A stretch of DNA of 63,575 bases, filler included. It is 6 parts of 6 records of this genome, joined end to end, with 100 filler letters (N's around TTAATTAATTAA, not from the genome) between each part and the next. Parts side by side here need not be neighbours in the genome. Positions count along the whole stretch, not along the records: positions 31,517 to 39,284 come from DRR378314_1056; 5 more parts are not named here. One strand, written 5' to 3'. Both the position numbers and the translations under genes were made by a program. The notes beneath the pieces were generated by a model, which was not told the DNA's origin, ran no database searches, and worked only from the letters and a program-made list of their open reading frames with translations. Numbering within the stretch: position 1 is the stretch's first letter; the number at the start of each line of letters is the position of its first letter. Positions 1 through 63,575 of this stretch are shown piece after piece.

Positions 1-66
1 TCCGCCGTAAGCAACGGCAACGAAGCGCTAGCTCGCACGCTGGTGGATCCAGCACCGAGAACGCAC

Positions 67-732
67 CCCCACTCGTTGTTCGGATTCCGGACAAACTTGG
101 AGTACTTCTCAGCATTGAACCGTTCTCCCGTCTTCTTATTTGCAAAAACCTGTGGATAGAGAAATGACAGCGTCAGTCGTCGTACAGGCACAGGTGTTGG
201 CGTCAGATGGAGAGGGAGTAGGCTGGAATACCACAAGCTGACGGAGAGCGAAAGCGCATGCAGCCGAGGTCGAGGCCGACGCCGCGCTGTGGTGCGAGTG
301 CACGCACGCGTACATGGAGCAAATCGCACAGAAGTGTCCCGTCGTGCAGGGATACCGAAATATCATCCGTTTTCAGCTTCATACCAAGAACCTTTTCGAT
401 CCATCGCGATACCTCCCATTGCCTAGAGAACGAGGGGCACAGGCGCAGTGGGGAGTGAGCGAGTGCGTGCGAGAGCGGGTGGGGCGCACGAGCCGCCGCA
501 GCCGCAAAACGCGCGAGCGCGCATCCGCACCAACGCGCCACAGAGGACGAGAAACCCGCTCGCCACACCTGCGCACAGCGCCAGTTTTCCTTTGCCCGCC
601 GCCTTACAGCCACAATCTTCCGTACCGAAACAGAAACTCGCGTGCAGCAGCGTTGAGGCGCTGCGAAGTGAAGAAAGACCGGCTGGAGCGGGAGAGCTTG
701 GGTGCTGGGCGGCCGGGAAGCTCGTTCGGCAT
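67..732 (-). CDS. Calponin-homology (CH) domain protein with IQGAP-like N-terminus; spliced, 3' part continues off the window edge
   Basis: Exons 732-626, 422-314 and 149-67 join in phase across GT-AG introns, giving MPNELPGR...QRLNAAAREFLFRQWEVSRWIEKVLGMKLKTDDISVSLHDGTLLCDLLHVFANKK. WIEKVLG and LHDGTLLCDLL are CH-domain motifs. Confidence 0.75.
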
Positions 733-1295
733 GGCGAAAACCTGTCGAGCGCGCTGAGTAGGCGCAGGCGGAAGCGTGACAGCACGAGGCGAGCGCAAGT
801 TCGCTGCAGATGTGCGCAGGCGCGAGAGATTGTGGGTCTTCCCCTGCAAAGCCAGCTATTGGTTAATACGCGCCTCTGCACAGTGGTCGTGCAGAGCTAG
901 GAACACCAGGGCGCGCTGCGGGTGCTAGGGAACGGCGCACAGAGCGTAGCGCTACAAACTTGGGCGCTGGCGCGAGCGCTGGCCTCCGGCAGCGAGCGTC
1001 AACGGAAACAGGATGCGGTTAAGCAACCTCTCGCGGCGTGCATGTATCATACATTGTAGCAGCAGCACTGCATGCCATTCAGTTCAGTCGTGAATCTCTA
1101 ACGCCCAGAAGCTCCCAAAGAGAAACACACCTGGCGGCGATGCAGATCAAGTATATAGACGGAGACACCGTGCACACGCCAAAAGCCACGCCCCAGGCGA
1201 CGCCTCGTCTGCGCTCATGTGCAGGGTGTATCTATTCCGACGCGCTTCCCGAGCGCGCATTGCGCGAGCGGATGACTCTTTACGACCCTTGCAAT

Positions 1296-4200
1296 CTAGA
1301 TTAAAAGAAAGTCATCCTCCTCCTCCGCATCGCCGACATGGTCGACGGACGGCGGGCAATTCTGAACCTGCAAGATCTGCTGCGCAGGCTGGGCGCCGCT
1401 ATCTAGGGCTACAAGCAGCGCGTCCAGTTCGTCCGGAGTCGTGCACAGGAAAGCAAGAAGGAGCGATGGATCGATATCTGTAGCGCGCAGGCTGCACAAC
1501 GCGAGAGAGGCAAAAAGGACAATAAGGGAAAAAAGATAAAGCATCACTACATGAAGGCAAACGAACGAGGTTTGGAGTGGCGTAGGACGCAACAGAATTG
1601 CGATGCACCATGGAGTAAGTGCAGCCCGCGCTGGCCAGCTTCTACATCGTTTCGCCGCCCGACACGCTGCGTTCCCATTCTGGACCTGAGCGCAGCTGCG
1701 TTCGCTCTTTCCCCCTCTTCTTGGAGACACAGAAGAAAATTCATTCTACGAATAAAAATACTATCGTTTCCACTATACCAACATTGGGGGGTTGCCACCG
1801 GAAAACGGCCAGTTACGAAGGATTATGGTTGGGTAAGCGTGCAGCGGAGCGACAGCTGCCATGACCTCTCCAGAGAGCGGCTACCACGCGAGCAATCAGT
1901 TGCCGGCTAGCATGGATTGCATAAGCAATCCTCCCCTTACAAAGCCATTCGGCAGCTATCAGTTGCGATCGCCGTAATTAAAGGAAACGTACGAGGACTG
2001 GTTGTCGTAGTGATACGACGAAGCGCGCGAGGATGGGCTTGACAAGTCCTCCGGCGCTTGCACCACGTGCGGGTCGAGATACAGTAGTCGATCGCCTACG
2101 CAGCCAACAAAACATACGGAAGCGCGCGGCTTTCCGCCAGCGATTCCAACAAGCTGCGGTAGTGTGAATAGACGAGTCAATTCTTCAATGTAGACGGGGT
2201 TGATTTTTGCCCCTGCGCCGAGCTTGACAGGGGCGAGCAGTAGCAGAGGATGCCATTCTGCTTTCGACGCGTCGTCAATCTGCGTGCGATGGAATCGGAA
2301 TGACACGTGCATTAGCGCGTTCCAGGACGGCGTGCGATGCGCAAACAATCCAGGAATACAGCGAGGTGGACCGGGTACCGCTAGCAGTGGTGAGTTCGTG
2401 TCACCCTTTTTCGAACAACGTTTCTCGGAGCACTCACAATGAAAAGGATCTCCGAGGTCCGCGTCGTTTGTACAACCAGCGCGGACGCCAATCGGTACGA
2501 GGATGCTGCTTTCGTGCGTTGCCCGGGGCGGGTCACGCGCGTTGCGCACAAGCCGGAAGCAATGGCTATAGAGGCGTACCTGGCTTCTGTATATCACACC
2601 GTCCATAAAGACTTGGACATTCAAACGAAGTTGCCGCTGGCCAGCTCCGCCAAGAGCCTCTGAGCGACTTGCAGAGTCGTGATACTCTCTCACCAGCGCG
2701 GGGAGCACGTTGGCCACTGTCGAAGGTCCGAACCACTCGCCGATGCGCTGCATGGGAGTTTCACCCACGTTGCACACGCAATCATCTCAGATGTCAGCGT
2801 AGCGGCTTGTTGCAGCAAACTTCCCAGCAGGTACTCGTCATAGGGTAAAGCCAATGACATGAAACTGTATGGCAATAAATTCTCTGGAATGATTGATGGC
2901 GCAAAGCGTGAGGAAGAAAGAGTTGCGCTGGCGGAGTATGCTCTGGGGAAGAGCGTGCATTGTCGACCGCGCTGACGAACCTTGCCAAGACGCACGCCAC
3001 CGTTTGCAATGCGATGGATCGAAAACGGGCGAGTTGGATGGTCGCCAAATTGCCGGACTAGATCGAGGTGTATTCTTTCACTCTCTCGATTTCCATGAAT
3101 ACCGTTCTTTCCCATCATTCCGCTCTTGAGTCGGCCGATACGCCAGTCGCGCCCAAGCAGCAGCCGCGAGTACGCCTCGGCGAGAAGCATCTGCCCGCAC
3201 CTGCAAACGTGCAGATTTCACGCGTGTCAGTGCAAACGTGCGCAAATTCTGCAAGTACAAGGTCCCCGCGGCATGCAGAGCATTGACGCTCCGGGACTGT
3301 TGTTTGCTTGTCAGGGAGAAAATCTACGGATAAGGCGCATTGTGCGGCCGCCTGCTCGCCACTAAGGTTATTGTGTTCGTCGCGAGGTCTCCCTTTTCCG
3401 CCAGCGCGACCGCGGGTGCGGCGAAGACGTGCAGCTGCTTCACTTCCGCACGTGAGGAAGGAAGCGGGAGCTTTCTATTCGGGCGGGGTGACTTGGGCGC
3501 GACTAATCATCGTTCATGAATATCCATAGGATATGAGCGCTCTTCCCTTGGTGCAAATGCGCAGAGGATTCCCAAAGGACACAGGCACGCGCGGAAACAC
3601 GACGCGCGCCTGTTGCCGTGCGAGTTGACGCGGCCAAGCACAGACGCAAACTCGGCGTTGGCCAAGACGCGGCTGCGTCGGGCACGTTGCCGACCGAGCG
3701 CAGCTCTGCCACGGTAGCTACGAATGCAGCGGAGGGTATAGCAGGCGCAGTACACCAATACGCGATTTCTCAACAAAACATATCATACGTGAAATCATCG
3801 GCGCAATCTTTGTCTTCCGTGGTTAGCTGCGGCGCGGCGCGCGGTGGCACAGGCGAACGCCGGCCAGCTGGTGCGGCAGGGAATGACGTGCATGGGAGAC
3901 ACTCTCGGCTAGCGTGTTCCATTTTGGGCGCGCTGCCTTCTCCCTGCCGCTTCACACGCGAGCCGGCTCCACGCAGACTGCAGATCTCCCTTACAACGGC
4001 AATATCATGACGTCGTGCAACGCACGGGTGCATGGAAGAGCGCCCTTGTAGATTGTTCGCGTGCACTCAGAGTGATACCACAATGCACTTTGGTGGTGCC
4101 GCGCTGAGGCGCCATCGGCGGAGCGAGCGTTCTGCAAGAGGTTGCGCAACACTTTCGCGCCAGAGTTGCAGCATGGCGCGCAACTACCGATGCATAGTGT

Positions 4201-4527
4201 AGGAAAATTGACAGTTTCTCCACGGAAACTATAGCGCACATAAATTCTCGGTGCTCGAGGACCAAGCGAAGTTCACGAAGTGGGATGGCTACTCTCAAGC
4301 TCTGCGGCTGCGTGCAAAGCGTACCGTAGCAAGCATCCCCAGCCGATGTCCGTGTCGGCGCCTGTGCTGAACGGCGGAAACGCCGTGCGGTACGTGCACC
4401 AGATCCGCGATTGAATATCGTCCAGCGCATCATGGCTTAGCGCTGGCAACCCGCCATCTTCTCCATCAATGGAGGGTTCCACGTCATACTTGCAGCCCAG
4501 AATCCACGCCTCGCGAGGCCGTGGCAT
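1296..4527 (-). CDS. ATG4: Autophagy cysteine protease ATG4 (peptidase C54), at least 5 exons; start codon uncertain
   Basis: Exons 4527-4325, 3200-2981, 2747-2580, 2279-1993 and 1491-1296 are all in phase. Motifs: IWCTYR, TDIGWGCLLRCGQMLLA (catalytic Cys), PFSIH, GEWFGPST, GIAGGKPRAS, LLYLDPH (Asp/His), IDPSL, and C-terminal EEEDDFLLI. Confidence 0.93.
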
Positions 4528-4977
4528 CGCGTCCGCGTGTCAACGAGCGCTGGCTCGTGCTTGGCACAGGCAAAAAAAGACTGCAGCAAGAGAGATCAGG
4601 TGCCAAGAGCGTACTGCCGCGGCGTCGTGCGAGCGCGGAACGAACCCCTACTGCGCTAAGCGAGCCAAGGAACTGTCGTCTCTCCAAAGTGAGCGAGCTG
4701 CCCGTGTACACTCCCCCCCTCTAGCCGCAATCAATGGGGCGACTGTTTCACTGCCTCTTCATATGCAGATGCGACCGGGCAAAGCAGTCATTTATCCTTA
4801 CAGAGACCCATCTGCTTTTCGGGTGCGCTGGTCTGTCAAGGTAGGGACGTGGCTGAATCTTTGCGTGACGTCGCTACGCCCGTCGCCCTGGGTCGATGGA
4901 ACCGAACAACGTCGCACGACAGACTGGTAGCACACGGTCCCCGTACGGGCCGGCGCAACTGGCCCATCCGCTAACAT

Positions 4978-6660
4978 TTAGATGTCATCATCGTCCGAAT
5001 CGATATCTTCGAGGGGATTCGCGTCGCGGCGGCGCATAATACGGTGGAACTCCTGCGGCGGCAGCGGAAAGAGCAACAGGCGGTGTGGGCGATCTCGCGC
5101 GAACAATAGTGTCGCTCTCAGAGCGGGGTGATAACCGTTGCGCAAGATTCGAATCGTCCTTTTTTTTGGCAAATCCAACCTACCGCGCTCACTGCTAGTG
5201 CAAAGCGGACGATACGCGTATTCAGGTGCCGCGATCATGCGTCTTGCGCACGGCAGCGGCGCACCTCCCACGACACCTCGCCGTCCCCGTTGCGATCTGC
5301 CTCGTCAATCATCTCCTGGATCTCGTCGTCGGTCTTGGGGATGCCTACACAGGAACAGAAATCAAGACGCCAATCTAAGATCCAATGTGTTGCATTCAAT
5401 AAAGCGCAGCGGCCGCACCTGATGACCGGGCTCCCGGAAAAGCCTACGCAGTGACGGAGGTTACGCGTCACGAACGCACCGAGCTCGTCTGCAACGCGAC
5501 GGAGGTTCTTGAACGTGATCGTCCCTGATTCGTCATCATCGAAGAGGCGGAACGCCTTCTTAATGTCTTCGGTCTTATCGCGATCGCTCTGCGCATCGGA
5601 GAAACCCAAGAAAAAATATCAGAAATGCGCGCACGGCATACGATGTCAACGGTGCAGCTACAAGGCTCATTGCAGCCGTCGCAATAAGAAAGCAGAGGAG
5701 CAACCACACTGCTATCGATAGAATCGTGCGATGGCGCTGCAGTCCCGGGTCGTTCCGCGACAGTCTACGCACAGCTATCTCACAAGCCGTCGAGTCATGC
5801 TGTCGCAGTCTGCGGTCGTGGCGGTTACGAGACAACGTACGAAGCGTGATGTCATCATCGCAACAAACTCGTCGTACTCAACGGTGCCGTTCCCATCCGT
5901 GTCGATTTCCTGGATCATGCGCTTCACTTCGCTCTTGGACGACTCAAAACCAAGCGCCTTCATGGCAAGCCGGAGCTCATGAGCATCAATCGAGCCTGTA
6001 GCGAGAGTGTCGCAATGCGACGCATGGCGTGCACCGTGGCATGGCAGGTGAGCATAGTAGTGGTACCGGTGTCGCTGTATGCACGCGGGACCTTTGTAGG
6101 ACGCGAACCAGCCCCCACCACGCCGGTTCCGCTTCACCGGCACGACCGGGGAGATTACCAGAAAAGAAGAACAAAAGTTACGGCATCTTTCCACATCATA
6201 TGCACGAGCACAACGTCGAGAGATGGAGCATGGGTACACAAGCCATCCTTGCTGCATGTTGGTGGCAGCAATCTGCGCGTCCAAGGAGGGTACCCGCTGT
6301 GAGAGCGTTGCTGCCTACTCCCGACTGCGAGGGAACGGCCGCCTGTGTATCGAAGCAGAACCACGCGCCGAACAGCGCAGTGAACGCGCGCGCCCCCCTC
6401 CTCATTGGCAGCCGCTACGCCTCTGTGCGTTCACATGTACATCCCTCAACGCAAGCGTACCCGATCCATCAGCATCGAAGAGATTGAAGGCCTCACGGAT
6501 GTCTTGGAGCATCTCCTCCTCCTCGTTCACCTTGCGGCTTCTGCGACGGTACGCCTGCGGGTCAGCACAGAGGGAAAAGCACAGCGAGGCAGCCGCACGG
6601 TTATGAGCATGTCGCATTAGATGTACCTCTTCAGTGTTGCTTCCACCTACTCACAGACAT
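4978..6660 (-). CDS. Centrin (caltractin), four EF-hands, 6 exons
   Basis: Exons 6660-6655, 6554-6461, 5995-5841, 5588-5480, 5344-5265 and 5052-4978 join in phase. Protein: [31 protein letters not shown]...[27 protein letters not shown]...[25 protein letters not shown], with the centrin signatures AMKALGF and FKNLRRVA. Confidence 0.93.
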
Positions 6661-7265
6661 GGCTGCTGCTTGTGCATTTTGTATGTTCATGAGCACAATA
6701 CAGTGGATTACTGCGGAGGAGAGGTAAGAAAGTAAGGTCACGCGCGCCAAGCGGGCTAGCGCCGCGCTGCGAAGCCAGACCTGGAGCCAGCTTCCTTCAC
6801 CAGGCGCCTCGCGCGTTTTGCGGAGCGAGTGTGCCAACCAGCGCAGGCTGTGGAGCGAGCGGAGGCGACGCGTGTTCCGCACTGCATGCTCGCAACGAGT
6901 TGTTCTGCTTTCTTAGTGCGGAGCCGGATATACGGGGGAGCCACCGTGCATCTTTGTCAACTACGCTTCAACACTTGTCCTACGTAATCGCAACTGGCCC
7001 TTCAGGCGCGGACGTTTCGCGGCAAAGACGGCGAGGAAACGATAACGACCACACCGCAATTGCGGTTCCTTCGTGCCAGCGGCAACAAGGCGGTGCCGTC
7101 CCAACCCCAGAGCATCGCGGCAGCACAGGGAAAGGTTGCGCGCCGAGCACGACGCACGGCACTGCGCTCTGGAACAGAACGCAAAGGCTACGGACTACGC
7201 ACGACCCACTCGCCGCATAGCGTACTGCGGCGATACCAGAACAAGATTAGCAACTGCATCATATC

Positions 7266-7365
7266 NNNNNNNNNNNNNNNNNNNNNNNNNNNNNNNNNNN
7301 NNNNNNNNNTTAATTAATTAANNNNNNNNNNNNNNNNNNNNNNNNNNNNNNNNNNNNNNNNNNNN
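7266..7365. other. Artificial contig linker
   Basis: 44 N + TTAATTAATTAA (stop codons in all six frames) + 44 N. Confidence 0.98.
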
Positions 7366-7411
7366 GTGGCGCTCTCATTGATTGATCACAATCGTAGTCA
7401 AAAAAAAGCGA

Positions 7412-7834
7412 CTACAGCGTTAGTAGCATTTCCCGGTGAGGTATTCCGGCATCCATAAAAGTGCCACCATGCGCCACAAATCCCAAGCGTTGGTAAAAGG
7501 CGAGGGCGTGCAATTGAGCGCTCAGCGCTACATGGGTATGGCCTGCTTCTCGAGCAGCCTGAATGGCTGCTTCCATGAGTTGATAGCCAATGCCAGCGCC
7601 ACGCGCGCTATCGAGTACCGCGACGCGCCCAATATGGCCGTCGGGCAGCAGTCGCGCAGTCCCCACTGGCTGATCCTCAAGATAGGCAATGAAGTGGCTG
7701 CACTCCTCGTCACGGCCATCCCACTCCTCCTCTTGAGGCACGCTCTGCTCTTCGATAAACACCACGCGGCGGATCTCGGAAGCTATATCCTTTAGCGTAC
7801 TCCAATCACCGTTAATAATGGTTGTCGTCGACAC
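7412..7834 (-). CDS. GNAT family N-acetyltransferase (YjcF/ElaA-like)
   Basis: IRRVVFIEEQ, GTARL, GHIGRVAV, RGAGIG, LSAQ...FYQRLGF...FMDAGIPH. Confidence 0.9.
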   Translation of the reverse strand: MSTTTIINGDWSTLKDIASEIRRVVFIEEQSVPQEEEWDGRDEECSHFIAYLEDQPVGTARLLPDGHIGRVAVLDSARGAGIGYQLMEAAIQAAREAGHTHVALSAQLHALAFYQRLGFVAHGGTFMDAGIPHREMLLTL

Positions 7835-7840
7835 CGCTAG

Positions 7841-9022
7841 CTACTCCTCATCATCCTCTTCGCCCATAAAGCCTAGGCTTCCGGTGTTTACTAACTGTGT
7901 TATCAGCGCTGCTGCCCCATCAATGGCAAGTACGTCTTCATACATAGGCGATGGGTCGGCAAGCCGCTTGGCCAGCTCGGTTGAACAGGAGTGTCCGTCG
8001 CCGTCGACAAAGAGCGTGGTGCCGTTGGCATCGCTTCGCCAAGCAACGCGGGAACCCGGCATATGAAACAGTGGTTCACCGTGTTGTAGTTGCGCAACAA
8101 GGTCAGCTTCCGTCATTGGCACTTCAAGGGGCGCTACTTGGTCAATGTATTTTGGTTGGGTCATGACGCGACCAAACCACTGGGCTATTTGCTCAGGATT
8201 GTCCAATGTGGAGAGTACGAACTGGCGCATACGTTCAACGGCGGCATCATCTAGTTCACCCACTTGGCTTGCAGGAGACATGCCTGCATCGCTATAGCGG
8301 TGGGAGTCAGAGAGCTGCTCTCCTAGATAGTCAGCGTAGGATGTGATGGCTTCATCCGCTGAGGGTGCCCTAAACCCTACCGAAACAGTCATGCAGTCGT
8401 CGGTTTGACTAACGCCGTGGTGCGCCCAGCCAGGGGGGAGATACAGCATATCGCCCGGTGATAGCGTCCAGTCAGAGTCAGCTTCAATCTCAAAGGTTTC
8501 AAGAATACGTAGATCGATACCTTGGATAATGGGCGCGTTGTCTGGCTGCTTACCGCCTAGTTGCCAGCGCCGGTGGCCGCTAGCCTGTAACAGGAAAACA
8601 TCGTATTGGTCGATATGTGGGCCGACGCTACCACCGGGCGGCGCATAGCTGACCATGATGTCGTCTAACCGCCAACGGGGAAGGAAGTCAAATTCATCCA
8701 TTAGTGCAGCGATAGACGGTACATAGTGATCGACGGCTTGAACCAGGAGGCTCCAGTTGCCTTCCGGCAAGCGCTCAAAGGTTGCGTCGTCAAACGGGCC
8801 GTGGGAAACCTGCCAGGGACCATCAGGCCCGTTTTCTTCCACAAGGCGCGCTTCTACACCGGGTTCGCAGGCAAGCCCGGCTAGCTCATCGGGGTCGATG
8901 GGGCTAATAAAGTCGGGGATAGCGCCACGAATCAGCAGCGGCTTCTGCTGCCAGTAATTGGCCAAGAAGTCTTCGGGCGTTAAATCGCCCAGCAATGTGA
9001 GTGGCTTATCGTGTTGGCTCAT
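7841..9022 (-). CDS. roxA: JmjC/cupin ribosomal protein L16 arginine hydroxylase (YcfD/RoxA family)
   Basis: FLANYWQQKPLLIRGA, WRLDDIMVSYA, GPHIDQYDVFLLQ, PGDMLYLPPGWAHHG; lies directly downstream of purB. Confidence 0.88.
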   Translation of the reverse strand: MSQHDKPLTLLGDLTPEDFLANYWQQKPLLIRGAIPDFISPIDPDELAGLACEPGVEARLVEENGPDGPWQVSHGPFDDATFERLPEGNWSLLVQAVDHYVPSIAALMDEFDFLPRWRLDDIMVSYAPPGGSVGPHIDQYDVFLLQASGHRRWQLGGKQPDNAPIIQGIDLRILETFEIEADSDWTLSPGDMLYLPPGWAHHGVSQTDDCMTVSVGFRAPSADEAITSYADYLGEQLSDSHRYSDAGMSPASQVGELDDAAVERMRQFVLSTLDNPEQIAQWFGRVMTQPKYIDQVAPLEVPMTEADLVAQLQHGEPLFHMPGSRVAWRSDANGTTLFVDGDGHSCSTELAKRLADPSPMYEDVLAIDGAAALITQLVNTGSLGFMGEEDDEE

Positions 9023-9077
9023 GGCGTTATCCTAGTTCAAATGAGCGCTGCGCCTTACTAAGGGCGCAGTGCGTCGT

Positions 9078-10556
<1,479 letters not shown>

Positions 10557-11195
10557 TTAGCCAAGGCTATCAAGCGCGCGCCTCAACGCTTTACGCTGGA
10601 AGACAAGCTTCCAGCGACGGCCGCCTTGTTGGTGCCATAGCAGCGCAAAACGTATGCCCGCCATCAAACAGGCGCGCACCCGCTCGGGCATCATGCGAGT
10701 CTGCAGTAAAGAGGGGTCGCCCTGAACCACGATGCGGGTTTTGAACGTCGAAATGGTTTCTTGGTAGGCGTCGCCCAGGCTTGCAATCACATTTTCATGA
10801 GTGCTGCCGAAGTGCTCCGCCTGCCCCTGTACGTGGGACAGCTTTTGACCCAGTAAATCCATCATATGGCGGTCAGTGCGCAGTTTATTCATTAACAGTA
10901 GCAGCGAAAAACCGTAGCGGAGAACCACGGGGTTGGCTTGTTTACGGCCAATAAGGGCTTCGAGTGTTTCTAATCCGCGGCGTAAATTATTGGGGTGCCC
11001 GCCATAAATAGCTTCAAAGCTTGCCGGGTTGGTGTCCACGGTTGCATTGATAAGTGTTTCCCAAGCGCGTGGATCTACTTGTCCAGTACGCGCGAGTTCG
11101 TCTACCAAGCTAGCGGATTGAAAAACGCCAGCCAGCGCCAGTGCTTGGCGAGCGGCTTGAGACTCCGGCGCGCGATGAATAGGGGTAGCGCTCAT
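10557..11195 (-). CDS. hflD: High-frequency lysogenization protein HflD
   Basis: [11 protein letters not shown]...[28 protein letters not shown]; sits between mnmA and purB, with an ATGA overlap on the mnmA stop. Confidence 0.93.
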
Positions 11196-12340
11196 GCAGC
11201 GGTCTCCGTGGTATTCCAAGTGGCGCGAATAACGCCGCCGCCTAAGCAAATTTCACCATCATAAAGTACCAATGACTGGCCCGGTGTGACTGCCCACTGA
11301 GGATCATCAAACACCACCTCAACAGTGCCGTCGGGCAGTGCATGGATTGCACATGGGCAATCACTTTGACGATAGCGGGTTTTGGCAGTGTAACGGCCCT
11401 GTGCAGCAGGCGGTTCACCTGCTACCCAATCCATGGCTTCAGTGGCCAACGCATTGGTGAACAGTAGGTGGTGATGCTTGCCTTGGACGACAATCAATAC
11501 ATTACGCTCAAGGTCTTTGGCCGCTACGTACCATGGGTCTTCCGAATAGTTGGCGAGCCCCCCAATGCCTAACCCTTGGCGCTGCCCCAGGGTGTAGTAC
11601 ATTAGTCCCATATGCTTGCCAATGACGTCGCCTTCGGGCGTTTCTATATTGCCGGGCTGTGCGGGTAGGTATTGCTGCAAAAAGTCGCGGAAGCGGCGCT
11701 CGCCGATAAAGCAAATGCCCGTCGAGTCTTTTTTCTTGGCGGTAATAAGATCGTGTTGTTCAGCCAAGGCTCTAACGACAGGTTTTTCAAGCTCACCAAC
11801 AGGAAACAGGGTGCGCGCAATCGCTGCTTCAGGCACCGCATGCAGGAAATAGCTTTGATCTTTATTGCTATCCACACCTTTTAACAGGCGCGGGCGTCCT
11901 CCGCGAACCCCTTGTCGAACATAATGCCCGGTTGCGATTTTATCGGCGCCTAGCATTTCAGCGTAGTCTAGAAAGACCTTAAACTTGATCTCTCGGTTGC
12001 ACAGGATATCGGGATTGGGCGTTCTGCCCGCTTTATATTCGGCTAAAAAATGCTCGAAGACGTTATCCCAATACTCGGATGCGAAATTGGCCGTATGCAA
12101 TTTGATGCCCAGCTTCTCACACACAGCCTCTGCATCGGCAAGATCTTCTTTTGCCGTGCAGTATTCGGTGCCGTCGTCTTCATCCCAATTCTTCATAAAC
12201 AGGCCCTCAACCTCATACCCTTGTTGGAGTAGAAGGAGAGCAGAAACCGATGAATCAACGCCGCCCGACATGCCAACAATTACTTTTTGGGTCTCGGGCG
12301 CTTCAGGAATAGACGTGCCATGGGTGGATGTCATTGGCAT
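11192..12340 (-). CDS. mnmA: tRNA-specific 2-thiouridylase
   Basis: [56 protein letters not shown]. Confidence 0.97.
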
Positions 12341-12407
12341 CCTCAGTTGAAGTGGTGTGCAATTGGATGCTGATTATACACGATGGAGGCTTGGTGCTTC
12401 GAGTGCT

Positions 12408-12869
12408 TCACTCATGAATCACGGTCAGGGGATAACATTGGCCGTTAATGGCGTTTTCGATCCGTTTAAGCACCAGGGGGCTGCGCAGCCGACCGGCATT
12501 GCCGAGGGCTTTGATGTCATTCAATGTGAGCCAGTGAGTGGCAGTGATGTCGCTATCAATGGGGGACGAGAGCATGACGTCTGGTGTGGCTATAAAACCA
12601 TGGCTATGAAAGGTAAGGCCTTCTGGCGTGTGGAAGATATAAAGACCTAAGTAGTCGGTTAGCGTCACCTGCCAAGCAGTTTCTTCTTGCACTTCACGCA
12701 AGATGGCTGCCATTGGGCCTTCGCCTGGCTCTACATGTCCTGCCGGTTGGTTGAACACGGTTTGCCTACCGCCGCGGGCTTCTTCCACCATCAAAAAGTG
12801 GTCATTGCGCTGAATCACGCAGGCAACGGTACTTCTGATGATGGCATTTTTTATCATCTCACTGCTCAT
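12408..12869 (-). CDS. nudJ: NUDIX hydrolase (NudJ-like)
   Basis: FLMVEE...NQPAGHVEPGE...REVQEET Nudix box and RLRSPLV; conserved position upstream of mnmA. Confidence 0.85.
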   Translation of the reverse strand: MSSEMIKNAIIRSTVACVIQRNDHFLMVEEARGGRQTVFNQPAGHVEPGEGPMAAILREVQEETAWQVTLTDYLGLYIFHTPEGLTFHSHGFIATPDVMLSSPIDSDITATHWLTLNDIKALGNAGRLRSPLVLKRIENAINGQCYPLTVIHE

Positions 12870-13468
12870 TTGGAGTGCCTGTGCTGAGGTGCGCCGCTGC
12901 GCTTTGGCGCTTTAGTGGGGCGTGGAGCGTGTAGTGTTTGTTTGCGCCACTCGCCTGGGGCCAAGTCGCCAAGTTGCCATGTGCCAATCGCCGCGCGTAT
13001 CAATCTCAACGTAGGAAACCCTACATGGGCGGTCATGCGCCGTACTTGGCGGTTGCGGCCTTCGCTGATTGTTAACTCTAACCAGCTGGTGGTGGGGTGG
13101 CGCTTAGGGTCAATCCTTGGGTCGCGTAGTGCAATGGCAGGTGGCTCAATGCGCCGGGCTTTTGCTGGCTGGGTTGGGCCATCTTTCAAGATGACACCGT
13201 TTTTCAGGGCGTTAATCGCCTCATCATTAATCTGCCCTTCGAGCTGTACCCAGTAAGTTTTGGGCTGCTTGTGACGTGGGTGGGCGATGCGGTGAATGAG
13301 GCTGCCGTCATCACTTAATAGCAGCAGACCCTCAGAGTCATAATCAAGCCGCCCTGCGGCGTAGACGCCAGGCACATCTATAACATCGGCTAATGTGGCG
13401 CGGCCTTGTTTGTCGGTAAACTGAGAGAGCATACGATAGGGTTTATGCAGTAAATATAAAGTGCTCAT
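12866..13468 (-). CDS. rluE: 23S rRNA pseudouridine synthase RluE-like
   Basis: KPYRMLSQF, YAAGRLDYDSEGLLLL, EGRNRQVRRMTAHVGFPTLRLIR; divergent from icd. Confidence 0.9.
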   Translation of the reverse strand: MSTLYLLHKPYRMLSQFTDKQGRATLADVIDVPGVYAAGRLDYDSEGLLLLSDDGSLIHRIAHPRHKQPKTYWVQLEGQINDEAINALKNGVILKDGPTQPAKARRIEPPAIALRDPRIDPKRHPTTSWLELTISEGRNRQVRRMTAHVGFPTLRLIRAAIGTWQLGDLAPGEWRKQTLHAPRPTKAPKRSGAPQHRHSK

Positions 13469-13773
13469 AATCTCTTTAGAAGGGTGCCCTTGATTTGTCG
13501 ACAATCTCTCATGCGATTAAAATGCAGCGCTGGTATACTTTGAGGCTAATCTGTCAAAGGCAGTTCTTGAAAAGCCGCCTTTGAATCGCGTTTATGTCGT
13601 GCTGGAGTTGTCGTAATTTCCACTGAAATAACCACCGTAAAAACCACCGATTGATAACCGGGAAAGCCAAATTAAATGGCCCCGCCTGCTTCGCGGCATG
13701 GTCTCTCGTTGAAGAAGTCGCGTCGCTCAGGATCTCTATAATCACAGCGATAGAAAAAAGAGGTTAACGCAAA

Positions 13774-16011
13774 ATGTCTAAAACGCCGAAGATCATTTAC
13801 ACGCTCACCGACGAAGCGCCTGCGCTCGCGACATACTCTTTGCTACCGATTATTGACGCTTTCACCGACGCTGCGGGTATCGAGGTGGAAACCCGGGATA
13901 TTTCCCTGGCGGCTCGCGTTCTCTCTTTATTTCCCGACTACTTGACTGAAGAGCAGCGTATCGAAGACCACCTGGCCGAATTAGGTGCGCTGGCTAAGGT
14001 TCCTGAAGCCAATATCATCAAATTACCGAATATCAGTGCTTCTATGCCGCAGCTACGGGCGGTGATCAAAGAGCTGCAAGAACAAGGTTACAAGCTGCCC
14101 GAGTATCCGGATGACCCAAGCAGCGATGAAGAGAAAGATATCAAAGCGCGCTATGACAAAGTGAAAGGCAGCGCAGTTAACCCCGTATTACGTGAAGGTA
14201 ACTCTGATCGCCGCGCACCGAAGGCCGTGAAAGAGTACGCCCGCAAGTACCCGCATTCTATGGGGGAGTGGAGCCAGGCGTCGCGTACCCATGTTTCGCA
14301 CATGCATAGTGGCGACTTCTACCACGGTGAGAAGTCGATGACCCTGGATCGCGCCCGCAACGTCAAGATGGAGCTGATCACTGCCAGCGGTGAAACCAAG
14401 GTGCTCAAGCCTCGGGTCGAGCTGCTGGAAGGCGAAATCATTGACAGCATGTTTATGAGCAAGAAAGCGCTGCTGGAGTTTTACGAGCGTGAAATCGAGG
14501 ATGCGCGTAAGACCGGTGTGATGTTCTCATTACACGTAAAAGCGACGATGATGAAGGTCTCGCACCCCATCGTGTTCGGGCACTGCGTCAAAATTTTCTA
14601 CAAGGACGCTTTTGAGAAGCACGGTGAGCTCTTCAAAGAGTTGGGTGTCGATGTTAACAACGGCATCGCTAACCTCTACGATAAAATTGCGACCTTGCCA
14701 GAATCTCAGCGTGATGAAGTCATTAGTGACCTGCATGCGTGCCATGACAAGCGCCCAGAGCTTGCAATGGTTGATTCGGCTCGCGGCATCACCAACTTCC
14801 ACTCACCCAGCGATGTGATTGTCGATGCTTCGATGCCGGCGATGATTCGCGCTGGCGGTAAGATGTACGGTGCTGATGGTCGTCTCAAGGACGTCAAAGC
14901 CGTTATGCCTGAGTCGACGTTCGCGCGTATTTATCAGGAGATGATCAACTTCTGTAAATGGCACGGCGCGTTTGATCCGGCCACAATGGGTACCGTTCCC
15001 AATGTTGGTTTGATGGCGCAAAAAGCCGAAGAGTATGGCTCTCACGATAAGACCTTCGAGGTGTCGGCAGATGGTGTTGCCAACATCACTGATCTGGACA
15101 CGGGTGAAGTACTGCTGTCACAGACAGTGGAGCAGGGCGATATCTGGCGTATGTGCCAGGTTAAAGATGCGCCGATTCGCGACTGGGTGAAATTGGCGGT
15201 TGAGCGCTGCCGTGATTCTGGTATGCCGACGGTGTTCTGGCTTGATCCTTACCGTCCGCACGAGAATGAGCTAATCAAAAAGGTCAAAACGTACCTCAAA
15301 GATCACGATACTGATGGCCTCGAAATTCATATCATGTCTCAGGTTCGGGCGATGCGTTACACCCTTGAGCGCGTGATTCGTGGTCTCGATACGATCTCGG
15401 TGACGGGCAACATTCTCCGCGATTACCTGACAGACCTATTCCCGATTCTTGAGTTGGGCACTAGTGCCAAAATGCTTTCTATCGTGCCGTTGATGGATGG
15501 CGGCGGCCTGTTTGAAACGGGTGCCGGTGGTTCCGCACCTAAGCACGTTCAGCAACTGCTTGAAGAGAACCACCTACGCTGGGACAGCCTTGGCGAGTTC
15601 CTGGCACTGGTTGCTTCTTTGGAACACCTTGCCAAACGTTTTGGCAATGACCGTGCTAAGTTGCTGGCGAAAGCGTTGGATGAAGCTAACGGCAAGTTCC
15701 TTGAGAGCAATAAATCACCTTCGCGCAAAGTGGGTGAGCTTGATAACCGAGGAAGCCACTTCTATCTAGCGCTCTATTGGGCAGAAGCACTAGCAGCTCA
15801 GGATGAAGACGCTGAACTAAAAACACGCTTTGCCCGTTTGGTAGAAACGCTGAAAGCCAATGAAGCTACGATCATTGACGAACTGAATGGCGTGCAAGGC
15901 CAGCCTGTTGACCTTAAAGGCTATTACCACCCGAATGGGGAAGTAGCTAGTCAAGTCATGCGCCCGAGTAAGACGCTCAACGAAGCTCTTGCAATGGTCG
16001 CAAACGGTTAA
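13774..16011 (+). CDS. icd: Monomeric NADP-dependent isocitrate dehydrogenase
   Basis: 745 aa; [57 protein letters not shown]. Confidence 0.96.
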
Positions 16012-16072
16012 GGCTTAGATCACCAGCAGTCTGCGCTGCCGCTGGGCAATACGCATGAAAACGCTGTGATAT

Positions 16073-16104
16073 CCCTCGCCCGCTTTGGTGGGCGAGGGTT
16101 TTTT
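16073..16104 (+). terminator. Rho-independent terminator of icd
   Basis: Stem CCCTCGCCCGC / GTGGGCGAGGG followed by TTTTTT. Confidence 0.8.
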
Positions 16105-16342
16105 GTCTTATTTAGTATGCTAATTTTTGTATTTTCCATGAACCCTTGCTGGTAACGGGCGTCTTACTTTGGAGAGCAAAATCAGAGTGATCAAATCTAG
16201 CGCAGTTAATGTTAGTGCATTTCAAGCTAGGATGGATGATTCAAGCGCCGTAAGACACCACTTGCCAGCTAAGAGACGATAACCCTTGCTGCTTATGCCT
16301 ACTACAGACAGCCTATGCGTCATGGCTATCCTGCACGCAGGA

Positions 16343-16666
16343 ATGACTCGGCCAGATGCGCCTGAATATGATGATGACCTAGCCGTTCAGCCGGCTGAGC
16401 CAGAGCTTGCTCGGCCGCCGTTGTACAAAGTGATACTTCACAATGATGATTTCACACCGATGGAGTTCGTTGTTGAGGTATTACAGGAATTTTTTAATAT
16501 GGATAGTGAGCAAGCGGTCCAGGTCATGCTTGCGGTGCATACCCAAGGTAAAGCGACGTGCGGTATCTTTACGCGGGATATTGCAGAAACGAAAAGTTAC
16601 CAAGTCAATGAATATGCCCGCGAATGCGAGCATCCTTTAATGTGTGATATCGAAGCTGCTGACTGA
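16343..16666 (+). CDS. clpS: ATP-dependent Clp protease adaptor ClpS (start may instead be ATG 16322)
   Basis: [23 protein letters not shown]...[23 protein letters not shown]...HPL. Confidence 0.95.
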
Positions 16667-16693
16667 AAGCGTTGAAAAAAATTAGCGATGGGC

Positions 16694-16722
16694 CTTGCAA
16701 GTGCGCCATTTGTACCCGATGT
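16694..16722 (+). promoter_or_regulatory. Possible sigma32-type promoter for clpA
   Basis: CTTGCA-N15-CCCGATGT compared with the consensus CTTGAA-N13-17-CCCCATNT; one mismatch in each box. Confidence 0.35.
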
Positions 16723-16804
16723 TGAAAGTGCCGGTCGATTAAACTGATCCGACGCAAGCCCTAGGTGGCGACACGCCCTAGGTAGTAGCGAAAAGGGGAC
16801 TGCC

Positions 16805-19081
16805 ATGCTGAGCAAAGAACTTGAACTTACCCTGAACACGGCCTTCACCGTGGCTCGCTCAAAGCGCCACGAGTTTATGACCGTTGAGCACCTGCTCCTG
16901 GCGTTGTTGGATAATGCGTCAGCAGTTGACGTGCTAAAGGCGTGTGGGGCGAATCTCGATAAGCTGCGGTCCGATCTGCAGGATTTTATTAATTCGACCA
17001 CGCCATTGATTCCTGAGAGTCAGGCGGATCGCGAAACCCAGCCTACCCTTGGGTTTCAGCGCGTACTGCAACGTGCTGTATTTCATGTGCAGTCATCTGG
17101 AAAGAGTGAAGTGACTGGCGCTAATGTGCTGGTCGCTATTTTCTCTGAGCAGGAAAGCCAAGCCGTTTACTTCCTCAAGCAACAAAGCGTTGCGCGCGTA
17201 GACGCTGTTAACTATATCGCTCACGGTATTTCGAAGGTGGCTGGCCATGGGCCTGCTCCATCGCCGTCTTCTCAAGAGAGTGAAGATGCTGAAGAGGGTA
17301 GTTCTGAAGGAGCTGCGCATCCGTTAACCGGTTACGCTACCAACCTGAATGAGCAGGCGCGCCAAGGCAAAATAGATCCATTGATTGGGCGCGACCATGA
17401 ACTTGAGCGTGTGGTGCAAATCCTTGCCCGCCGGCGCAAGAATAACCCGTTACTGGTTGGCGAGGCGGGTGTTGGTAAAACCGCTATCGCAGAAGGCCTA
17501 GCAAAGCGCATTGTTGAAGAAGACGTGCCGGATGTGATTGCCGATGCAGTGGTTTACTCGCTTGATATGGGAGCGTTGTTAGCGGGTACTAAATACCGCG
17601 GTGATTTCGAGAAGCGCCTTAAAAGCTTGCTTAGTGAATTACGCAAGCAGCCTAACGCCGTGCTCTTTATTGACGAGATTCATACCGTAATAGGGGCGGG
17701 TGCTGCCTCGGGTGGCGTAATGGATGCATCTAACTTGCTGAAGCCCTTGCTTTCCTCCGGTGAGTTGCGGTGTATCGGTTCGACAACGTTCCAAGAGTTC
17801 CGCGGTATTTTTGAGAAAGATCGTGCCCTGGCTCGCCGGTTCCAAAAAGTGGATGTGCTAGCACCTTCTGTGGATGACACCATCAAGATCCTCAAGGGGT
17901 TACGTTCGCGCTTTGAAGAGCACCATGAAATTAAGTACACCGATGGCGCGCTAGAGAGTGCCGCTCGTTTGGCTGATCGCTATATCAATGACCGTTACCT
18001 ACCCGATAAAGCCATCGATGTGATTGATGAGGCAGGCGCGCATCAGCGTATGCTGCCGCCGGAAGTGCGGACTGACACCATTGATGTTGAGCAGGTAGAA
18101 GCGGTAGTGGCGTCTATTGCGCGCATTCCGCCAAAGAGTGTGTCTAGTTCTGATCGTAAGTTGCTAGAGAAGCTCGACCGCGACTTGAAAATGTTGGTGT
18201 TCGGTCAAGATGAGGCCATCGATACTCTCTCCGCTGCCATCAAGCTTTCCCGTGCCGGTTTGAAATCACCAGATAAGCCAGTAGGTAGTTTCTTGTTTGC
18301 TGGCCCAACCGGTGTTGGTAAAACCGAAGTGGCTAAGCAGTTGGCGCATATCATGGGTATCGAACTAGTACGCTTTGATATGTCGGAGTACATGGAGCGT
18401 CATACTGTTTCACGCTTGATTGGTGCCCCACCAGGCTATGTCGGCTATGACCAAGGGGGGCTGTTAACTGAGGCCGTCACCAAGCAGCCGCATTGTGTAT
18501 TGCTGCTAGATGAAATTGAGAAGGCGCACCCTGAAGTGTTTAACCTGCTGCTGCAGGTTATGGATCACGGCCGTTTGACAGACAACAATGGCCGCGAGGC
18601 GGATTTCCGTCACGTTATCCTGATCATGACCTCGAACGCAGGGGCAGAGCAGGCATCACGGCGCTCTATCGGCTTCCAAAGCCAAGACCACTCTACCGAC
18701 GCGATGGAAGTGATTCGCCGCACCTTCTCGCCTGAGTTCCGCAACCGCTTGGATGGCATTATCCAGTTCCATGCGCTGCAGACGTCTGTTGTGCGTAACG
18801 TAGTCGATAAGTTCCTGATCGAGCTACAAGCGCAGCTGGACGAAAAGCGTGTGCAGCTTGAAGTGGATGATACCGCGAGAGACTGGTTGGCAGAGAAGGG
18901 CTACGATCCCGATATGGGTGCGCGCCCAATGGCCCGTTTGATCCAAGAGAAACTGAAAAAGCCGTTGGCCGAGATGATTCTGTTTGGCGAGCTGGCTGAT
19001 CAAGGCGGCATTGTGCACGTTAGCCTCGAAGAGGGAGAGCTGCATTTGTCGACGGAGTCGGAGATGGCGGATGCGCCCTGA
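16805..19081 (+). CDS. clpA: ATP-dependent Clp protease ATP-binding subunit ClpA
   Basis: [14 protein letters not shown] and two Walker A motifs ([16 protein letters not shown]); 758 aa, downstream of clpS. Confidence 0.97.
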
Positions 19082-19131
19082 AAAAGGGCGCTAAGTCTAC
19101 ATTAAGCCCTTATCTCATGCCTCACTAAAGC

Positions 19132-19166
19132 ACAGCGCCCTGTCATCCGACGGGGCGTTGTCGTTT
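19132..19166. terminator. Hairpin, probable terminator between convergent clpA and infA
   Basis: Stem ACAGCGCCCTGTC / GACGGGGCGTTGT (with G-U pairs). Confidence 0.6.
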
Positions 19167-19253
19167 GCAGAGAGCGGCGCCGTACTTACGCTATATTTTC
19201 AGTCAGGATGCGTGCATGCGCGGGCAGTATTTGCTTGTAGGCGTTACCAAGGC

Positions 19254-19472
19254 TTAGCGCGAGCGATAAACAATACGGCCTTTTGACAGATCGTAGGGCG
19301 TCAGCTCTACTTTTACCTTGTCACCTGTCAGGATACGGATGTAGTTTTTGCGCATCTTGCCTGAAATATGAGCGGTAACGACGTGGCCGTTTTCCAGCTC
19401 AACACGGAACATGGTGTTGGGAAGGGTATCAACAATAACGCCTTCCATTTCAATATGATCTTCGCGTGCCAT
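19254..19472 (-). CDS. infA: Translation initiation factor IF-1
   Basis: [48 protein letters not shown]. Confidence 0.98.
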
Positions 19473-19611
19473 ATAGGCAGATCCTCACTTATTTAACGTA
19501 ATGGTTTGGTCTAATTAGTCACTTCAATGGGCGTCGTCAGGTGACGGTTACCCAGCAAGCAGCGCTATATTGTGCCGTAAGCCTGCCATCAAGGCAAAAA
19601 AGCTGGCAAGT

Positions 19612-20346
19612 TTAGCAAATTAAAGGCCGCCAATGTCGCCCGTCGAGCACCTCTATTGGGGTGAACGCGCGTTTGTAACGCATCTTACGACACTCCTCAA
19701 TCCAATACCCAAGATACAAGTGGGGGAGAGACTTTTCACCACACAGCTCAATAAGTTTGAGAATAGCAAACGTTCCCAGTGATCGCTTTTCCAAGGCCTT
19801 GTCGACACTGAAAAACGTGTAAATAGCCGATAGCCCATGCTCAAGTTGATCAAATGCCGCGACCGCGACGAGCTTCCCATCCAGGTGCATTTCTAAAAGG
19901 TGTGCATAGGGTTCTTCAAGCGTTAAAAAGGTACGATACTGCTCTCGGCTTGGCGGATACATGTCACCATCGGCGTGGCGTAAGCGGATATAGTCTGCAT
20001 AAAGTGCATAATGCTCTGCCTCATAGCGTGCAGGCACTACCCGTGTAGCAATATCGGCATTAATACGCCGGAGTTTGCGTTGGGTGCGATTAGCGCTAAA
20101 GTCGCTGATAGGAATGCGTACTGAGCGACAGGCATTGCAACCCTCGCAGTGAGGGCGGTATAGATGGCGACCGCTGCGACGAAAGCCGAGTAACGAAAGT
20201 GAGTCATAAACGCCGGGAACGGGAGATTCCTGGGGATCCAGAAACAGAGTGGTTGCTTCCTTGCCAGGAAGATAGCTGCAGGCATGGGGAACGGTTAGGA
20301 AGAAGCGCAAATCCCGCACAGGGCGGCGAGGAGCGTTACTACTCAC
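19612..20346 (-). CDS. bpt: Asp/Glu leucyltransferase (Bpt, ATE1-like arginyltransferase family)
   Basis: HACSYLP, GFRRSG.HLYRPHCEGCNAC, RHADGDM, GLSAIYTFF, SLGTFAIL, YLGYWI...KMRYK. Confidence 0.92.
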   Translation of the reverse strand: MSSNAPRRPVRDLRFFLTVPHACSYLPGKEATTLFLDPQESPVPGVYDSLSLLGFRRSGRHLYRPHCEGCNACRSVRIPISDFSANRTQRKLRRINADIATRVVPARYEAEHYALYADYIRLRHADGDMYPPSREQYRTFLTLEEPYAHLLEMHLDGKLVAVAAFDQLEHGLSAIYTFFSVDKALEKRSLGTFAILKLIELCGEKSLPHLYLGYWIEECRKMRYKRAFTPIEVLDGRHWRPLIC

Positions 20347-20392
20347 GGCTTGCCTCCTTGCTTAGTTTGAACATGGACTAGTTTGAATACGT

Positions 20393-21145
20393 CTACCATT
20401 CTGAACGGTGGCCTGAAGCAATGGCACCAAGCCACGGTGATCCAGGTATAGTAGGCGCTTCATTGGTCATATTCGTTAAGTTAAATGCCTCGTTAGGCAA
20501 CCACTTTTCAAGATAGTTGATGAACGTCTTACGAGCGACTGTTGTCGCACCAAGGCTCGCCAAGTGAGGTGTGTGCATCTGGCAGTCGATCAGTTTACCC
20601 TCATGGTGCTGCATAGCATGGGCTAAGTGGGCGAGGGCGATTTTAGAGGCATCGGGCACTTTCGAGAACATTGATTCACCAAAGAAAATTGGCCCCATTG
20701 CTAATCCATAAAGCCCGCCAACCAGTTGGCCATCAAGATGCACTTCAATGCTATGCGCGATGCCTAGCTCATGTAGACGTTGGTAAGCGTGACGCATATC
20801 TTGATTGATCCAGGTGCCTGGTTCCCCGAAACGTGGCGCAGCGCATGCTTTAACAATGTTTTCAAACTGTTGATCCAGAGTGACGATAAAGCCACCATGA
20901 CGCAATCGCTTAACAAGGCTACGACGTCGTTTAAACTGTGCTGGTTGCAATACCATACGTGGGTTGGGGCTCCACCACAAAATAGGTTCATCATCGCTAT
21001 ACCATGGAAAAATACCTTTTCGGTAAGCGTGGATTAACCAGTGGGGGGAGAGCTCTCCGCCTGCGGCAAGAAGGCCGTTCGGTGACTCGAGGGCAAGGTC
21101 GGTAGACGGAAAGATAGGCTGTGGCGATGAAAGCCAAGGTAGCAT
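20393..21145 (-). CDS. aat: Leucyl/phenylalanyl-tRNA-protein transferase
   Basis: GLLAAGGEL, AYRKGIFPW, ILWWSPNPR, LVGGLYG, FFGESMFS, DASKIAL. Confidence 0.96.
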   Translation of the reverse strand: MLPWLSSPQPIFPSTDLALESPNGLLAAGGELSPHWLIHAYRKGIFPWYSDDEPILWWSPNPRMVLQPAQFKRRRSLVKRLRHGGFIVTLDQQFENIVKACAAPRFGEPGTWINQDMRHAYQRLHELGIAHSIEVHLDGQLVGGLYGLAMGPIFFGESMFSKVPDASKIALAHLAHAMQHHEGKLIDCQMHTPHLASLGATTVARKTFINYLEKWLPNEAFNLTNMTNEAPTIPGSPWLGAIASGHRSEW

Positions 21146-21263
21146 TGTTTGCTCCTGTTACTGAACACTTCGATAGAAGCGCTGTGACGGCGAAAGGATG
21201 CTCGGTATGATGCAAACTCGCAAGTGGATTAAAGACACCATTGAGGTGTAAAGGGAGAATCGC

Positions 21264-24200
21264 TTGAAAGTAAATAAGGCGGTAGACAAGCGAACGCAAC
21301 GTAACTCGCGTCAACCATCATCAACGGCCTCAACTGGGCGAGTTAAAGCCGCAAAGGATAAAGCTCGTCGATTTGGTCTGCGCTTGCAGGGCTCGGCGCG
21401 CGAAGGCGTGGTCGTGGTGCTGCTTGCGCTGTGCGTATTTTTGTTATTGGCACTGTTTAGTTATGACCCTGCCGACCCAGGTTGGTCTTATCAAGGGCCG
21501 GAAACGGATGTTCATAACTGGATGGGGCCTGTTGGTGCTTGGCTTGCGGACGTGCTTTATTCGCTGCTGGGAGCAAGTGCCTTGTGGTGGCCGGGAATGT
21601 TTGGTTATGCAGCCTGGTGGCTAATGAGGTCACGCCAAGTGCGGTTTGATATCGATCCGGTAGCGATTGCTGTCCATACCGGAGGATTAGTGCTGCTTAT
21701 CTTCGGCACGACGATGTTGGGTGCACTGCATTTTTATCATCCTGACAGCATTTTGCCTTACGCCTCTGGCGGTATATTGGGCGAAGGGTTAGTGAGCACG
21801 CTAAAGCCACTTGTCAGCAGTGGTGGCGTTGGTCTTATTTCTGCTGCGCTAATCTTGATCGGTTTTCCACTGTTTAGCGGCATGTCGTGGTTACAGCTGG
21901 CTGATGAGCTTGGTCGTCGTCTGTGTAAAGTAGGCGGCTGGTTCAGCGCTCGGCGCGCTAAAGGGCGTGAGAGGCGCTCCCAGCGTGCTGCTGTGCGTGC
22001 TGCCGCGAAAGCGGCGTCTCAGAAAGTAAAAGAGAAACCACTAGCTGAATTTAAAGCGGCTAAGCCAGAGAGTGACTCGCAACGCCCAAGTCCAAAAGAG
22101 AGTAGTCACCAGCAAGCACCCGCCCAAGAAAGCAGCCGCGTACGTCGTGAGCCTAGTTTTTCAACGACGACAGATACCTCAATTCCATGGGCAGCGGCTG
22201 CATTTTCAGGTGCGTTGCCTGAGGAAGAGATGCCCAAACGTGCATCCTCAACTGCGCCTGAGCAGCCTGCTCCTGAGATGGACGTCCCTCAGGATGCTCC
22301 GCCGGTTGAGCCTAATGACCAGCCGCTTGAAACCGCAGTTGAAGAGCGGCGTGAAGCTAAAGCAGAAGTTAAAACAGAAGTGAAAACAGAGCCTAAAATA
22401 GAGCCTGTTGTGAACAACGATGTGGAAAAGGTTGCGGAACGCGCTGTAGAAGATGACGAGGAAAAATTGCCCAGCGCGCCTCGCGAGGATGCTTTTGCGG
22501 TGCGCATCAAGGATGAAAGCAGCGAGCCGACACCTTCAGTACCGCTCTCCGCGCGAGAGGCAGAGCCCACGTTCGATCGGCCATCGAGTGATGAGCTAGC
22601 CGGTGAAAAAGCGGCTTCTCATCCTGCGCCTAGTTTCCAGCCAGCAGAAACGCAGCCATTTAATTCATCGACAGACGGCGATGAAACAGAGCATCAAGCT
22701 ACGCCTCAGGCGATGCCTTATGCAGCGCATGAAATAAAACAGCATGATGCAGCTAAGCAAGGCGACGACGTTGAACGTGAGATGGCCTCTGTTTCGACGA
22801 GCATGCCTGAACCCGAGCATACGCCCGCAATCACGCCGCGAGATGAATCTTACTCTCGCCCTGTACATGCGACGACCCCTGAACCGCGTTCCGAACGGGT
22901 ACCTGAAGTCGTGCCAGAGCCAGTATGGGATGATGAGGAAGATGACCTTCCTGTCGCACGACCAGCCGTTACTGGCGTGCGCCAAGAGCCAACGCTACAT
23001 GATTCTGATGTATCCAGGACTGATGTATCCGGAACTGAGATATCCAGGGCGGAGGCACCCAGGGTTGAGGTTCCCCGAGGTGAGTCTTCTGAGACGGTGG
23101 ATTCAAATGACATGTCTGCCGACGTGGCGTCTTCTGAGGAGAAAGAAGCCGACAATGGGCCTACTCTGTGGACGGTTGAGCATCTGCAGAGCCAGCGTCC
23201 GGCGTTTGAAACTTTCGATGAGCCAGAAGGGGATGTGCCCAGTCTCCAATTACTGACGCCTCCAGAGCCGCATGAGCCTAATTACACCGACGAGCAGCTT
23301 GCTGATATGGCCGAGCTCCTGGAAGTGCGGCTGCGTGAGTATGGTGTTAAAGCGGAAGTCGTTGATACATGGCCTGGTCCTGTTATCACTCGGTTTGAAA
23401 TTAAGCCAGCGGCTGGGGTGAAGGTTTCCAAAATCAGTAACCTTGCTAAAGACCTGGCACGTTCGTTAATGGTCAAGAGTGTACGTGTGGTTGAGGTCAT
23501 TCCTGGGCGTCCAACGGTCGGCATTGAAATACCCAACCCCCATCGAGCGATGATTCGTCTGCGCGAAGTCATTGACTCTGACCGCTATCAACAGGAGAGC
23601 TCGCCACTGACCATGGCGTTGGGCCAGGACATTGGCGGCGGGCCGGTTGTCGCTAATCTAGGCAAGATGCCTCACCTTCTGGTTGCGGGTACGACGGGGT
23701 CTGGTAAGTCAGTTGGTGTAAATGCCATGCTGATTTCCATGCTGCTAAAAGCGACCCCAGATGAGCTCAAGCTGATCATGGTTGACCCAAAAATGCTGGA
23801 GCTGTCAGTTTACGATGGCATTCCGCACCTTTTGGCACCCGTGGTCACGGATATGAAAGAAGCTGCAAACAGTCTGCGTTGGTGTGTTGCGGAGATGGAA
23901 CGCCGCTACAAATTAATGGCGGCAATGGGGGTGCGTAACATTGCAGGCTTTAATGGCCGTTTAGATGAGGCTGAGAGTGCCGGCGCACAAGTTGCCGACC
24001 CGCTTTGGGAGCCGCAGCCTTGGGAAATGCATCAAACGCCGCCGATCCTTGAAAAACTGCCCTACATTGTGGTGGTGATCGACGAATTCGCCGACATGTT
24101 TATGATCGTCGGCAAGAAAGTTGAAGAACTCATTGCTCGTTTGGCGCAAAAGGCGCGTGCCGCGGGTATCCACCTGATTTTGGCTACTCAGCGCCCCTCT

Positions 24201-24731
24201 GTTGATGTGGTGACGGGGCTGATTAAGGCGAATATTCCGTCGCGAATGGCCTTCCAGGTATCGTCGCGGATTGATTCGCGTACCATTCTGGATCAGGGGG
24301 GCGCCGAAAGCCTGCTTGGCCATGGTGATATGCTTTACCTACCCGCTGGTTCAGGGCCGCCTAACCGGATTCATGGTGCTTTTGTAGACGATGACGAAGT
24401 GCACCGGGTCGTGGATGATTGGAAACGGCGTGGCGCGCCTGAGTACATTGAAGAGATTTTGTCAGGCGGTGTAACTGCCGATGCGCTGACGGGTCTTGAG
24501 GCTGAGGGTGTCGATGGCGATGATGCAGAGCAGGATGCGCTTTACGATGAGGCGGTTCAGTTCGTTACCGAAACACGCAAAGCTTCTATATCTGCCGTTC
24601 AGCGTCGCTTCAAAATCGGCTATAACCGCGCGGCACGCTTGGTGGAAGCAATGGAAGGTGCCGGTGTGGTTACCTCTATGGGGTCTAACGGTGCCCGTGA
24701 AGTGTTGGCACCGCCACCGATAGGCCACTGA
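21264..24731 (+). CDS. ftsK: DNA translocase FtsK
   Basis: N-terminal transmembrane domain, long Pro/Glu/Ser-rich linker, [30 protein letters not shown], and gamma domain [22 protein letters not shown] start. Confidence 0.96.
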
Positions 24732-24787
24732 CTTATCTGTTAATGAGTGCCCGGCGCTTGGTTCAATAATGCAATAAGCGTGAAAGT

Positions 24788-24819
24788 CGCGCCGTAGGTG
24801 AAACCCTGCGGCGCGTTTT
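24788..24819 (+). terminator. Hairpin with T-tract between ftsK and lolA
   Basis: CGCGCCGTAGG-TGAAAC-CCTGCGGCGCG-TTTT. Confidence 0.55.
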
Positions 24820-24899
24820 GCGTCTGAGAGGCTACACGGATCGTCTTAACGCTCCTTGCCTTGTCCGCTATCCGGCAATGACTGCCTAGGGAGAAAATA

Positions 24900-25553
24900 A
24901 TGCGCGATACACATACTCGACGCTCATCAGCGTTAGCGTTAGCAGCCAGTGCGCTAGGGTTAGCCTTTGCATCGCCTATTGCGTGGGCAAACGAGGCTGC
25001 AGAGCGCCTTACTGAGCGGCTTGACCCGCTTGAGAACTATCAAGCGACGTTTGAACAGCAAATTTTGGACGGTGGTGGTGAGCGTTTACAAAGCGCGCGT
25101 GGAGAAATGTGGCTCTCGCGCCCTGGCATGCTACGTTGGGAAGTCGATGCGCCTTATACGCAAGTCGTCGTCTCGGATGGTGATGATGTTTATCTCTATG
25201 ACCCTGATCTTGAGCAAGTCACCATTCAGGCAATGGATGATCGGGTCACTCATACCCCCGCGCTGTTGCTTTCGGGCAGTGCAAGCGATTTAACTGCTAG
25301 CTATGACGTATTTCATGAGCAGCAGGACGGTGATGACGTATTTACGCTGATTCCGATCTCAGCGGATACGTTATTTGAAGAGCTGAGCATGGTCTTTGAC
25401 AATCAGACCTTAACGCAGCTGTGGATGATGGACAGTACTGGTCAGCGCACCGCGATTACGTTTAGCGACATTACTCGTAACGGTAGTATTGACCGCAGCT
25501 TATTCAATTTTGATATTCCTGAAGGTACGGATGTTATCCGCGAAGAGCTGTAA
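24900..25553 (+). CDS. lolA: Outer-membrane lipoprotein carrier protein LolA
   Basis: Signal peptide, then ATFEQ, RPGMLRWE, VSDG...YDPDLEQVT, TPALLL, FNFDIPEGTDVI. Confidence 0.95.
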   Translation: MRDTHTRRSSALALAASALGLAFASPIAWANEAAERLTERLDPLENYQATFEQQILDGGGERLQSARGEMWLSRPGMLRWEVDAPYTQVVVSDGDDVYLYDPDLEQVTIQAMDDRVTHTPALLLSGSASDLTASYDVFHEQQDGDDVFTLIPISADTLFEELSMVFDNQTLTQLWMMDSTGQRTAITFSDITRNGSIDRSLFNFDIPEGTDVIREEL

Positions 25554-25605
25554 AAAATGGTGTGAGAAGAGCAATACACTCTCGTAATAATGTCGCACGA
25601 TGACT

Positions 25606-25633
25606 AGATCAGGCACCTTAAGGTGCCTGATCT
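25606..25633. repeat. Perfect 28-bp palindrome overlapping the rarA stop codon
   Basis: AGATCAGGCACCTT-AAGGTGCCTGATCT. Confidence 0.9.
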
Positions 25634-26952
25634 GCTTCTAGGTCTTGCTGTTCCCGCCACGCCATTATCTCACCAAAGCGTTTCTCCTGACCAAAGACGC
25701 TCGGTTCATAAAATCGTGTTTTAGGTACGTCATCAGGCCAACAGTCATGAGCGCTGCCAGCAGGGTAACCATAGGTTTCGTTATGCGCGTAGCGATAACC
25801 TTGGCCATGTCCTAACTGCTCCATCAATTTGGTGGGAGCGTTACGAAGATAGCTGGGAACTTCCAGCTGTGGTTGCTGCTGCACAAACTGCTGTGCAGTT
25901 TTCCAGGCACGATCAATACGATTACTTTTTGGAGCAACCGCTAAATGAATAGCGGCGTGGGCAATCGCCCGCTGGCCCTCATAATCGCCTAAACGTAAGT
26001 AGGCATCCCAGGCAGCAATGACCAGGGGCAGTGCTCGAGGGTCAGCATTTCCTACATCTTCTGAGGCAATCGCCGTTAAGCGGCGCACAATATCAAGCGG
26101 GTCGCCGCCGCCCTGTAAAAAGCGTGCCATATACAGCAGAGCCGAATCAGGGCGTGATGAGCGAATTGATTTATGAACGGCTGATAATAAATCGTAATAA
26201 GCGTCACCCTGCTTATCAAAGGCGCTTGATTGATGACCTACCACATCGGCTAGCACCGCTTTGTGCAGCACCTCTTTATCACCATGCTGTTCAGTAAAGT
26301 CGCAGGCCGTTTCTAGTAGTCCCAGCGCGCGACGTGCGTCGCCTGCACTGGCATGAGCAAGTGCCTCTAATACTCCCTCTTCCATCTCGATGCGGCGCTT
26401 CCCCAGGCCATGCTCCGCATCGTTTAATGCTTGAGATAACACCTGGAGAAGTTCGTCATGGCTCAGCGGTTTAAGTACATACACCCGAGCACGGGAAAGT
26501 AGCGCCGAGTTGACCTCAAATGAGGGGTTTTCTGTTGTTGCGCCGATCAGTGTTAGCAGGCCGGACTCCACATGGGGCAGCAATGCGTCCTGTTGACTCT
26601 TGTTCAAACGGTGGATTTCATCTAAGAATAGAAGTGTGGGCGATGTGCGTTGCTGTGCTCGCTCTACTGCTGAACGGATTTCTTTCACACCGGCCATGAC
26701 GGCACTTAAATGCTCAAGATGAGCGCCAGAAGCGCGGGCTAGTAACTCTGCTAGCGTGGTTTTGCCAACGCCAGGTGGCCCCCATAAAATCATTGAACGC
26801 ACGACCCCAGACTCCGCCATTCGGCGTAGCGGTTTTTCAGGCCCCACTAATGCTTGCTGGCCGACGTAATCGTTAAGGGTTAGAGGGCGCATACGGTAGG
26901 CAAGGGGCACGTCTTCACTCGTGGTAACGGACGCGCGGTCAAAAAGATCCAT
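25618..26952 (-). CDS. rarA: Replication-associated recombination protein A (MgsA/RarA AAA+ ATPase)
   Basis: [65 protein letters not shown]; start taken at ATG 26952. Confidence 0.96.
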
Positions 26953-27206
26953 ATAAACGTTCCCTATAAATTTCCAGCGTAAATCTTGCCGTTGAACAAT
27001 CAACGATTAACACGTGTCTGTGGTAAATAATGTAACGTCGGGCTACCTTTGGGCATAACCGACGGATAAGCGCCTGCTTGCCTAGGTAATGCCAAAGGCG
27101 CATGGTAACGATTAACACCAGTGTAGTTGAACCCAGCTCATGCCATGCGCCTAAGCGTTAGCAGGCAATGGGCGAAAGGTAAGGCACTTACAAAGGAGAC
27201 GGCAAG

Positions 27207-27752
27207 ATGTTAAACCAACTGCGTCTAGATCATGCCAACATGGCGCGAATGCTCCATGTGTTGCAACTGAAACAAAAAACACTCGCGAGCGGTGAACGGC
27301 CCGACTTCCAGTTGATGCGTGAGGTGGTGGACTACATTTTGTCTTATATGGATGGTTTTGCTTCTCCGCTGGAAAAAATCTGCGTGGAACGTCTGCAGAA
27401 GCAGGCCCCTGAGCACCTTCCATTGATGGAGCAGATGGCCAGTGACTATCGTAAATTAAAGCCACGTCTGTCTCGTTTATCCAATGATATCGACATGATT
27501 CTAATGGATAACGTGCTCCCCATGGATATTTTTGCAGAGGCGTTGAAAGCGTACCTTGATGCCCACCGTGCCTATCTCCGTCATGAGAGAGAGGGCCTGT
27601 TCCCATTGATAGATGAGCATTTCAGCGAAGAGGATATGGAGGAGCTTCGTCAAGCGCTACCTGAGGGGGCTGAAAAAGAGCTAGAGCGCCTCCAGCAAGC
27701 GTACCCCGAACTTTACGCTGAATTGCGTGGTGCCGAAGTGCCACCAATGTAG
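27207..27752 (+). CDS. Hemerythrin/HHE-fold protein with degenerate metal ligands
   Basis: LRLDHANMARML...PDFQLMREVVDYI...IDMILMDNVLP...HEREGLFP follows the proteobacterial hemerythrin-domain pattern; AAGGAG RBS upstream. Confidence 0.75.
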   Translation: MLNQLRLDHANMARMLHVLQLKQKTLASGERPDFQLMREVVDYILSYMDGFASPLEKICVERLQKQAPEHLPLMEQMASDYRKLKPRLSRLSNDIDMILMDNVLPMDIFAEALKAYLDAHRAYLRHEREGLFPLIDEHFSEEDMEELRQALPEGAEKELERLQQAYPELYAELRGAEVPPM

Positions 27753-27777
27753 CGCGTAAGCTGATCACTCAAGGTGT

Positions 27778-27810
27778 AACGGGGCGTGTTAGACTAACGC
27801 CCCGTTTTTT
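27778..27810 (+). terminator. Rho-independent terminator
   Basis: Stem AACGGGGCGT / ACGCCCCGTT followed by a T-run. Confidence 0.8.
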
Positions 27811-27865
27811 ATTGGCGGCTTGAGGAGGGTGGCATGTACAACGCGTATTGGATGGTTAAGCAGTG

Positions 27866-28663
27866 ATGTCAGGGCCTGTACTACTGTTTGATTCAGGTGT
27901 GGGTGGCCTTTCTGTTGCCCATGCGCTTCGCCAGCATTACCCGCATCTGGCAATGTGCTATGCCTGTGATAATGCGTGGCTACCCTATGGTCTACGTGAT
28001 GATGTGACGCTCTCCCAGCGTATTGTCTCGGTATGCAAAGCGGCCGTAGATGCCTGTCAGGCGAGTGTCTTGGTCGTTGCCTGTAATACCGCTAGCACTC
28101 TAGCGTTAGAGGGATTGCGTGCAGCGTTAGATATTCCGGTTGTTGGAACGGTGCCTGCTATCAAGCCTGCTGCGTTGAGTAGTCAGACACGTCACATTGG
28201 CTTGCTCGCCACAGCGGCGACCGTCAATAGGCCGTATACGCAGACGTTAATTAATAGTTTCGCGAGTGACTGTGTGATCACCAGGGTGGCAGCAGGTGAG
28301 CTTGTTACAGAGGCGGAAGCGTGGCTATCCGGCATACCGATTAACCAGCAGCGCATAAACCTAGCGCTAACACCTCTATGGCAGGCTACCCAGACCAACC
28401 CAGCACTCGATACGGTTGTGCTGGGCTGTACCCATTTTCCTCTGTTGAAAACTGAGCTAATCCGGCTATCGCCGGTACCTTTGGTGTGGGTAGATTCTGG
28501 CGATGCAATTGCCCGCCGGGTAGGGCAAGTGGCACCGACCATAGCCAATAGCGCCCAAGATGGGCGTTGCTTCACGACAGCATCAGCGTCGCAACTGACT
28601 AACGGGTTGGCACGCTTTGGTTTTCACGCGCCACAACGATTAACGATTCCTAACGCGGTGTAG
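27866..28663 (+). CDS. murI: Glutamate racemase
   Basis: FDSGVGGLSV, ACNTAS, PVVGTVPAIKPA, VLGCTHFP, VDSGDAIARRV. Confidence 0.96.
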   Translation: MSGPVLLFDSGVGGLSVAHALRQHYPHLAMCYACDNAWLPYGLRDDVTLSQRIVSVCKAAVDACQASVLVVACNTASTLALEGLRAALDIPVVGTVPAIKPAALSSQTRHIGLLATAATVNRPYTQTLINSFASDCVITRVAAGELVTEAEAWLSGIPINQQRINLALTPLWQATQTNPALDTVVLGCTHFPLLKTELIRLSPVPLVWVDSGDAIARRVGQVAPTIANSAQDGRCFTTASASQLTNGLARFGFHAPQRLTIPNAV

Positions 28664-28720
28664 TCCCTCTGTTAGGCTGTTTGTTTTTATTGATGTTATT
28701 TACTTAAATGAGGAACTACC

Positions 28721-29833
28721 TTGGCGATCCCCACTGTAGAACCAGAACGCTACGCCGAACAACTCGCTGACAAGCAAGCCTACGTGGAGAAAACCTTTGC
28801 AGCGTTCACCACGCCCACGCTTGAAGTCTATCCCTCACCGCCAAGCCACTATCGGCAACGCTGCGAATTTCGTATTTGGCATGAAGATGATGACCTCTTC
28901 TACGCCATGTTTGAGGTCGATTCGGATAATCCCAAAAACAAGCGTGTCGTGCGTTTGGATCAGTTCCCCGTCGCCAGTGAGCATATCAATGCGCTGATGC
29001 CGCGTCTGCGAGAAGCGTTCCTTGCCAGCGATGAACTTCGTCGGCGCTTATTTCAAGTTGAGTTTTTAACCACGTTGTCTGGTGAAGCCTTGGTGACGCT
29101 GATCTACCACCGCCCGTTAGGCGAGGCCTGGGAAGCCGAAGCGCGCGCACTGGAAGAGGCGCTTGGCATCATGATTATTGGCCGTTCGCGCAAGCAGCGC
29201 TTGGTGCTAACCCGAGATCATGTGTGGGAGCGCTTAACAGTTGATGGTCGTGAGCTGGTTTATCAGCAGGTCGAAAACAGCTTTACTCAGCCAAATGCGC
29301 ATATCTGCCAGACCATGCTTAGCTGGGCCAGGGAGGCCACCGCTGGACGGCAGGATGAAGACTTGGTGGAGCTTTACTGTGGTAACGGTAACTTTACCAT
29401 TGCGTTAGCGGATAACTTCCGCCGCGTTTTAGCGACGGAAATTTCGCGCACCTCGGTTGCCAGCGCTAACGTCAATCTGGACGCTAACGGTGTAACCAAT
29501 GCTCAGGTCGTAAGAATGTCCGCTGAAGAGTTCGCCTTGGCGCTAAAGGGCGAGAAAACAGGTCGCCGAGTGACGGAGATGGCGTTGGATGCGTATGAGT
29601 TTTCCACCGTGCTAGTCGATCCACCAAGAGCGGGTCTGGACGCCGAAAGTTGTCATCAAATCAGCGAATACGCTCAAATCGTCTATATTTCATGCAATCC
29701 GGCAACGCTAGCTGAAAACTTAACCATACTGACTCAAACACACCATATTGAACGGTTCGCGCTTTTTGATCAGTTTCCGTTTACCGAGCATTGTGAATGC
29801 GGTGTATTACTCACACGAAAGAGCGCTGGGTAA
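28721..29833 (+). CDS. trmA: tRNA m5U54 methyltransferase
   Basis: HYRQRCEFRIWH, QVENSFTQPN, ELYCGNGNFT, VDPPRAGLD, YISCNP, FDQFPFT.H.E; TTG start with GAGG RBS. Confidence 0.95.
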   Translation: MAIPTVEPERYAEQLADKQAYVEKTFAAFTTPTLEVYPSPPSHYRQRCEFRIWHEDDDLFYAMFEVDSDNPKNKRVVRLDQFPVASEHINALMPRLREAFLASDELRRRLFQVEFLTTLSGEALVTLIYHRPLGEAWEAEARALEEALGIMIIGRSRKQRLVLTRDHVWERLTVDGRELVYQQVENSFTQPNAHICQTMLSWAREATAGRQDEDLVELYCGNGNFTIALADNFRRVLATEISRTSVASANVNLDANGVTNAQVVRMSAEEFALALKGEKTGRRVTEMALDAYEFSTVLVDPPRAGLDAESCHQISEYAQIVYISCNPATLAENLTILTQTHHIERFALFDQFPFTEHCECGVLLTRKSAG

Positions 29834-30030
29834 TTGAGAAATTGCCGATAATGCTTAAGAGCTCTTGTCAATAGTGCTTATGATGCATAAGCGGCATACA
29901 CCATGAATAACCTGTCAGATGGTTAGGGGGATAAGCAACGGTAGCGTAAGCTAGTGGATAGTGTGGCCTAAAGGCCTATTGTCCTTCGTTTTTTGGCCTA
30001 AATTGTGGCCCCAGGCAGTCGAGGTGATGG

Positions 30031-31416
30031 ATGCATTACGTTGCGATTGAAGAGAGTCGGCGGGATCTTTTGAAGCAGCTACAAGAGCGATTGGATGCGC
30101 GACTGGAGCCGGAGCGAGCGGCAGATGTCGAAGCCTTTGCTCGCCACTTCTACGCCACGGTACCCGTTGAAGACTTGGTTGACCGGCGTTTAGACGACTT
30201 GTATGGGGCCACACTGTCGATTTGGCAGTTTTTACAGCATCACGATCCCAAAAATCCCAAGGTGCGCATCTTCAATCCCGACTTTGAAGAGCATGGCTGG
30301 CAGTCAACCCACACCTTCGTTGCCGTTTTGCACGAAGATATGCCATTTTTGGTTGACTCGGTACGGATAGAGCTTAATCGTCGCGGACTGACGGTTCACG
30401 CTATTCAGAACGCTGTGCTTGCCGTGGCGCGTGATAGTCAGCATCAGCTCAAAGCACTTGCCTCGCCAAGAGATGAAGATGCGCCTGAGGCGCGTGAGTC
30501 GCTGATGGTCATTGAAGTGGATCGCCACTCGGATCCTGAATCGCTGACCAAAATTGAGAATAAGTTACATGAAGTGCTACGTGATGTTAGAACCGCCGTC
30601 AGCGATTTTGACGAGATGTGCGGTCAAATCACGTCGGCTATTCAAGAGTTAGAGAAAAACTGCCCCCCGCAAATTGATCCTGACGATCATGAAGAGGCCA
30701 TCGCGTTTTTAGAGTGGCTGCTCAAAGACAACTTTACCTTCCTGGGTTACGACGAGTATCTGCTGGAAGGCAAAGAGCTGCAGCGCGATCCTAATAGTGT
30801 TCTGGGGGTTTTCCGCCTTGATCAGCCGCGTTACCGCGAGCGTATCCGCACTGAAGAGGGGGTTGATGAAAATGGCGACTACGTGCTGGTACCCCAGCTA
30901 CTGTCGTTTGCTAAAAGCGCGCATCACTCCCGAGTGCATCGCCCCACATACCCAGACTATATTACCGTTGATCGCTACGACGACGACGGCAATGTGATCG
31001 GCGAGCGGCGCTTCTTTGGCTTGTTCACATCTACGGTTTATAACGAATCGCCACGCAATATTCCGCTGCTGCGTCGCAAGTTGAAAGCGGTGATGGATAT
31101 TGCCGGGTTTAACCCCCAGGGGCATAACGGCAAACAGCTGTTGCAAGTGTTGGAAGTGTATCCGCGTGATGACCTATTCCAGATCAGCACCGAATCCCTG
31201 GCCAGCACCTCACTCGGTATTCTTAATATCCGCGAACGCCGCCAAGTGCGCTTGTTTATTCGCGCGGACGTCAGCGGTAAGTTCTACTCTTGCTTAGTCT
31301 TTGTTCCAAGAGATGTGTTCTCTACCGACCTGCGCCAGCGCATACAAACGATGCTATGCGATGAGCTAGACGCTCATTTTGGCGACTTTAACACCTATTT
31401 GTCAGAGTCGGTTTTA
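30031..31416 (+). CDS. gdhB: Large NAD-specific glutamate dehydrogenase, N-terminal part (truncated at contig end)
   Basis: VRIFNPDFEEHGWQSTHT, DMPFLVDSV, NFTFLGYDEY, SRVHRP.YPDY, GERRFFGLFTS, LEVYPRDDLFQ. Confidence 0.92.
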
Positions 31417-31516
31417 NNNNNNNNNNNNNNNNNNNNNNNNNNNNNNNNNNNNNNNNNNNNTTAATTAATTAANNNNNNNNNNNNNNNNNNNNNNNNNNNN
31501 NNNNNNNNNNNNNNNN
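31417..31516. other. Artificial contig linker
   Basis: 44 N + TTAATTAATTAA + 44 N. Confidence 0.98.
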
Positions 31517-31540
31517 TGTGTTGTGTTGTGTTGTGTTGTG
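31517..31540 (+). repeat. (TTGTG)n microsatellite at the contig start
   Basis: tgtg ttgtg ttgtg ttgtg ttgtg; may explain the assembly break. Confidence 0.8.
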
Positions 31541-31717
31541 TTTGTTCAGGTTTTTTTCGCTGCGCCCTTGCCCTACGACAGCGTGTGCCATGTGTTCTTT
31601 TTGCCTTCGTAGCGCGGCTGTAGTGATCTTCCGGGCTCTGCAGCCCGAGCGATCCGCAGGGCACCTGCGCTCTTGCTTGCTTCGCTGACAGGCTGCGTGT
31701 TTTCGGCTGGGCTGCAG

Positions 31718-31819
31718 GACCTCAAATTTGGCGCTGGTGATGGAAACCTTAACTACTACCTGTACAACTGGCAGTGTCCGGTCATTCCGTCTAACAAGCT
31801 TGGTCTTGTCCTCACGTAG
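31718..31819 (+). CDS. NMT: Glycylpeptide N-myristoyltransferase, last coding exon (missing from the ORF track)
   Basis: After acceptor ...gctgcag the exon reads [33 protein letters not shown], matching the NMT C-terminal signature KFGxGDGxLxYYLYNW...GLVL. Confidence 0.92.
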
Positions 31820-33027
31820 CTTGCACGGCAAGAGTACGCGCGCGTGCATTGCAACACATATGGGCGGACGAAGCGGTCGCTCCGTTCTTCTCAGTGCGAA
31901 TCGCGACATAGTTCCCTTTCCTCAGTAAGAGATCATCTTCTCCGCGCAAACTACGTACAGAGGCGTATTTTCGAAAAAGCAGAAGGTTTGACTTTGTCTT
32001 CTGCAGCCTAACTGTGTGCCAGCATGCCTTCTGGCCCATCCTGCGCTCGGTGAAGCTACTTGCGAGCTTGGTTCGGTTTGGTGCAGCGCTCCCACTGCGC
32101 GCTCGTGTTCGGTGCGCTGCGCCGACCCCTCCGTCTCGCAACGATGCATACATGAAAAAGAAAACACCAGCCGCACGATCCTGCAAGGGATGGTCATAGA
32201 TAATGTGAACATAGACGTGCGAACCATTTGCTTGCTCTGCGACAAGGCTGTAGAACCACAGGCTGCTAGTGCACAGGCGTTGTAGGTTGGAGACCAACAG
32301 AAACGAGAATGCGACAGCGATTTCACTCTTCCTGCTGTGCACCACCTCGCTCTCTTTCCCGCCACTTATAGTACCGTCTGCCTGAGGGCATTTCTCGTCT
32401 TGCAAATGGCTTTGAGCATCACATCCGAGACTTGGATTTCGACGAAGCAACCATGTGGACCGTACGCACAATTGTTCCTAGCTGGCGGGCGCTCGCTCCG
32501 CCTGCCACGCGCGTGGCTACTGCCTTCGAGTTGCCCTAGTCTCCGGGGAGGTGCTCGGCGCCGTATTTCGCTCACAGGCGCGCCTGGGACTTGCGCGCGC
32601 TCACCCCTTCCCTTCACGCCCGAGTCGACTCCCGCCGCCCGCCCGCGCCACAAACGCGGTGCAACAGGTTCCGTGTCGCATACCACACTCTTGACGGCCA
32701 GTGCATCCGACGCGTGACAGCGGATCTTGCATCGCGTTAGTTTCTTTCTCATTCCTGCCCACAGGAAGCACGGTGATTGACGAGTGCGGGGAAGATCTTG
32801 CGGCTGGTTGACAGCTTGGGTATCCGCAGGAGAGTTTCTGCGATAGCGCCGGGGCAAGGTCGCGTGGGACTGCAATTGTGCCGCGCCCACAAGGCCCCTT
32901 GCGCCCGCGCTCGCACGCATACGCACCTGCAAGGCAGCGATGACGATCTCTGCGCGAGAAACCAAAGCGATGCATGGTGCTGAGCCAAGCATGCGCCCCA
33001 GCAGTAACCCTTTGGCTTGGTTTGCAG

Positions 33028-36000
33028 AACTAGCGAATCACATCCATATCGAAGAAAAGGTCGGCCGCGCCACACCGGCGGAGGCTAAAGCCGAGGCGAC
33101 GGCGTTTGTGCACCGAACTGCTGATCAGCGAGCTGCTTCCGCCGCCACAAAGCCAGCAGCAAAGAACGCAGCAACGCAGCCCGCTGCAGCGACTTTGAAA
33201 ACAAGGTACCTGCGCCCTGCATGCCTCTTCGTCGCCTTTCGCACTGGCAAAGGTGTGCCGTGAAACGACACCACTTCTGAAAAGGATATACGCTAAAGAG
33301 AGTGCAGCGACCAGGAAAATTGTTACCTGTCCACGTAACGATGTTGCTCTCCACGGCAGTAGTCCATAGTGCGCGCAGCGTAGCTCATTGTCGCCATTCC
33401 TGGCGCGCACCGTATGTTTCGCCGACGAGTGCAAGTGCACACGCTCCTCGCGTCTGCCACGCGTGTACTTTCCCTCGCCTCGCTTCCATGTGCTGCCAGC
33501 TTGCCTGCTGCTGGCATTGTGATAGCGCTGTGAAGCGGTGTAGACAAGAGCAACCCAGGCATGTACGCAAACTGGATGTATGCGTTGTCGAGCATATGAT
33601 TCGCGCCATCTCAGAGACTTTGCATGATACAGCTTTTTCTCCAGAGGAGGCAAGTCGCTGCACTTGCGCCCACAGAGCGATGGGCGCAGGCGCGTCAGTG
33701 CGCTTGTCGCCAGAGAGGGGGCGCTCTCGCCTTTGGAAAGGACACGGTCCACACTCCCCTGAAGGAGCCAGCCCTGCTGCTCCCGCAGATCGTTGCTCTC
33801 AATTCACGCCGAAGCGCGCCTGGATCTTCCCTTACCTTCCCATCCAATCGACGCGCCATTCTTAATTCTTGCATATACAAATCCAATGATTTAGATGCAT
33901 ATCTGCGCTTTACGCCCTACACTTGGCATTCGTTAGGGTGAGTGAGAAGCATTTTGGAGCTCGCACAGAGTATCTTACCGAATGCACTACGCGAAAGAGA
34001 AACTGGAGTGCTGTACAAACACTGCACAGTACGCACCCGCGCTCGTCCGTATGAACGAGCGTAGGCAACACCCAACGCCGTCGGCCTGTTAGTCAAAGGC
34101 GATAGATTGCAGCATAAATCAGCACATTAAAATTAAAATATCATGCGGTCTTGTTGCTAAGCCGATTGAAGAAGGACAGTGGGCACAAGTTGAGCCTGGC
34201 CTCACTATTGCACGGCAGCATTCCGCTCGCCACTAGGAGCAACGGGGAGGCATTGTGTACACCCTACTCGCGAGCGCGCAACACGAGGCCACCAGGACGT
34301 TGGACAGTACGCACTTATTGGTCTGCCAATCGTATCGCAAATGCGACTATCCGATTCCTACACTACGCGTCAATCGTTCTTGAAAGTTTGCATGTATATC
34401 CTGCACGCAGCAATGATCCAACACCTCTCCCTGGCGCTGCTGCGCGCGAAACTCACGAAATTCCTTCTGCCCGTGCTCGTTTCCACCCAGGCCTGCCTCA
34501 TCTCCCACGCCCAAGGCTGCTCTCTCACACAGCCAAGTCTCACAGCGCGTCGAACGAAAACGGCAGAGAATCTCGCGCAAGCAAGCTGCGGGAGCAAATT
34601 CTGCGCGTGAATCAACTGCAGACAACCGAGAGTCTGTCGGCCGCGCGAGGTCATCTGCGGGGCGACCCAGCGAACAAGCGCAAGCGCCGCAAGAACCGAT
34701 CACCACGGGCACGCCGACCAAAACATGTGTGCAGCCTACCAAGGCTACAAAATCGAGCACCAAAAGCAAGCCCACAACAAAACAAAGCAAGAAACATAAA
34801 AGTTCTTCTTCGTTTGTGGAGATGGACTCGGTTGAGAGCGTAGGTAGCACCCGCAAAGGGCACCGAACCGGGCGTGGGCTCCTCGCAAAGCACCGGAGGG
34901 AAGCGGACGTCGACACAAAGGTGAAGACAGCCGTCGCAGACACTGGGGCTGCAAAAGAGATTTCCTTGCGTACGTTTGACATGCCAACACTACGTACTTT
35001 ATCATTTGGAACATTTAATACGCAATAGAATGCTAGATTCGTTGATCAAGTGTCATGCAAAGGCATTGGCCGCCGCGCTGAAGTGATCCCTCCTGTGCGC
35101 ACATCAGGAAGCGCGCGCGCCTGGACGCAGCTATCCAAGTCGCGCTGCGCTCTTGGGCGCACAAGAGGTTTGCGGCATGTTTTGTCGCACGTCAAGCCTT
35201 TTGTATAGTATTCTGACCGGTACATCATATAACGCAGCAAAACAAATTATCAACAACGCAATCCAAAATTGGAAAATAATTCTCGCTCCAAAATCTGTTC
35301 ACTGCTAACCACGACCGCGCGACGCACACTAAGCGCATCAGCGCGACCCAGCTACGCAGCCTTGCCGCCGCGCGCCTAACCCGTCCGAACGTCACCCAGC
35401 AGCGTGTCCGCAGAACACACAGACCTTCCTCCAAGGAGGGATCACAACTGCAGCATTATTGGGTAGACCCGCAAGAAATGATGGGAAACAAGCAAACGCA
35501 GATCCCTTTCCTTTGGACGCAGCCGTGCAATCTCTCCGCGTGGAAAGCACTTTTCGCTGACAAATGTGCACGCACTCGCTCCTTGTTTTCTATTCAGCCC
35601 TGACGGCGGCCGCGGCGAAGACGCCAAAAACGTATATTCCGGGCATCTACAGTCCCCAGCGCGACGGCGAAGCTACCCTATGTGATCGTCAACCTGTACT
35701 TAAGCGCGCTTGGCGTGCGCTCAAGGACTCCCGCATTGCGCGCGAGCGCAACGAGGCAGTGATTCGTGAACTGCAGGGCGTCCAGCTGGATTTCTTGTTG
35801 GCTACTTCTCGCGCAACCCGAGTGCGGCGTGAGCGCTCAAAACTTGTTGCGCTTGCCTATGACGAGGGAACGTTTCGTTATGTCGATATTGCGCGCGTAC
35901 TGCACGAGGCAGAACCTTCCGTCACATGTTACTCCACGCAAGTGATTCACGTACTTATCCGAAACGGCCGACGATATTCCTCCGAAGACCAAGCCGGGGC

Positions 36001-36718
36001 CGAGCCAGGGCCGATGGGCGGCGAAGCCTCGGCAAGCGCCCGTGCTGGCAGTGCGAAAAAAGCGCAGCGGCGCACGCCCAGCGGCGCTACCTCCGACTCG
36101 AAAAACCACATGAAAAGTGACGTTTCAAATCCCCAAACCTCCAGAAAAAAGAGCGGCGGCGCAAGTTTTGTTCTGCAGCTCACGGAAATGCAGCGAGCCT
36201 TTGTTCAATCCGAAAAGGACCTGCTGCAATGCCGCCGGCAACGAGCTGTCAAGGTTGCCCACATGTACATTGACGAGGCATTCCAATATGTAGAAATTGC
36301 GGGCATTCTGCATTCTGTTGATGAAACCGGGCCCGAATACTCTTTGCAAGCTGTGGCGAAACTTGTCAAGACTGGTCGCGATCTCGCTCTTAGTGGAACG
36401 GTTGATGAGAAAATCACGTCTGGAATGTCGGCGGTGAAGAAACTCTCGCGTACCTGCAGCTCGTCAGCAGAGCAAAGTCAAGGGCCGCAGCCTTTGGCAC
36501 ACTCGCAGGTACAGGAAGCAGCTTCATCTTCAAAAAGCAAAACACAATTGAATATTCCATTACATTCACCGGAGCACAAGAGAAAAAAGACGCGACCGCG
36601 AAAGAGAAAACTAGGCGTTTTCGAGTCAGATACCGAGTCTGATAGTGCTCACGGGAAAGATGAGCAGGAATTGGAACAAGGAGGCACCAAGCGAGCCAAG
36701 CTGCCTTCCTCAGAATAG
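33028..36718 (+). CDS. Uncharacterised, probably nuclear protein: low-complexity N-terminal half, two tandem HTH-like repeats, basic NLS-like tail; 5' exons unresolved
   Basis: Candidate exons 33028-33205, 34491-34969 and 35598-36718 join in frame (phase 2, then phase 1). The last exon holds two ungapped 71-aa repeats and KRKKTRPRKRK. The terminal exon is better supported than the upstream joins. Confidence 0.6.
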
Positions 36719-37919
36719 CGTGCTTACGTCCACAAAGACACATACGGTAATTCATACGAATATGTACATTGATTCGCATGTCGCAACGATTGGGCACGGC
36801 GTGTGAACACGCTGCAGTGCAAGACCTCTCTCTTGGGTGACGGGAGGGCCAAGCGACTCTCGGTGCCGCGATTGAGATCCTGCGTTCGAACAACCGTCTC
36901 CCCCACGTCGTCAATGTACACGCAATAAGGCGGAGTCCACTGACATTCGCAAATCATACTTGCATGAGGATCATTCGATAGCGTTCATAGCAGTTCTGCG
37001 CTCCGCAAAGAGTCTCCTGAATACCTCGATTCTGGAATCGACCACCATTTCGCCTGTATCAATGCATCCGTGACGCGCACCTTCCCGGTACGCAAAGCAA
37101 TGCGTGTAAAATAAGAATGTCCATGATTTACGTTTACCAACTCACTTCCTTCCATGCGGATTTTAGGAAGCAGCGCAGTAATTACTGCTTTGTATGTAGC
37201 AAAAATCCGCGAAATACATGCAGTCGAAAGCAAGAGCCGCCCAGACCGCACAATCGGCCGGGGCACAGTTCGCGCTCGAGTGGGTCGACAGTGCGCGGTG
37301 CATATCGATCTAACCGTCATCCGGCAGCGTACCCACTTGCTGGATTTTATATTCAGCAGCACCATCACACCCTCGCACCAATCGATACGCACCAAACCAA
37401 ACTGCGAAACGATAGAGGTTCGTACTGTGAAGTGCACGAGAGCGGGCGGTCGCTCTCCGAAGCTACCACGGAGCAAACTTCGCCGACAGACGATGGAGAT
37501 CACATAGGTGACACGGAGCACGAAGCGGATTGCACGCAAGGCAATGTCCTCTTTTTTTTGGACGTTGACCCGTGTGTTGCGTAGAGTCCAGTGAAAGGCG
37601 ATCTTGCCGTACTGAAGCTATTTTGTTCATTATGTAGCGAGTTTGGCTGCTCACAGCACGGAATAGCGGCGTTTCTGTCGACAACAATGCCCAATGGATA
37701 CGAAACATGAGGTCTCCGATAGCACTTCCAAGTTGTGCTCTCGGATTATAGCCCTCTCAACATCGCCAGCGGTACAATAGCAGCAATGAAAAAGCCAAAG
37801 AAACATTTATCACATGATTAGATCCATATATTCATTCACGGGTCTTCTGTACGCGCGACAGGAAGACAGGCAGCAGCAAACGCTCCACTAGGGGCAGGTG
37901 CACACGCGGAGCGCTGCAA

Positions 37920-39014
37920 TCACACGTGATTCCCGGCGCGCCTGTACTCGATAAACTGCCCCAGATTCTCGACGACTTCCTCCAGCCTCTCCTGAAACTA
38001 CAATATTGAACAGAATCAAATGACAGTCGATACCAAACTCCATTATCACATGGGATACCAAGACCACTCACATAGTCGGATGGCGGCATCGCCGCGGAGT
38101 AAAGATGGGAAAGGCACGCGCGACGCACTCTCTCACACACAACGCAAACGCGCGGGGATGGTATTCTCGCGCAAAGTCCTCGCTGCAATCGTGCAGAGAT
38201 TCTATCAGCGTGTGCTGAAGCACAATAAGCGCGCTCTGTTCCAAAAGTTTGGATCATTGCAGTGTAGCACTGTATGGTGGAGAACAGCGGCCGAAACGCA
38301 CCGCAGGGTCGCTGCCGTTGTCCGCCGCCAACGCCCGCAGCGCACGCGAGAGATCGGCGTGCAGCGCGCCGAGGCCGCTTAGGACATCGAGCTTGTCAAA
38401 CACATCCCCGTGGTTATCGGTGGCATACACGTCAATCAACGCATTTGCACACTGTGACGCAAAGAAGTAACATAGAACGCGGAGCCGGCATGGTCAAGCC
38501 TGTCAGCATTGGCGCAAACGCAGAAGCGGCCGGCTAGTGCCGGGCTTGGGAAATGTGAGAAGAAAGCAGCGCAGTTGCACCAGAGCGCAGCAAACGAAGT
38601 TCTCGTCTCCCATGCACTCTCGGTCTGTTCGACAGAGCATTTTCAACACGGAGGGGGGTTCGTTTCGTCAACAGATCAAATTCCATGAAATCAGCGCAAC
38701 CAATATACGCCGGCACAGCTTGCTGAGCGGCGACAGCGTACCTCTGTCTTTGCAACCACTCCGCCTTCACGCGCAGCAGCCAAGACGGCGCGGACCATTT
38801 TTTCGTTTACGCCATTCCCGTGAGGCTGACCCCCGAGAAGTGCGACTGCAGAAAGCGCACATCCCCGCGCGCTATCCTCACCACAGCGCGAGAGCGCGAG
38901 AATAGCGTCGAGCATCGGCTCGTCGATGGCCAGCTGGCTGCGCCGGCCTCCGTCCCACGCCTGAACTCCCGCAAGTGCCAAGTGCGCGCTAGCATCGATG
39001 ATCTCGCTCTCGGG
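37920..39014 (-). CDS. HEATR3/Syo1-like ARM/HEAT-repeat protein, last three exons (5' truncated)
   Basis: Exons 39014-38742, 38451-38302 and 37991-37920 are all phase 0. Protein ...VVAKTECANALIDVYATDNHGDVFDKLDVLSGL...ERLEEVVENLGQFIEYRR resembles the HEATR3 C-terminus (EALDALFDVF.D ... NLRRFIAYQ). Confidence 0.75.
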
Positions 39015-39284
39015 CTGCGTGGCGCACAGCGCGGATCAACACAGACCGGTACGCATCAGTTTCTGCACGCAGTGCTGCCTGCAACAGTGCGACTCGCAGT
39101 GTAGCACTGCGGTCGCCGCCGCCTCCAACCGCTTCCGCGTGCACGTGGTACAACACTATCCGCTACAGCATGCGCGGGATGCGTAATTATCCACGAGCTG
39201 CATGCACGCGTTCGGGCGCATCAGCACGCGTGTCACTCGACGAAATAACCCCCTTGCCTGTCCCGTGACACTCACACTTCCTTG

Positions 39285-39384
39285 NNNNNNNNNNNNNNNN
39301 NNNNNNNNNNNNNNNNNNNNNNNNNNNNTTAATTAATTAANNNNNNNNNNNNNNNNNNNNNNNNNNNNNNNNNNNNNNNNNNNN
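39285..39384. other. Artificial contig linker
   Basis: 44 N + TTAATTAATTAA + 44 N. Confidence 0.98.
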
Positions 39385-39712
39385 ACTATATCGCAGTGTC
39401 GCTCCCTGTGGCGAAGGCACGGTCCGCGTGCTCACTGGCCCTCCTGGACCGCGTGTGCTGGCGCCGCTTGCACCTCGCTCGCGCGGTGGCAAGAGTCTCG
39501 CACCGCTGCACCCACCGCGCGGCGTACAGCATGGACGACCAAAGAAATTTTTGTGTAGATCGCTCGAATGGTGCACGGTTGCCCTTTTGGTCCTATGGTA
39601 GCGCTACGAGTGTGCGGCCGGCACGTCGGCGGCGTGGTCGTGCCCTGTGCTCGTTCGTTGCGCTCACTCCGCTTCGCACTGGCTCACCTGCCTTTCGCCC
39701 CGCTGCCTCAAG

Positions 39713-41613
39713 GTTCGCCTGTGGACGCGGACGCGCCTCTACACGAGGTTCAGGGTCACGAGGGCTCATCACATGCACCGATTGACTCACTTTGTACGGC
39801 TTCGACGGCAGAGGTACGATGGCTGAGCGTGAAAAGCGGCGTGGAGAGTGGCGGCGTTCGCGTCCTGCACTCGCTGCCATATAAAGTCTCTGGGAGTCCA
39901 GCCGTCCTGATTTTCTCGATGTATCGATTCCCCCCCGGTATGCTGTAGACCCACGTAATCGCATCTTCTACGACCGACGGAGACGTTCGTTTGACTCCCA
40001 TGAATAGTGCTGGGGAAATGGGTACGTCTTTATTAGCGCGCGCTGTTTGTGACACGACACTTTCAGCAGCACTGCGTCCACACTGTAGCGAAATGCGCCA
40101 CAATCCTTTCCTGGCCCCTGCGTTCGCGTCGTGCTCGCGCACGCGAAGAGTTTGCAGCCCGTACTTGCGGTGCAGATTCCAGAAGAAGCTGTGCTCTTTA
40201 TCTCTGTTCTTCATACGCTGTGGATACGATGCGAACGAGTGCAGGTACTCCGGCGATGTGGGAGAGTGCTCGCCACTCTGGCTTCGGCGGACACGCCGCC
40301 GTCGCTCTCGCGCGCGATCCGCTGCGAAACGGCGCCGTTGCGCGACAATTCGACCGCGTCGTCGAGATTTTTCGCGACAGCCGTTCCGTTTTGCAGATCG
40401 AGACGCCTCTTCTACCGTACGAGGTGCGTAGTACTTTGCCACTCGCAAAAGGCCATCGTGACCGACGCGGATTGCGCGCGATCAAGCAGCGCGTGTGTCT
40501 GCCTATGCAGCGCGTGGTGCCCTCCTCTCAGCTCTCTTGCCGAACCTCGGTGCTGCTGCATGCAGGTGAAGTACGCCGATGCTGGAGGAAGCGAGGCGCT
40601 GCTCATCTGTGAAGCTGATGTTTTGTCGGTGTGGGATGTTCGGATCGGTACGCGCTGGCGTAAGGAGCTCCCGCAGCGCTTCGTGCTGCCTCGTTTCCCC
40701 CATCGGCAAATGTAGCCATTTGACGTGGTTTGGCGCCGCACTTCGTTCGACGGTGCAAAAATGAGTAGTGCACCATCCCGCAGTACAAGTGGAGAGCGTA
40801 TTTGGTATCCCATGGCCCTGTACGCCACGTTGCATCAGTAGAGGCCTCTTTCGTCGCCAGTGCCTTGGCTGCGGAGTAGTTAGGGAGGGAAGGTATCCCT
40901 TTGTTCTGTCTCTCCGAGCTGCTGACGTACCTCCCTTGCATTCTGGCGTTTCTGTACGCAGGCGGAAGAACGAGATGCACCGCGCGTGTGCAGCATGGAG
41001 CCGGTCTTGCATACTGCATGGATGTCCAGAGCACAACTGTTGCAATCGGCGGGGAAGGAAGGTGCGGTCTGGTCTGGGTTTTGCCGGTACGTGCAGGCGT
41101 GGAAGAAAGTGTTGTTCCGCTCGGCTTGCGCTGAAACTATTCGTCGTCGGATTCCTCTGCGCAGGTCTGTCATTGGCGTTGATCCGCGAAAGTGGACCAT
41201 TCGTGACCGCTCAAATATGTCTACCAAGTGCGAGATTGTTGGCGTCTCGCTGCTTGAGGACGGCACGGGCAGTGTTGCAATTGGAAGCGACCAGGAGTGT
41301 CTTGCCGCTGGATGGGCACGCGACGGCGAAGCGGCGCGAAGTCCGGTACGAACGCTGCCGCAATACTCGCGCTGCATTCCCTCTGCCACACGTTCACATC
41401 ATGCACCTGCGCAAGGATCGTTTGCGGTACGTTGGCGTTCACAGGGCGCGTCGGCGCTGACGCTCCGGCGTGCGCGTTCTGTTGTGGCGGTTTGCGTTCT
41501 AGGTTCGCGAGCGCGGGGACGGGCGCTGGACGGGTCTGTCGCGCTGCGCTGACTGCTTCTTCGCGTGCTCGGAGCGCGGCTCGCTGTACCGCATGGTCCC
41601 ATATCCGCTGTAA
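39713..41613 (+). CDS. WD40-like beta-propeller protein of unknown function, at least 7 exons (5' truncated)
   Basis: Exons 39713-39813, 39949-40021, 40245-40423, 40566-40647, 40962-41061, 41165-41345 and 41503-41613 are all phase-compatible. Motifs: LSVWDVR, VAIGGEGRSVIGVDPRKW, KCEIVG, GSDQEC, RGDGRWTG. Confidence 0.8.
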
Positions 41614-42074
41614 CGCCCAACACCTCTCGCATACTTTTTTTCTCGGAGATGATGATGATGATGGGGGAAAGCAAGCACCGGGGATAATCATCCTGGCCTC
41701 GTATTCTGGAGGGCAGCGGGATCCCCACCTGTGCTGTGCAAGGTTCCCGCTGGGAGAAAGGTTGTGCTTGCAGTCATTGGTGAAGTTATATTACATACAT
41801 GCGCGCTTGAGCACAATGTGCCAATGCGATTATATCTGCGTACTAACGGATGTAACATTCGTAACGCAATACGCGCGAGAGATACAGCATACATCGCCGT
41901 ATCTTGCAGCGTGACGCGGCGCTTCCCACTTCCATCGCCATTGTTTTCGCGACGTCATAGCAGCGCCAATTGCAAACCCTGAGTGCGCCTTCCATTCCAG
42001 AGCGGATGCATTCTCGCAATACTTTTTGCACAGCTTTCTTTTTCTTTGTTCTCAACCAGCGGTTTTCGATCTCT

Positions 42075-45000
42075 TCACATTGGCGGTGGCGGTGGCGACT
42101 CGAGCAAGCTGTCTGCGACCGCGCGCTGCCCTTGCACGAGCGCCGCGCGCAGTCTCCCGATCAGCTCAGCACACTGGAGGACATCCTGCTGCGCAACTTT
42201 CCAGCGCTGTTGGGCAGTGTGGAGCTCGACTGAGGAAACGTCCGCATTCTCTGCATTCGCTTGCGATACAATCGCGCGAACCAAGGCCTTGGCTTCTGCA
42301 GCGTGGCGCAAGCGCTGCTCCAGGCGCGGAAGCAGCTCGTGCACAGAGACGTTCTCCGCGGACTCCGGGCGCAGTAGCTCCGCACTTTCGCATTGCGCAC
42401 TCGCGCGCTGGATCTCAATTGCACCATTTTCCCTGTCCTGGTCAGGCAGTCGCAAGGATGATTCTCTCCGAGATACAGCTTCACTCAGCATAATATACGG
42501 AGGTCGACGAGGAGGCGGTCGCTGCACGGGACGGAGCGCGGGGGGGGGGGGAAGAGCGAGACGAAACCGGGTTACACGCGAATGTTGAGGCGCACAAGCG
42601 AACGAGCAAGCAATGCAATACAGAGCCACTCAGGACCACCGGAGGGTACCCCCTCCTTCTGCATTGTACCTTGGGTCAAACGTTGGGATATGGGGTTCAA
42701 GATCACATGCAGGAACGCACGCAAGCACGTGCGTGCGTATGCACGCACCGGCTGCCGTGGATATACGTCGCGCGAAGTCGCTGCGACGGCGAGGGCGCGC
42801 GGTCGCCAGCGCGCGTCGGCGAGCGCGGCGCCGTCGGTGCGCAGCTCGTTCGGACGCGACTGCGAGAAGGGACTCGCGTAGCTGGAACGTTCAAACCGCG
42901 ACACTGCCGTGCGCTTCCAGCGCGATACGATGGTGCGCATTCTCCACCTGTGGGATCCGCGTCAGTGAATCGCAATGGAATCAAGTATGACCAAAAGAAA
43001 TTGCGTGGAGCGCAGGTGCAACGAGTACAGACTGGCCCAGACACGCGTATGGGCAGAATTCTTCACGCATAGCGCAGAAAGTGGTACTTTCCTTTGGCGA
43101 ATATTTTTTCCATGAGAAAAGTATGAGCATCGTGCAATGGCAAAGTTGTATCGGCCCATACACTAGCAATAACTTTTTTTTGACAGCTCGCTAGTCATCC
43201 CGTGCACTCCAAAACGAGTAGAAACAAGCGCGCAGTGCTTCCGCGACAGCTGGACGCGCCGCACACTGTCCCGTTCCTCCTGCCCATCTGGTAATATAGT
43301 GGAGCAAGTCCCCGAATATTCCAAATACGCTCGCACTATCTGTGCAACATTATCACACAACATCCTACCCCCCAACATGAATCCCATATGGTGTAAGCTG
43401 TAGATTCCGTGCAAGCCATTCGCGTACCTCTTGGCATACTTCTCCGCGAGTCGCAGCGATCTGCGAACGCGCTCCGCGGCGTCCTCCTCGGCCCCGCGCA
43501 GGCGACACTCGCGAATCGATAGCGCAGCACTTATCCAGCGTTCGACCGCGGTACGAACAAATTCTGTTTTACGAAGCTCTAGTGCATGGCGTAGACGTGT
43601 GTTCTTGTGCTTTCGGTGTACTGCGTATTCGACCAGTGCGCGAAAGGCTGCGCGTTGCATCCGCAGCGCCGAGTGGCGCCGCGCGAGCCGGTGTTGCGAC
43701 AGAATCGCCCAGACAGAACGCACAACCGAGGAGCAGTACTGCGCGTGTGCCTGCGCTTCGAGCTCTTTACGGGTCCTCCACACGCATGTAGCCGACGACA
43801 ACGCGCTGAGAGCTTTCCTCAGCTGCGCGCAATCACTGTGAGATGATGCGCGGGCCAATTGAATACGCACGTACACACGTGCAGCGTGCCAGTCCTTCCA
43901 AGCGTGCACTGCGAACTGCAGCTGCGACGGCGCCAAGCTTTTTGCCACGAGACACAACCTGCAATCCATGTCGCAACGTCATGAAACGACGCAACAAAAA
44001 CAGAAAGCACATCAGGAAGAACAATACAAGCAAGAGCGAACACGACAACCGTGTGGCACATAGAGCAAAACGCTGTGCAATGGTGCCCACGATTGATACG
44101 TACACGTGGGCAACCGCTTGGGTTCTCTGGGGAATCCACGTAGCGCGCGTACGATGATTGCGAGCTGAAGTACTGATGTGACCTGGGTTCTCCAGCTGCC
44201 ACATTCGGGCTGGAAAGAGGACGCGGGGAACCGCGACCGGGGACGAAAATGGAAACACGCACCTCTGCACACCGAGCCTTCTCCCCTGACGCTGCAGCGC
44301 GACGATACTCGCCCAGGCCACTACTGTCGAGCGCAGTAAGCTACTCGCCCAAAGCGCAGCGGCGCGCGCGTGCCGAAGTCGTCTGTTTGCCGAATAATCG
44401 CAGAATGCTCGTAGAGTGAGTAGTGTGCGGCGATATCGGGTGCGCTGCCACAACATTGCAGCTCGCGCGGAAACGAGTCGGCGCGCAACGCGAGCGCGGC
44501 AGTGCTCCCTCATGCATGCCACTGCCCCGCGCTGTCGTCGTGCCTCAACAGAACGGCGCAGCTCAATGGCACGGGCTACAAGTGCGCTCCATTGCATCGC
44601 ATTCCTGCATAATGCGCGAAACGCGAGTCTCAAGAGTCTTGTGTAGGCAAAGCGCGCTGCCAGCCGTCGCTTGCGCTCGTTGTAGCGCCCTGCCTCCGTC
44701 GCTGCGTGCAGAGATCGAAAGGAGCGCAGCAACAGGCGCCATCGGTGCTGTTGTACTGCAAGTGTCATTTTGTGAGATTCGTCTTTGGTGGCAAGAAGAT
44801 ACAGACGCACAGCTAAAAAGAATCGCCGCAAAACGTGCTTTCGCGCAAGGCGCTCAAAGGCGAGTTGGCGAACCCAGAGACGAAACTGGCGCCGAAGAAG
44901 GACTCGAGAGTGAGCCCGTACAATCGCCTTGCGCTGAAGATGTCTCTTGCGCCACCATACTGCGCGGTTTTGAAGGAGACATCGTACGCGCGCAAGTTTC

Positions 45001-47339
45001 GCTTCCTGTTTCAGGCGTCGAAACACAGACTGGAGTCGTTCGAACTTGCGTGATTTTAGCGACCTGGCGTACATTCGAGAAACTGTGATAGCCCAGGACA
45101 CGTTTTTGCACCATGAACTCCACATGCGCCGCAGGAATGCGCGCGCGCAGTGCGCACGCAGAGCCTGCTTTGCTTTGTTGTGTTCAACAGCAAGGATCAT
45201 CCACTGTACGCCCCTTTTGCGGCGCTGTTTGCTCAAATGTGCGAACGCACGCTCCGCAAGCACATCCTTTCTCGACTGAATCCAAACGTTCCTGCAGTAC
45301 ATGGTACGGAAGTACAGCTCTCGGCCTAGTTGGTAAGCTGATCGAGACGCCAGAATTCTTCGCTAGCACTGTCTTTCGATGCGCTTTCCTCTGGACTGCT
45401 GCATTTTTCATTTGTGAAATGGTAATTCTCTTTTTTCATGTTCGCGTATATGTTTGGACGCGAGAGCAAGTTTCTGTAATTATAATATGTGGCAACAGGA
45501 GCTGCTGCGGGCAGCTTGCAAACGATCGAGTTGGGGGAGCACAGGGCGAGGTGACAACTTGCACATGTTGGCCCCTCCCCCGCGCTGTCGAAAAACTTCC
45601 AACACTACTGAATCCTAGCGACATCCACACAAAATAGTGAAGAAAAAGGGACAAGTATAGGGAGAAGCAAATGTAGAAGGAATCTGCAAACGTAAAGGAA
45701 TGTCCAACATTCACTCGTTCTTGAGCACTTGCCACGTGCAAGGTGCATCATCTCATGTGCGGACCTACCTTTGCAGTTCTTTGGCCGCTATTCGTTTCGC
45801 TGTTTGTTCCCAGTGCGCTTGTGCAGCATAGTTCATTGATTCTATATGATATTTAAATGCCACAGCGTTCACCCAGTCGCGAGTCGCTCGCCGAAGTCGG
45901 ACGCGCGCTCCTCGCTGGCGCAGGACCGATGCCTGGCGCCCGAGCTCCCGCAGTTGTGCAAAGCAGCCACGCACCAGCGACCTCGCGTGGAAGCGCAGCG
46001 CCTGAATTTGCTTTTCTTCCTTTTGCCGTCTGGTCACAACGTATTGTATCCACCTCTTGAAAACATGTCGTTGGATTGCGACGCCAGCTGCGCATGATAC
46101 AGTGCCAGGTGTGAAGCACAGGAGAGTGAGCAGGAGGAGGAGCTACAGCGCGGCAAGATCGTATGCGTACTTTCCCTTAGGTTTCTGACCAAGGCTTGCC
46201 AATACATGCTGCTGCGAGGGACAATCAAAGATAAAAAATTACCCACTTTTCCCGCCGTAGAATAAAGGCTTCCCGCAAATTGCTTGTTAAGTCAATATAA
46301 AAGCTCTTTTTCTTCCCAGGAGCTGGGTGTCTACGCGGTGGTGGTAACGCTGTGCGTGGCAATTGCACTTTCGCACCGCTTCAGAAGCCGATGAACGCGG
46401 CGCAGTGCGTGTGCGAAGTGGAACAGATCAGTTGGATACAAGTTGCCAATGCAACGTACCATAGCGTATTGCTCGGACTGTCAAGTGCACTTCCTTGGAA
46501 TTATACAACGAAAATTTAGCCCAGCATAAGAGAGCTTTCCGTTTAATGGTAAATGCAGCATAGGCGTCGGCTCGGATCTCGTTTGCCCAACTCCGACGCT
46601 TCTCGGCTGTGCGCGCCCTCCAGTGCCGAAGAAAGGAAAGCAGCGCACGTTTGTCCTGCGGGCCCCTGCTGCGAGACTCCCTCCCACGAGCGGCTTGAAT
46701 CCACAATCTGGCAATTCTATGAACAATTCGCTTCACATGATCTCTCGATAGACGAGAGTCTTCATGCCGTGGGGGTCGAGCCTGTGAGCGAGGGCGCCTG
46801 TGCTTTCTCGCGCTCGGGCCCTGAGCCCGAGCCTCGGACCGGTGTACCTCCGTAGCAGGAGAAACGGCAAGCACAGGCGCTTTTTCTCCCCGCGCTACCT
46901 GAGGCGTACTACGGATCGTTCCTTGCTTACATTCAAAAATTTCACTTTGTTCATCCGAATTGAAAGAAACTCCATCCGTAGAGGAACATCTCCGGGGAAC
47001 ATTCGAAGACGACGGCGGCGCTCTCTGGTATCGCGTTTGTGCGGCCAAGTCTTCCCTCCGCGACTGCCCTGCCCCATCGCCAGGGGATTGCAGCCCGCCT
47101 TCAATCGCGCGAAGCAGCGCAAGCTTCCGTTTCGCCTGCTGAACGTCTCGTGCACTAGGAAAAACGCGAATTGCTTCTGCCTCTTCTCTCAATCCTTCGT
47201 CTTCAAGATCATCGGCGTGAGAGAGAATACGGCGCCGCGCAGAAGAGACCACCGATAGCTGCTTGACAGTACTACGGTTCGCTGCAACAAAGTCCTTCTG
47301 CGCGCCCTCGCCTGCAGCAAGCGCGCGCGCAACCTTCAT
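42075..47339 (-). CDS. SFI1: Sfi1-like centrin-binding repeat protein, multi-exon; 5' end unresolved
   Basis: Long Arg/Ala/Trp-rich helical exons with repeated A-x7-LL-x3-F/L-x2-W-like units (ADAYAAFTIKRKALLCW, AAALWASSLLRSTVVAW, AVQQHRWRLLLRSFRSL, AFLRRMWSSW, VLLRRQFRLW), ending in RPPPRRP and a coiled-coil-like segment. Confidence 0.75.
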
Positions 47340-47628
47340 CCGTGTCAGTATCGGCCAACGTCGCTATCGAAAGAGCCCTCGAATGGAAGCTTTACAGAAT
47401 ACTTGCATGGAAAGTTCGAACGTCGTACGCGACAAATGTTGCCAATACGACCAAGAGTGCGCCCGTAGTAAGTGTGCAGCAGAGCGTTTGTCCTTGCGTC
47501 TTCTGTCCGCGGTGCTCTGCTGCGCGACGAAGCGCGTGTATCGACAGGAAAAGGATGGACAGATGACGAGAGCGCATACGCGGTTGTGTTAACAAGGGGG
47601 AGAGGATCCGATGCAGCCGTTCGGATTT

Positions 47629-47728
47629 NNNNNNNNNNNNNNNNNNNNNNNNNNNNNNNNNNNNNNNNNNNNTTAATTAATTAANNNNNNNNNNNNNNNN
47701 NNNNNNNNNNNNNNNNNNNNNNNNNNNN
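47629..47728. other. Artificial contig linker
   Basis: 44 N + TTAATTAATTAA + 44 N. Confidence 0.98.
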
Positions 47729-47965
47729 ACAGATGAGCAGGGTAGCTCGGCGCCTTTGCTTTGGCTGCCCCACTGCATATCACGTACGCCTGTGCTCGAG
47801 AGGATGGTGGGTGTTGCCGCAGGACACTACCCAATGTATTCCTTGAAGTCAACTCTCTCACATCGCGCTCCCCGCACTGACGACGTGAAGTATTTCATAA
47901 ATTGTTTTAGTTAACAAGGGATTTATTGCCATACTTGGGTCGGTATCCAGGAAGTATTGGAATCG

Positions 47966-48949
47966 ATGGGGGCCACTTCGTTGGGAAACGACGTCGAGGC
48001 GCAGGCCGACAGAGAGAAGCTTGTTCCCCACCATGCGGAAGGCGCTGGAGTTCGGATAGCCCCCAGTGCACCGGCCCGGGGCCAAGCATTTCTCGCGACT
48101 ATTTTCTACTTGGTTTGCTCGTCTACGATGCTTTTGGTGAACAAAGGAGCGGTTCACTTTTTCCCGTACGCAAACTGCGTTCTGCTTTTGCAAGCCTCGG
48201 CGAGCTGCGCGCTGCTGCTGCTTGCAAGATCGGCGGGGAGAATCTCGTTCGATGGGTTCCAACCCACAAAGGGCCGGCGCTGGACGGGTGTCATGTTAGC
48301 GTGGCTGGCGCCGATGTTGTTCAACATGAAATGTCTACAGTACTTGAATGTAGAGACTGTCATTGTGTTTCGAACGCTTTCTACGTTCGCAGTGGCAGCG
48401 GGCGACGCGTTTTTCTTCGGAAAGTCCTTTTCCATCCGGGCCAAGGTAGCGATGGGCATTATTGTTTCTGGCAGCCTGCTCTATGCCGCGAACGACTTGA
48501 ACCTCAGTTTCCTTGGGTACCTTTGGGCTACGTTGTATTTCCTTGCAACCGTTATCAATGCACTGTATATCAAGTATGTGTTCAACTCGCTTCCATCGAT
48601 GAGCAATTGGGAGAAGACATATTACAACAACCTTCTGTCACTCCCGATCCTGTTGGGGCTTGCAATCAGCGTTGAGCCCGTGAGTAACGCCATGGCCGAT
48701 CTTCTCGACCTGAAACTCGCCGGTCTGCTTGTTCTTGCTTTATCGTGCGTGATGGGCCTAGCCATCGGGGTTGCCGGTACTCTTTGCCGTGATTTACTTT
48801 CCGCTACCGCGTTCAATATCGCAGGAAATATGAACAAGTTTGTGACAATCATCCTCAGTGCAGTATTTTTCTCCTCTCGCAACACAGCCTCGGCCATGTT
48901 TGGTCTCGTTCTCTCCCTTTGCGGGGGTGCCCTCTACGCGTTCTCTTGA
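47966..48949 (+). CDS. Golgi GDP-sugar transporter (GONST/VRG4-like), single exon
   Basis: Many hydrophobic segments; YLVCSSTMLLVNK, LQYLNVETVIVFR, YYNNLLSLP, SATAFNIAGNMNKF (variant of the GX[L/V]NK motif). Confidence 0.88.
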   Translation: MGATSLGNDVEAQADREKLVPHHAEGAGVRIAPSAPARGQAFLATIFYLVCSSTMLLVNKGAVHFFPYANCVLLLQASASCALLLLARSAGRISFDGFQPTKGRRWTGVMLAWLAPMLFNMKCLQYLNVETVIVFRTLSTFAVAAGDAFFFGKSFSIRAKVAMGIIVSGSLLYAANDLNLSFLGYLWATLYFLATVINALYIKYVFNSLPSMSNWEKTYYNNLLSLPILLGLAISVEPVSNAMADLLDLKLAGLLVLALSCVMGLAIGVAGTLCRDLLSATAFNIAGNMNKFVTIILSAVFFSSRNTASAMFGLVLSLCGGALYAFS

Positions 48950-49949
48950 ACAGCGCTTCGGATATTGCAGCTATGGTGAGGGACAAGTATAAAGGAGGGG
49001 GAACAATGCAAAGCGCTTCGTGTGCAAGAGATTCGCTCTACCAATTGCTCAAAGAGCTACTTGCACTATGTGTAATGCAGTTTCCGATCGACTCAGCTTC
49101 AAATCGGAGTCCTGCCACGTCGAGCGTGTCGAGGCTGTCGGGCGACTTCGCAGATGCGCAAAATGGGCGCGGGGCCAGGGTGCTCTCATAGCACCAAAGC
49201 ACAAAGTCGTTCGCTATGGTGGCCAGCGAAGAAGTTTCGCACACACAAGCAACCCCCACCTCAACGCTATCTTCGATGTATTGATGTGCAACAAAAGAAA
49301 AAAAACTTGGGAAAGCATATTTCACCAATGTAACGGCGAAAAAAGCGGTGTGGGGAATCGTGTAAAGGAGGGTACGCGTCGCTGTGCGCAGTCGCGCGAT
49401 GAAGACGCTGCCTCTTTCGTCATTCATTCGTTTGAGTGCGCTGCGGGAAACAATGCAAGTACGAATACATACACAAGCTACCTCCAAACTGTTCGGAACA
49501 TCCATCTTCGGTACTGTGCTTCTTGCATCGGGTCACGGAAGTGACCTATGCGATGCGATGCACCCGCGCACACAAAACGCACCAACGAAATAGCCAAACG
49601 CCAGCGAGGACAGTGCGTCCTTGCTCCCGTACGCTGGACAAGGTGAGGCATGGCGAAGCGGCAATCCACACGAAAGGCGAAACGCGTGCGCGTGTTCATA
49701 CCAAAGAAAAATCCGAATAAACTAGGGCCCAGTCAACCGAACAAGCACAGGAGCAGAAGAATTCCACGCGAATCGAGAATGACTGGGCAACTAAGAAACA
49801 AGCCCACGCCTTGATCTCCGGCGAGACTTGCAGCGCAGAGCGTGGCCGTAGCCGCGGGAGCTGAGAATAATTGAACGACGAATCATCCAGCAGCAGCAGC
49901 CATACGCTTGCAGCGCAGGACGCGCGTCACCTTTCGTGAATGTTGCTGC

Positions 49950-52900
49950 TCAAGTCTCGCCGTCCGAGTTGCAATCGTCCTCGTCCGAGCTCTCCAACCG
50001 GTCTGCGCCACGCTGAGGTTCTGCCAGGCCATCGAGCGGCGACTCGCGCGGAGAGCGGAGAACCAGCGCGTTGACGTCTTCGCCCCGTTCAATCGCCGCA
50101 ACCACGGCCATTGCGCGCCGCGTGCGACGCTTGTAGTAAGCTGCACGCCTTGCCCGTCCGGCTTCTTCGTACGCAATGGCAAGCGCGCGCGTCGTATCAA
50201 GCGTTTCGGGGTGATGCTTTCCGTAGATTTCCTCTTCCACAAGAAGAGCATCGCGCAACAGCTTGCGGTGCATATGCTGGTTCCCGAGCAGCCTGTACAC
50301 CCCGGCGAGGTTGTGCAGCGTCTTTCCGACGACCCTGTGCCGTGGGCCGTGGATATCACCAAATATTACAATGGCGCGGTGCAGCGCACGCCGGGCATCG
50401 TCGAGCTCTCCAATCTGTGCGAGCGCGGTCCCGAGATCAAGCGATACCGAGGCTAAATGCACACTGTGTGGGCCATATGACGTTTCTAAACACTGGACCG
50501 CGCTGCGAAGGAGCGTCGCAGCGTCGGCGAGCTTTTCGCGCGCAGCGCACACGGTGGCCTCCGCCCGCAGGACGATCCATCGCTCACCGCTCCACTCTGT
50601 GCACTCACCGCGGCGCACCGACGAAAGAAACGCGTCGCGCGCGAGCTGCAGCGAGCGCACTCCCGCTTCAAAGGCCCCAATGCGAAGTTCGATCGAGCCG
50701 TACACGGCCAGGATCTCCGCGGTAGTCAAGTGCCCGTCAGGATACAATTCCAAGGTGATTTGGAATGCGCTGCGGCACGTGGCGGCGGCTCGCTCGGGTT
50801 GCTTGGTCACCAGGAAGAGCGACGCGCACGCACGCAGAATGTCGAGGCGCACTGAAGGCGCCGGAATCAGAGACCCATCGTCTGTGACTACGCTAACCGG
50901 TTGTTTTCCACCCCGCTGCGGCGAGGAATCGTTGGCATCACTATCACTGCCGCGACCGTGAGGGCTGACCGGCCCATCTGCATCGGCCGCCGCGCGACTC
51001 GATCCAAAGAGTGCTCGCTCGGCCGCAACCAACGCGTCCGCGGTAGCCAGCGCGCCGGCCTCGTCGCCAAGAAAGGCGTAGAGCTCTGCAAGAGCACACA
51101 ACGCGGCCACGCGGGCTGTCGTATGCGCCGTGCTCGCGCGAGCGAGACGGTCCAGCCGTGCCCCAAGTTCGCGTGCGTGCGAAACACGGCCGCACGCAAT
51201 GCACGCTGTTGTCAAGCGCGCCAGCAGCCGCAGGCGCCGCTGCGCATCCCACAAGCTCAGACGGTGCTCCGAGGTGCTCGCGTGTGCGGCAAGTGCCAGC
51301 AAAGGCGCGAGCACTGCCACCTCCGAGCGCGGCAGCCGTGCATGGGCACAGCCAAGCAAGGTCACTCGCAAGTCTGCTTCCACGCTCACATCGGCCACTT
51401 CGCTCACGGCGGCACCACGTGACGCCGACGGCGCGCCGAGAGGCGCCGGCGAGCGTCGCCGCAGCGGTGAGTGGCCAACGTCCACCGGCGTCGGGCGTCG
51501 CGCTGGCAGATGCTCCCCACTGGCGGGGTGCGGTGCAGGGAGCGTGCTCCCGCCAGTAGCAGATTCATCCGTGGTAGCCGTATTCCGCGAACGGTCACCG
51601 GTGTCTGGCGTAACGGCCGTGCGAGGAATCAGCGGCGATGCGTGCTGCATACGCGCACCGCTTGCCGTCGTAGCCCGCGGCGCTGCATCGTATAAGTTAC
51701 CGGGGGAGCTGGGACGGGCAGCGGCATCCGTAACGCGCAGCGCCCAGCGCGCGAGCTGCTCAGCTACTGAGCGCTTCTCGAGGAGACGGTATGCCTGCGC
51801 GAGCAGCGCCAGCACGCCAATTGCAGCGGCGCTCTCGGTACCGTGGTCCTGGCGCACCACGCTGAGCGCAGTCTTTAAATGCAACAGCGCGTCATCGGCA
51901 CACCCAAGCGCAAGGCTGCACGCGCCAGCTCCCGTGAGCGCAGCTACAACCACGTCCGACGGACCGCCGTCGTTGTACTCGTCTTCCGCAAACGAAAAGG
52001 CGCGCAAAAATCGCCGCCGAGCCCGGATGATCTCTCCGCGCGCAGCCATGTACTCCGCAGCAGCGCAGTAGTAGTGCGCGCGAAGCAACCTCGGCAGCTG
52101 TTCCGCATGTCGGCTGACCCACAGCAGCTGCTGGTGGGCGGCGCGCAAAGCTCCCTCGCGCAGCAGCGTGCGCGCGGTGTACAAGCGAAGCGGGAACAAG
52201 TCCGCGGTCGGAAGTCCCAGGGCACCGAGGACGCGTGCTGCCTGCGACAAGGCAGCCACACCGTCGCCAGCATCAGCAAGCACAGCGGCAGCGTCGGCAT
52301 AGAGCTTCGAGGAACCTAGCGCAACTTCGCTCACCGAGCGATCGGCAACGCCACCACCCCCGCCAGCCTCGCGAGCCAGCGCGCCGTATCGGCGCGCAGC
52401 ACACGCTAAAGCTGCGCAAAGGCTACTCGCCAGCGCGGCAAGACGGACCCGCATGGCCGGGGCGGGACGAGCGAGCAGCATCCGCTGCATACCGGCCAGC
52501 ACAACACGGGCAACGCGCACTCGACTCTCCCACGACAGAGCCGCGAGCACACCAGCCCGTACGTCGCGCTGCACTGCATAGCAACCGACGGCCGACGACT
52601 CATCGTATGCACCGCGCGCCGCAGAAAGCCTGCGCGCGAGTCGCGGAGACGCAGGGCCTCCGTGGGCATTAGGGTCTAGAGCGCCGAGCGCGTCCGACAG
52701 CCACGCCTCGTCGTCGGTGTGGTGCACGCTGTCCGCGCCACCGTCATCATCAGGTTGGAGATCGCTAGCATTTGCGCCAGCGTCGCCCATTGCACCGGCA
52801 GCAGCGGGGACTGGAACCAAGAGACCTCTCCGTACGAGCGTTTCGATCGACCCGTCCGCGTGCAAGGCATCCGCCGCGCTCGGGACACCACCCAGCCCGC

Positions 52901-54437
52901 TTCCGTCGCCGCTGGCGGAAGACTCCTGCGGAAGCATGCGGTAAGGCAGGGCAATCTCAAACACTAATGCCGCTGGCAAGAGCGTAGGAGGAAGCAGCGC
53001 CAGCCGCTCCAACAGATCATCGGCACTGGCATCGCTTGTTCTCAGCGAGCCGCGCAAGACCTCGGCGGCACCGCGAGGCGAAACGCCGTCGCCGGCGTGC
53101 TCGCCAGACAGCGTCTCGGAGCACAAAGCTCGAGGTGAGCGGGGCACAGCGCGGAGAACATCATCTGCGGAAGCCCCAGAGCCGACCATGTGTAGTTTCA
53201 ATAGCGTTACCGCTCGCAGGCTTTCACCGGCAGCGTCCGCAAGCGCGCGGATCGCGCTCTGCGGCGGAGGATCTGCGGGAGGGTCGGCGCGCGGGGACGA
53301 GAGCGCCGTCGACGCTGCAGCCGACGCGGCCGCGGTTTCTCCTAAAATCTCCAGCAGGTCTTCTTCAGAAACGTGCATACGCGGCGAAGACGCGACCGCG
53401 CCGAGAATCGCCTCGACCGCATTCCGCCGCTCCCTTCCTTGCAGGGCCTCGGCTCGGATCAGTGAGACAGCACGCACGTCTTCCGTGGCCAGGCGCACGG
53501 CTGCCTCGTCGTCGCGTGTCGTCGCAACGAGAACAGTTCCCGGCGGAAGGGCGTCCAGCACCAAAAACGGGCGAAGCATTGCCATCCCGGCACCGTCCGC
53601 CACTACAATGTCCAGATGGGCCGAGCGTCTTGCTCGCCGCCGCGGGTGGGCAATGCGCTCTACCAGTCGCTCAAGTGCAGTGCTGAGCGCAAGGTGCGCC
53701 GGCTGCGACGAGGAAGACGAGCTCCGGCTGCGGCGCTGATCGCGCAGCTTGCCGCCCTTGCCCACGCCAACGTCGTCCTCCGAAGACGACGACGCTCCGC
53801 GCTGGTCCGCCTTCCCGCCGCCAGCAAGTTCCGGTGCCTCCGCGTACGCCGACGCATCAATCCAGAACACAGTTGCCGGCCACGATGCAACCGTCCTATG
53901 ACAAGCTTCGATTACCGCCTCGCTTTTCCCGCTTTCCGACGGGCCGTGCACAACGACCACGGAGCCGCGCTCGCCAACGCCACCGGCGCTGGACGGCGGC
54001 GGCTCTCGCGCGGCCGCCAGCGCCTCGGCGACAGCGGCGGCAACGGCTTCGGCCCGCGCCGCCGCCGCCGGGCCCGCGCACCGGGGCCCTCCGGCCGCGA
54101 TATCACTAAATGCGGTTGTGCGCGGAGGAATACAACAACAGGCAAGGTGCGCTGGTGGTGCAGCTGTCGCGGTGGAATCGTGAGCGCGTGCGCGCGCGGG
54201 AGACGAAGAAGCCGACGTCTGCGCCGAAGTCGTGTCCTGGCGGCCGTGCGGTGGCGTGTCGGGCAGCGAGTCCTGCGAGCCAGAAGAGTCGCGCCGCGCG
54301 CTCTCCTCACTGAGCGCTGCCGCAGCACGCGGCGACGAAACTCCCGACTCTGCGAGAGATCCGAGCGCCCTTGCGGCAGCTTCCGAAGCTGCAGCATACA
54401 GACGCGGCGGTGAACTGCGACCGCCAAAGTCTGACAT
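49950..54437 (-). CDS. STAND-class P-loop NTPase (NB-ARC-like) with C-terminal TPR repeats; about 1500 aa in one open frame
   Basis: VVVVHGPSESGKS (Walker A), VFWIDAS, IVVADG (Walker B-like), LVATTRD, LLERLALL; then kinesin-light-chain-type TPRs such as YGPHSVHLA...HGPRHRVVGKTLHNLAGVY...YGKHHPETLDT. Confidence 0.8.
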   Translation of the reverse strand: MSDFGGRSSPPRLYAAASEAAARALGSLAESGVSSPRAAAALSEESARRDSSGSQDSLPDTPPHGRQDTTSAQTSASSSPARARAHDSTATAAPPAHLACCCIPPRTTAFSDIAAGGPRCAGPAAAARAEAVAAAVAEALAAAREPPPSSAGGVGERGSVVVVHGPSESGKSEAVIEACHRTVASWPATVFWIDASAYAEAPELAGGGKADQRGASSSSEDDVGVGKGGKLRDQRRSRSSSSSSQPAHLALSTALERLVERIAHPRRRARRSAHLDIVVADGAGMAMLRPFLVLDALPPGTVLVATTRDDEAAVRLATEDVRAVSLIRAEALQGRERRNAVEAILGAVASSPRMHVSEEDLLEILGETAAASAAASTALSSPRADPPADPPPQSAIRALADAAGESLRAVTLLKLHMVGSGASADDVLRAVPRSPRALCSETLSGEHAGDGVSPRGAAEVLRGSLRTSDASADDLLERLALLPPTLLPAALVFEIALPYRMLPQESSASGDGSGLGGVPSAADALHADGSIETLVRRGLLVPVPAAAGAMGDAGANASDLQPDDDGGADSVHHTDDEAWLSDALGALDPNAHGGPASPRLARRLSAARGAYDESSAVGCYAVQRDVRAGVLAALSWESRVRVARVVLAGMQRMLLARPAPAMRVRLAALASSLCAALACAARRYGALAREAGGGGGVADRSVSEVALGSSKLYADAAAVLADAGDGVAALSQAARVLGALGLPTADLFPLRLYTARTLLREGALRAAHQQLLWVSRHAEQLPRLLRAHYYCAAAEYMAARGEIIRARRRFLRAFSFAEDEYNDGGPSDVVVAALTGAGACSLALGCADDALLHLKTALSVVRQDHGTESAAAIGVLALLAQAYRLLEKRSVAEQLARWALRVTDAAARPSSPGNLYDAAPRATTASGARMQHASPLIPRTAVTPDTGDRSRNTATTDESATGGSTLPAPHPASGEHLPARRPTPVDVGHSPLRRRSPAPLGAPSASRGAAVSEVADVSVEADLRVTLLGCAHARLPRSEVAVLAPLLALAAHASTSEHRLSLWDAQRRLRLLARLTTACIACGRVSHARELGARLDRLARASTAHTTARVAALCALAELYAFLGDEAGALATADALVAAERALFGSSRAAADADGPVSPHGRGSDSDANDSSPQRGGKQPVSVVTDDGSLIPAPSVRLDILRACASLFLVTKQPERAAATCRSAFQITLELYPDGHLTTAEILAVYGSIELRIGAFEAGVRSLQLARDAFLSSVRRGECTEWSGERWIVLRAEATVCAAREKLADAATLLRSAVQCLETSYGPHSVHLASVSLDLGTALAQIGELDDARRALHRAIVIFGDIHGPRHRVVGKTLHNLAGVYRLLGNQHMHRKLLRDALLVEEEIYGKHHPETLDTTRALAIAYEEAGRARRAAYYKRRTRRAMAVVAAIERGEDVNALVLRSPRESPLDGLAEPQRGADRLESSDEDDCNSDGET

Positions 54438-57273
54438 CGCCGCAGAGGCTGTGTACGGGCACGCGCACAGAGCCGCCGTCAACGTTGCCGGTGCGCACGG
54501 CTAGGTCACTTGGTGTGCCGTTTTCTTGCGGACCGAGGCGTCACACCAAGAGGAGCGCAGCACGCGTGTGGGTGTGCAGCTCCACGCCCGCGTCACTGCG
54601 GGCAGCCGCAGCGCGTAGCGCACAGCAGTAGGTGCGCCGACGCCCAGCAGGAAATTGGGTGAGCAACACCGGGGCACGTCAAGACTCTGGCAGCTATGTT
54701 TGAAAGATAGTGTACCAAATGAACAAAACAGGAGCACAGAGCCCGCAATGCGCGCGCAACCTGCGCGCCGCTTCCACCGTGGAAAAAAAGAAAAAAAAGA
54801 AAGAAGTAGAGTCCGAGGTTGGGTGCGCGCGGAACAGGAAACTGCAGTGCGTGATAGCGGCGGTGCGGCGCGCCCTCGGCTTGCGACAGAAACTCCAGCT
54901 CCTCGGGGGCCCCTTTGCCGAGCACCTAGCGCAATGTGCCTCGCCTTCTGTGGGAGGTCGGCGGAAGGGGCACCCGCATTGAACGCGCGGCCGGAGCCTC
55001 TTCAACGCTGCCGCAACGTTGGCGCCGTAACGCTCGCGACTTGCTCTTGCAAAACATTTGTATTCCCCGACGCCATGGAGAAGGGAAAAGCGAGCCCTTT
55101 CGCCTCTTTATCCTTCAAAAGCTTTCTTTTTTAGTTCACCACCTTGCGGCAAGTTCATGGGTTCATATCGGAGCCTCTGGTGTAGCCCACGGGAGCAGAG
55201 GAGTGCGGGCGAGCGCAGCGTTTGCCGTTGCCGCGAGCAAGTGCCGCGCGGCGCGAGCAGATTTGCCCTGTCGCCTGTGCTTCTGTCGTTGCGGATAGGG
55301 CCAACGGCAGCCACGCGCAAGGGGCCCGTGCGTTCCTTTGCGGACACATCGCGAAGCAAGCGCCTCACGCTGCTACCGCGGCGGCCAGATGCACTCTGCT
55401 GGCTTGCCCGGCGGGACCCAAGTTCTACGTGTGCAACGTGTCTTTTATACTGCAACGGAGATCGTGCAGAGCCGCGTAGCTGGGGAGGTAAAGCTCGCGG
55501 CTGCGCTGGAAGCTGCTGCGTGCGGCGCGGAATCCCAGCAGCCGTAGCTGGCGAAGCGGCTCACGGGCGTCTGGGTGCGGGCAGTCCCACACGAACACTC
55601 CAGCGGCACACGCACGTGAACGGCTGCGCAGCGCTTCGCCTTAGAGGCGCGTCGTGAGCGCTGGGAAGAGAAGCCGCACGACGTACAGCAACAGCCCCTC
55701 TGCGCGCGCACAAAGTTTCATTCGTGCGCGCGCGCGCGCACTTCCCTAGGAGTTGCAGCACCAATTCTTACAGCATGGATTTGCCATTGAGGGAGTCCGG
55801 AAATGTACGCTGTTGGCTACGGCGCAGGAGGGCACTCTTGGGGCGGGGTGTTCCGCCCCAACAGCACCACGTGCACGCCGGGGCGGAGCGCGCGTGTGCG
55901 GAAACATGGCGCTGCGGCCACGCGCGTCCTTCCCTCGCCTTACTCCCGCACGATAGGTGGGCGCAGCGACACACACGCGTGCCGAGCAGCCGCTGCAGAG
56001 CGCGTGGCCTTCGCGTCCCCTCAGTGGCGTCTCACCTGCCCATGCCTCGCACTTCTCAATCTTCTCATTACATTCGTAAGGAGCAGCTGTGGGAATTGCG
56101 CTGCGCTTTCTCCTCCTTCCAGCCGAGCTGCGCAGCCCGTGTGCCCAAAAGGAAGAGGCCGATCCACCGAACTGCCTGCACAAGCGGCTCGGTCATACCA
56201 GAACGAAGGCGTTGGGTTGTCCTCGTGCAGCTTTCCACGCAACCGTCGCCGCTTTCACCGCCGGTATATCTGCAATCGGCTAGCAAGACTACACACTTAT
56301 GATAAGCAAGATGGAGGCCACGGACAGGCTCATGGGAGGACTGATAGTAGGCGCGCTTCGCTCTATACGAGAGGGCAATGCACACACGCTGCCATCGGTT
56401 CGCCAACGCGCTACACGTTCGGATTCGTGAGCTGCGCAGCGAAGCCTTGGCGGTTCCGCCATGGGCACCGCAACACCGAGCAAGGAAACGAAAGGTAACG
56501 AGCAAGGGACAGCGTGCCCCGCTCTTTCGTTTCTCAGCATGCCTCAGAGTCACACATGTCGCAGCAGTTCATTCATGGTCGATTCCGTGCGCATCAGCTC
56601 GCCCTGAGAGCGCGGTCTTTCTTAGTGCCGTTCGTGAGATGTTTCACCGCGCGGCGTGCACTTTCTCTAACGGAGGGGCCGCCGAAGTGCGCGTTCGCTT
56701 CGGGAAACCGGCGTGACGCGTCCGATTCTGCCACGTCGCAAAAGTTCCAGTACGCATTTACTTTCGTTGAAAATGGGAGGTAGTAAGAAAGTGCGGTCGC
56801 TGCAGAGCTGCTGCTAAAGCGCTGTGAAATGCTCGCGATTCAAGTAGGGCGTCCGCCGGTGTTCCGCAAGCTCACGCGCAAGCAATACGTAACAGAGGCG
56901 GAACCCGCTCCAACTGCGCCTATGCCGAGCGAAGCATGCGAACAAAATATTAAAAATCAGACCGGAAAGGCACAGCGCACCACGGCTATGGACGAGCATA
57001 CCAGCAACCATCGCTCGCTCGCGTTCCGAATGAACACGAAAGTGTGCGCAAGGGCAATATTCATATACGTACAAAACTAGAGTACAGTACAAGCGCTACA
57101 CGCCGCAGCTGGCACTGGAGTGCTACAACCCTCCGGGAAACCCCACTTCCGAACCATCGTCGCTCTCGATAAACGGCACGGACATCACTCCAGTGCCTCG
57201 TCGAGCAGCGCCTCGCTCCCCGACAGACTTCGTTGATTTCTCACGAAACACGGAAGTGCACCTCCCGAGATAA

Positions 57274-57373
57274 NNNNNNNNNNNNNNNNNNNNNNNNNNN
57301 NNNNNNNNNNNNNNNNNTTAATTAATTAANNNNNNNNNNNNNNNNNNNNNNNNNNNNNNNNNNNNNNNNNNNN
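57274..57373. other. Artificial contig linker
   Basis: 44 N + TTAATTAATTAA + 44 N. Confidence 0.98.
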
Positions 57374-57862
57374 GGTTTCCTTCTCGCCGAACATCTCATC
57401 ATTCACGTCCGCATGGGCATCCACATGGACCAGAGCCACCGGTCCGTGTTTAGCCGCAATCGCCCGCAGGATCGGCAGTGTGATCGAATGATCACCTCCC
57501 ATCGCAACCGGGATCACACCTTGCGCCAGAATGCCGTCATAGCTTTCCTTGATGATCTTCAGACTGTCTGCCAGCGAGAATGTGTTGATCGCCAGATCCC
57601 CGATATCGGCGATCTGCAGATTATCAAACGGAGCCGCAGCATTGGCCATGTTATAAGGCCGGATCATTGCGCTTTCGCTGCGTATCTGCTTGGGCCCAAA
57701 CCGTGTGCCTGATCGCCATGAGGTGCCTATATCCATCGGAATACCCAGCACCGCCACATCCAGCCCATCCAGCGAGGACGCCTGAGGCAGGCGCATGAAC
57801 GTATTCGGTCCCGAAAACCGCGCCAGATCGTTACCGCCAATCGGTTGGTTGTATTGGGTCAT
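57374..57862 (-). CDS. Ureohydrolase (agmatinase/guanidinobutyrase-like), 3' truncated
   Basis: RFSGPNTFMRLP, RSGTRFGPKQIR, GGDHSIT, HVDAHAD. Confidence 0.9.
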
Positions 57863-57921
57863 GTGATGTCTCCGATCTGGTCACTGACCAAGCAGATACC
57901 GGGATTATGCCTAACCAAAGG

Positions 57922-58890
57922 TTAAGGCTTCACCAGCTTGTTCCACCCCAGAAGGCAAATAATCTGCGTTGCTACATGCGCGCCCGCAATCGCCGTCGCG
58001 CCGGACGTATCGTATGGGGGAGAGACCTCGACCACGTCGCCACCTTTGATGTTGATCCCAGCAATGTCGCGCAGGATGATCTGCGCTTGGATCGAACTGA
58101 GCCCGCCCCAGACCGGCGTCCCGGTTCCTGGGGCGAAGGCCGGGTCCAGACCATCAATGTCGAAGCTAAGATAGACAGGGCTGTCGCCCAGGATGCCTTT
58201 GATCTTCTGCGCCACCGCTGCAGGACCAGATTCGTAAACCTCACGCGCATCGATGATGTTGACGCCCAGCGTGTCCTCATTGGTGGTGCGAATGCCCACT
58301 TGAACCGAGCGCTTCGGGTCCACGATCCCCGATTTCACCGCCTTGTAGAACATCGTCCCGTGATCCACGCGGGACATATCATCGTCGGCCCAGGTGTCCG
58401 TGTGCGCATCGAATTGCAGCAGAGAGATCGGCCCGTATTTCTCGGCATAAGCTTTCAGGATCGGGAAGCTGATATAGTGATCCCCACCCAACGTAACCGA
58501 GGCAACATTGGCTTTCAGAATGGTACGAATGTGATCGGTCAAAGTATCGGGAAAGGCAGGGATATTGGCATAGTCATAGGCCATGTCACCGTAATCCACG
58601 ATCGCCAACTCGCTCAGCGCGTCGAAGGGCCAGCCATAGGGCGCATCGGGTGATTGCAAAGAACTGGCCTCACGGATCGCGCGGGGGCCAAGCCGCGTTC
58701 CGGGGCGGTTGGTTACTGCCTGATCGAAGGGCACGCCCGTCACCGCGATATCGACCCCGGTCAGGTCTTTTGTATAAAGCCGCCGCAGGAATGATGTCGC
58801 GCCGCCAAAGGTGTTCTCATACGACAACCCCTTGAGATCGGGGTTGGTGAACGCCTCGTCCACCTGGTTTTTTGCATCTTCCAGTGCCAT
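57922..58890 (-). CDS. speB: Agmatinase family ureohydrolase
   Basis: RPGTRLGPRAIR, GGDHYIS, FDAHTD, DHGT, SFDIDGLDPAFAPGTGTP, DVVEVSP. Confidence 0.9.
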   Translation of the reverse strand: MALEDAKNQVDEAFTNPDLKGLSYENTFGGATSFLRRLYTKDLTGVDIAVTGVPFDQAVTNRPGTRLGPRAIREASSLQSPDAPYGWPFDALSELAIVDYGDMAYDYANIPAFPDTLTDHIRTILKANVASVTLGGDHYISFPILKAYAEKYGPISLLQFDAHTDTWADDDMSRVDHGTMFYKAVKSGIVDPKRSVQVGIRTTNEDTLGVNIIDAREVYESGPAAVAQKIKGILGDSPVYLSFDIDGLDPAFAPGTGTPVWGGLSSIQAQIILRDIAGINIKGGDVVEVSPPYDTSGATAIAGAHVATQIICLLGWNKLVKP

Positions 58891-58901
58891 ATTTTTTCCT
58901 A

Positions 58902-60065
58902 TCAGCCCAAGGGCTGCGCCCTTTCCACGATCCGAGCGAAGAAAGACGCCCCGACCGGTGCAACATCGTCGTTGAAGTTGTATTTCGGATGGTGCAGCCC
59001 GGCGCCTTCCCCTTGCCCCATAAACAGGTAGGCCCCCGGACGGGCCTGCAGCATGTAGGAAAAGTCCTCGGCCCCCATATCGCGACCCATAGAGTCGACA
59101 ACCCGGTCAGATCCGGACACTTCGCGCGCGATATCGGCAGCGAAGGCCGCCTTTTCAGCATCGTTGATCGTGGCCGGATAGCCCACTTGATAGTCCAATG
59201 TCGCTTCAACCCCGTAAGAGGCCGCCTGCCCCACCACAATCTGCTCAAGCCGCTCCATCACCATTTTCTGCACCGAAGGATCAAAGGTGCGGACAGTGCC
59301 GTTCAGATAGGCCGTATCCGGAATCACATTATTTACCGTTCCCGCGTGGATTTGAGTGACCGAGACCACCAGATCCTCAACCGCATAGTGGTTGCGACTG
59401 ACAATGGTCTGAATCGCCTGAGCAATCCCGCAGGCCGCCATCACCGGGTCTTTGGTCTGATGCGGCATGGCCCCATGCCCGCCTACGCCCTGAATGTGGA
59501 TCTCAAACGTATCCACCGCCGCCATAATCGGCCCCGGCGTAGTGTAAAACGCGCCTTCTGGGTTTCCCGGATCATTGTGAATGCCATAGACCTGAGAAAT
59601 ATTGAACTGCTCCATGATGCCTTCTTTAACCATCACATCCGCGCCACCGCCCTCTTCCTCGGCCGGTTGAAAGATCAGCGCCACGCGGCCCGCAAAATTC
59701 CGCGTCTCGGCCAGATAACGCGCAGCCCCCAGCAGCATCGTGGTGTGCCCATCATGGCCGCAGGCGTGCATCTTACCGGGGTTTTTCGATGCGTAGTCCA
59801 ACCCTGTCTCTTCGGTAATCGGCAACGCATCCATGTCCGCACGCAGACCAATGGTCGGCCCCTCGCCCTGCCCGTTGATGATCGCGACCATACCGGTCTT
59901 TGCGATCCCTTCGTGCAGCTCATCCACCCCGAACTCACGCAGACGCTCGGCCACGAAGGCGGCTGTCTCGTAACATTCGAACTCCAACTCGGGGATGGTG
60001 TGCAGGTGTTGGCGCCACTGGGCCATATCGGCGGCGTAATCGGCAATTCGGTTGACGACGGGCAT
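58902..60065 (-). CDS. M20D amidohydrolase (hippurate hydrolase-like)
   Basis: True start MPVVNRIAD with GGAG RBS; LRADMDALPI, MHACGHDGHT, FQPAEE, GAEDF, LHHPKYNFND. Confidence 0.93.
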   Translation of the reverse strand: MPVVNRIADYAADMAQWRQHLHTIPELEFECYETAAFVAERLREFGVDELHEGIAKTGMVAIINGQGEGPTIGLRADMDALPITEETGLDYASKNPGKMHACGHDGHTTMLLGAARYLAETRNFAGRVALIFQPAEEEGGGADVMVKEGIMEQFNISQVYGIHNDPGNPEGAFYTTPGPIMAAVDTFEIHIQGVGGHGAMPHQTKDPVMAACGIAQAIQTIVSRNHYAVEDLVVSVTQIHAGTVNNVIPDTAYLNGTVRTFDPSVQKMVMERLEQIVVGQAASYGVEATLDYQVGYPATINDAEKAAFAADIAREVSGSDRVVDSMGRDMGAEDFSYMLQARPGAYLFMGQGEGAGLHHPKYNFNDDVAPVGASFFARIVERAQPLG

Positions 60066-60131
60066 CTGGGGTGGACTCCTGATCCTGACTACGGGATGGA
60101 TGCATCTGACACCGGAACGAAAGGGTTCGCA

Positions 60132-60998
60132 ATGGCCGAAAATCCTCTGATCCACGATACGGACGCAGGTATCGAGCGTTTGCTGGAAATCATGCGCCGC
60201 CTGCGCGACCCGCAATCCGGCTGCCCGTGGGACATCGAACAGGATTTTTCGACGATTGCGCCTTATACCATCGAAGAGGCCTATGAGGTCGCCGATGCCA
60301 TCGAACGCGAGGCCTATGATGAACTGAAGGGAGAGCTGGGGGATTTGCTGTTCCAATCCGTCTTCCACGCGCAAATGGCTGAAGAGGCAGGACATTTCAC
60401 CTTTCAGGACGTAGTGCGCACCATGTCGGACAAGATGGTTGCCCGCCATCCGCATGTCTTTGGCGACGAAACCCGCGATAAGTCAGCAGAACAACAAACG
60501 CTGGACTGGGAGACGATCAAAGCAGCCGAGCGCGCAGGCAAGGAACAACAAGGTACGCTCGATGGTGTTGCCGCCAACCTGCCCGCCCTGCTACGCGCCC
60601 TCAAGCTGCAGAAACGTGCAGCCCGCGTCGGCTTTGACTGGCCCGATGCCAGCCATGTCCTCGCCAAGATCACTGAAGAAGCCGCCGAACTGGAAGAGGC
60701 GCGCGACAGCATGGATGCCGACGCGCTTGAGGATGAATTCGGCGATCTGCTGTTCGTCCTGGTCAATCTCGGCCGCCATCTGGGCATCGAACCCGAGGCT
60801 GCCCTGCGCCGCACCAATGCCAAGTTCACCCGCCGCTTTGAACAGGTCGAGACACGCCTCGCCGCGCGTGGTAAAACCCCGTCACAAAGCGATCTGGCCG
60901 AGATGGACGCACTGTGGGATGAGGTGAAGATTGAGGAACACCGCGCCAACGGCAAACTCCCGCCGGTGAACGCCCCGGCAGACGCGGAAATCGGCTAG
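60132..60998 (+). CDS. mazG: Nucleoside triphosphate pyrophosphohydrolase MazG
   Basis: LRDPQSGCPWD, YTIEEAYEV, ELGDLL, RHPHVF, KLQKRAARVGFDW, EFGDLLF, TNAKF.RRF. Confidence 0.95.
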   Translation: MAENPLIHDTDAGIERLLEIMRRLRDPQSGCPWDIEQDFSTIAPYTIEEAYEVADAIEREAYDELKGELGDLLFQSVFHAQMAEEAGHFTFQDVVRTMSDKMVARHPHVFGDETRDKSAEQQTLDWETIKAAERAGKEQQGTLDGVAANLPALLRALKLQKRAARVGFDWPDASHVLAKITEEAAELEEARDSMDADALEDEFGDLLFVLVNLGRHLGIEPEAALRRTNAKFTRRFEQVETRLAARGKTPSQSDLAEMDALWDEVKIEEHRANGKLPPVNAPADAEIG

Positions 60999-61053
60999 AC
61001 AAGCACTGCGACACTTGCGAGTGTCCGACCTTCACGCCGCCCCGGAGACGACC

Positions 61054-61992
61054 ATGCCCCGCAAGATCATCATCGACACCGACCCTGGTCAGGACGACGC
61101 CGTCGCCATCCTTCTGGCGCTGGCCAGCCCCGAAGAGATCGAGGTTCTGGGCATCACCGCCGTCGCCGGAAACGTACCGCTGGAACTGACCGCCAAGAAC
61201 GCCCGTATCGTCTGCGAATTGGCAGGGCACACTGATGTGCCCGTCTATGCCGGGTGTGATCGCCCCTTGAATCGCCCTCTGGTGACTGCTGAACATGTGC
61301 ACGGTAAAACCGGGCTCGACGGCCCTGTGCTGCCCGATCCTGAAATGCCTCTGGCCGAAGGCCACGCAGTCGATTTCATCATCGACACTCTGCGCGCGCA
61401 TGAGCCGGGCACGGTGACGCTCTGCCCGCTGGGACCGTTGACCAATATCGCCACTGCCTTCCGTAAAGCCCCCGATATCATCGATCGAGTGCGGGAAATT
61501 GTTCTGATGGGCGGGGCCTATTTCGAGGTTGGCAACATCACTCCGACAGCAGAATTTAACATCTACGTCGACCCTGAAGCCGCTGATATCGTGTTTAAAT
61601 CTGGAACTCACATCGTCGTGATGCCGTTGGATGTCACCCATGACGCGTTGGTCACGCCACATCGCAACGATGCGTTCCGAGCGTTGGACAGCAAGGTTGG
61701 TCATGCGGTGGCAGAGATGACCGACTTCTTCGAACGCTTCGATAAAGAAAAATACGGATCCGAGGGCGCACCGCTTCACGACCCCTGCGTGACGGCTTAT
61801 CTGATCAAACCGGACCTGTTCTCTGGCCGTCACGTCAATGTTGAAATCGAAACCCAATCCGAATTGACGTTGGGCATGACAGTGGCAGACTGGTGGGGGG
61901 TCACGAACCGCTCGCCAAATGCCATGTTCATAAGCGATGTTGATGCTCAAGGCTTTTTCGACCTGCTCACAGAAAGGCTGGCCCGCCTATGA
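61054..61992 (+). CDS. Inosine/uridine-preferring nucleoside hydrolase
   Basis: IIIDTDPGQDDA, VAGNV, HGKTGL, GPLTNIA, AEFNIYVDP, LDVTH, LHDP. Confidence 0.95.
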   Translation: MPRKIIIDTDPGQDDAVAILLALASPEEIEVLGITAVAGNVPLELTAKNARIVCELAGHTDVPVYAGCDRPLNRPLVTAEHVHGKTGLDGPVLPDPEMPLAEGHAVDFIIDTLRAHEPGTVTLCPLGPLTNIATAFRKAPDIIDRVREIVLMGGAYFEVGNITPTAEFNIYVDPEAADIVFKSGTHIVVMPLDVTHDALVTPHRNDAFRALDSKVGHAVAEMTDFFERFDKEKYGSEGAPLHDPCVTAYLIKPDLFSGRHVNVEIETQSELTLGMTVADWWGVTNRSPNAMFISDVDAQGFFDLLTERLARL

Positions 61993-62438
61993 CCGCCGCT
62001 CTCCGCCTTGCCCGTCCCGATGATCTGAACCGACTGATGGCGCTGGTTGCAGCGTTTCATTCGGAATCCGGCATTGATCAGGATGACGAGAAACGCCGCA
62101 ATGCGCTGGCCCCTCTGTTAGAGGGCATACCGCACGGGTGTATCTATCTGATCGGACCAGGCCGCGCACCGTTGGGATATGTCATCCTCACGTTTGGCTG
62201 GTCTGTCGAATTTGGCGGTATGGATGCATTCGTGGATGAAATCTATATCCGCCCCGCGGTCCGCGGACGCGGTATCGCCACGGAGGTGCTGCACGACCTG
62301 CCCAAGGCCCTTGCCGAAGCCGGGCTGACGGCCCTGCATCTTGAGGTCGACCGCACCAACGAAACCGCGCAGAAGCTTTATCTGCGTTCAGGTTTCAAAC
62401 CGCGCGATCGCTATATGCTGATGAGCAAATCGCTCTAG
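61989..62438 (+). CDS. GNAT family N-acetyltransferase
   Basis: VDEIYIRPAVRGRGIA, LEVDRTNETAQKLY..SGF; ATGA overlap with the upstream gene. Confidence 0.9.
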   Translation: MTAALRLARPDDLNRLMALVAAFHSESGIDQDDEKRRNALAPLLEGIPHGCIYLIGPGRAPLGYVILTFGWSVEFGGMDAFVDEIYIRPAVRGRGIATEVLHDLPKALAEAGLTALHLEVDRTNETAQKLYLRSGFKPRDRYMLMSKSL

Positions 62439-62602
62439 CGCGATTCCCCCCTGAAGATCACCGCTGGATTGACCATGTCCTGCACTGGATCATCCTGCGA
62501 GACCGCCGTTCCCGTAATCGGATAGGTCCCCGGCTCTGTGCAAGCAGCCAGCAACCCCGCCGAAAGCATTGAAATTACGAGAAAGACCTTTGAAGCAGAC
62601 AT
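62435..62602 (-). CDS. Small 55-aa lipoprotein (missing from the ORF track)
   Basis: MSASKVFLVISMLSAGLLAAC-TEPGTYPITGTAVSQDDPVQDMVNPAVIFRGESR*; lipobox LAAC and purine-rich RBS AAAGGGGG. Confidence 0.7.
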   Translation of the reverse strand: MSASKVFLVISMLSAGLLAACTEPGTYPITGTAVSQDDPVQDMVNPAVIFRGESR

Positions 62603-62704
62603 CTTGTCCCCCTTTCTGCAATGCTGGCAGACTATCGGAGGTCATGACGCGACAAAAGGAACAAGTTCACACATATTGATATTTATGTCGGCCTTAAGCG
62701 CCGG

Positions 62705-63022
62705 TCACAGGCAGTTCTTATTGAACGTCCGCTCCATGGTCTTGAACTGTTTTTGCACCCGCTTAGGCTCGGGCAGCGCCTTTAACTGCTCGGTTACGTT
62801 CTCACCCGTATACCAGGATTGAAACAACAGCGCCTTGATATCATCGTCCAGAACTGTGTCGGCGACGTTATAGGTGCACAGGCATTCCTCCATCGTGATC
62901 TGCCCGCTCGGGTCACCTTCAACCATCTTCTGGCAAACTGCCTGTGGCGGACGGTCCGCCAATGCAAGTTGAGGCAAGATCAACAGCGCCCCCGCGCCAG
63001 CGATATTTTTGATTGTGGTCAT
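62705..63022 (-). CDS. Small secreted hypothetical protein with four Cys
   Basis: GGGAGG RBS; signal peptide MTTIKNIAGAGALLILPQLALA; mature pattern C...CxC...C. Confidence 0.7.
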   Translation of the reverse strand: MTTIKNIAGAGALLILPQLALADRPPQAVCQKMVEGDPSGQITMEECLCTYNVADTVLDDDIKALLFQSWYTGENVTEQLKALPEPKRVQKQFKTMERTFNKNCL

Positions 63023-63097
63023 AAGACGTCCCCTCCCATCAGCCATTGCACCGTGGACTACGATGTCCAGCTTAGACGGATCAGGGATGACGCAAAG

Positions 63098-63128
63098 AAA
63101 AAAATAGCCCCGGCGTTGCAGCCGGGGC
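63098..63128 (-). terminator. Rho-independent terminator of eno
   Basis: Stem GCCCCGGC / GCCGGGGC followed on the minus strand by a T-run. Confidence 0.8.
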
Positions 63129-63157
63129 CATATCGGATATCTGGTCAGAGGGTCAGA

Positions 63158-63575
<418 letters not shown>

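Follow-up and report, generated by a model that had tools for sequence, protein, structure and literature searches.

The window, a stretch of DNA of 63,575 nucleotides, consists of six unrelated pieces joined by N spacers, and the gene considered here lies within a eukaryote-like piece of 7.8 kb (positions 31517-39284). A stop-to-stop open reading frame on the plus strand (35561-36718) spans 385 codons and is the longest of its piece, the runner-up having 257. Translation of 35600-36715 yields P0001, a protein of 372 residues that carries two diverged copies of one module, with a linker between them and a basic tail behind them (Table 1). Of the 50 open reading frames of at least 70 codons found in the piece, not one exceeds the cut-off of a Pfam family; Rfam gave no match, and the repeats detected within the piece are two-copy short matches only, which we read as chance. 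A DMRT-like Pfam match in a neighboring reading frame was sub-threshold (18.8 bits, with a cut-off of 27) and was disregarded.

Table 1. Features of the P0001 locus, in positions of the whole window
Feature	Position	Strand	Remarks
Putative exon 1 (proposed by the sequence-only reading)	32940..33205	+	ATG at 32940 to donor-like GTACCT at 33206
Putative exon 2 (proposed by the sequence-only reading)	34491..34969	+	Same phase as 35598; basic, S/T/K-rich
3' splice-site-like signal	35557..35597	+	CTGAC at 35557-35561, pyrimidine-rich tract, CAG to 35597; by pattern only
In-frame ATG permitting a single-exon reading	35564..35566	+	First 20 residues hydrophobic, equal to the translated pyrimidine tract
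Terminal coding exon, or bulk of a single-exon gene	35598..36718	+	Open from 35561; TAG stop at 36716-36718; encodes P0001
Repeat 1	35762..35974	+	P0001 residues 55-125; net charge +4, pI 10.0
Inter-repeat linker, 65 aa	35975..36169	+	Residues 126-190; basic, net charge +4; contains KKAQRR
Repeat 2	36170..36382	+	P0001 residues 191-261; net charge -1, pI 6.1
Basic cluster KRKKTRPRKRK	36578..36610	+	Residues 327-337; NLS-like by pattern only
Second short basic motif TKRAKL	36686..36703	+	Close to the C-terminus; read from the translation

Upstream of the P0001 frame, putative exon 2 has a codon log-odds of 0.148 in its proposed frame and negative values in the other five, and putative exon 1 has 0.041 in its proposed frame, the other five again being negative. 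The locus could also be read as a single-exon gene starting at the in-frame ATG (35564-35566). The roughly 20 residues that follow it are hydrophobic, close with a run of Ala and might act as a signal or targeting peptide, making P0001 a secreted or organelle-directed repeat protein and not a resident nuclear factor. We grant this reading only a slim likelihood, as the hydrophobic stretch is encoded by a pyrimidine tract that runs into a CAG and has CTGAC 37 nt upstream, a layout typical of an acceptor site. In addition, the putative upstream exons are in phase, with positive scores confined to their own frames, a C occupies position -3 of the ATG, and the protein contains a strong basic cluster.

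P0001 is the product of a genuine coding frame and contains an internal duplication. From the letters alone, the sequence-only reading had described two 71-residue segments aligning without gaps, together with a core motif common to both, and our analyses bear out the two descriptions. BLASTP aligns repeat 1 with repeat 2 gaplessly at 22/70 identities and 39/70 positives (40.4 bits, E 2e-11), while MAFFT retains 22 invariant columns out of 71, which are the residues of the proposed motif, and keeps the hydrophobic pattern. The ungapped BLOSUM62 score of the pair is 96, against -55.7 +/- 17.1 for shuffled sequences (maximum 24), none of 100,000 shuffles reaching 96. When all off-diagonals of P0001 were scanned, the same pair came out best (score 97 at residues 54/190), against 14.5 +/- 6.3 (maximum 37) in the same scan of 200 whole-protein shuffles. 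Translated in its other two frames, this DNA yields 14 and 13 identities (scores of -8 and 10). Between the copies, nucleotides are identical at 37, 39 and 18 of 71 sites for codon positions 1, 2 and 3, respectively; identity at the third position is no higher than random, indicating saturation, as is characteristic of an old duplication maintained by selection on the protein. Polar residues common to both copies comprise an Arg-Arg-x-Arg cluster, a Ser-x-Gln and an Arg. A chance reading frame or a decaying pseudogene could be suspected from the lack of relatives in the searches made, but we consider a non-functional sequence next to negligible in probability, given the length of the stop-free frame (385 codons, against 257 for the next longest in the piece), the conservation of codon positions 1 and 2 alongside a random position 3, and the hydrophobic pattern common to the two copies.

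The repeats are flanked by basic, disordered sequence. In the linker, P, E, S, Q, K, G and A make up 72% of the residues and hydrophobic residues 8%, and AlphaFold2 places no secondary structure in residues 129-186, at low confidence. A disordered linker and a tail with the two basic motifs had been noted from the DNA, and both are present in the translation of P0001.

P0001 has no credible relative in the databases searched. Homologue searches among proteins of similar length and among longer proteins, as well as those with the repeat alignment as query, returned none. Against 1.84 billion representative proteins, phmmer gave a single match, to P0002 (E 8.9e-4, 35.1 bits, six stretches), a repetitive protein of 1675 residues. 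We judge this match to be due to chance: only repeat 1 is matched, by way of one short motif, and the score is inflated because that motif recurs many times in P0002. Pattern matches in metagenome contigs (335 and 137), viral contigs (101 and 13) and prokaryote genome contigs (53) included no confirmed case; tblastn across 50,697 phage records returned nothing at E up to 1, and the ESM Atlas gave no usable match. No HTH family was found by hmmscan of Pfam, NCBIfam and PHROGs at E up to 10, a range in which the Pfam listing is limited by HMMER filters that discard most matches above E 0.1, nor by sequence and profile searches of the PDB. A search for paralogues with the two-repeat HMM, extending over the 1234 six-frame open reading frames of the window, matched P0001 alone (136.6 and 140.7 bits for its own copies; the next match has 5.8 bits).

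These results also bear on the origin of the gene. The sequence-only reading had raised, as one of its options, a domesticated mobile element or horizontal transfer for this bacterial or phage-like module, and our results do not support a bacterial, phage, mobile-element or horizontal origin. Recent gain of the domain from a bacterium or phage, or domestication of a mobile-element protein, would fit the bacterial nature of the nearest profile, that of FliA-type sigma region 4. No relative, however, appeared in the phage records, in the viral, prokaryote and metagenome contigs or among the representative proteins. Neither the reading frame nor its piece encodes a transposase or integrase domain, no terminal inverted or long direct repeats surround the frame within 31517-39284, and the saturated third codon positions date the duplication as old. 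We therefore hold a recent acquisition to be a remote prospect.

What does the duplicated module resemble? Profile comparisons with hhalign point tentatively to region 4 of sigma factors. The two-repeat profile aligns with six E. coli sigma region 4 segments at a probability of 39.3% (score 23.2), with these six plus six LuxR-type segments at 58.5% (score 24.6), with 30 FliA-family region 4 segments, all drawn from one phylum, at 57.2% (score 25.4, 50 ungapped columns), and with the 18 of these 30 that are less than 70% identical to the E. coli sequence at 52.4%. None of 150 column shuffles reached the score (maximum 16.4), and the reversed profile gave at most 0.18%. Natural two-sequence decoys from non-HTH helical families likewise never reached it (0/50 with the sigma profile, 0/40 with the FliA profile, maximum 14.1 each). 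Scores of genuine HTH pairs extend over the range in which the repeats fall: they were at least 25.4 against the FliA profile in 22/30 cases for GerE and 16/30 for HTH_3, and in 0/30 each for TetR_N and HTH_8. Taken singly, repeat 1 scores 14.1 and repeat 2 scores 17.4, against a maximum of 16.1 among 280 natural decoy windows. A longer turn than in sigma factors, as had been proposed for the module, is not required by these profiles, as the best alignment to FliA region 4 runs through those 50 columns ungapped.

In a common register with E. coli FliA region 4, repeat 1 has 15/50 and repeat 2 has 10/50 identities, and the best ungapped local scores are 44 (0/2000 shuffles) and 36 (21/2000), respectively; BLASTP of each repeat against the same segment returned nothing at E up to 100. 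An HMM of the six E. coli region 4 segments scores the repeats at 0.2 and 2.9 bits, values that shuffles reach in 49/500 and 8/500 cases, and the curated HMMs PF04545, PF08281 and PF00196 match neither P0001 nor its repeats above cut-off (hmmscan, E up to 10). It is FliA-type sequences that carry the hhalign signal: removing E. coli FliA from the six-sigma profile lowers the probability to 3.5%; RpoD, RpoH or RpoS alone give at most 0.14%, and the 29 other FliA members, taken singly, between 0.3 and 74%. The P-values overstate the case for region 4, because the family was picked after the pattern had been seen. Repeat 2, with its negative net charge, also has Gly-Pro at the start of the would-be recognition helix. 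On these sequence comparisons, with an hhalign probability of 52-58% and a score of about 25 to FliA-type region 4, the proposal of a sigma70 region-4-like HTH gains moderate but not decisive support.

Other families compare less well, and five of the seven HTH family profiles gave background scores. The hhalign probability is 5.8% against 20 GerE segments, 0.3% against 11 E. coli segments matching HTH_23, a family that we take to cover transposase-type HTH domains, 0.12% against 12 TetR_N segments, 0.42% against 12 HTH_3 (Cro/CI-type) segments and 0.04% against nine E. coli HTH_8 segments taken together with the helix in front of them; P0001 is not a member of HTH_8 at that value. Pfam models for Myb/SANT, homeodomain and SAP/HeH were not listed at E up to 10. 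An ankyrin repeat was considered on the basis of a 31-residue match to the designed ankyrin protein 5le3_A (E 0.33), which runs from the last part of repeat 1 into the linker; the idea was dropped because this sole match is short and weak, and Pfam lists no Ank match. SAP/HeH and paired-amphipathic-helix motifs were also considered; Pfam lists neither.

The AlphaFold2 models are weak. The full-length, single-sequence AlphaFold2 model has a pLDDT of 42.9 and is unusable; an 85-residue model of repeat 2 reaches 67.6 and places helices at residues 2-39, 45-53 and 64-80, with a 10-residue connector rather than a tight turn between the last two (pLDDT 52-61 in this part). Neither model matched a known fold. 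A complex prediction for repeat 1 with repeat 2 scored 0.87, the best of three controls scoring 0.56; the score mark in this assay is reached by 51/78 solved complexes and by 2/108 mismatched pairs, and a pass fits pairing within a chain and between chains alike. The control at 0.56 used an unrelated protein, which indicates that repeat 2 is "sticky". At least 98% of the contacts recur from run to run, and the pLDDT of the partner is at least 89. Contacts between the repeats obey i + j = 42 along residues 5-37, the relation of antiparallel helices, and the positions 5, 9, 12, 16, 19, 23, 26, 30, 33 and 37, spaced by three or four residues, carry mainly hydrophobic residues in either copy. The predicted interface shows no enrichment of invariant residues (9/22, against about 42% of all residues).

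Judged by these models, the predicted helix layout and pairing would most likely place the repeats in an antiparallel pseudo-dimer rather than in two independent units. The sequence-only reading had seen a bipartite DNA-binding protein. On that view, two independent HTH units on a flexible tether would each recognize a DNA half-site, much as bipartite binders with paired-type or Tc1-type domains do. The 65-residue disordered, basic linker between the copies would suit that arrangement, as would the weak likeness of each copy alone to region 4 in the scores of the single repeats given above. We nevertheless regard it as very unlikely, since the high-confidence complex prediction packs the long helices of both copies together and the profile built from HTH_23-matching E. 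coli segments gives the low probability reported above.

Taking these observations together, we tentatively favor the following model, to which we would assign somewhat less than an even chance. P0001 would derive from a lineage-restricted gene in a microbial eukaryote, with 35598-36718 as the last coding exon or the sole one, and would probably be a nuclear protein whose paired region-4-like modules may bind nucleic acid. A mostly basic and disordered chain would carry two diverged modules of about 71-85 residues, each starting with a long amphipathic helix, after which come a short helix, a connector and a final helix. In sequence profile, the FliA-type region 4 HTH is resembled by the two short helices together with the second half of the long one. 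The long helices of the two modules would pair antiparallel into a pseudo-symmetric single-chain unit with an HTH-like lobe at each end, the single-chain counterpart of a bacterial HTH homodimer. On this model, the KRKKTRPRKRK cluster would direct nuclear entry, and the paired unit would bind nucleic acid, probably DNA with two half-sites. Contacts would be made by residues that both copies retain, namely the Arg-Arg-x-Arg cluster and the Ser-x-Gln with which the last helix begins. The duplication, the reading frame and the lack of relatives are observed and the helix layout and repeat pairing predicted, whereas we infer that P0001 would have an HTH fold, reside in the nucleus and bind DNA.

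The modules may instead form a helical-bundle domain for protein-protein contact, either self-association or docking, which would not bind nucleic acid, its likeness to region 4 being convergent. We think this somewhat unlikely. It would accord with the fact that the only confident prediction is one of helix-helix pairing through a heptad-like stretch of about 33 residues, with the slightly acidic character of repeat 2, with the absence of an HTH family from the HMM library results and with the background scores of five of seven HTH family profiles. Against it, non-HTH helical decoys never come near the region 4 score (0/50 and 0/40), both repeats match region 4 ungapped, over 50 columns and in the same register, and the conserved polar Arg-Arg-x-Arg, Ser-x-Gln and Arg are more in keeping with a surface for binding than with a core of structural role only.

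The model of paired region-4-like modules allows a bolder version. P0001 might represent an undescribed eukaryotic DNA-binding family, in which an ancient bacterial-type region-4-like HTH had its leading helices merged into a long pairing helix and was then duplicated within the chain, such that one polypeptide would form a reader with two-fold symmetry, for which bacteria use two subunits. We regard this version as improbable but worth stating.

What would be the relevance of such an architecture? For most protist lineages, little is known about the repertoire of transcription factors, lineage-specific DNA-binding domains being a main gap. If the model is true, P0001 would be a nuclear protein built from a sigma-region-4-like HTH as a single-chain pseudo-dimer, and a compact case of duplication replacing dimerization. 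In the portions of the literature covered by a narrow search, no such single-chain, sigma-region-4-like pseudo-dimer was found. As it stands, P0001 is an orphan gene product with a twilight-zone fold assignment, and a candidate for testing.

Among known systems, the closest comparison is with region 4 of FliA/sigma-28-type factors (Sigma70_r4, PF04545; whole protein TIGR02479), where the 50-column ungapped match covers the pre-HTH helix, the first HTH helix and the position of the recognition helix. Unlike these factors, P0001 has no Pfam-model or BLASTP match to the family and lacks sigma regions 2 and 3. It carries the module twice per chain, and its models merge two pre-HTH helices into one long helix that is predicted to pair with that of the other copy. 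Repeat 2 differs further in the Gly-Pro at the start of the recognition-helix position, and the module sits in a eukaryotic context between basic, disordered flanks. A second comparison is with the tandem Myb repeats of eukaryotic R2R3-MYB factors (PMC4603784). P0001 is akin to them as a eukaryotic protein in which small helical modules, duplicated internally, may read DNA jointly. In R2R3-MYB factors, the three-helix modules comprise about 50 residues and lie adjacent to each other. P0001, in contrast, matches no Pfam Myb/SANT model at E up to 10, and its repeats measure 71 rather than about 50 residues, lie 65 disordered residues apart instead of adjacent, and are predicted to pair through their long helices. 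As regards the way it may work, and in this respect only, the predicted layout of P0001 is like that of Fis and the NtrC-type HTH_8 domains (PF02954). In Fis, helices of two units form the core, with an HTH lobe at each end, an arrangement suiting two half-sites; in P0001, both units are copies within one chain.

Analysis of P0001, the 372-residue translation of the repeat-bearing exon, revealed two 71-residue segments that align without gaps (22/70 identities, 39/70 positives, E 2e-11, 22 invariant columns), as the sequence-only reading had claimed. Their score of 96, against -55.7 +/- 17.1 for shuffles, was reached by 0 of 100,000, and when every off-diagonal of P0001 was scanned blind, the same pair came out (97, against a maximum of 37 in 200 whole-protein shuffles). 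The copies share 37/71 first, 39/71 second and 18/71 third codon positions; retention of the first two, with the third at random level, shows that the frame is translated, that the duplication is old and that both copies have been kept under selection. The linker between them is poor in hydrophobic residues and the motifs KRKKTRPRKRK and TKRAKL are both present, again as first described. P0001 is best read as an orphan protein, largely disordered and basic, with a probable nuclear location.

Features of the window (+ and -, strand; exons, donors and motifs are candidates)
Feature	Position	Detail
Spacers	7266-7365, 31417-31516, 39285-39384, 47629-47728, 57274-57373	each 44 N + 12 bases + 44 N
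Bacterial-type piece	7366-31416	JmjC/ROXA-like oxygenase, adenylosuccinate lyase, MnmA, monomeric isocitrate dehydrogenase, Clp ATPase, FtsK, MgsA/RarA-type ATPase, TrmA
Large NAD-glutamate dehydrogenase, N-terminal part	within 7366-31416	truncated by end of piece
Repeat-protein piece	31517-39284	7768 bases, 52-60% G+C
Upstream exons	32940-33205, 34491-34969	codon scores 0.041, 0.148
Donors	33206-33211, 34970-34975	GTACCT, GTACGT
YTNAY-like motifs	34452-34456, 35557-35561	CTCAC, CTGAC
Stop-to-stop ORF	35561-36718 (+)	385 codons
In-frame ATG	35564
Repeat-bearing exon	35598-36718	P0001, 35600-36715 (+)
Repeat 1	35762-35974	residues 55-125
Repeat 2	36170-36382	residues 191-261
Open frames	43833-45362 (-), 46428-47363 (-)	509 and 311 aa; no Pfam family, E up to 0.001; in another eukaryote-like piece
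Open frame	49950-54500 (-)	1516 aa in 63-68% G+C stretch; family match (TPR_12 / nephrocystin-3-type TPR) only in last ~170 residues; ~1340 residues before it without Pfam family, E up to 0.001

How far does the gene extend beyond this exon? Its start is preceded by CTGAC, a pyrimidine tract and CAG, which reads as a standard acceptor layout. The two upstream exons proposed earlier are in phase with it, and in both the proposed frame scores positively for codon usage and the other five negatively, weak support that is partly circular because the training set, the repeat-bearing exon, was small. With translation from the in-frame ATG, the gene could instead be read as one exon whose first residues are hydrophobic; those residues are the pyrimidine tract translated. 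Both candidate donors share the pattern GTAC-N-T, and a YTNAY-like motif lies 35-37 nt upstream of both candidate acceptors; if real, these give a clue to which intron signals the source organism uses.

Runs of N divide the window into six pieces and, since it is a concatenation of separate pieces, genes on either side of a spacer are unlinked. The second piece, which carries FtsK, a Clp ATPase, monomeric isocitrate dehydrogenase, MnmA and TrmA, is plainly bacterial. In the repeat-protein piece the repeat-protein ORF is the sole long one, and 0 of 50 other ORFs of at least 70 aa has a Pfam family above cut-off; this lack of other long ORFs and of Pfam families fits eukaryotic nuclear DNA.

Word-indexed protein searches at two length classes and with the repeat alignment returned no relatives of P0001, as did searches of metagenome, viral and prokaryote genome contigs, phage records and the ESM Atlas. 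Sequence and profile searches of Pfam, NCBIfam, PHROGs and PDB named no family, and the paralogue search proposed earlier, run on the rest of the window, gave no further copy of the repeats. An origin from a phage, a transposon or a recent transfer finds no support. Exhaustive phmmer against 1.84 billion representative proteins gave a single match (E 8.9e-4), the 1675-residue repetitive protein P0002; it matches repeat 1 only, through a short motif in many copies, and was taken as a chance match. In P0002 a ~62-residue unit is repeated in tandem at least a dozen times.

Do the two copies act together? Complex prediction for repeat 1 with repeat 2 scored 0.87, against 0.56 for the best control (one unrelated control scored 0.56), a pass that would be the same for pairing within a chain and between chains and does not discriminate between them; for comparison, 51 of 78 solved complexes attained that mark, as did 2 of 108 mismatched pairs. 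At least 98% of contacts recur between runs, with partner pLDDT of at least 89. Along residues 5-37, the predicted contacts join residues whose positions sum to about 42, so that the long helices would lie antiparallel; each copy's second helix, a short one, contacts the start of the partner's long helix, and the last helix stays outside the interface. A caution is that this predicted interface takes in 9 of the 22 invariant residues, which is no enrichment. We propose that the two old copies pack via their long helices into one pseudo-symmetric unit, which would carry a region-4-like helix-turn-helix (HTH) lobe at each end. The likeliest function, tentatively, would be to bind DNA at a two-part site. 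The main rival, a helical interaction domain that does not bind DNA, is somewhat less likely.

The HTH assignment was examined by hhalign with test profiles of E. coli K-12 segments located by Pfam models; eukaryotic families (Myb/SANT, homeodomain, SAP) were compared with P0001 by Pfam hmmscan only.

hhalign comparisons of the two-repeat profile, built from the alignment of both repeats
Test profile	Probability	Score
Six sigma region 4 segments	39.3%	23.2
Six sigma region 4 + six LuxR-type segments	58.5%	24.6
GerE	5.8%	16.2
HTH_23 hits	0.3%	9.6
TetR_N	0.1%	7.7
HTH_3	0.4%	10.7
HTH_8	0.04%	6.0
HisKA (not HTH)	0.4%	10.2
Sigma region 2 (not HTH)	0.4%	11.3

The sigma region 4 score was reached by 0 of 150 column shuffles (maximum 16.4) and 0 of 50 natural two-sequence decoys from two non-HTH families, HisKA and region 2 (all at most 14.1); genuine HTH pairs from other families exceeded it in 33/40 (TetR_N), 20/20 (HTH_23 hits) and 40/40 (GerE) cases. 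This signal rests on FliA, because leaving FliA out lowers the probability to 3.5%; FliA alone gives 67%. A 30-member profile of FliA-family region 4, made from E. coli FliA and 29 further segments taken across the genomes of a single phylum, gave 57.2% and a score of 25.4 over 50 ungapped columns, and 52.4% when limited to the 18 members less than 70% identical to E. coli. Decoys of the two non-HTH families peaked at 14.1 (0/40 reached 25.4), and true HTH pairs reached that score in 22/30 (GerE), 16/30 (HTH_3) and 0/30 each (TetR_N, HTH_8) cases.

The sigma70 region-4-like module of the sequence-only reading is partly supported, as a profile likeness to FliA-type region 4; neither Pfam nor BLASTP of either repeat against E. 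coli FliA region 4 gave a match; its "longer turn" is not required because the FliA alignment has no insertion. The likeness, weakened because the family was chosen after the pattern had been seen, appears real if twilight-zone, specific enough to exceed generic helix patterning and too weak for family membership. In a single register, repeat 1 shares 15 and repeat 2 shares 10 of 50 positions with E. coli FliA region 4; repeat 2 places Gly-Pro at the expected start of the recognition helix.
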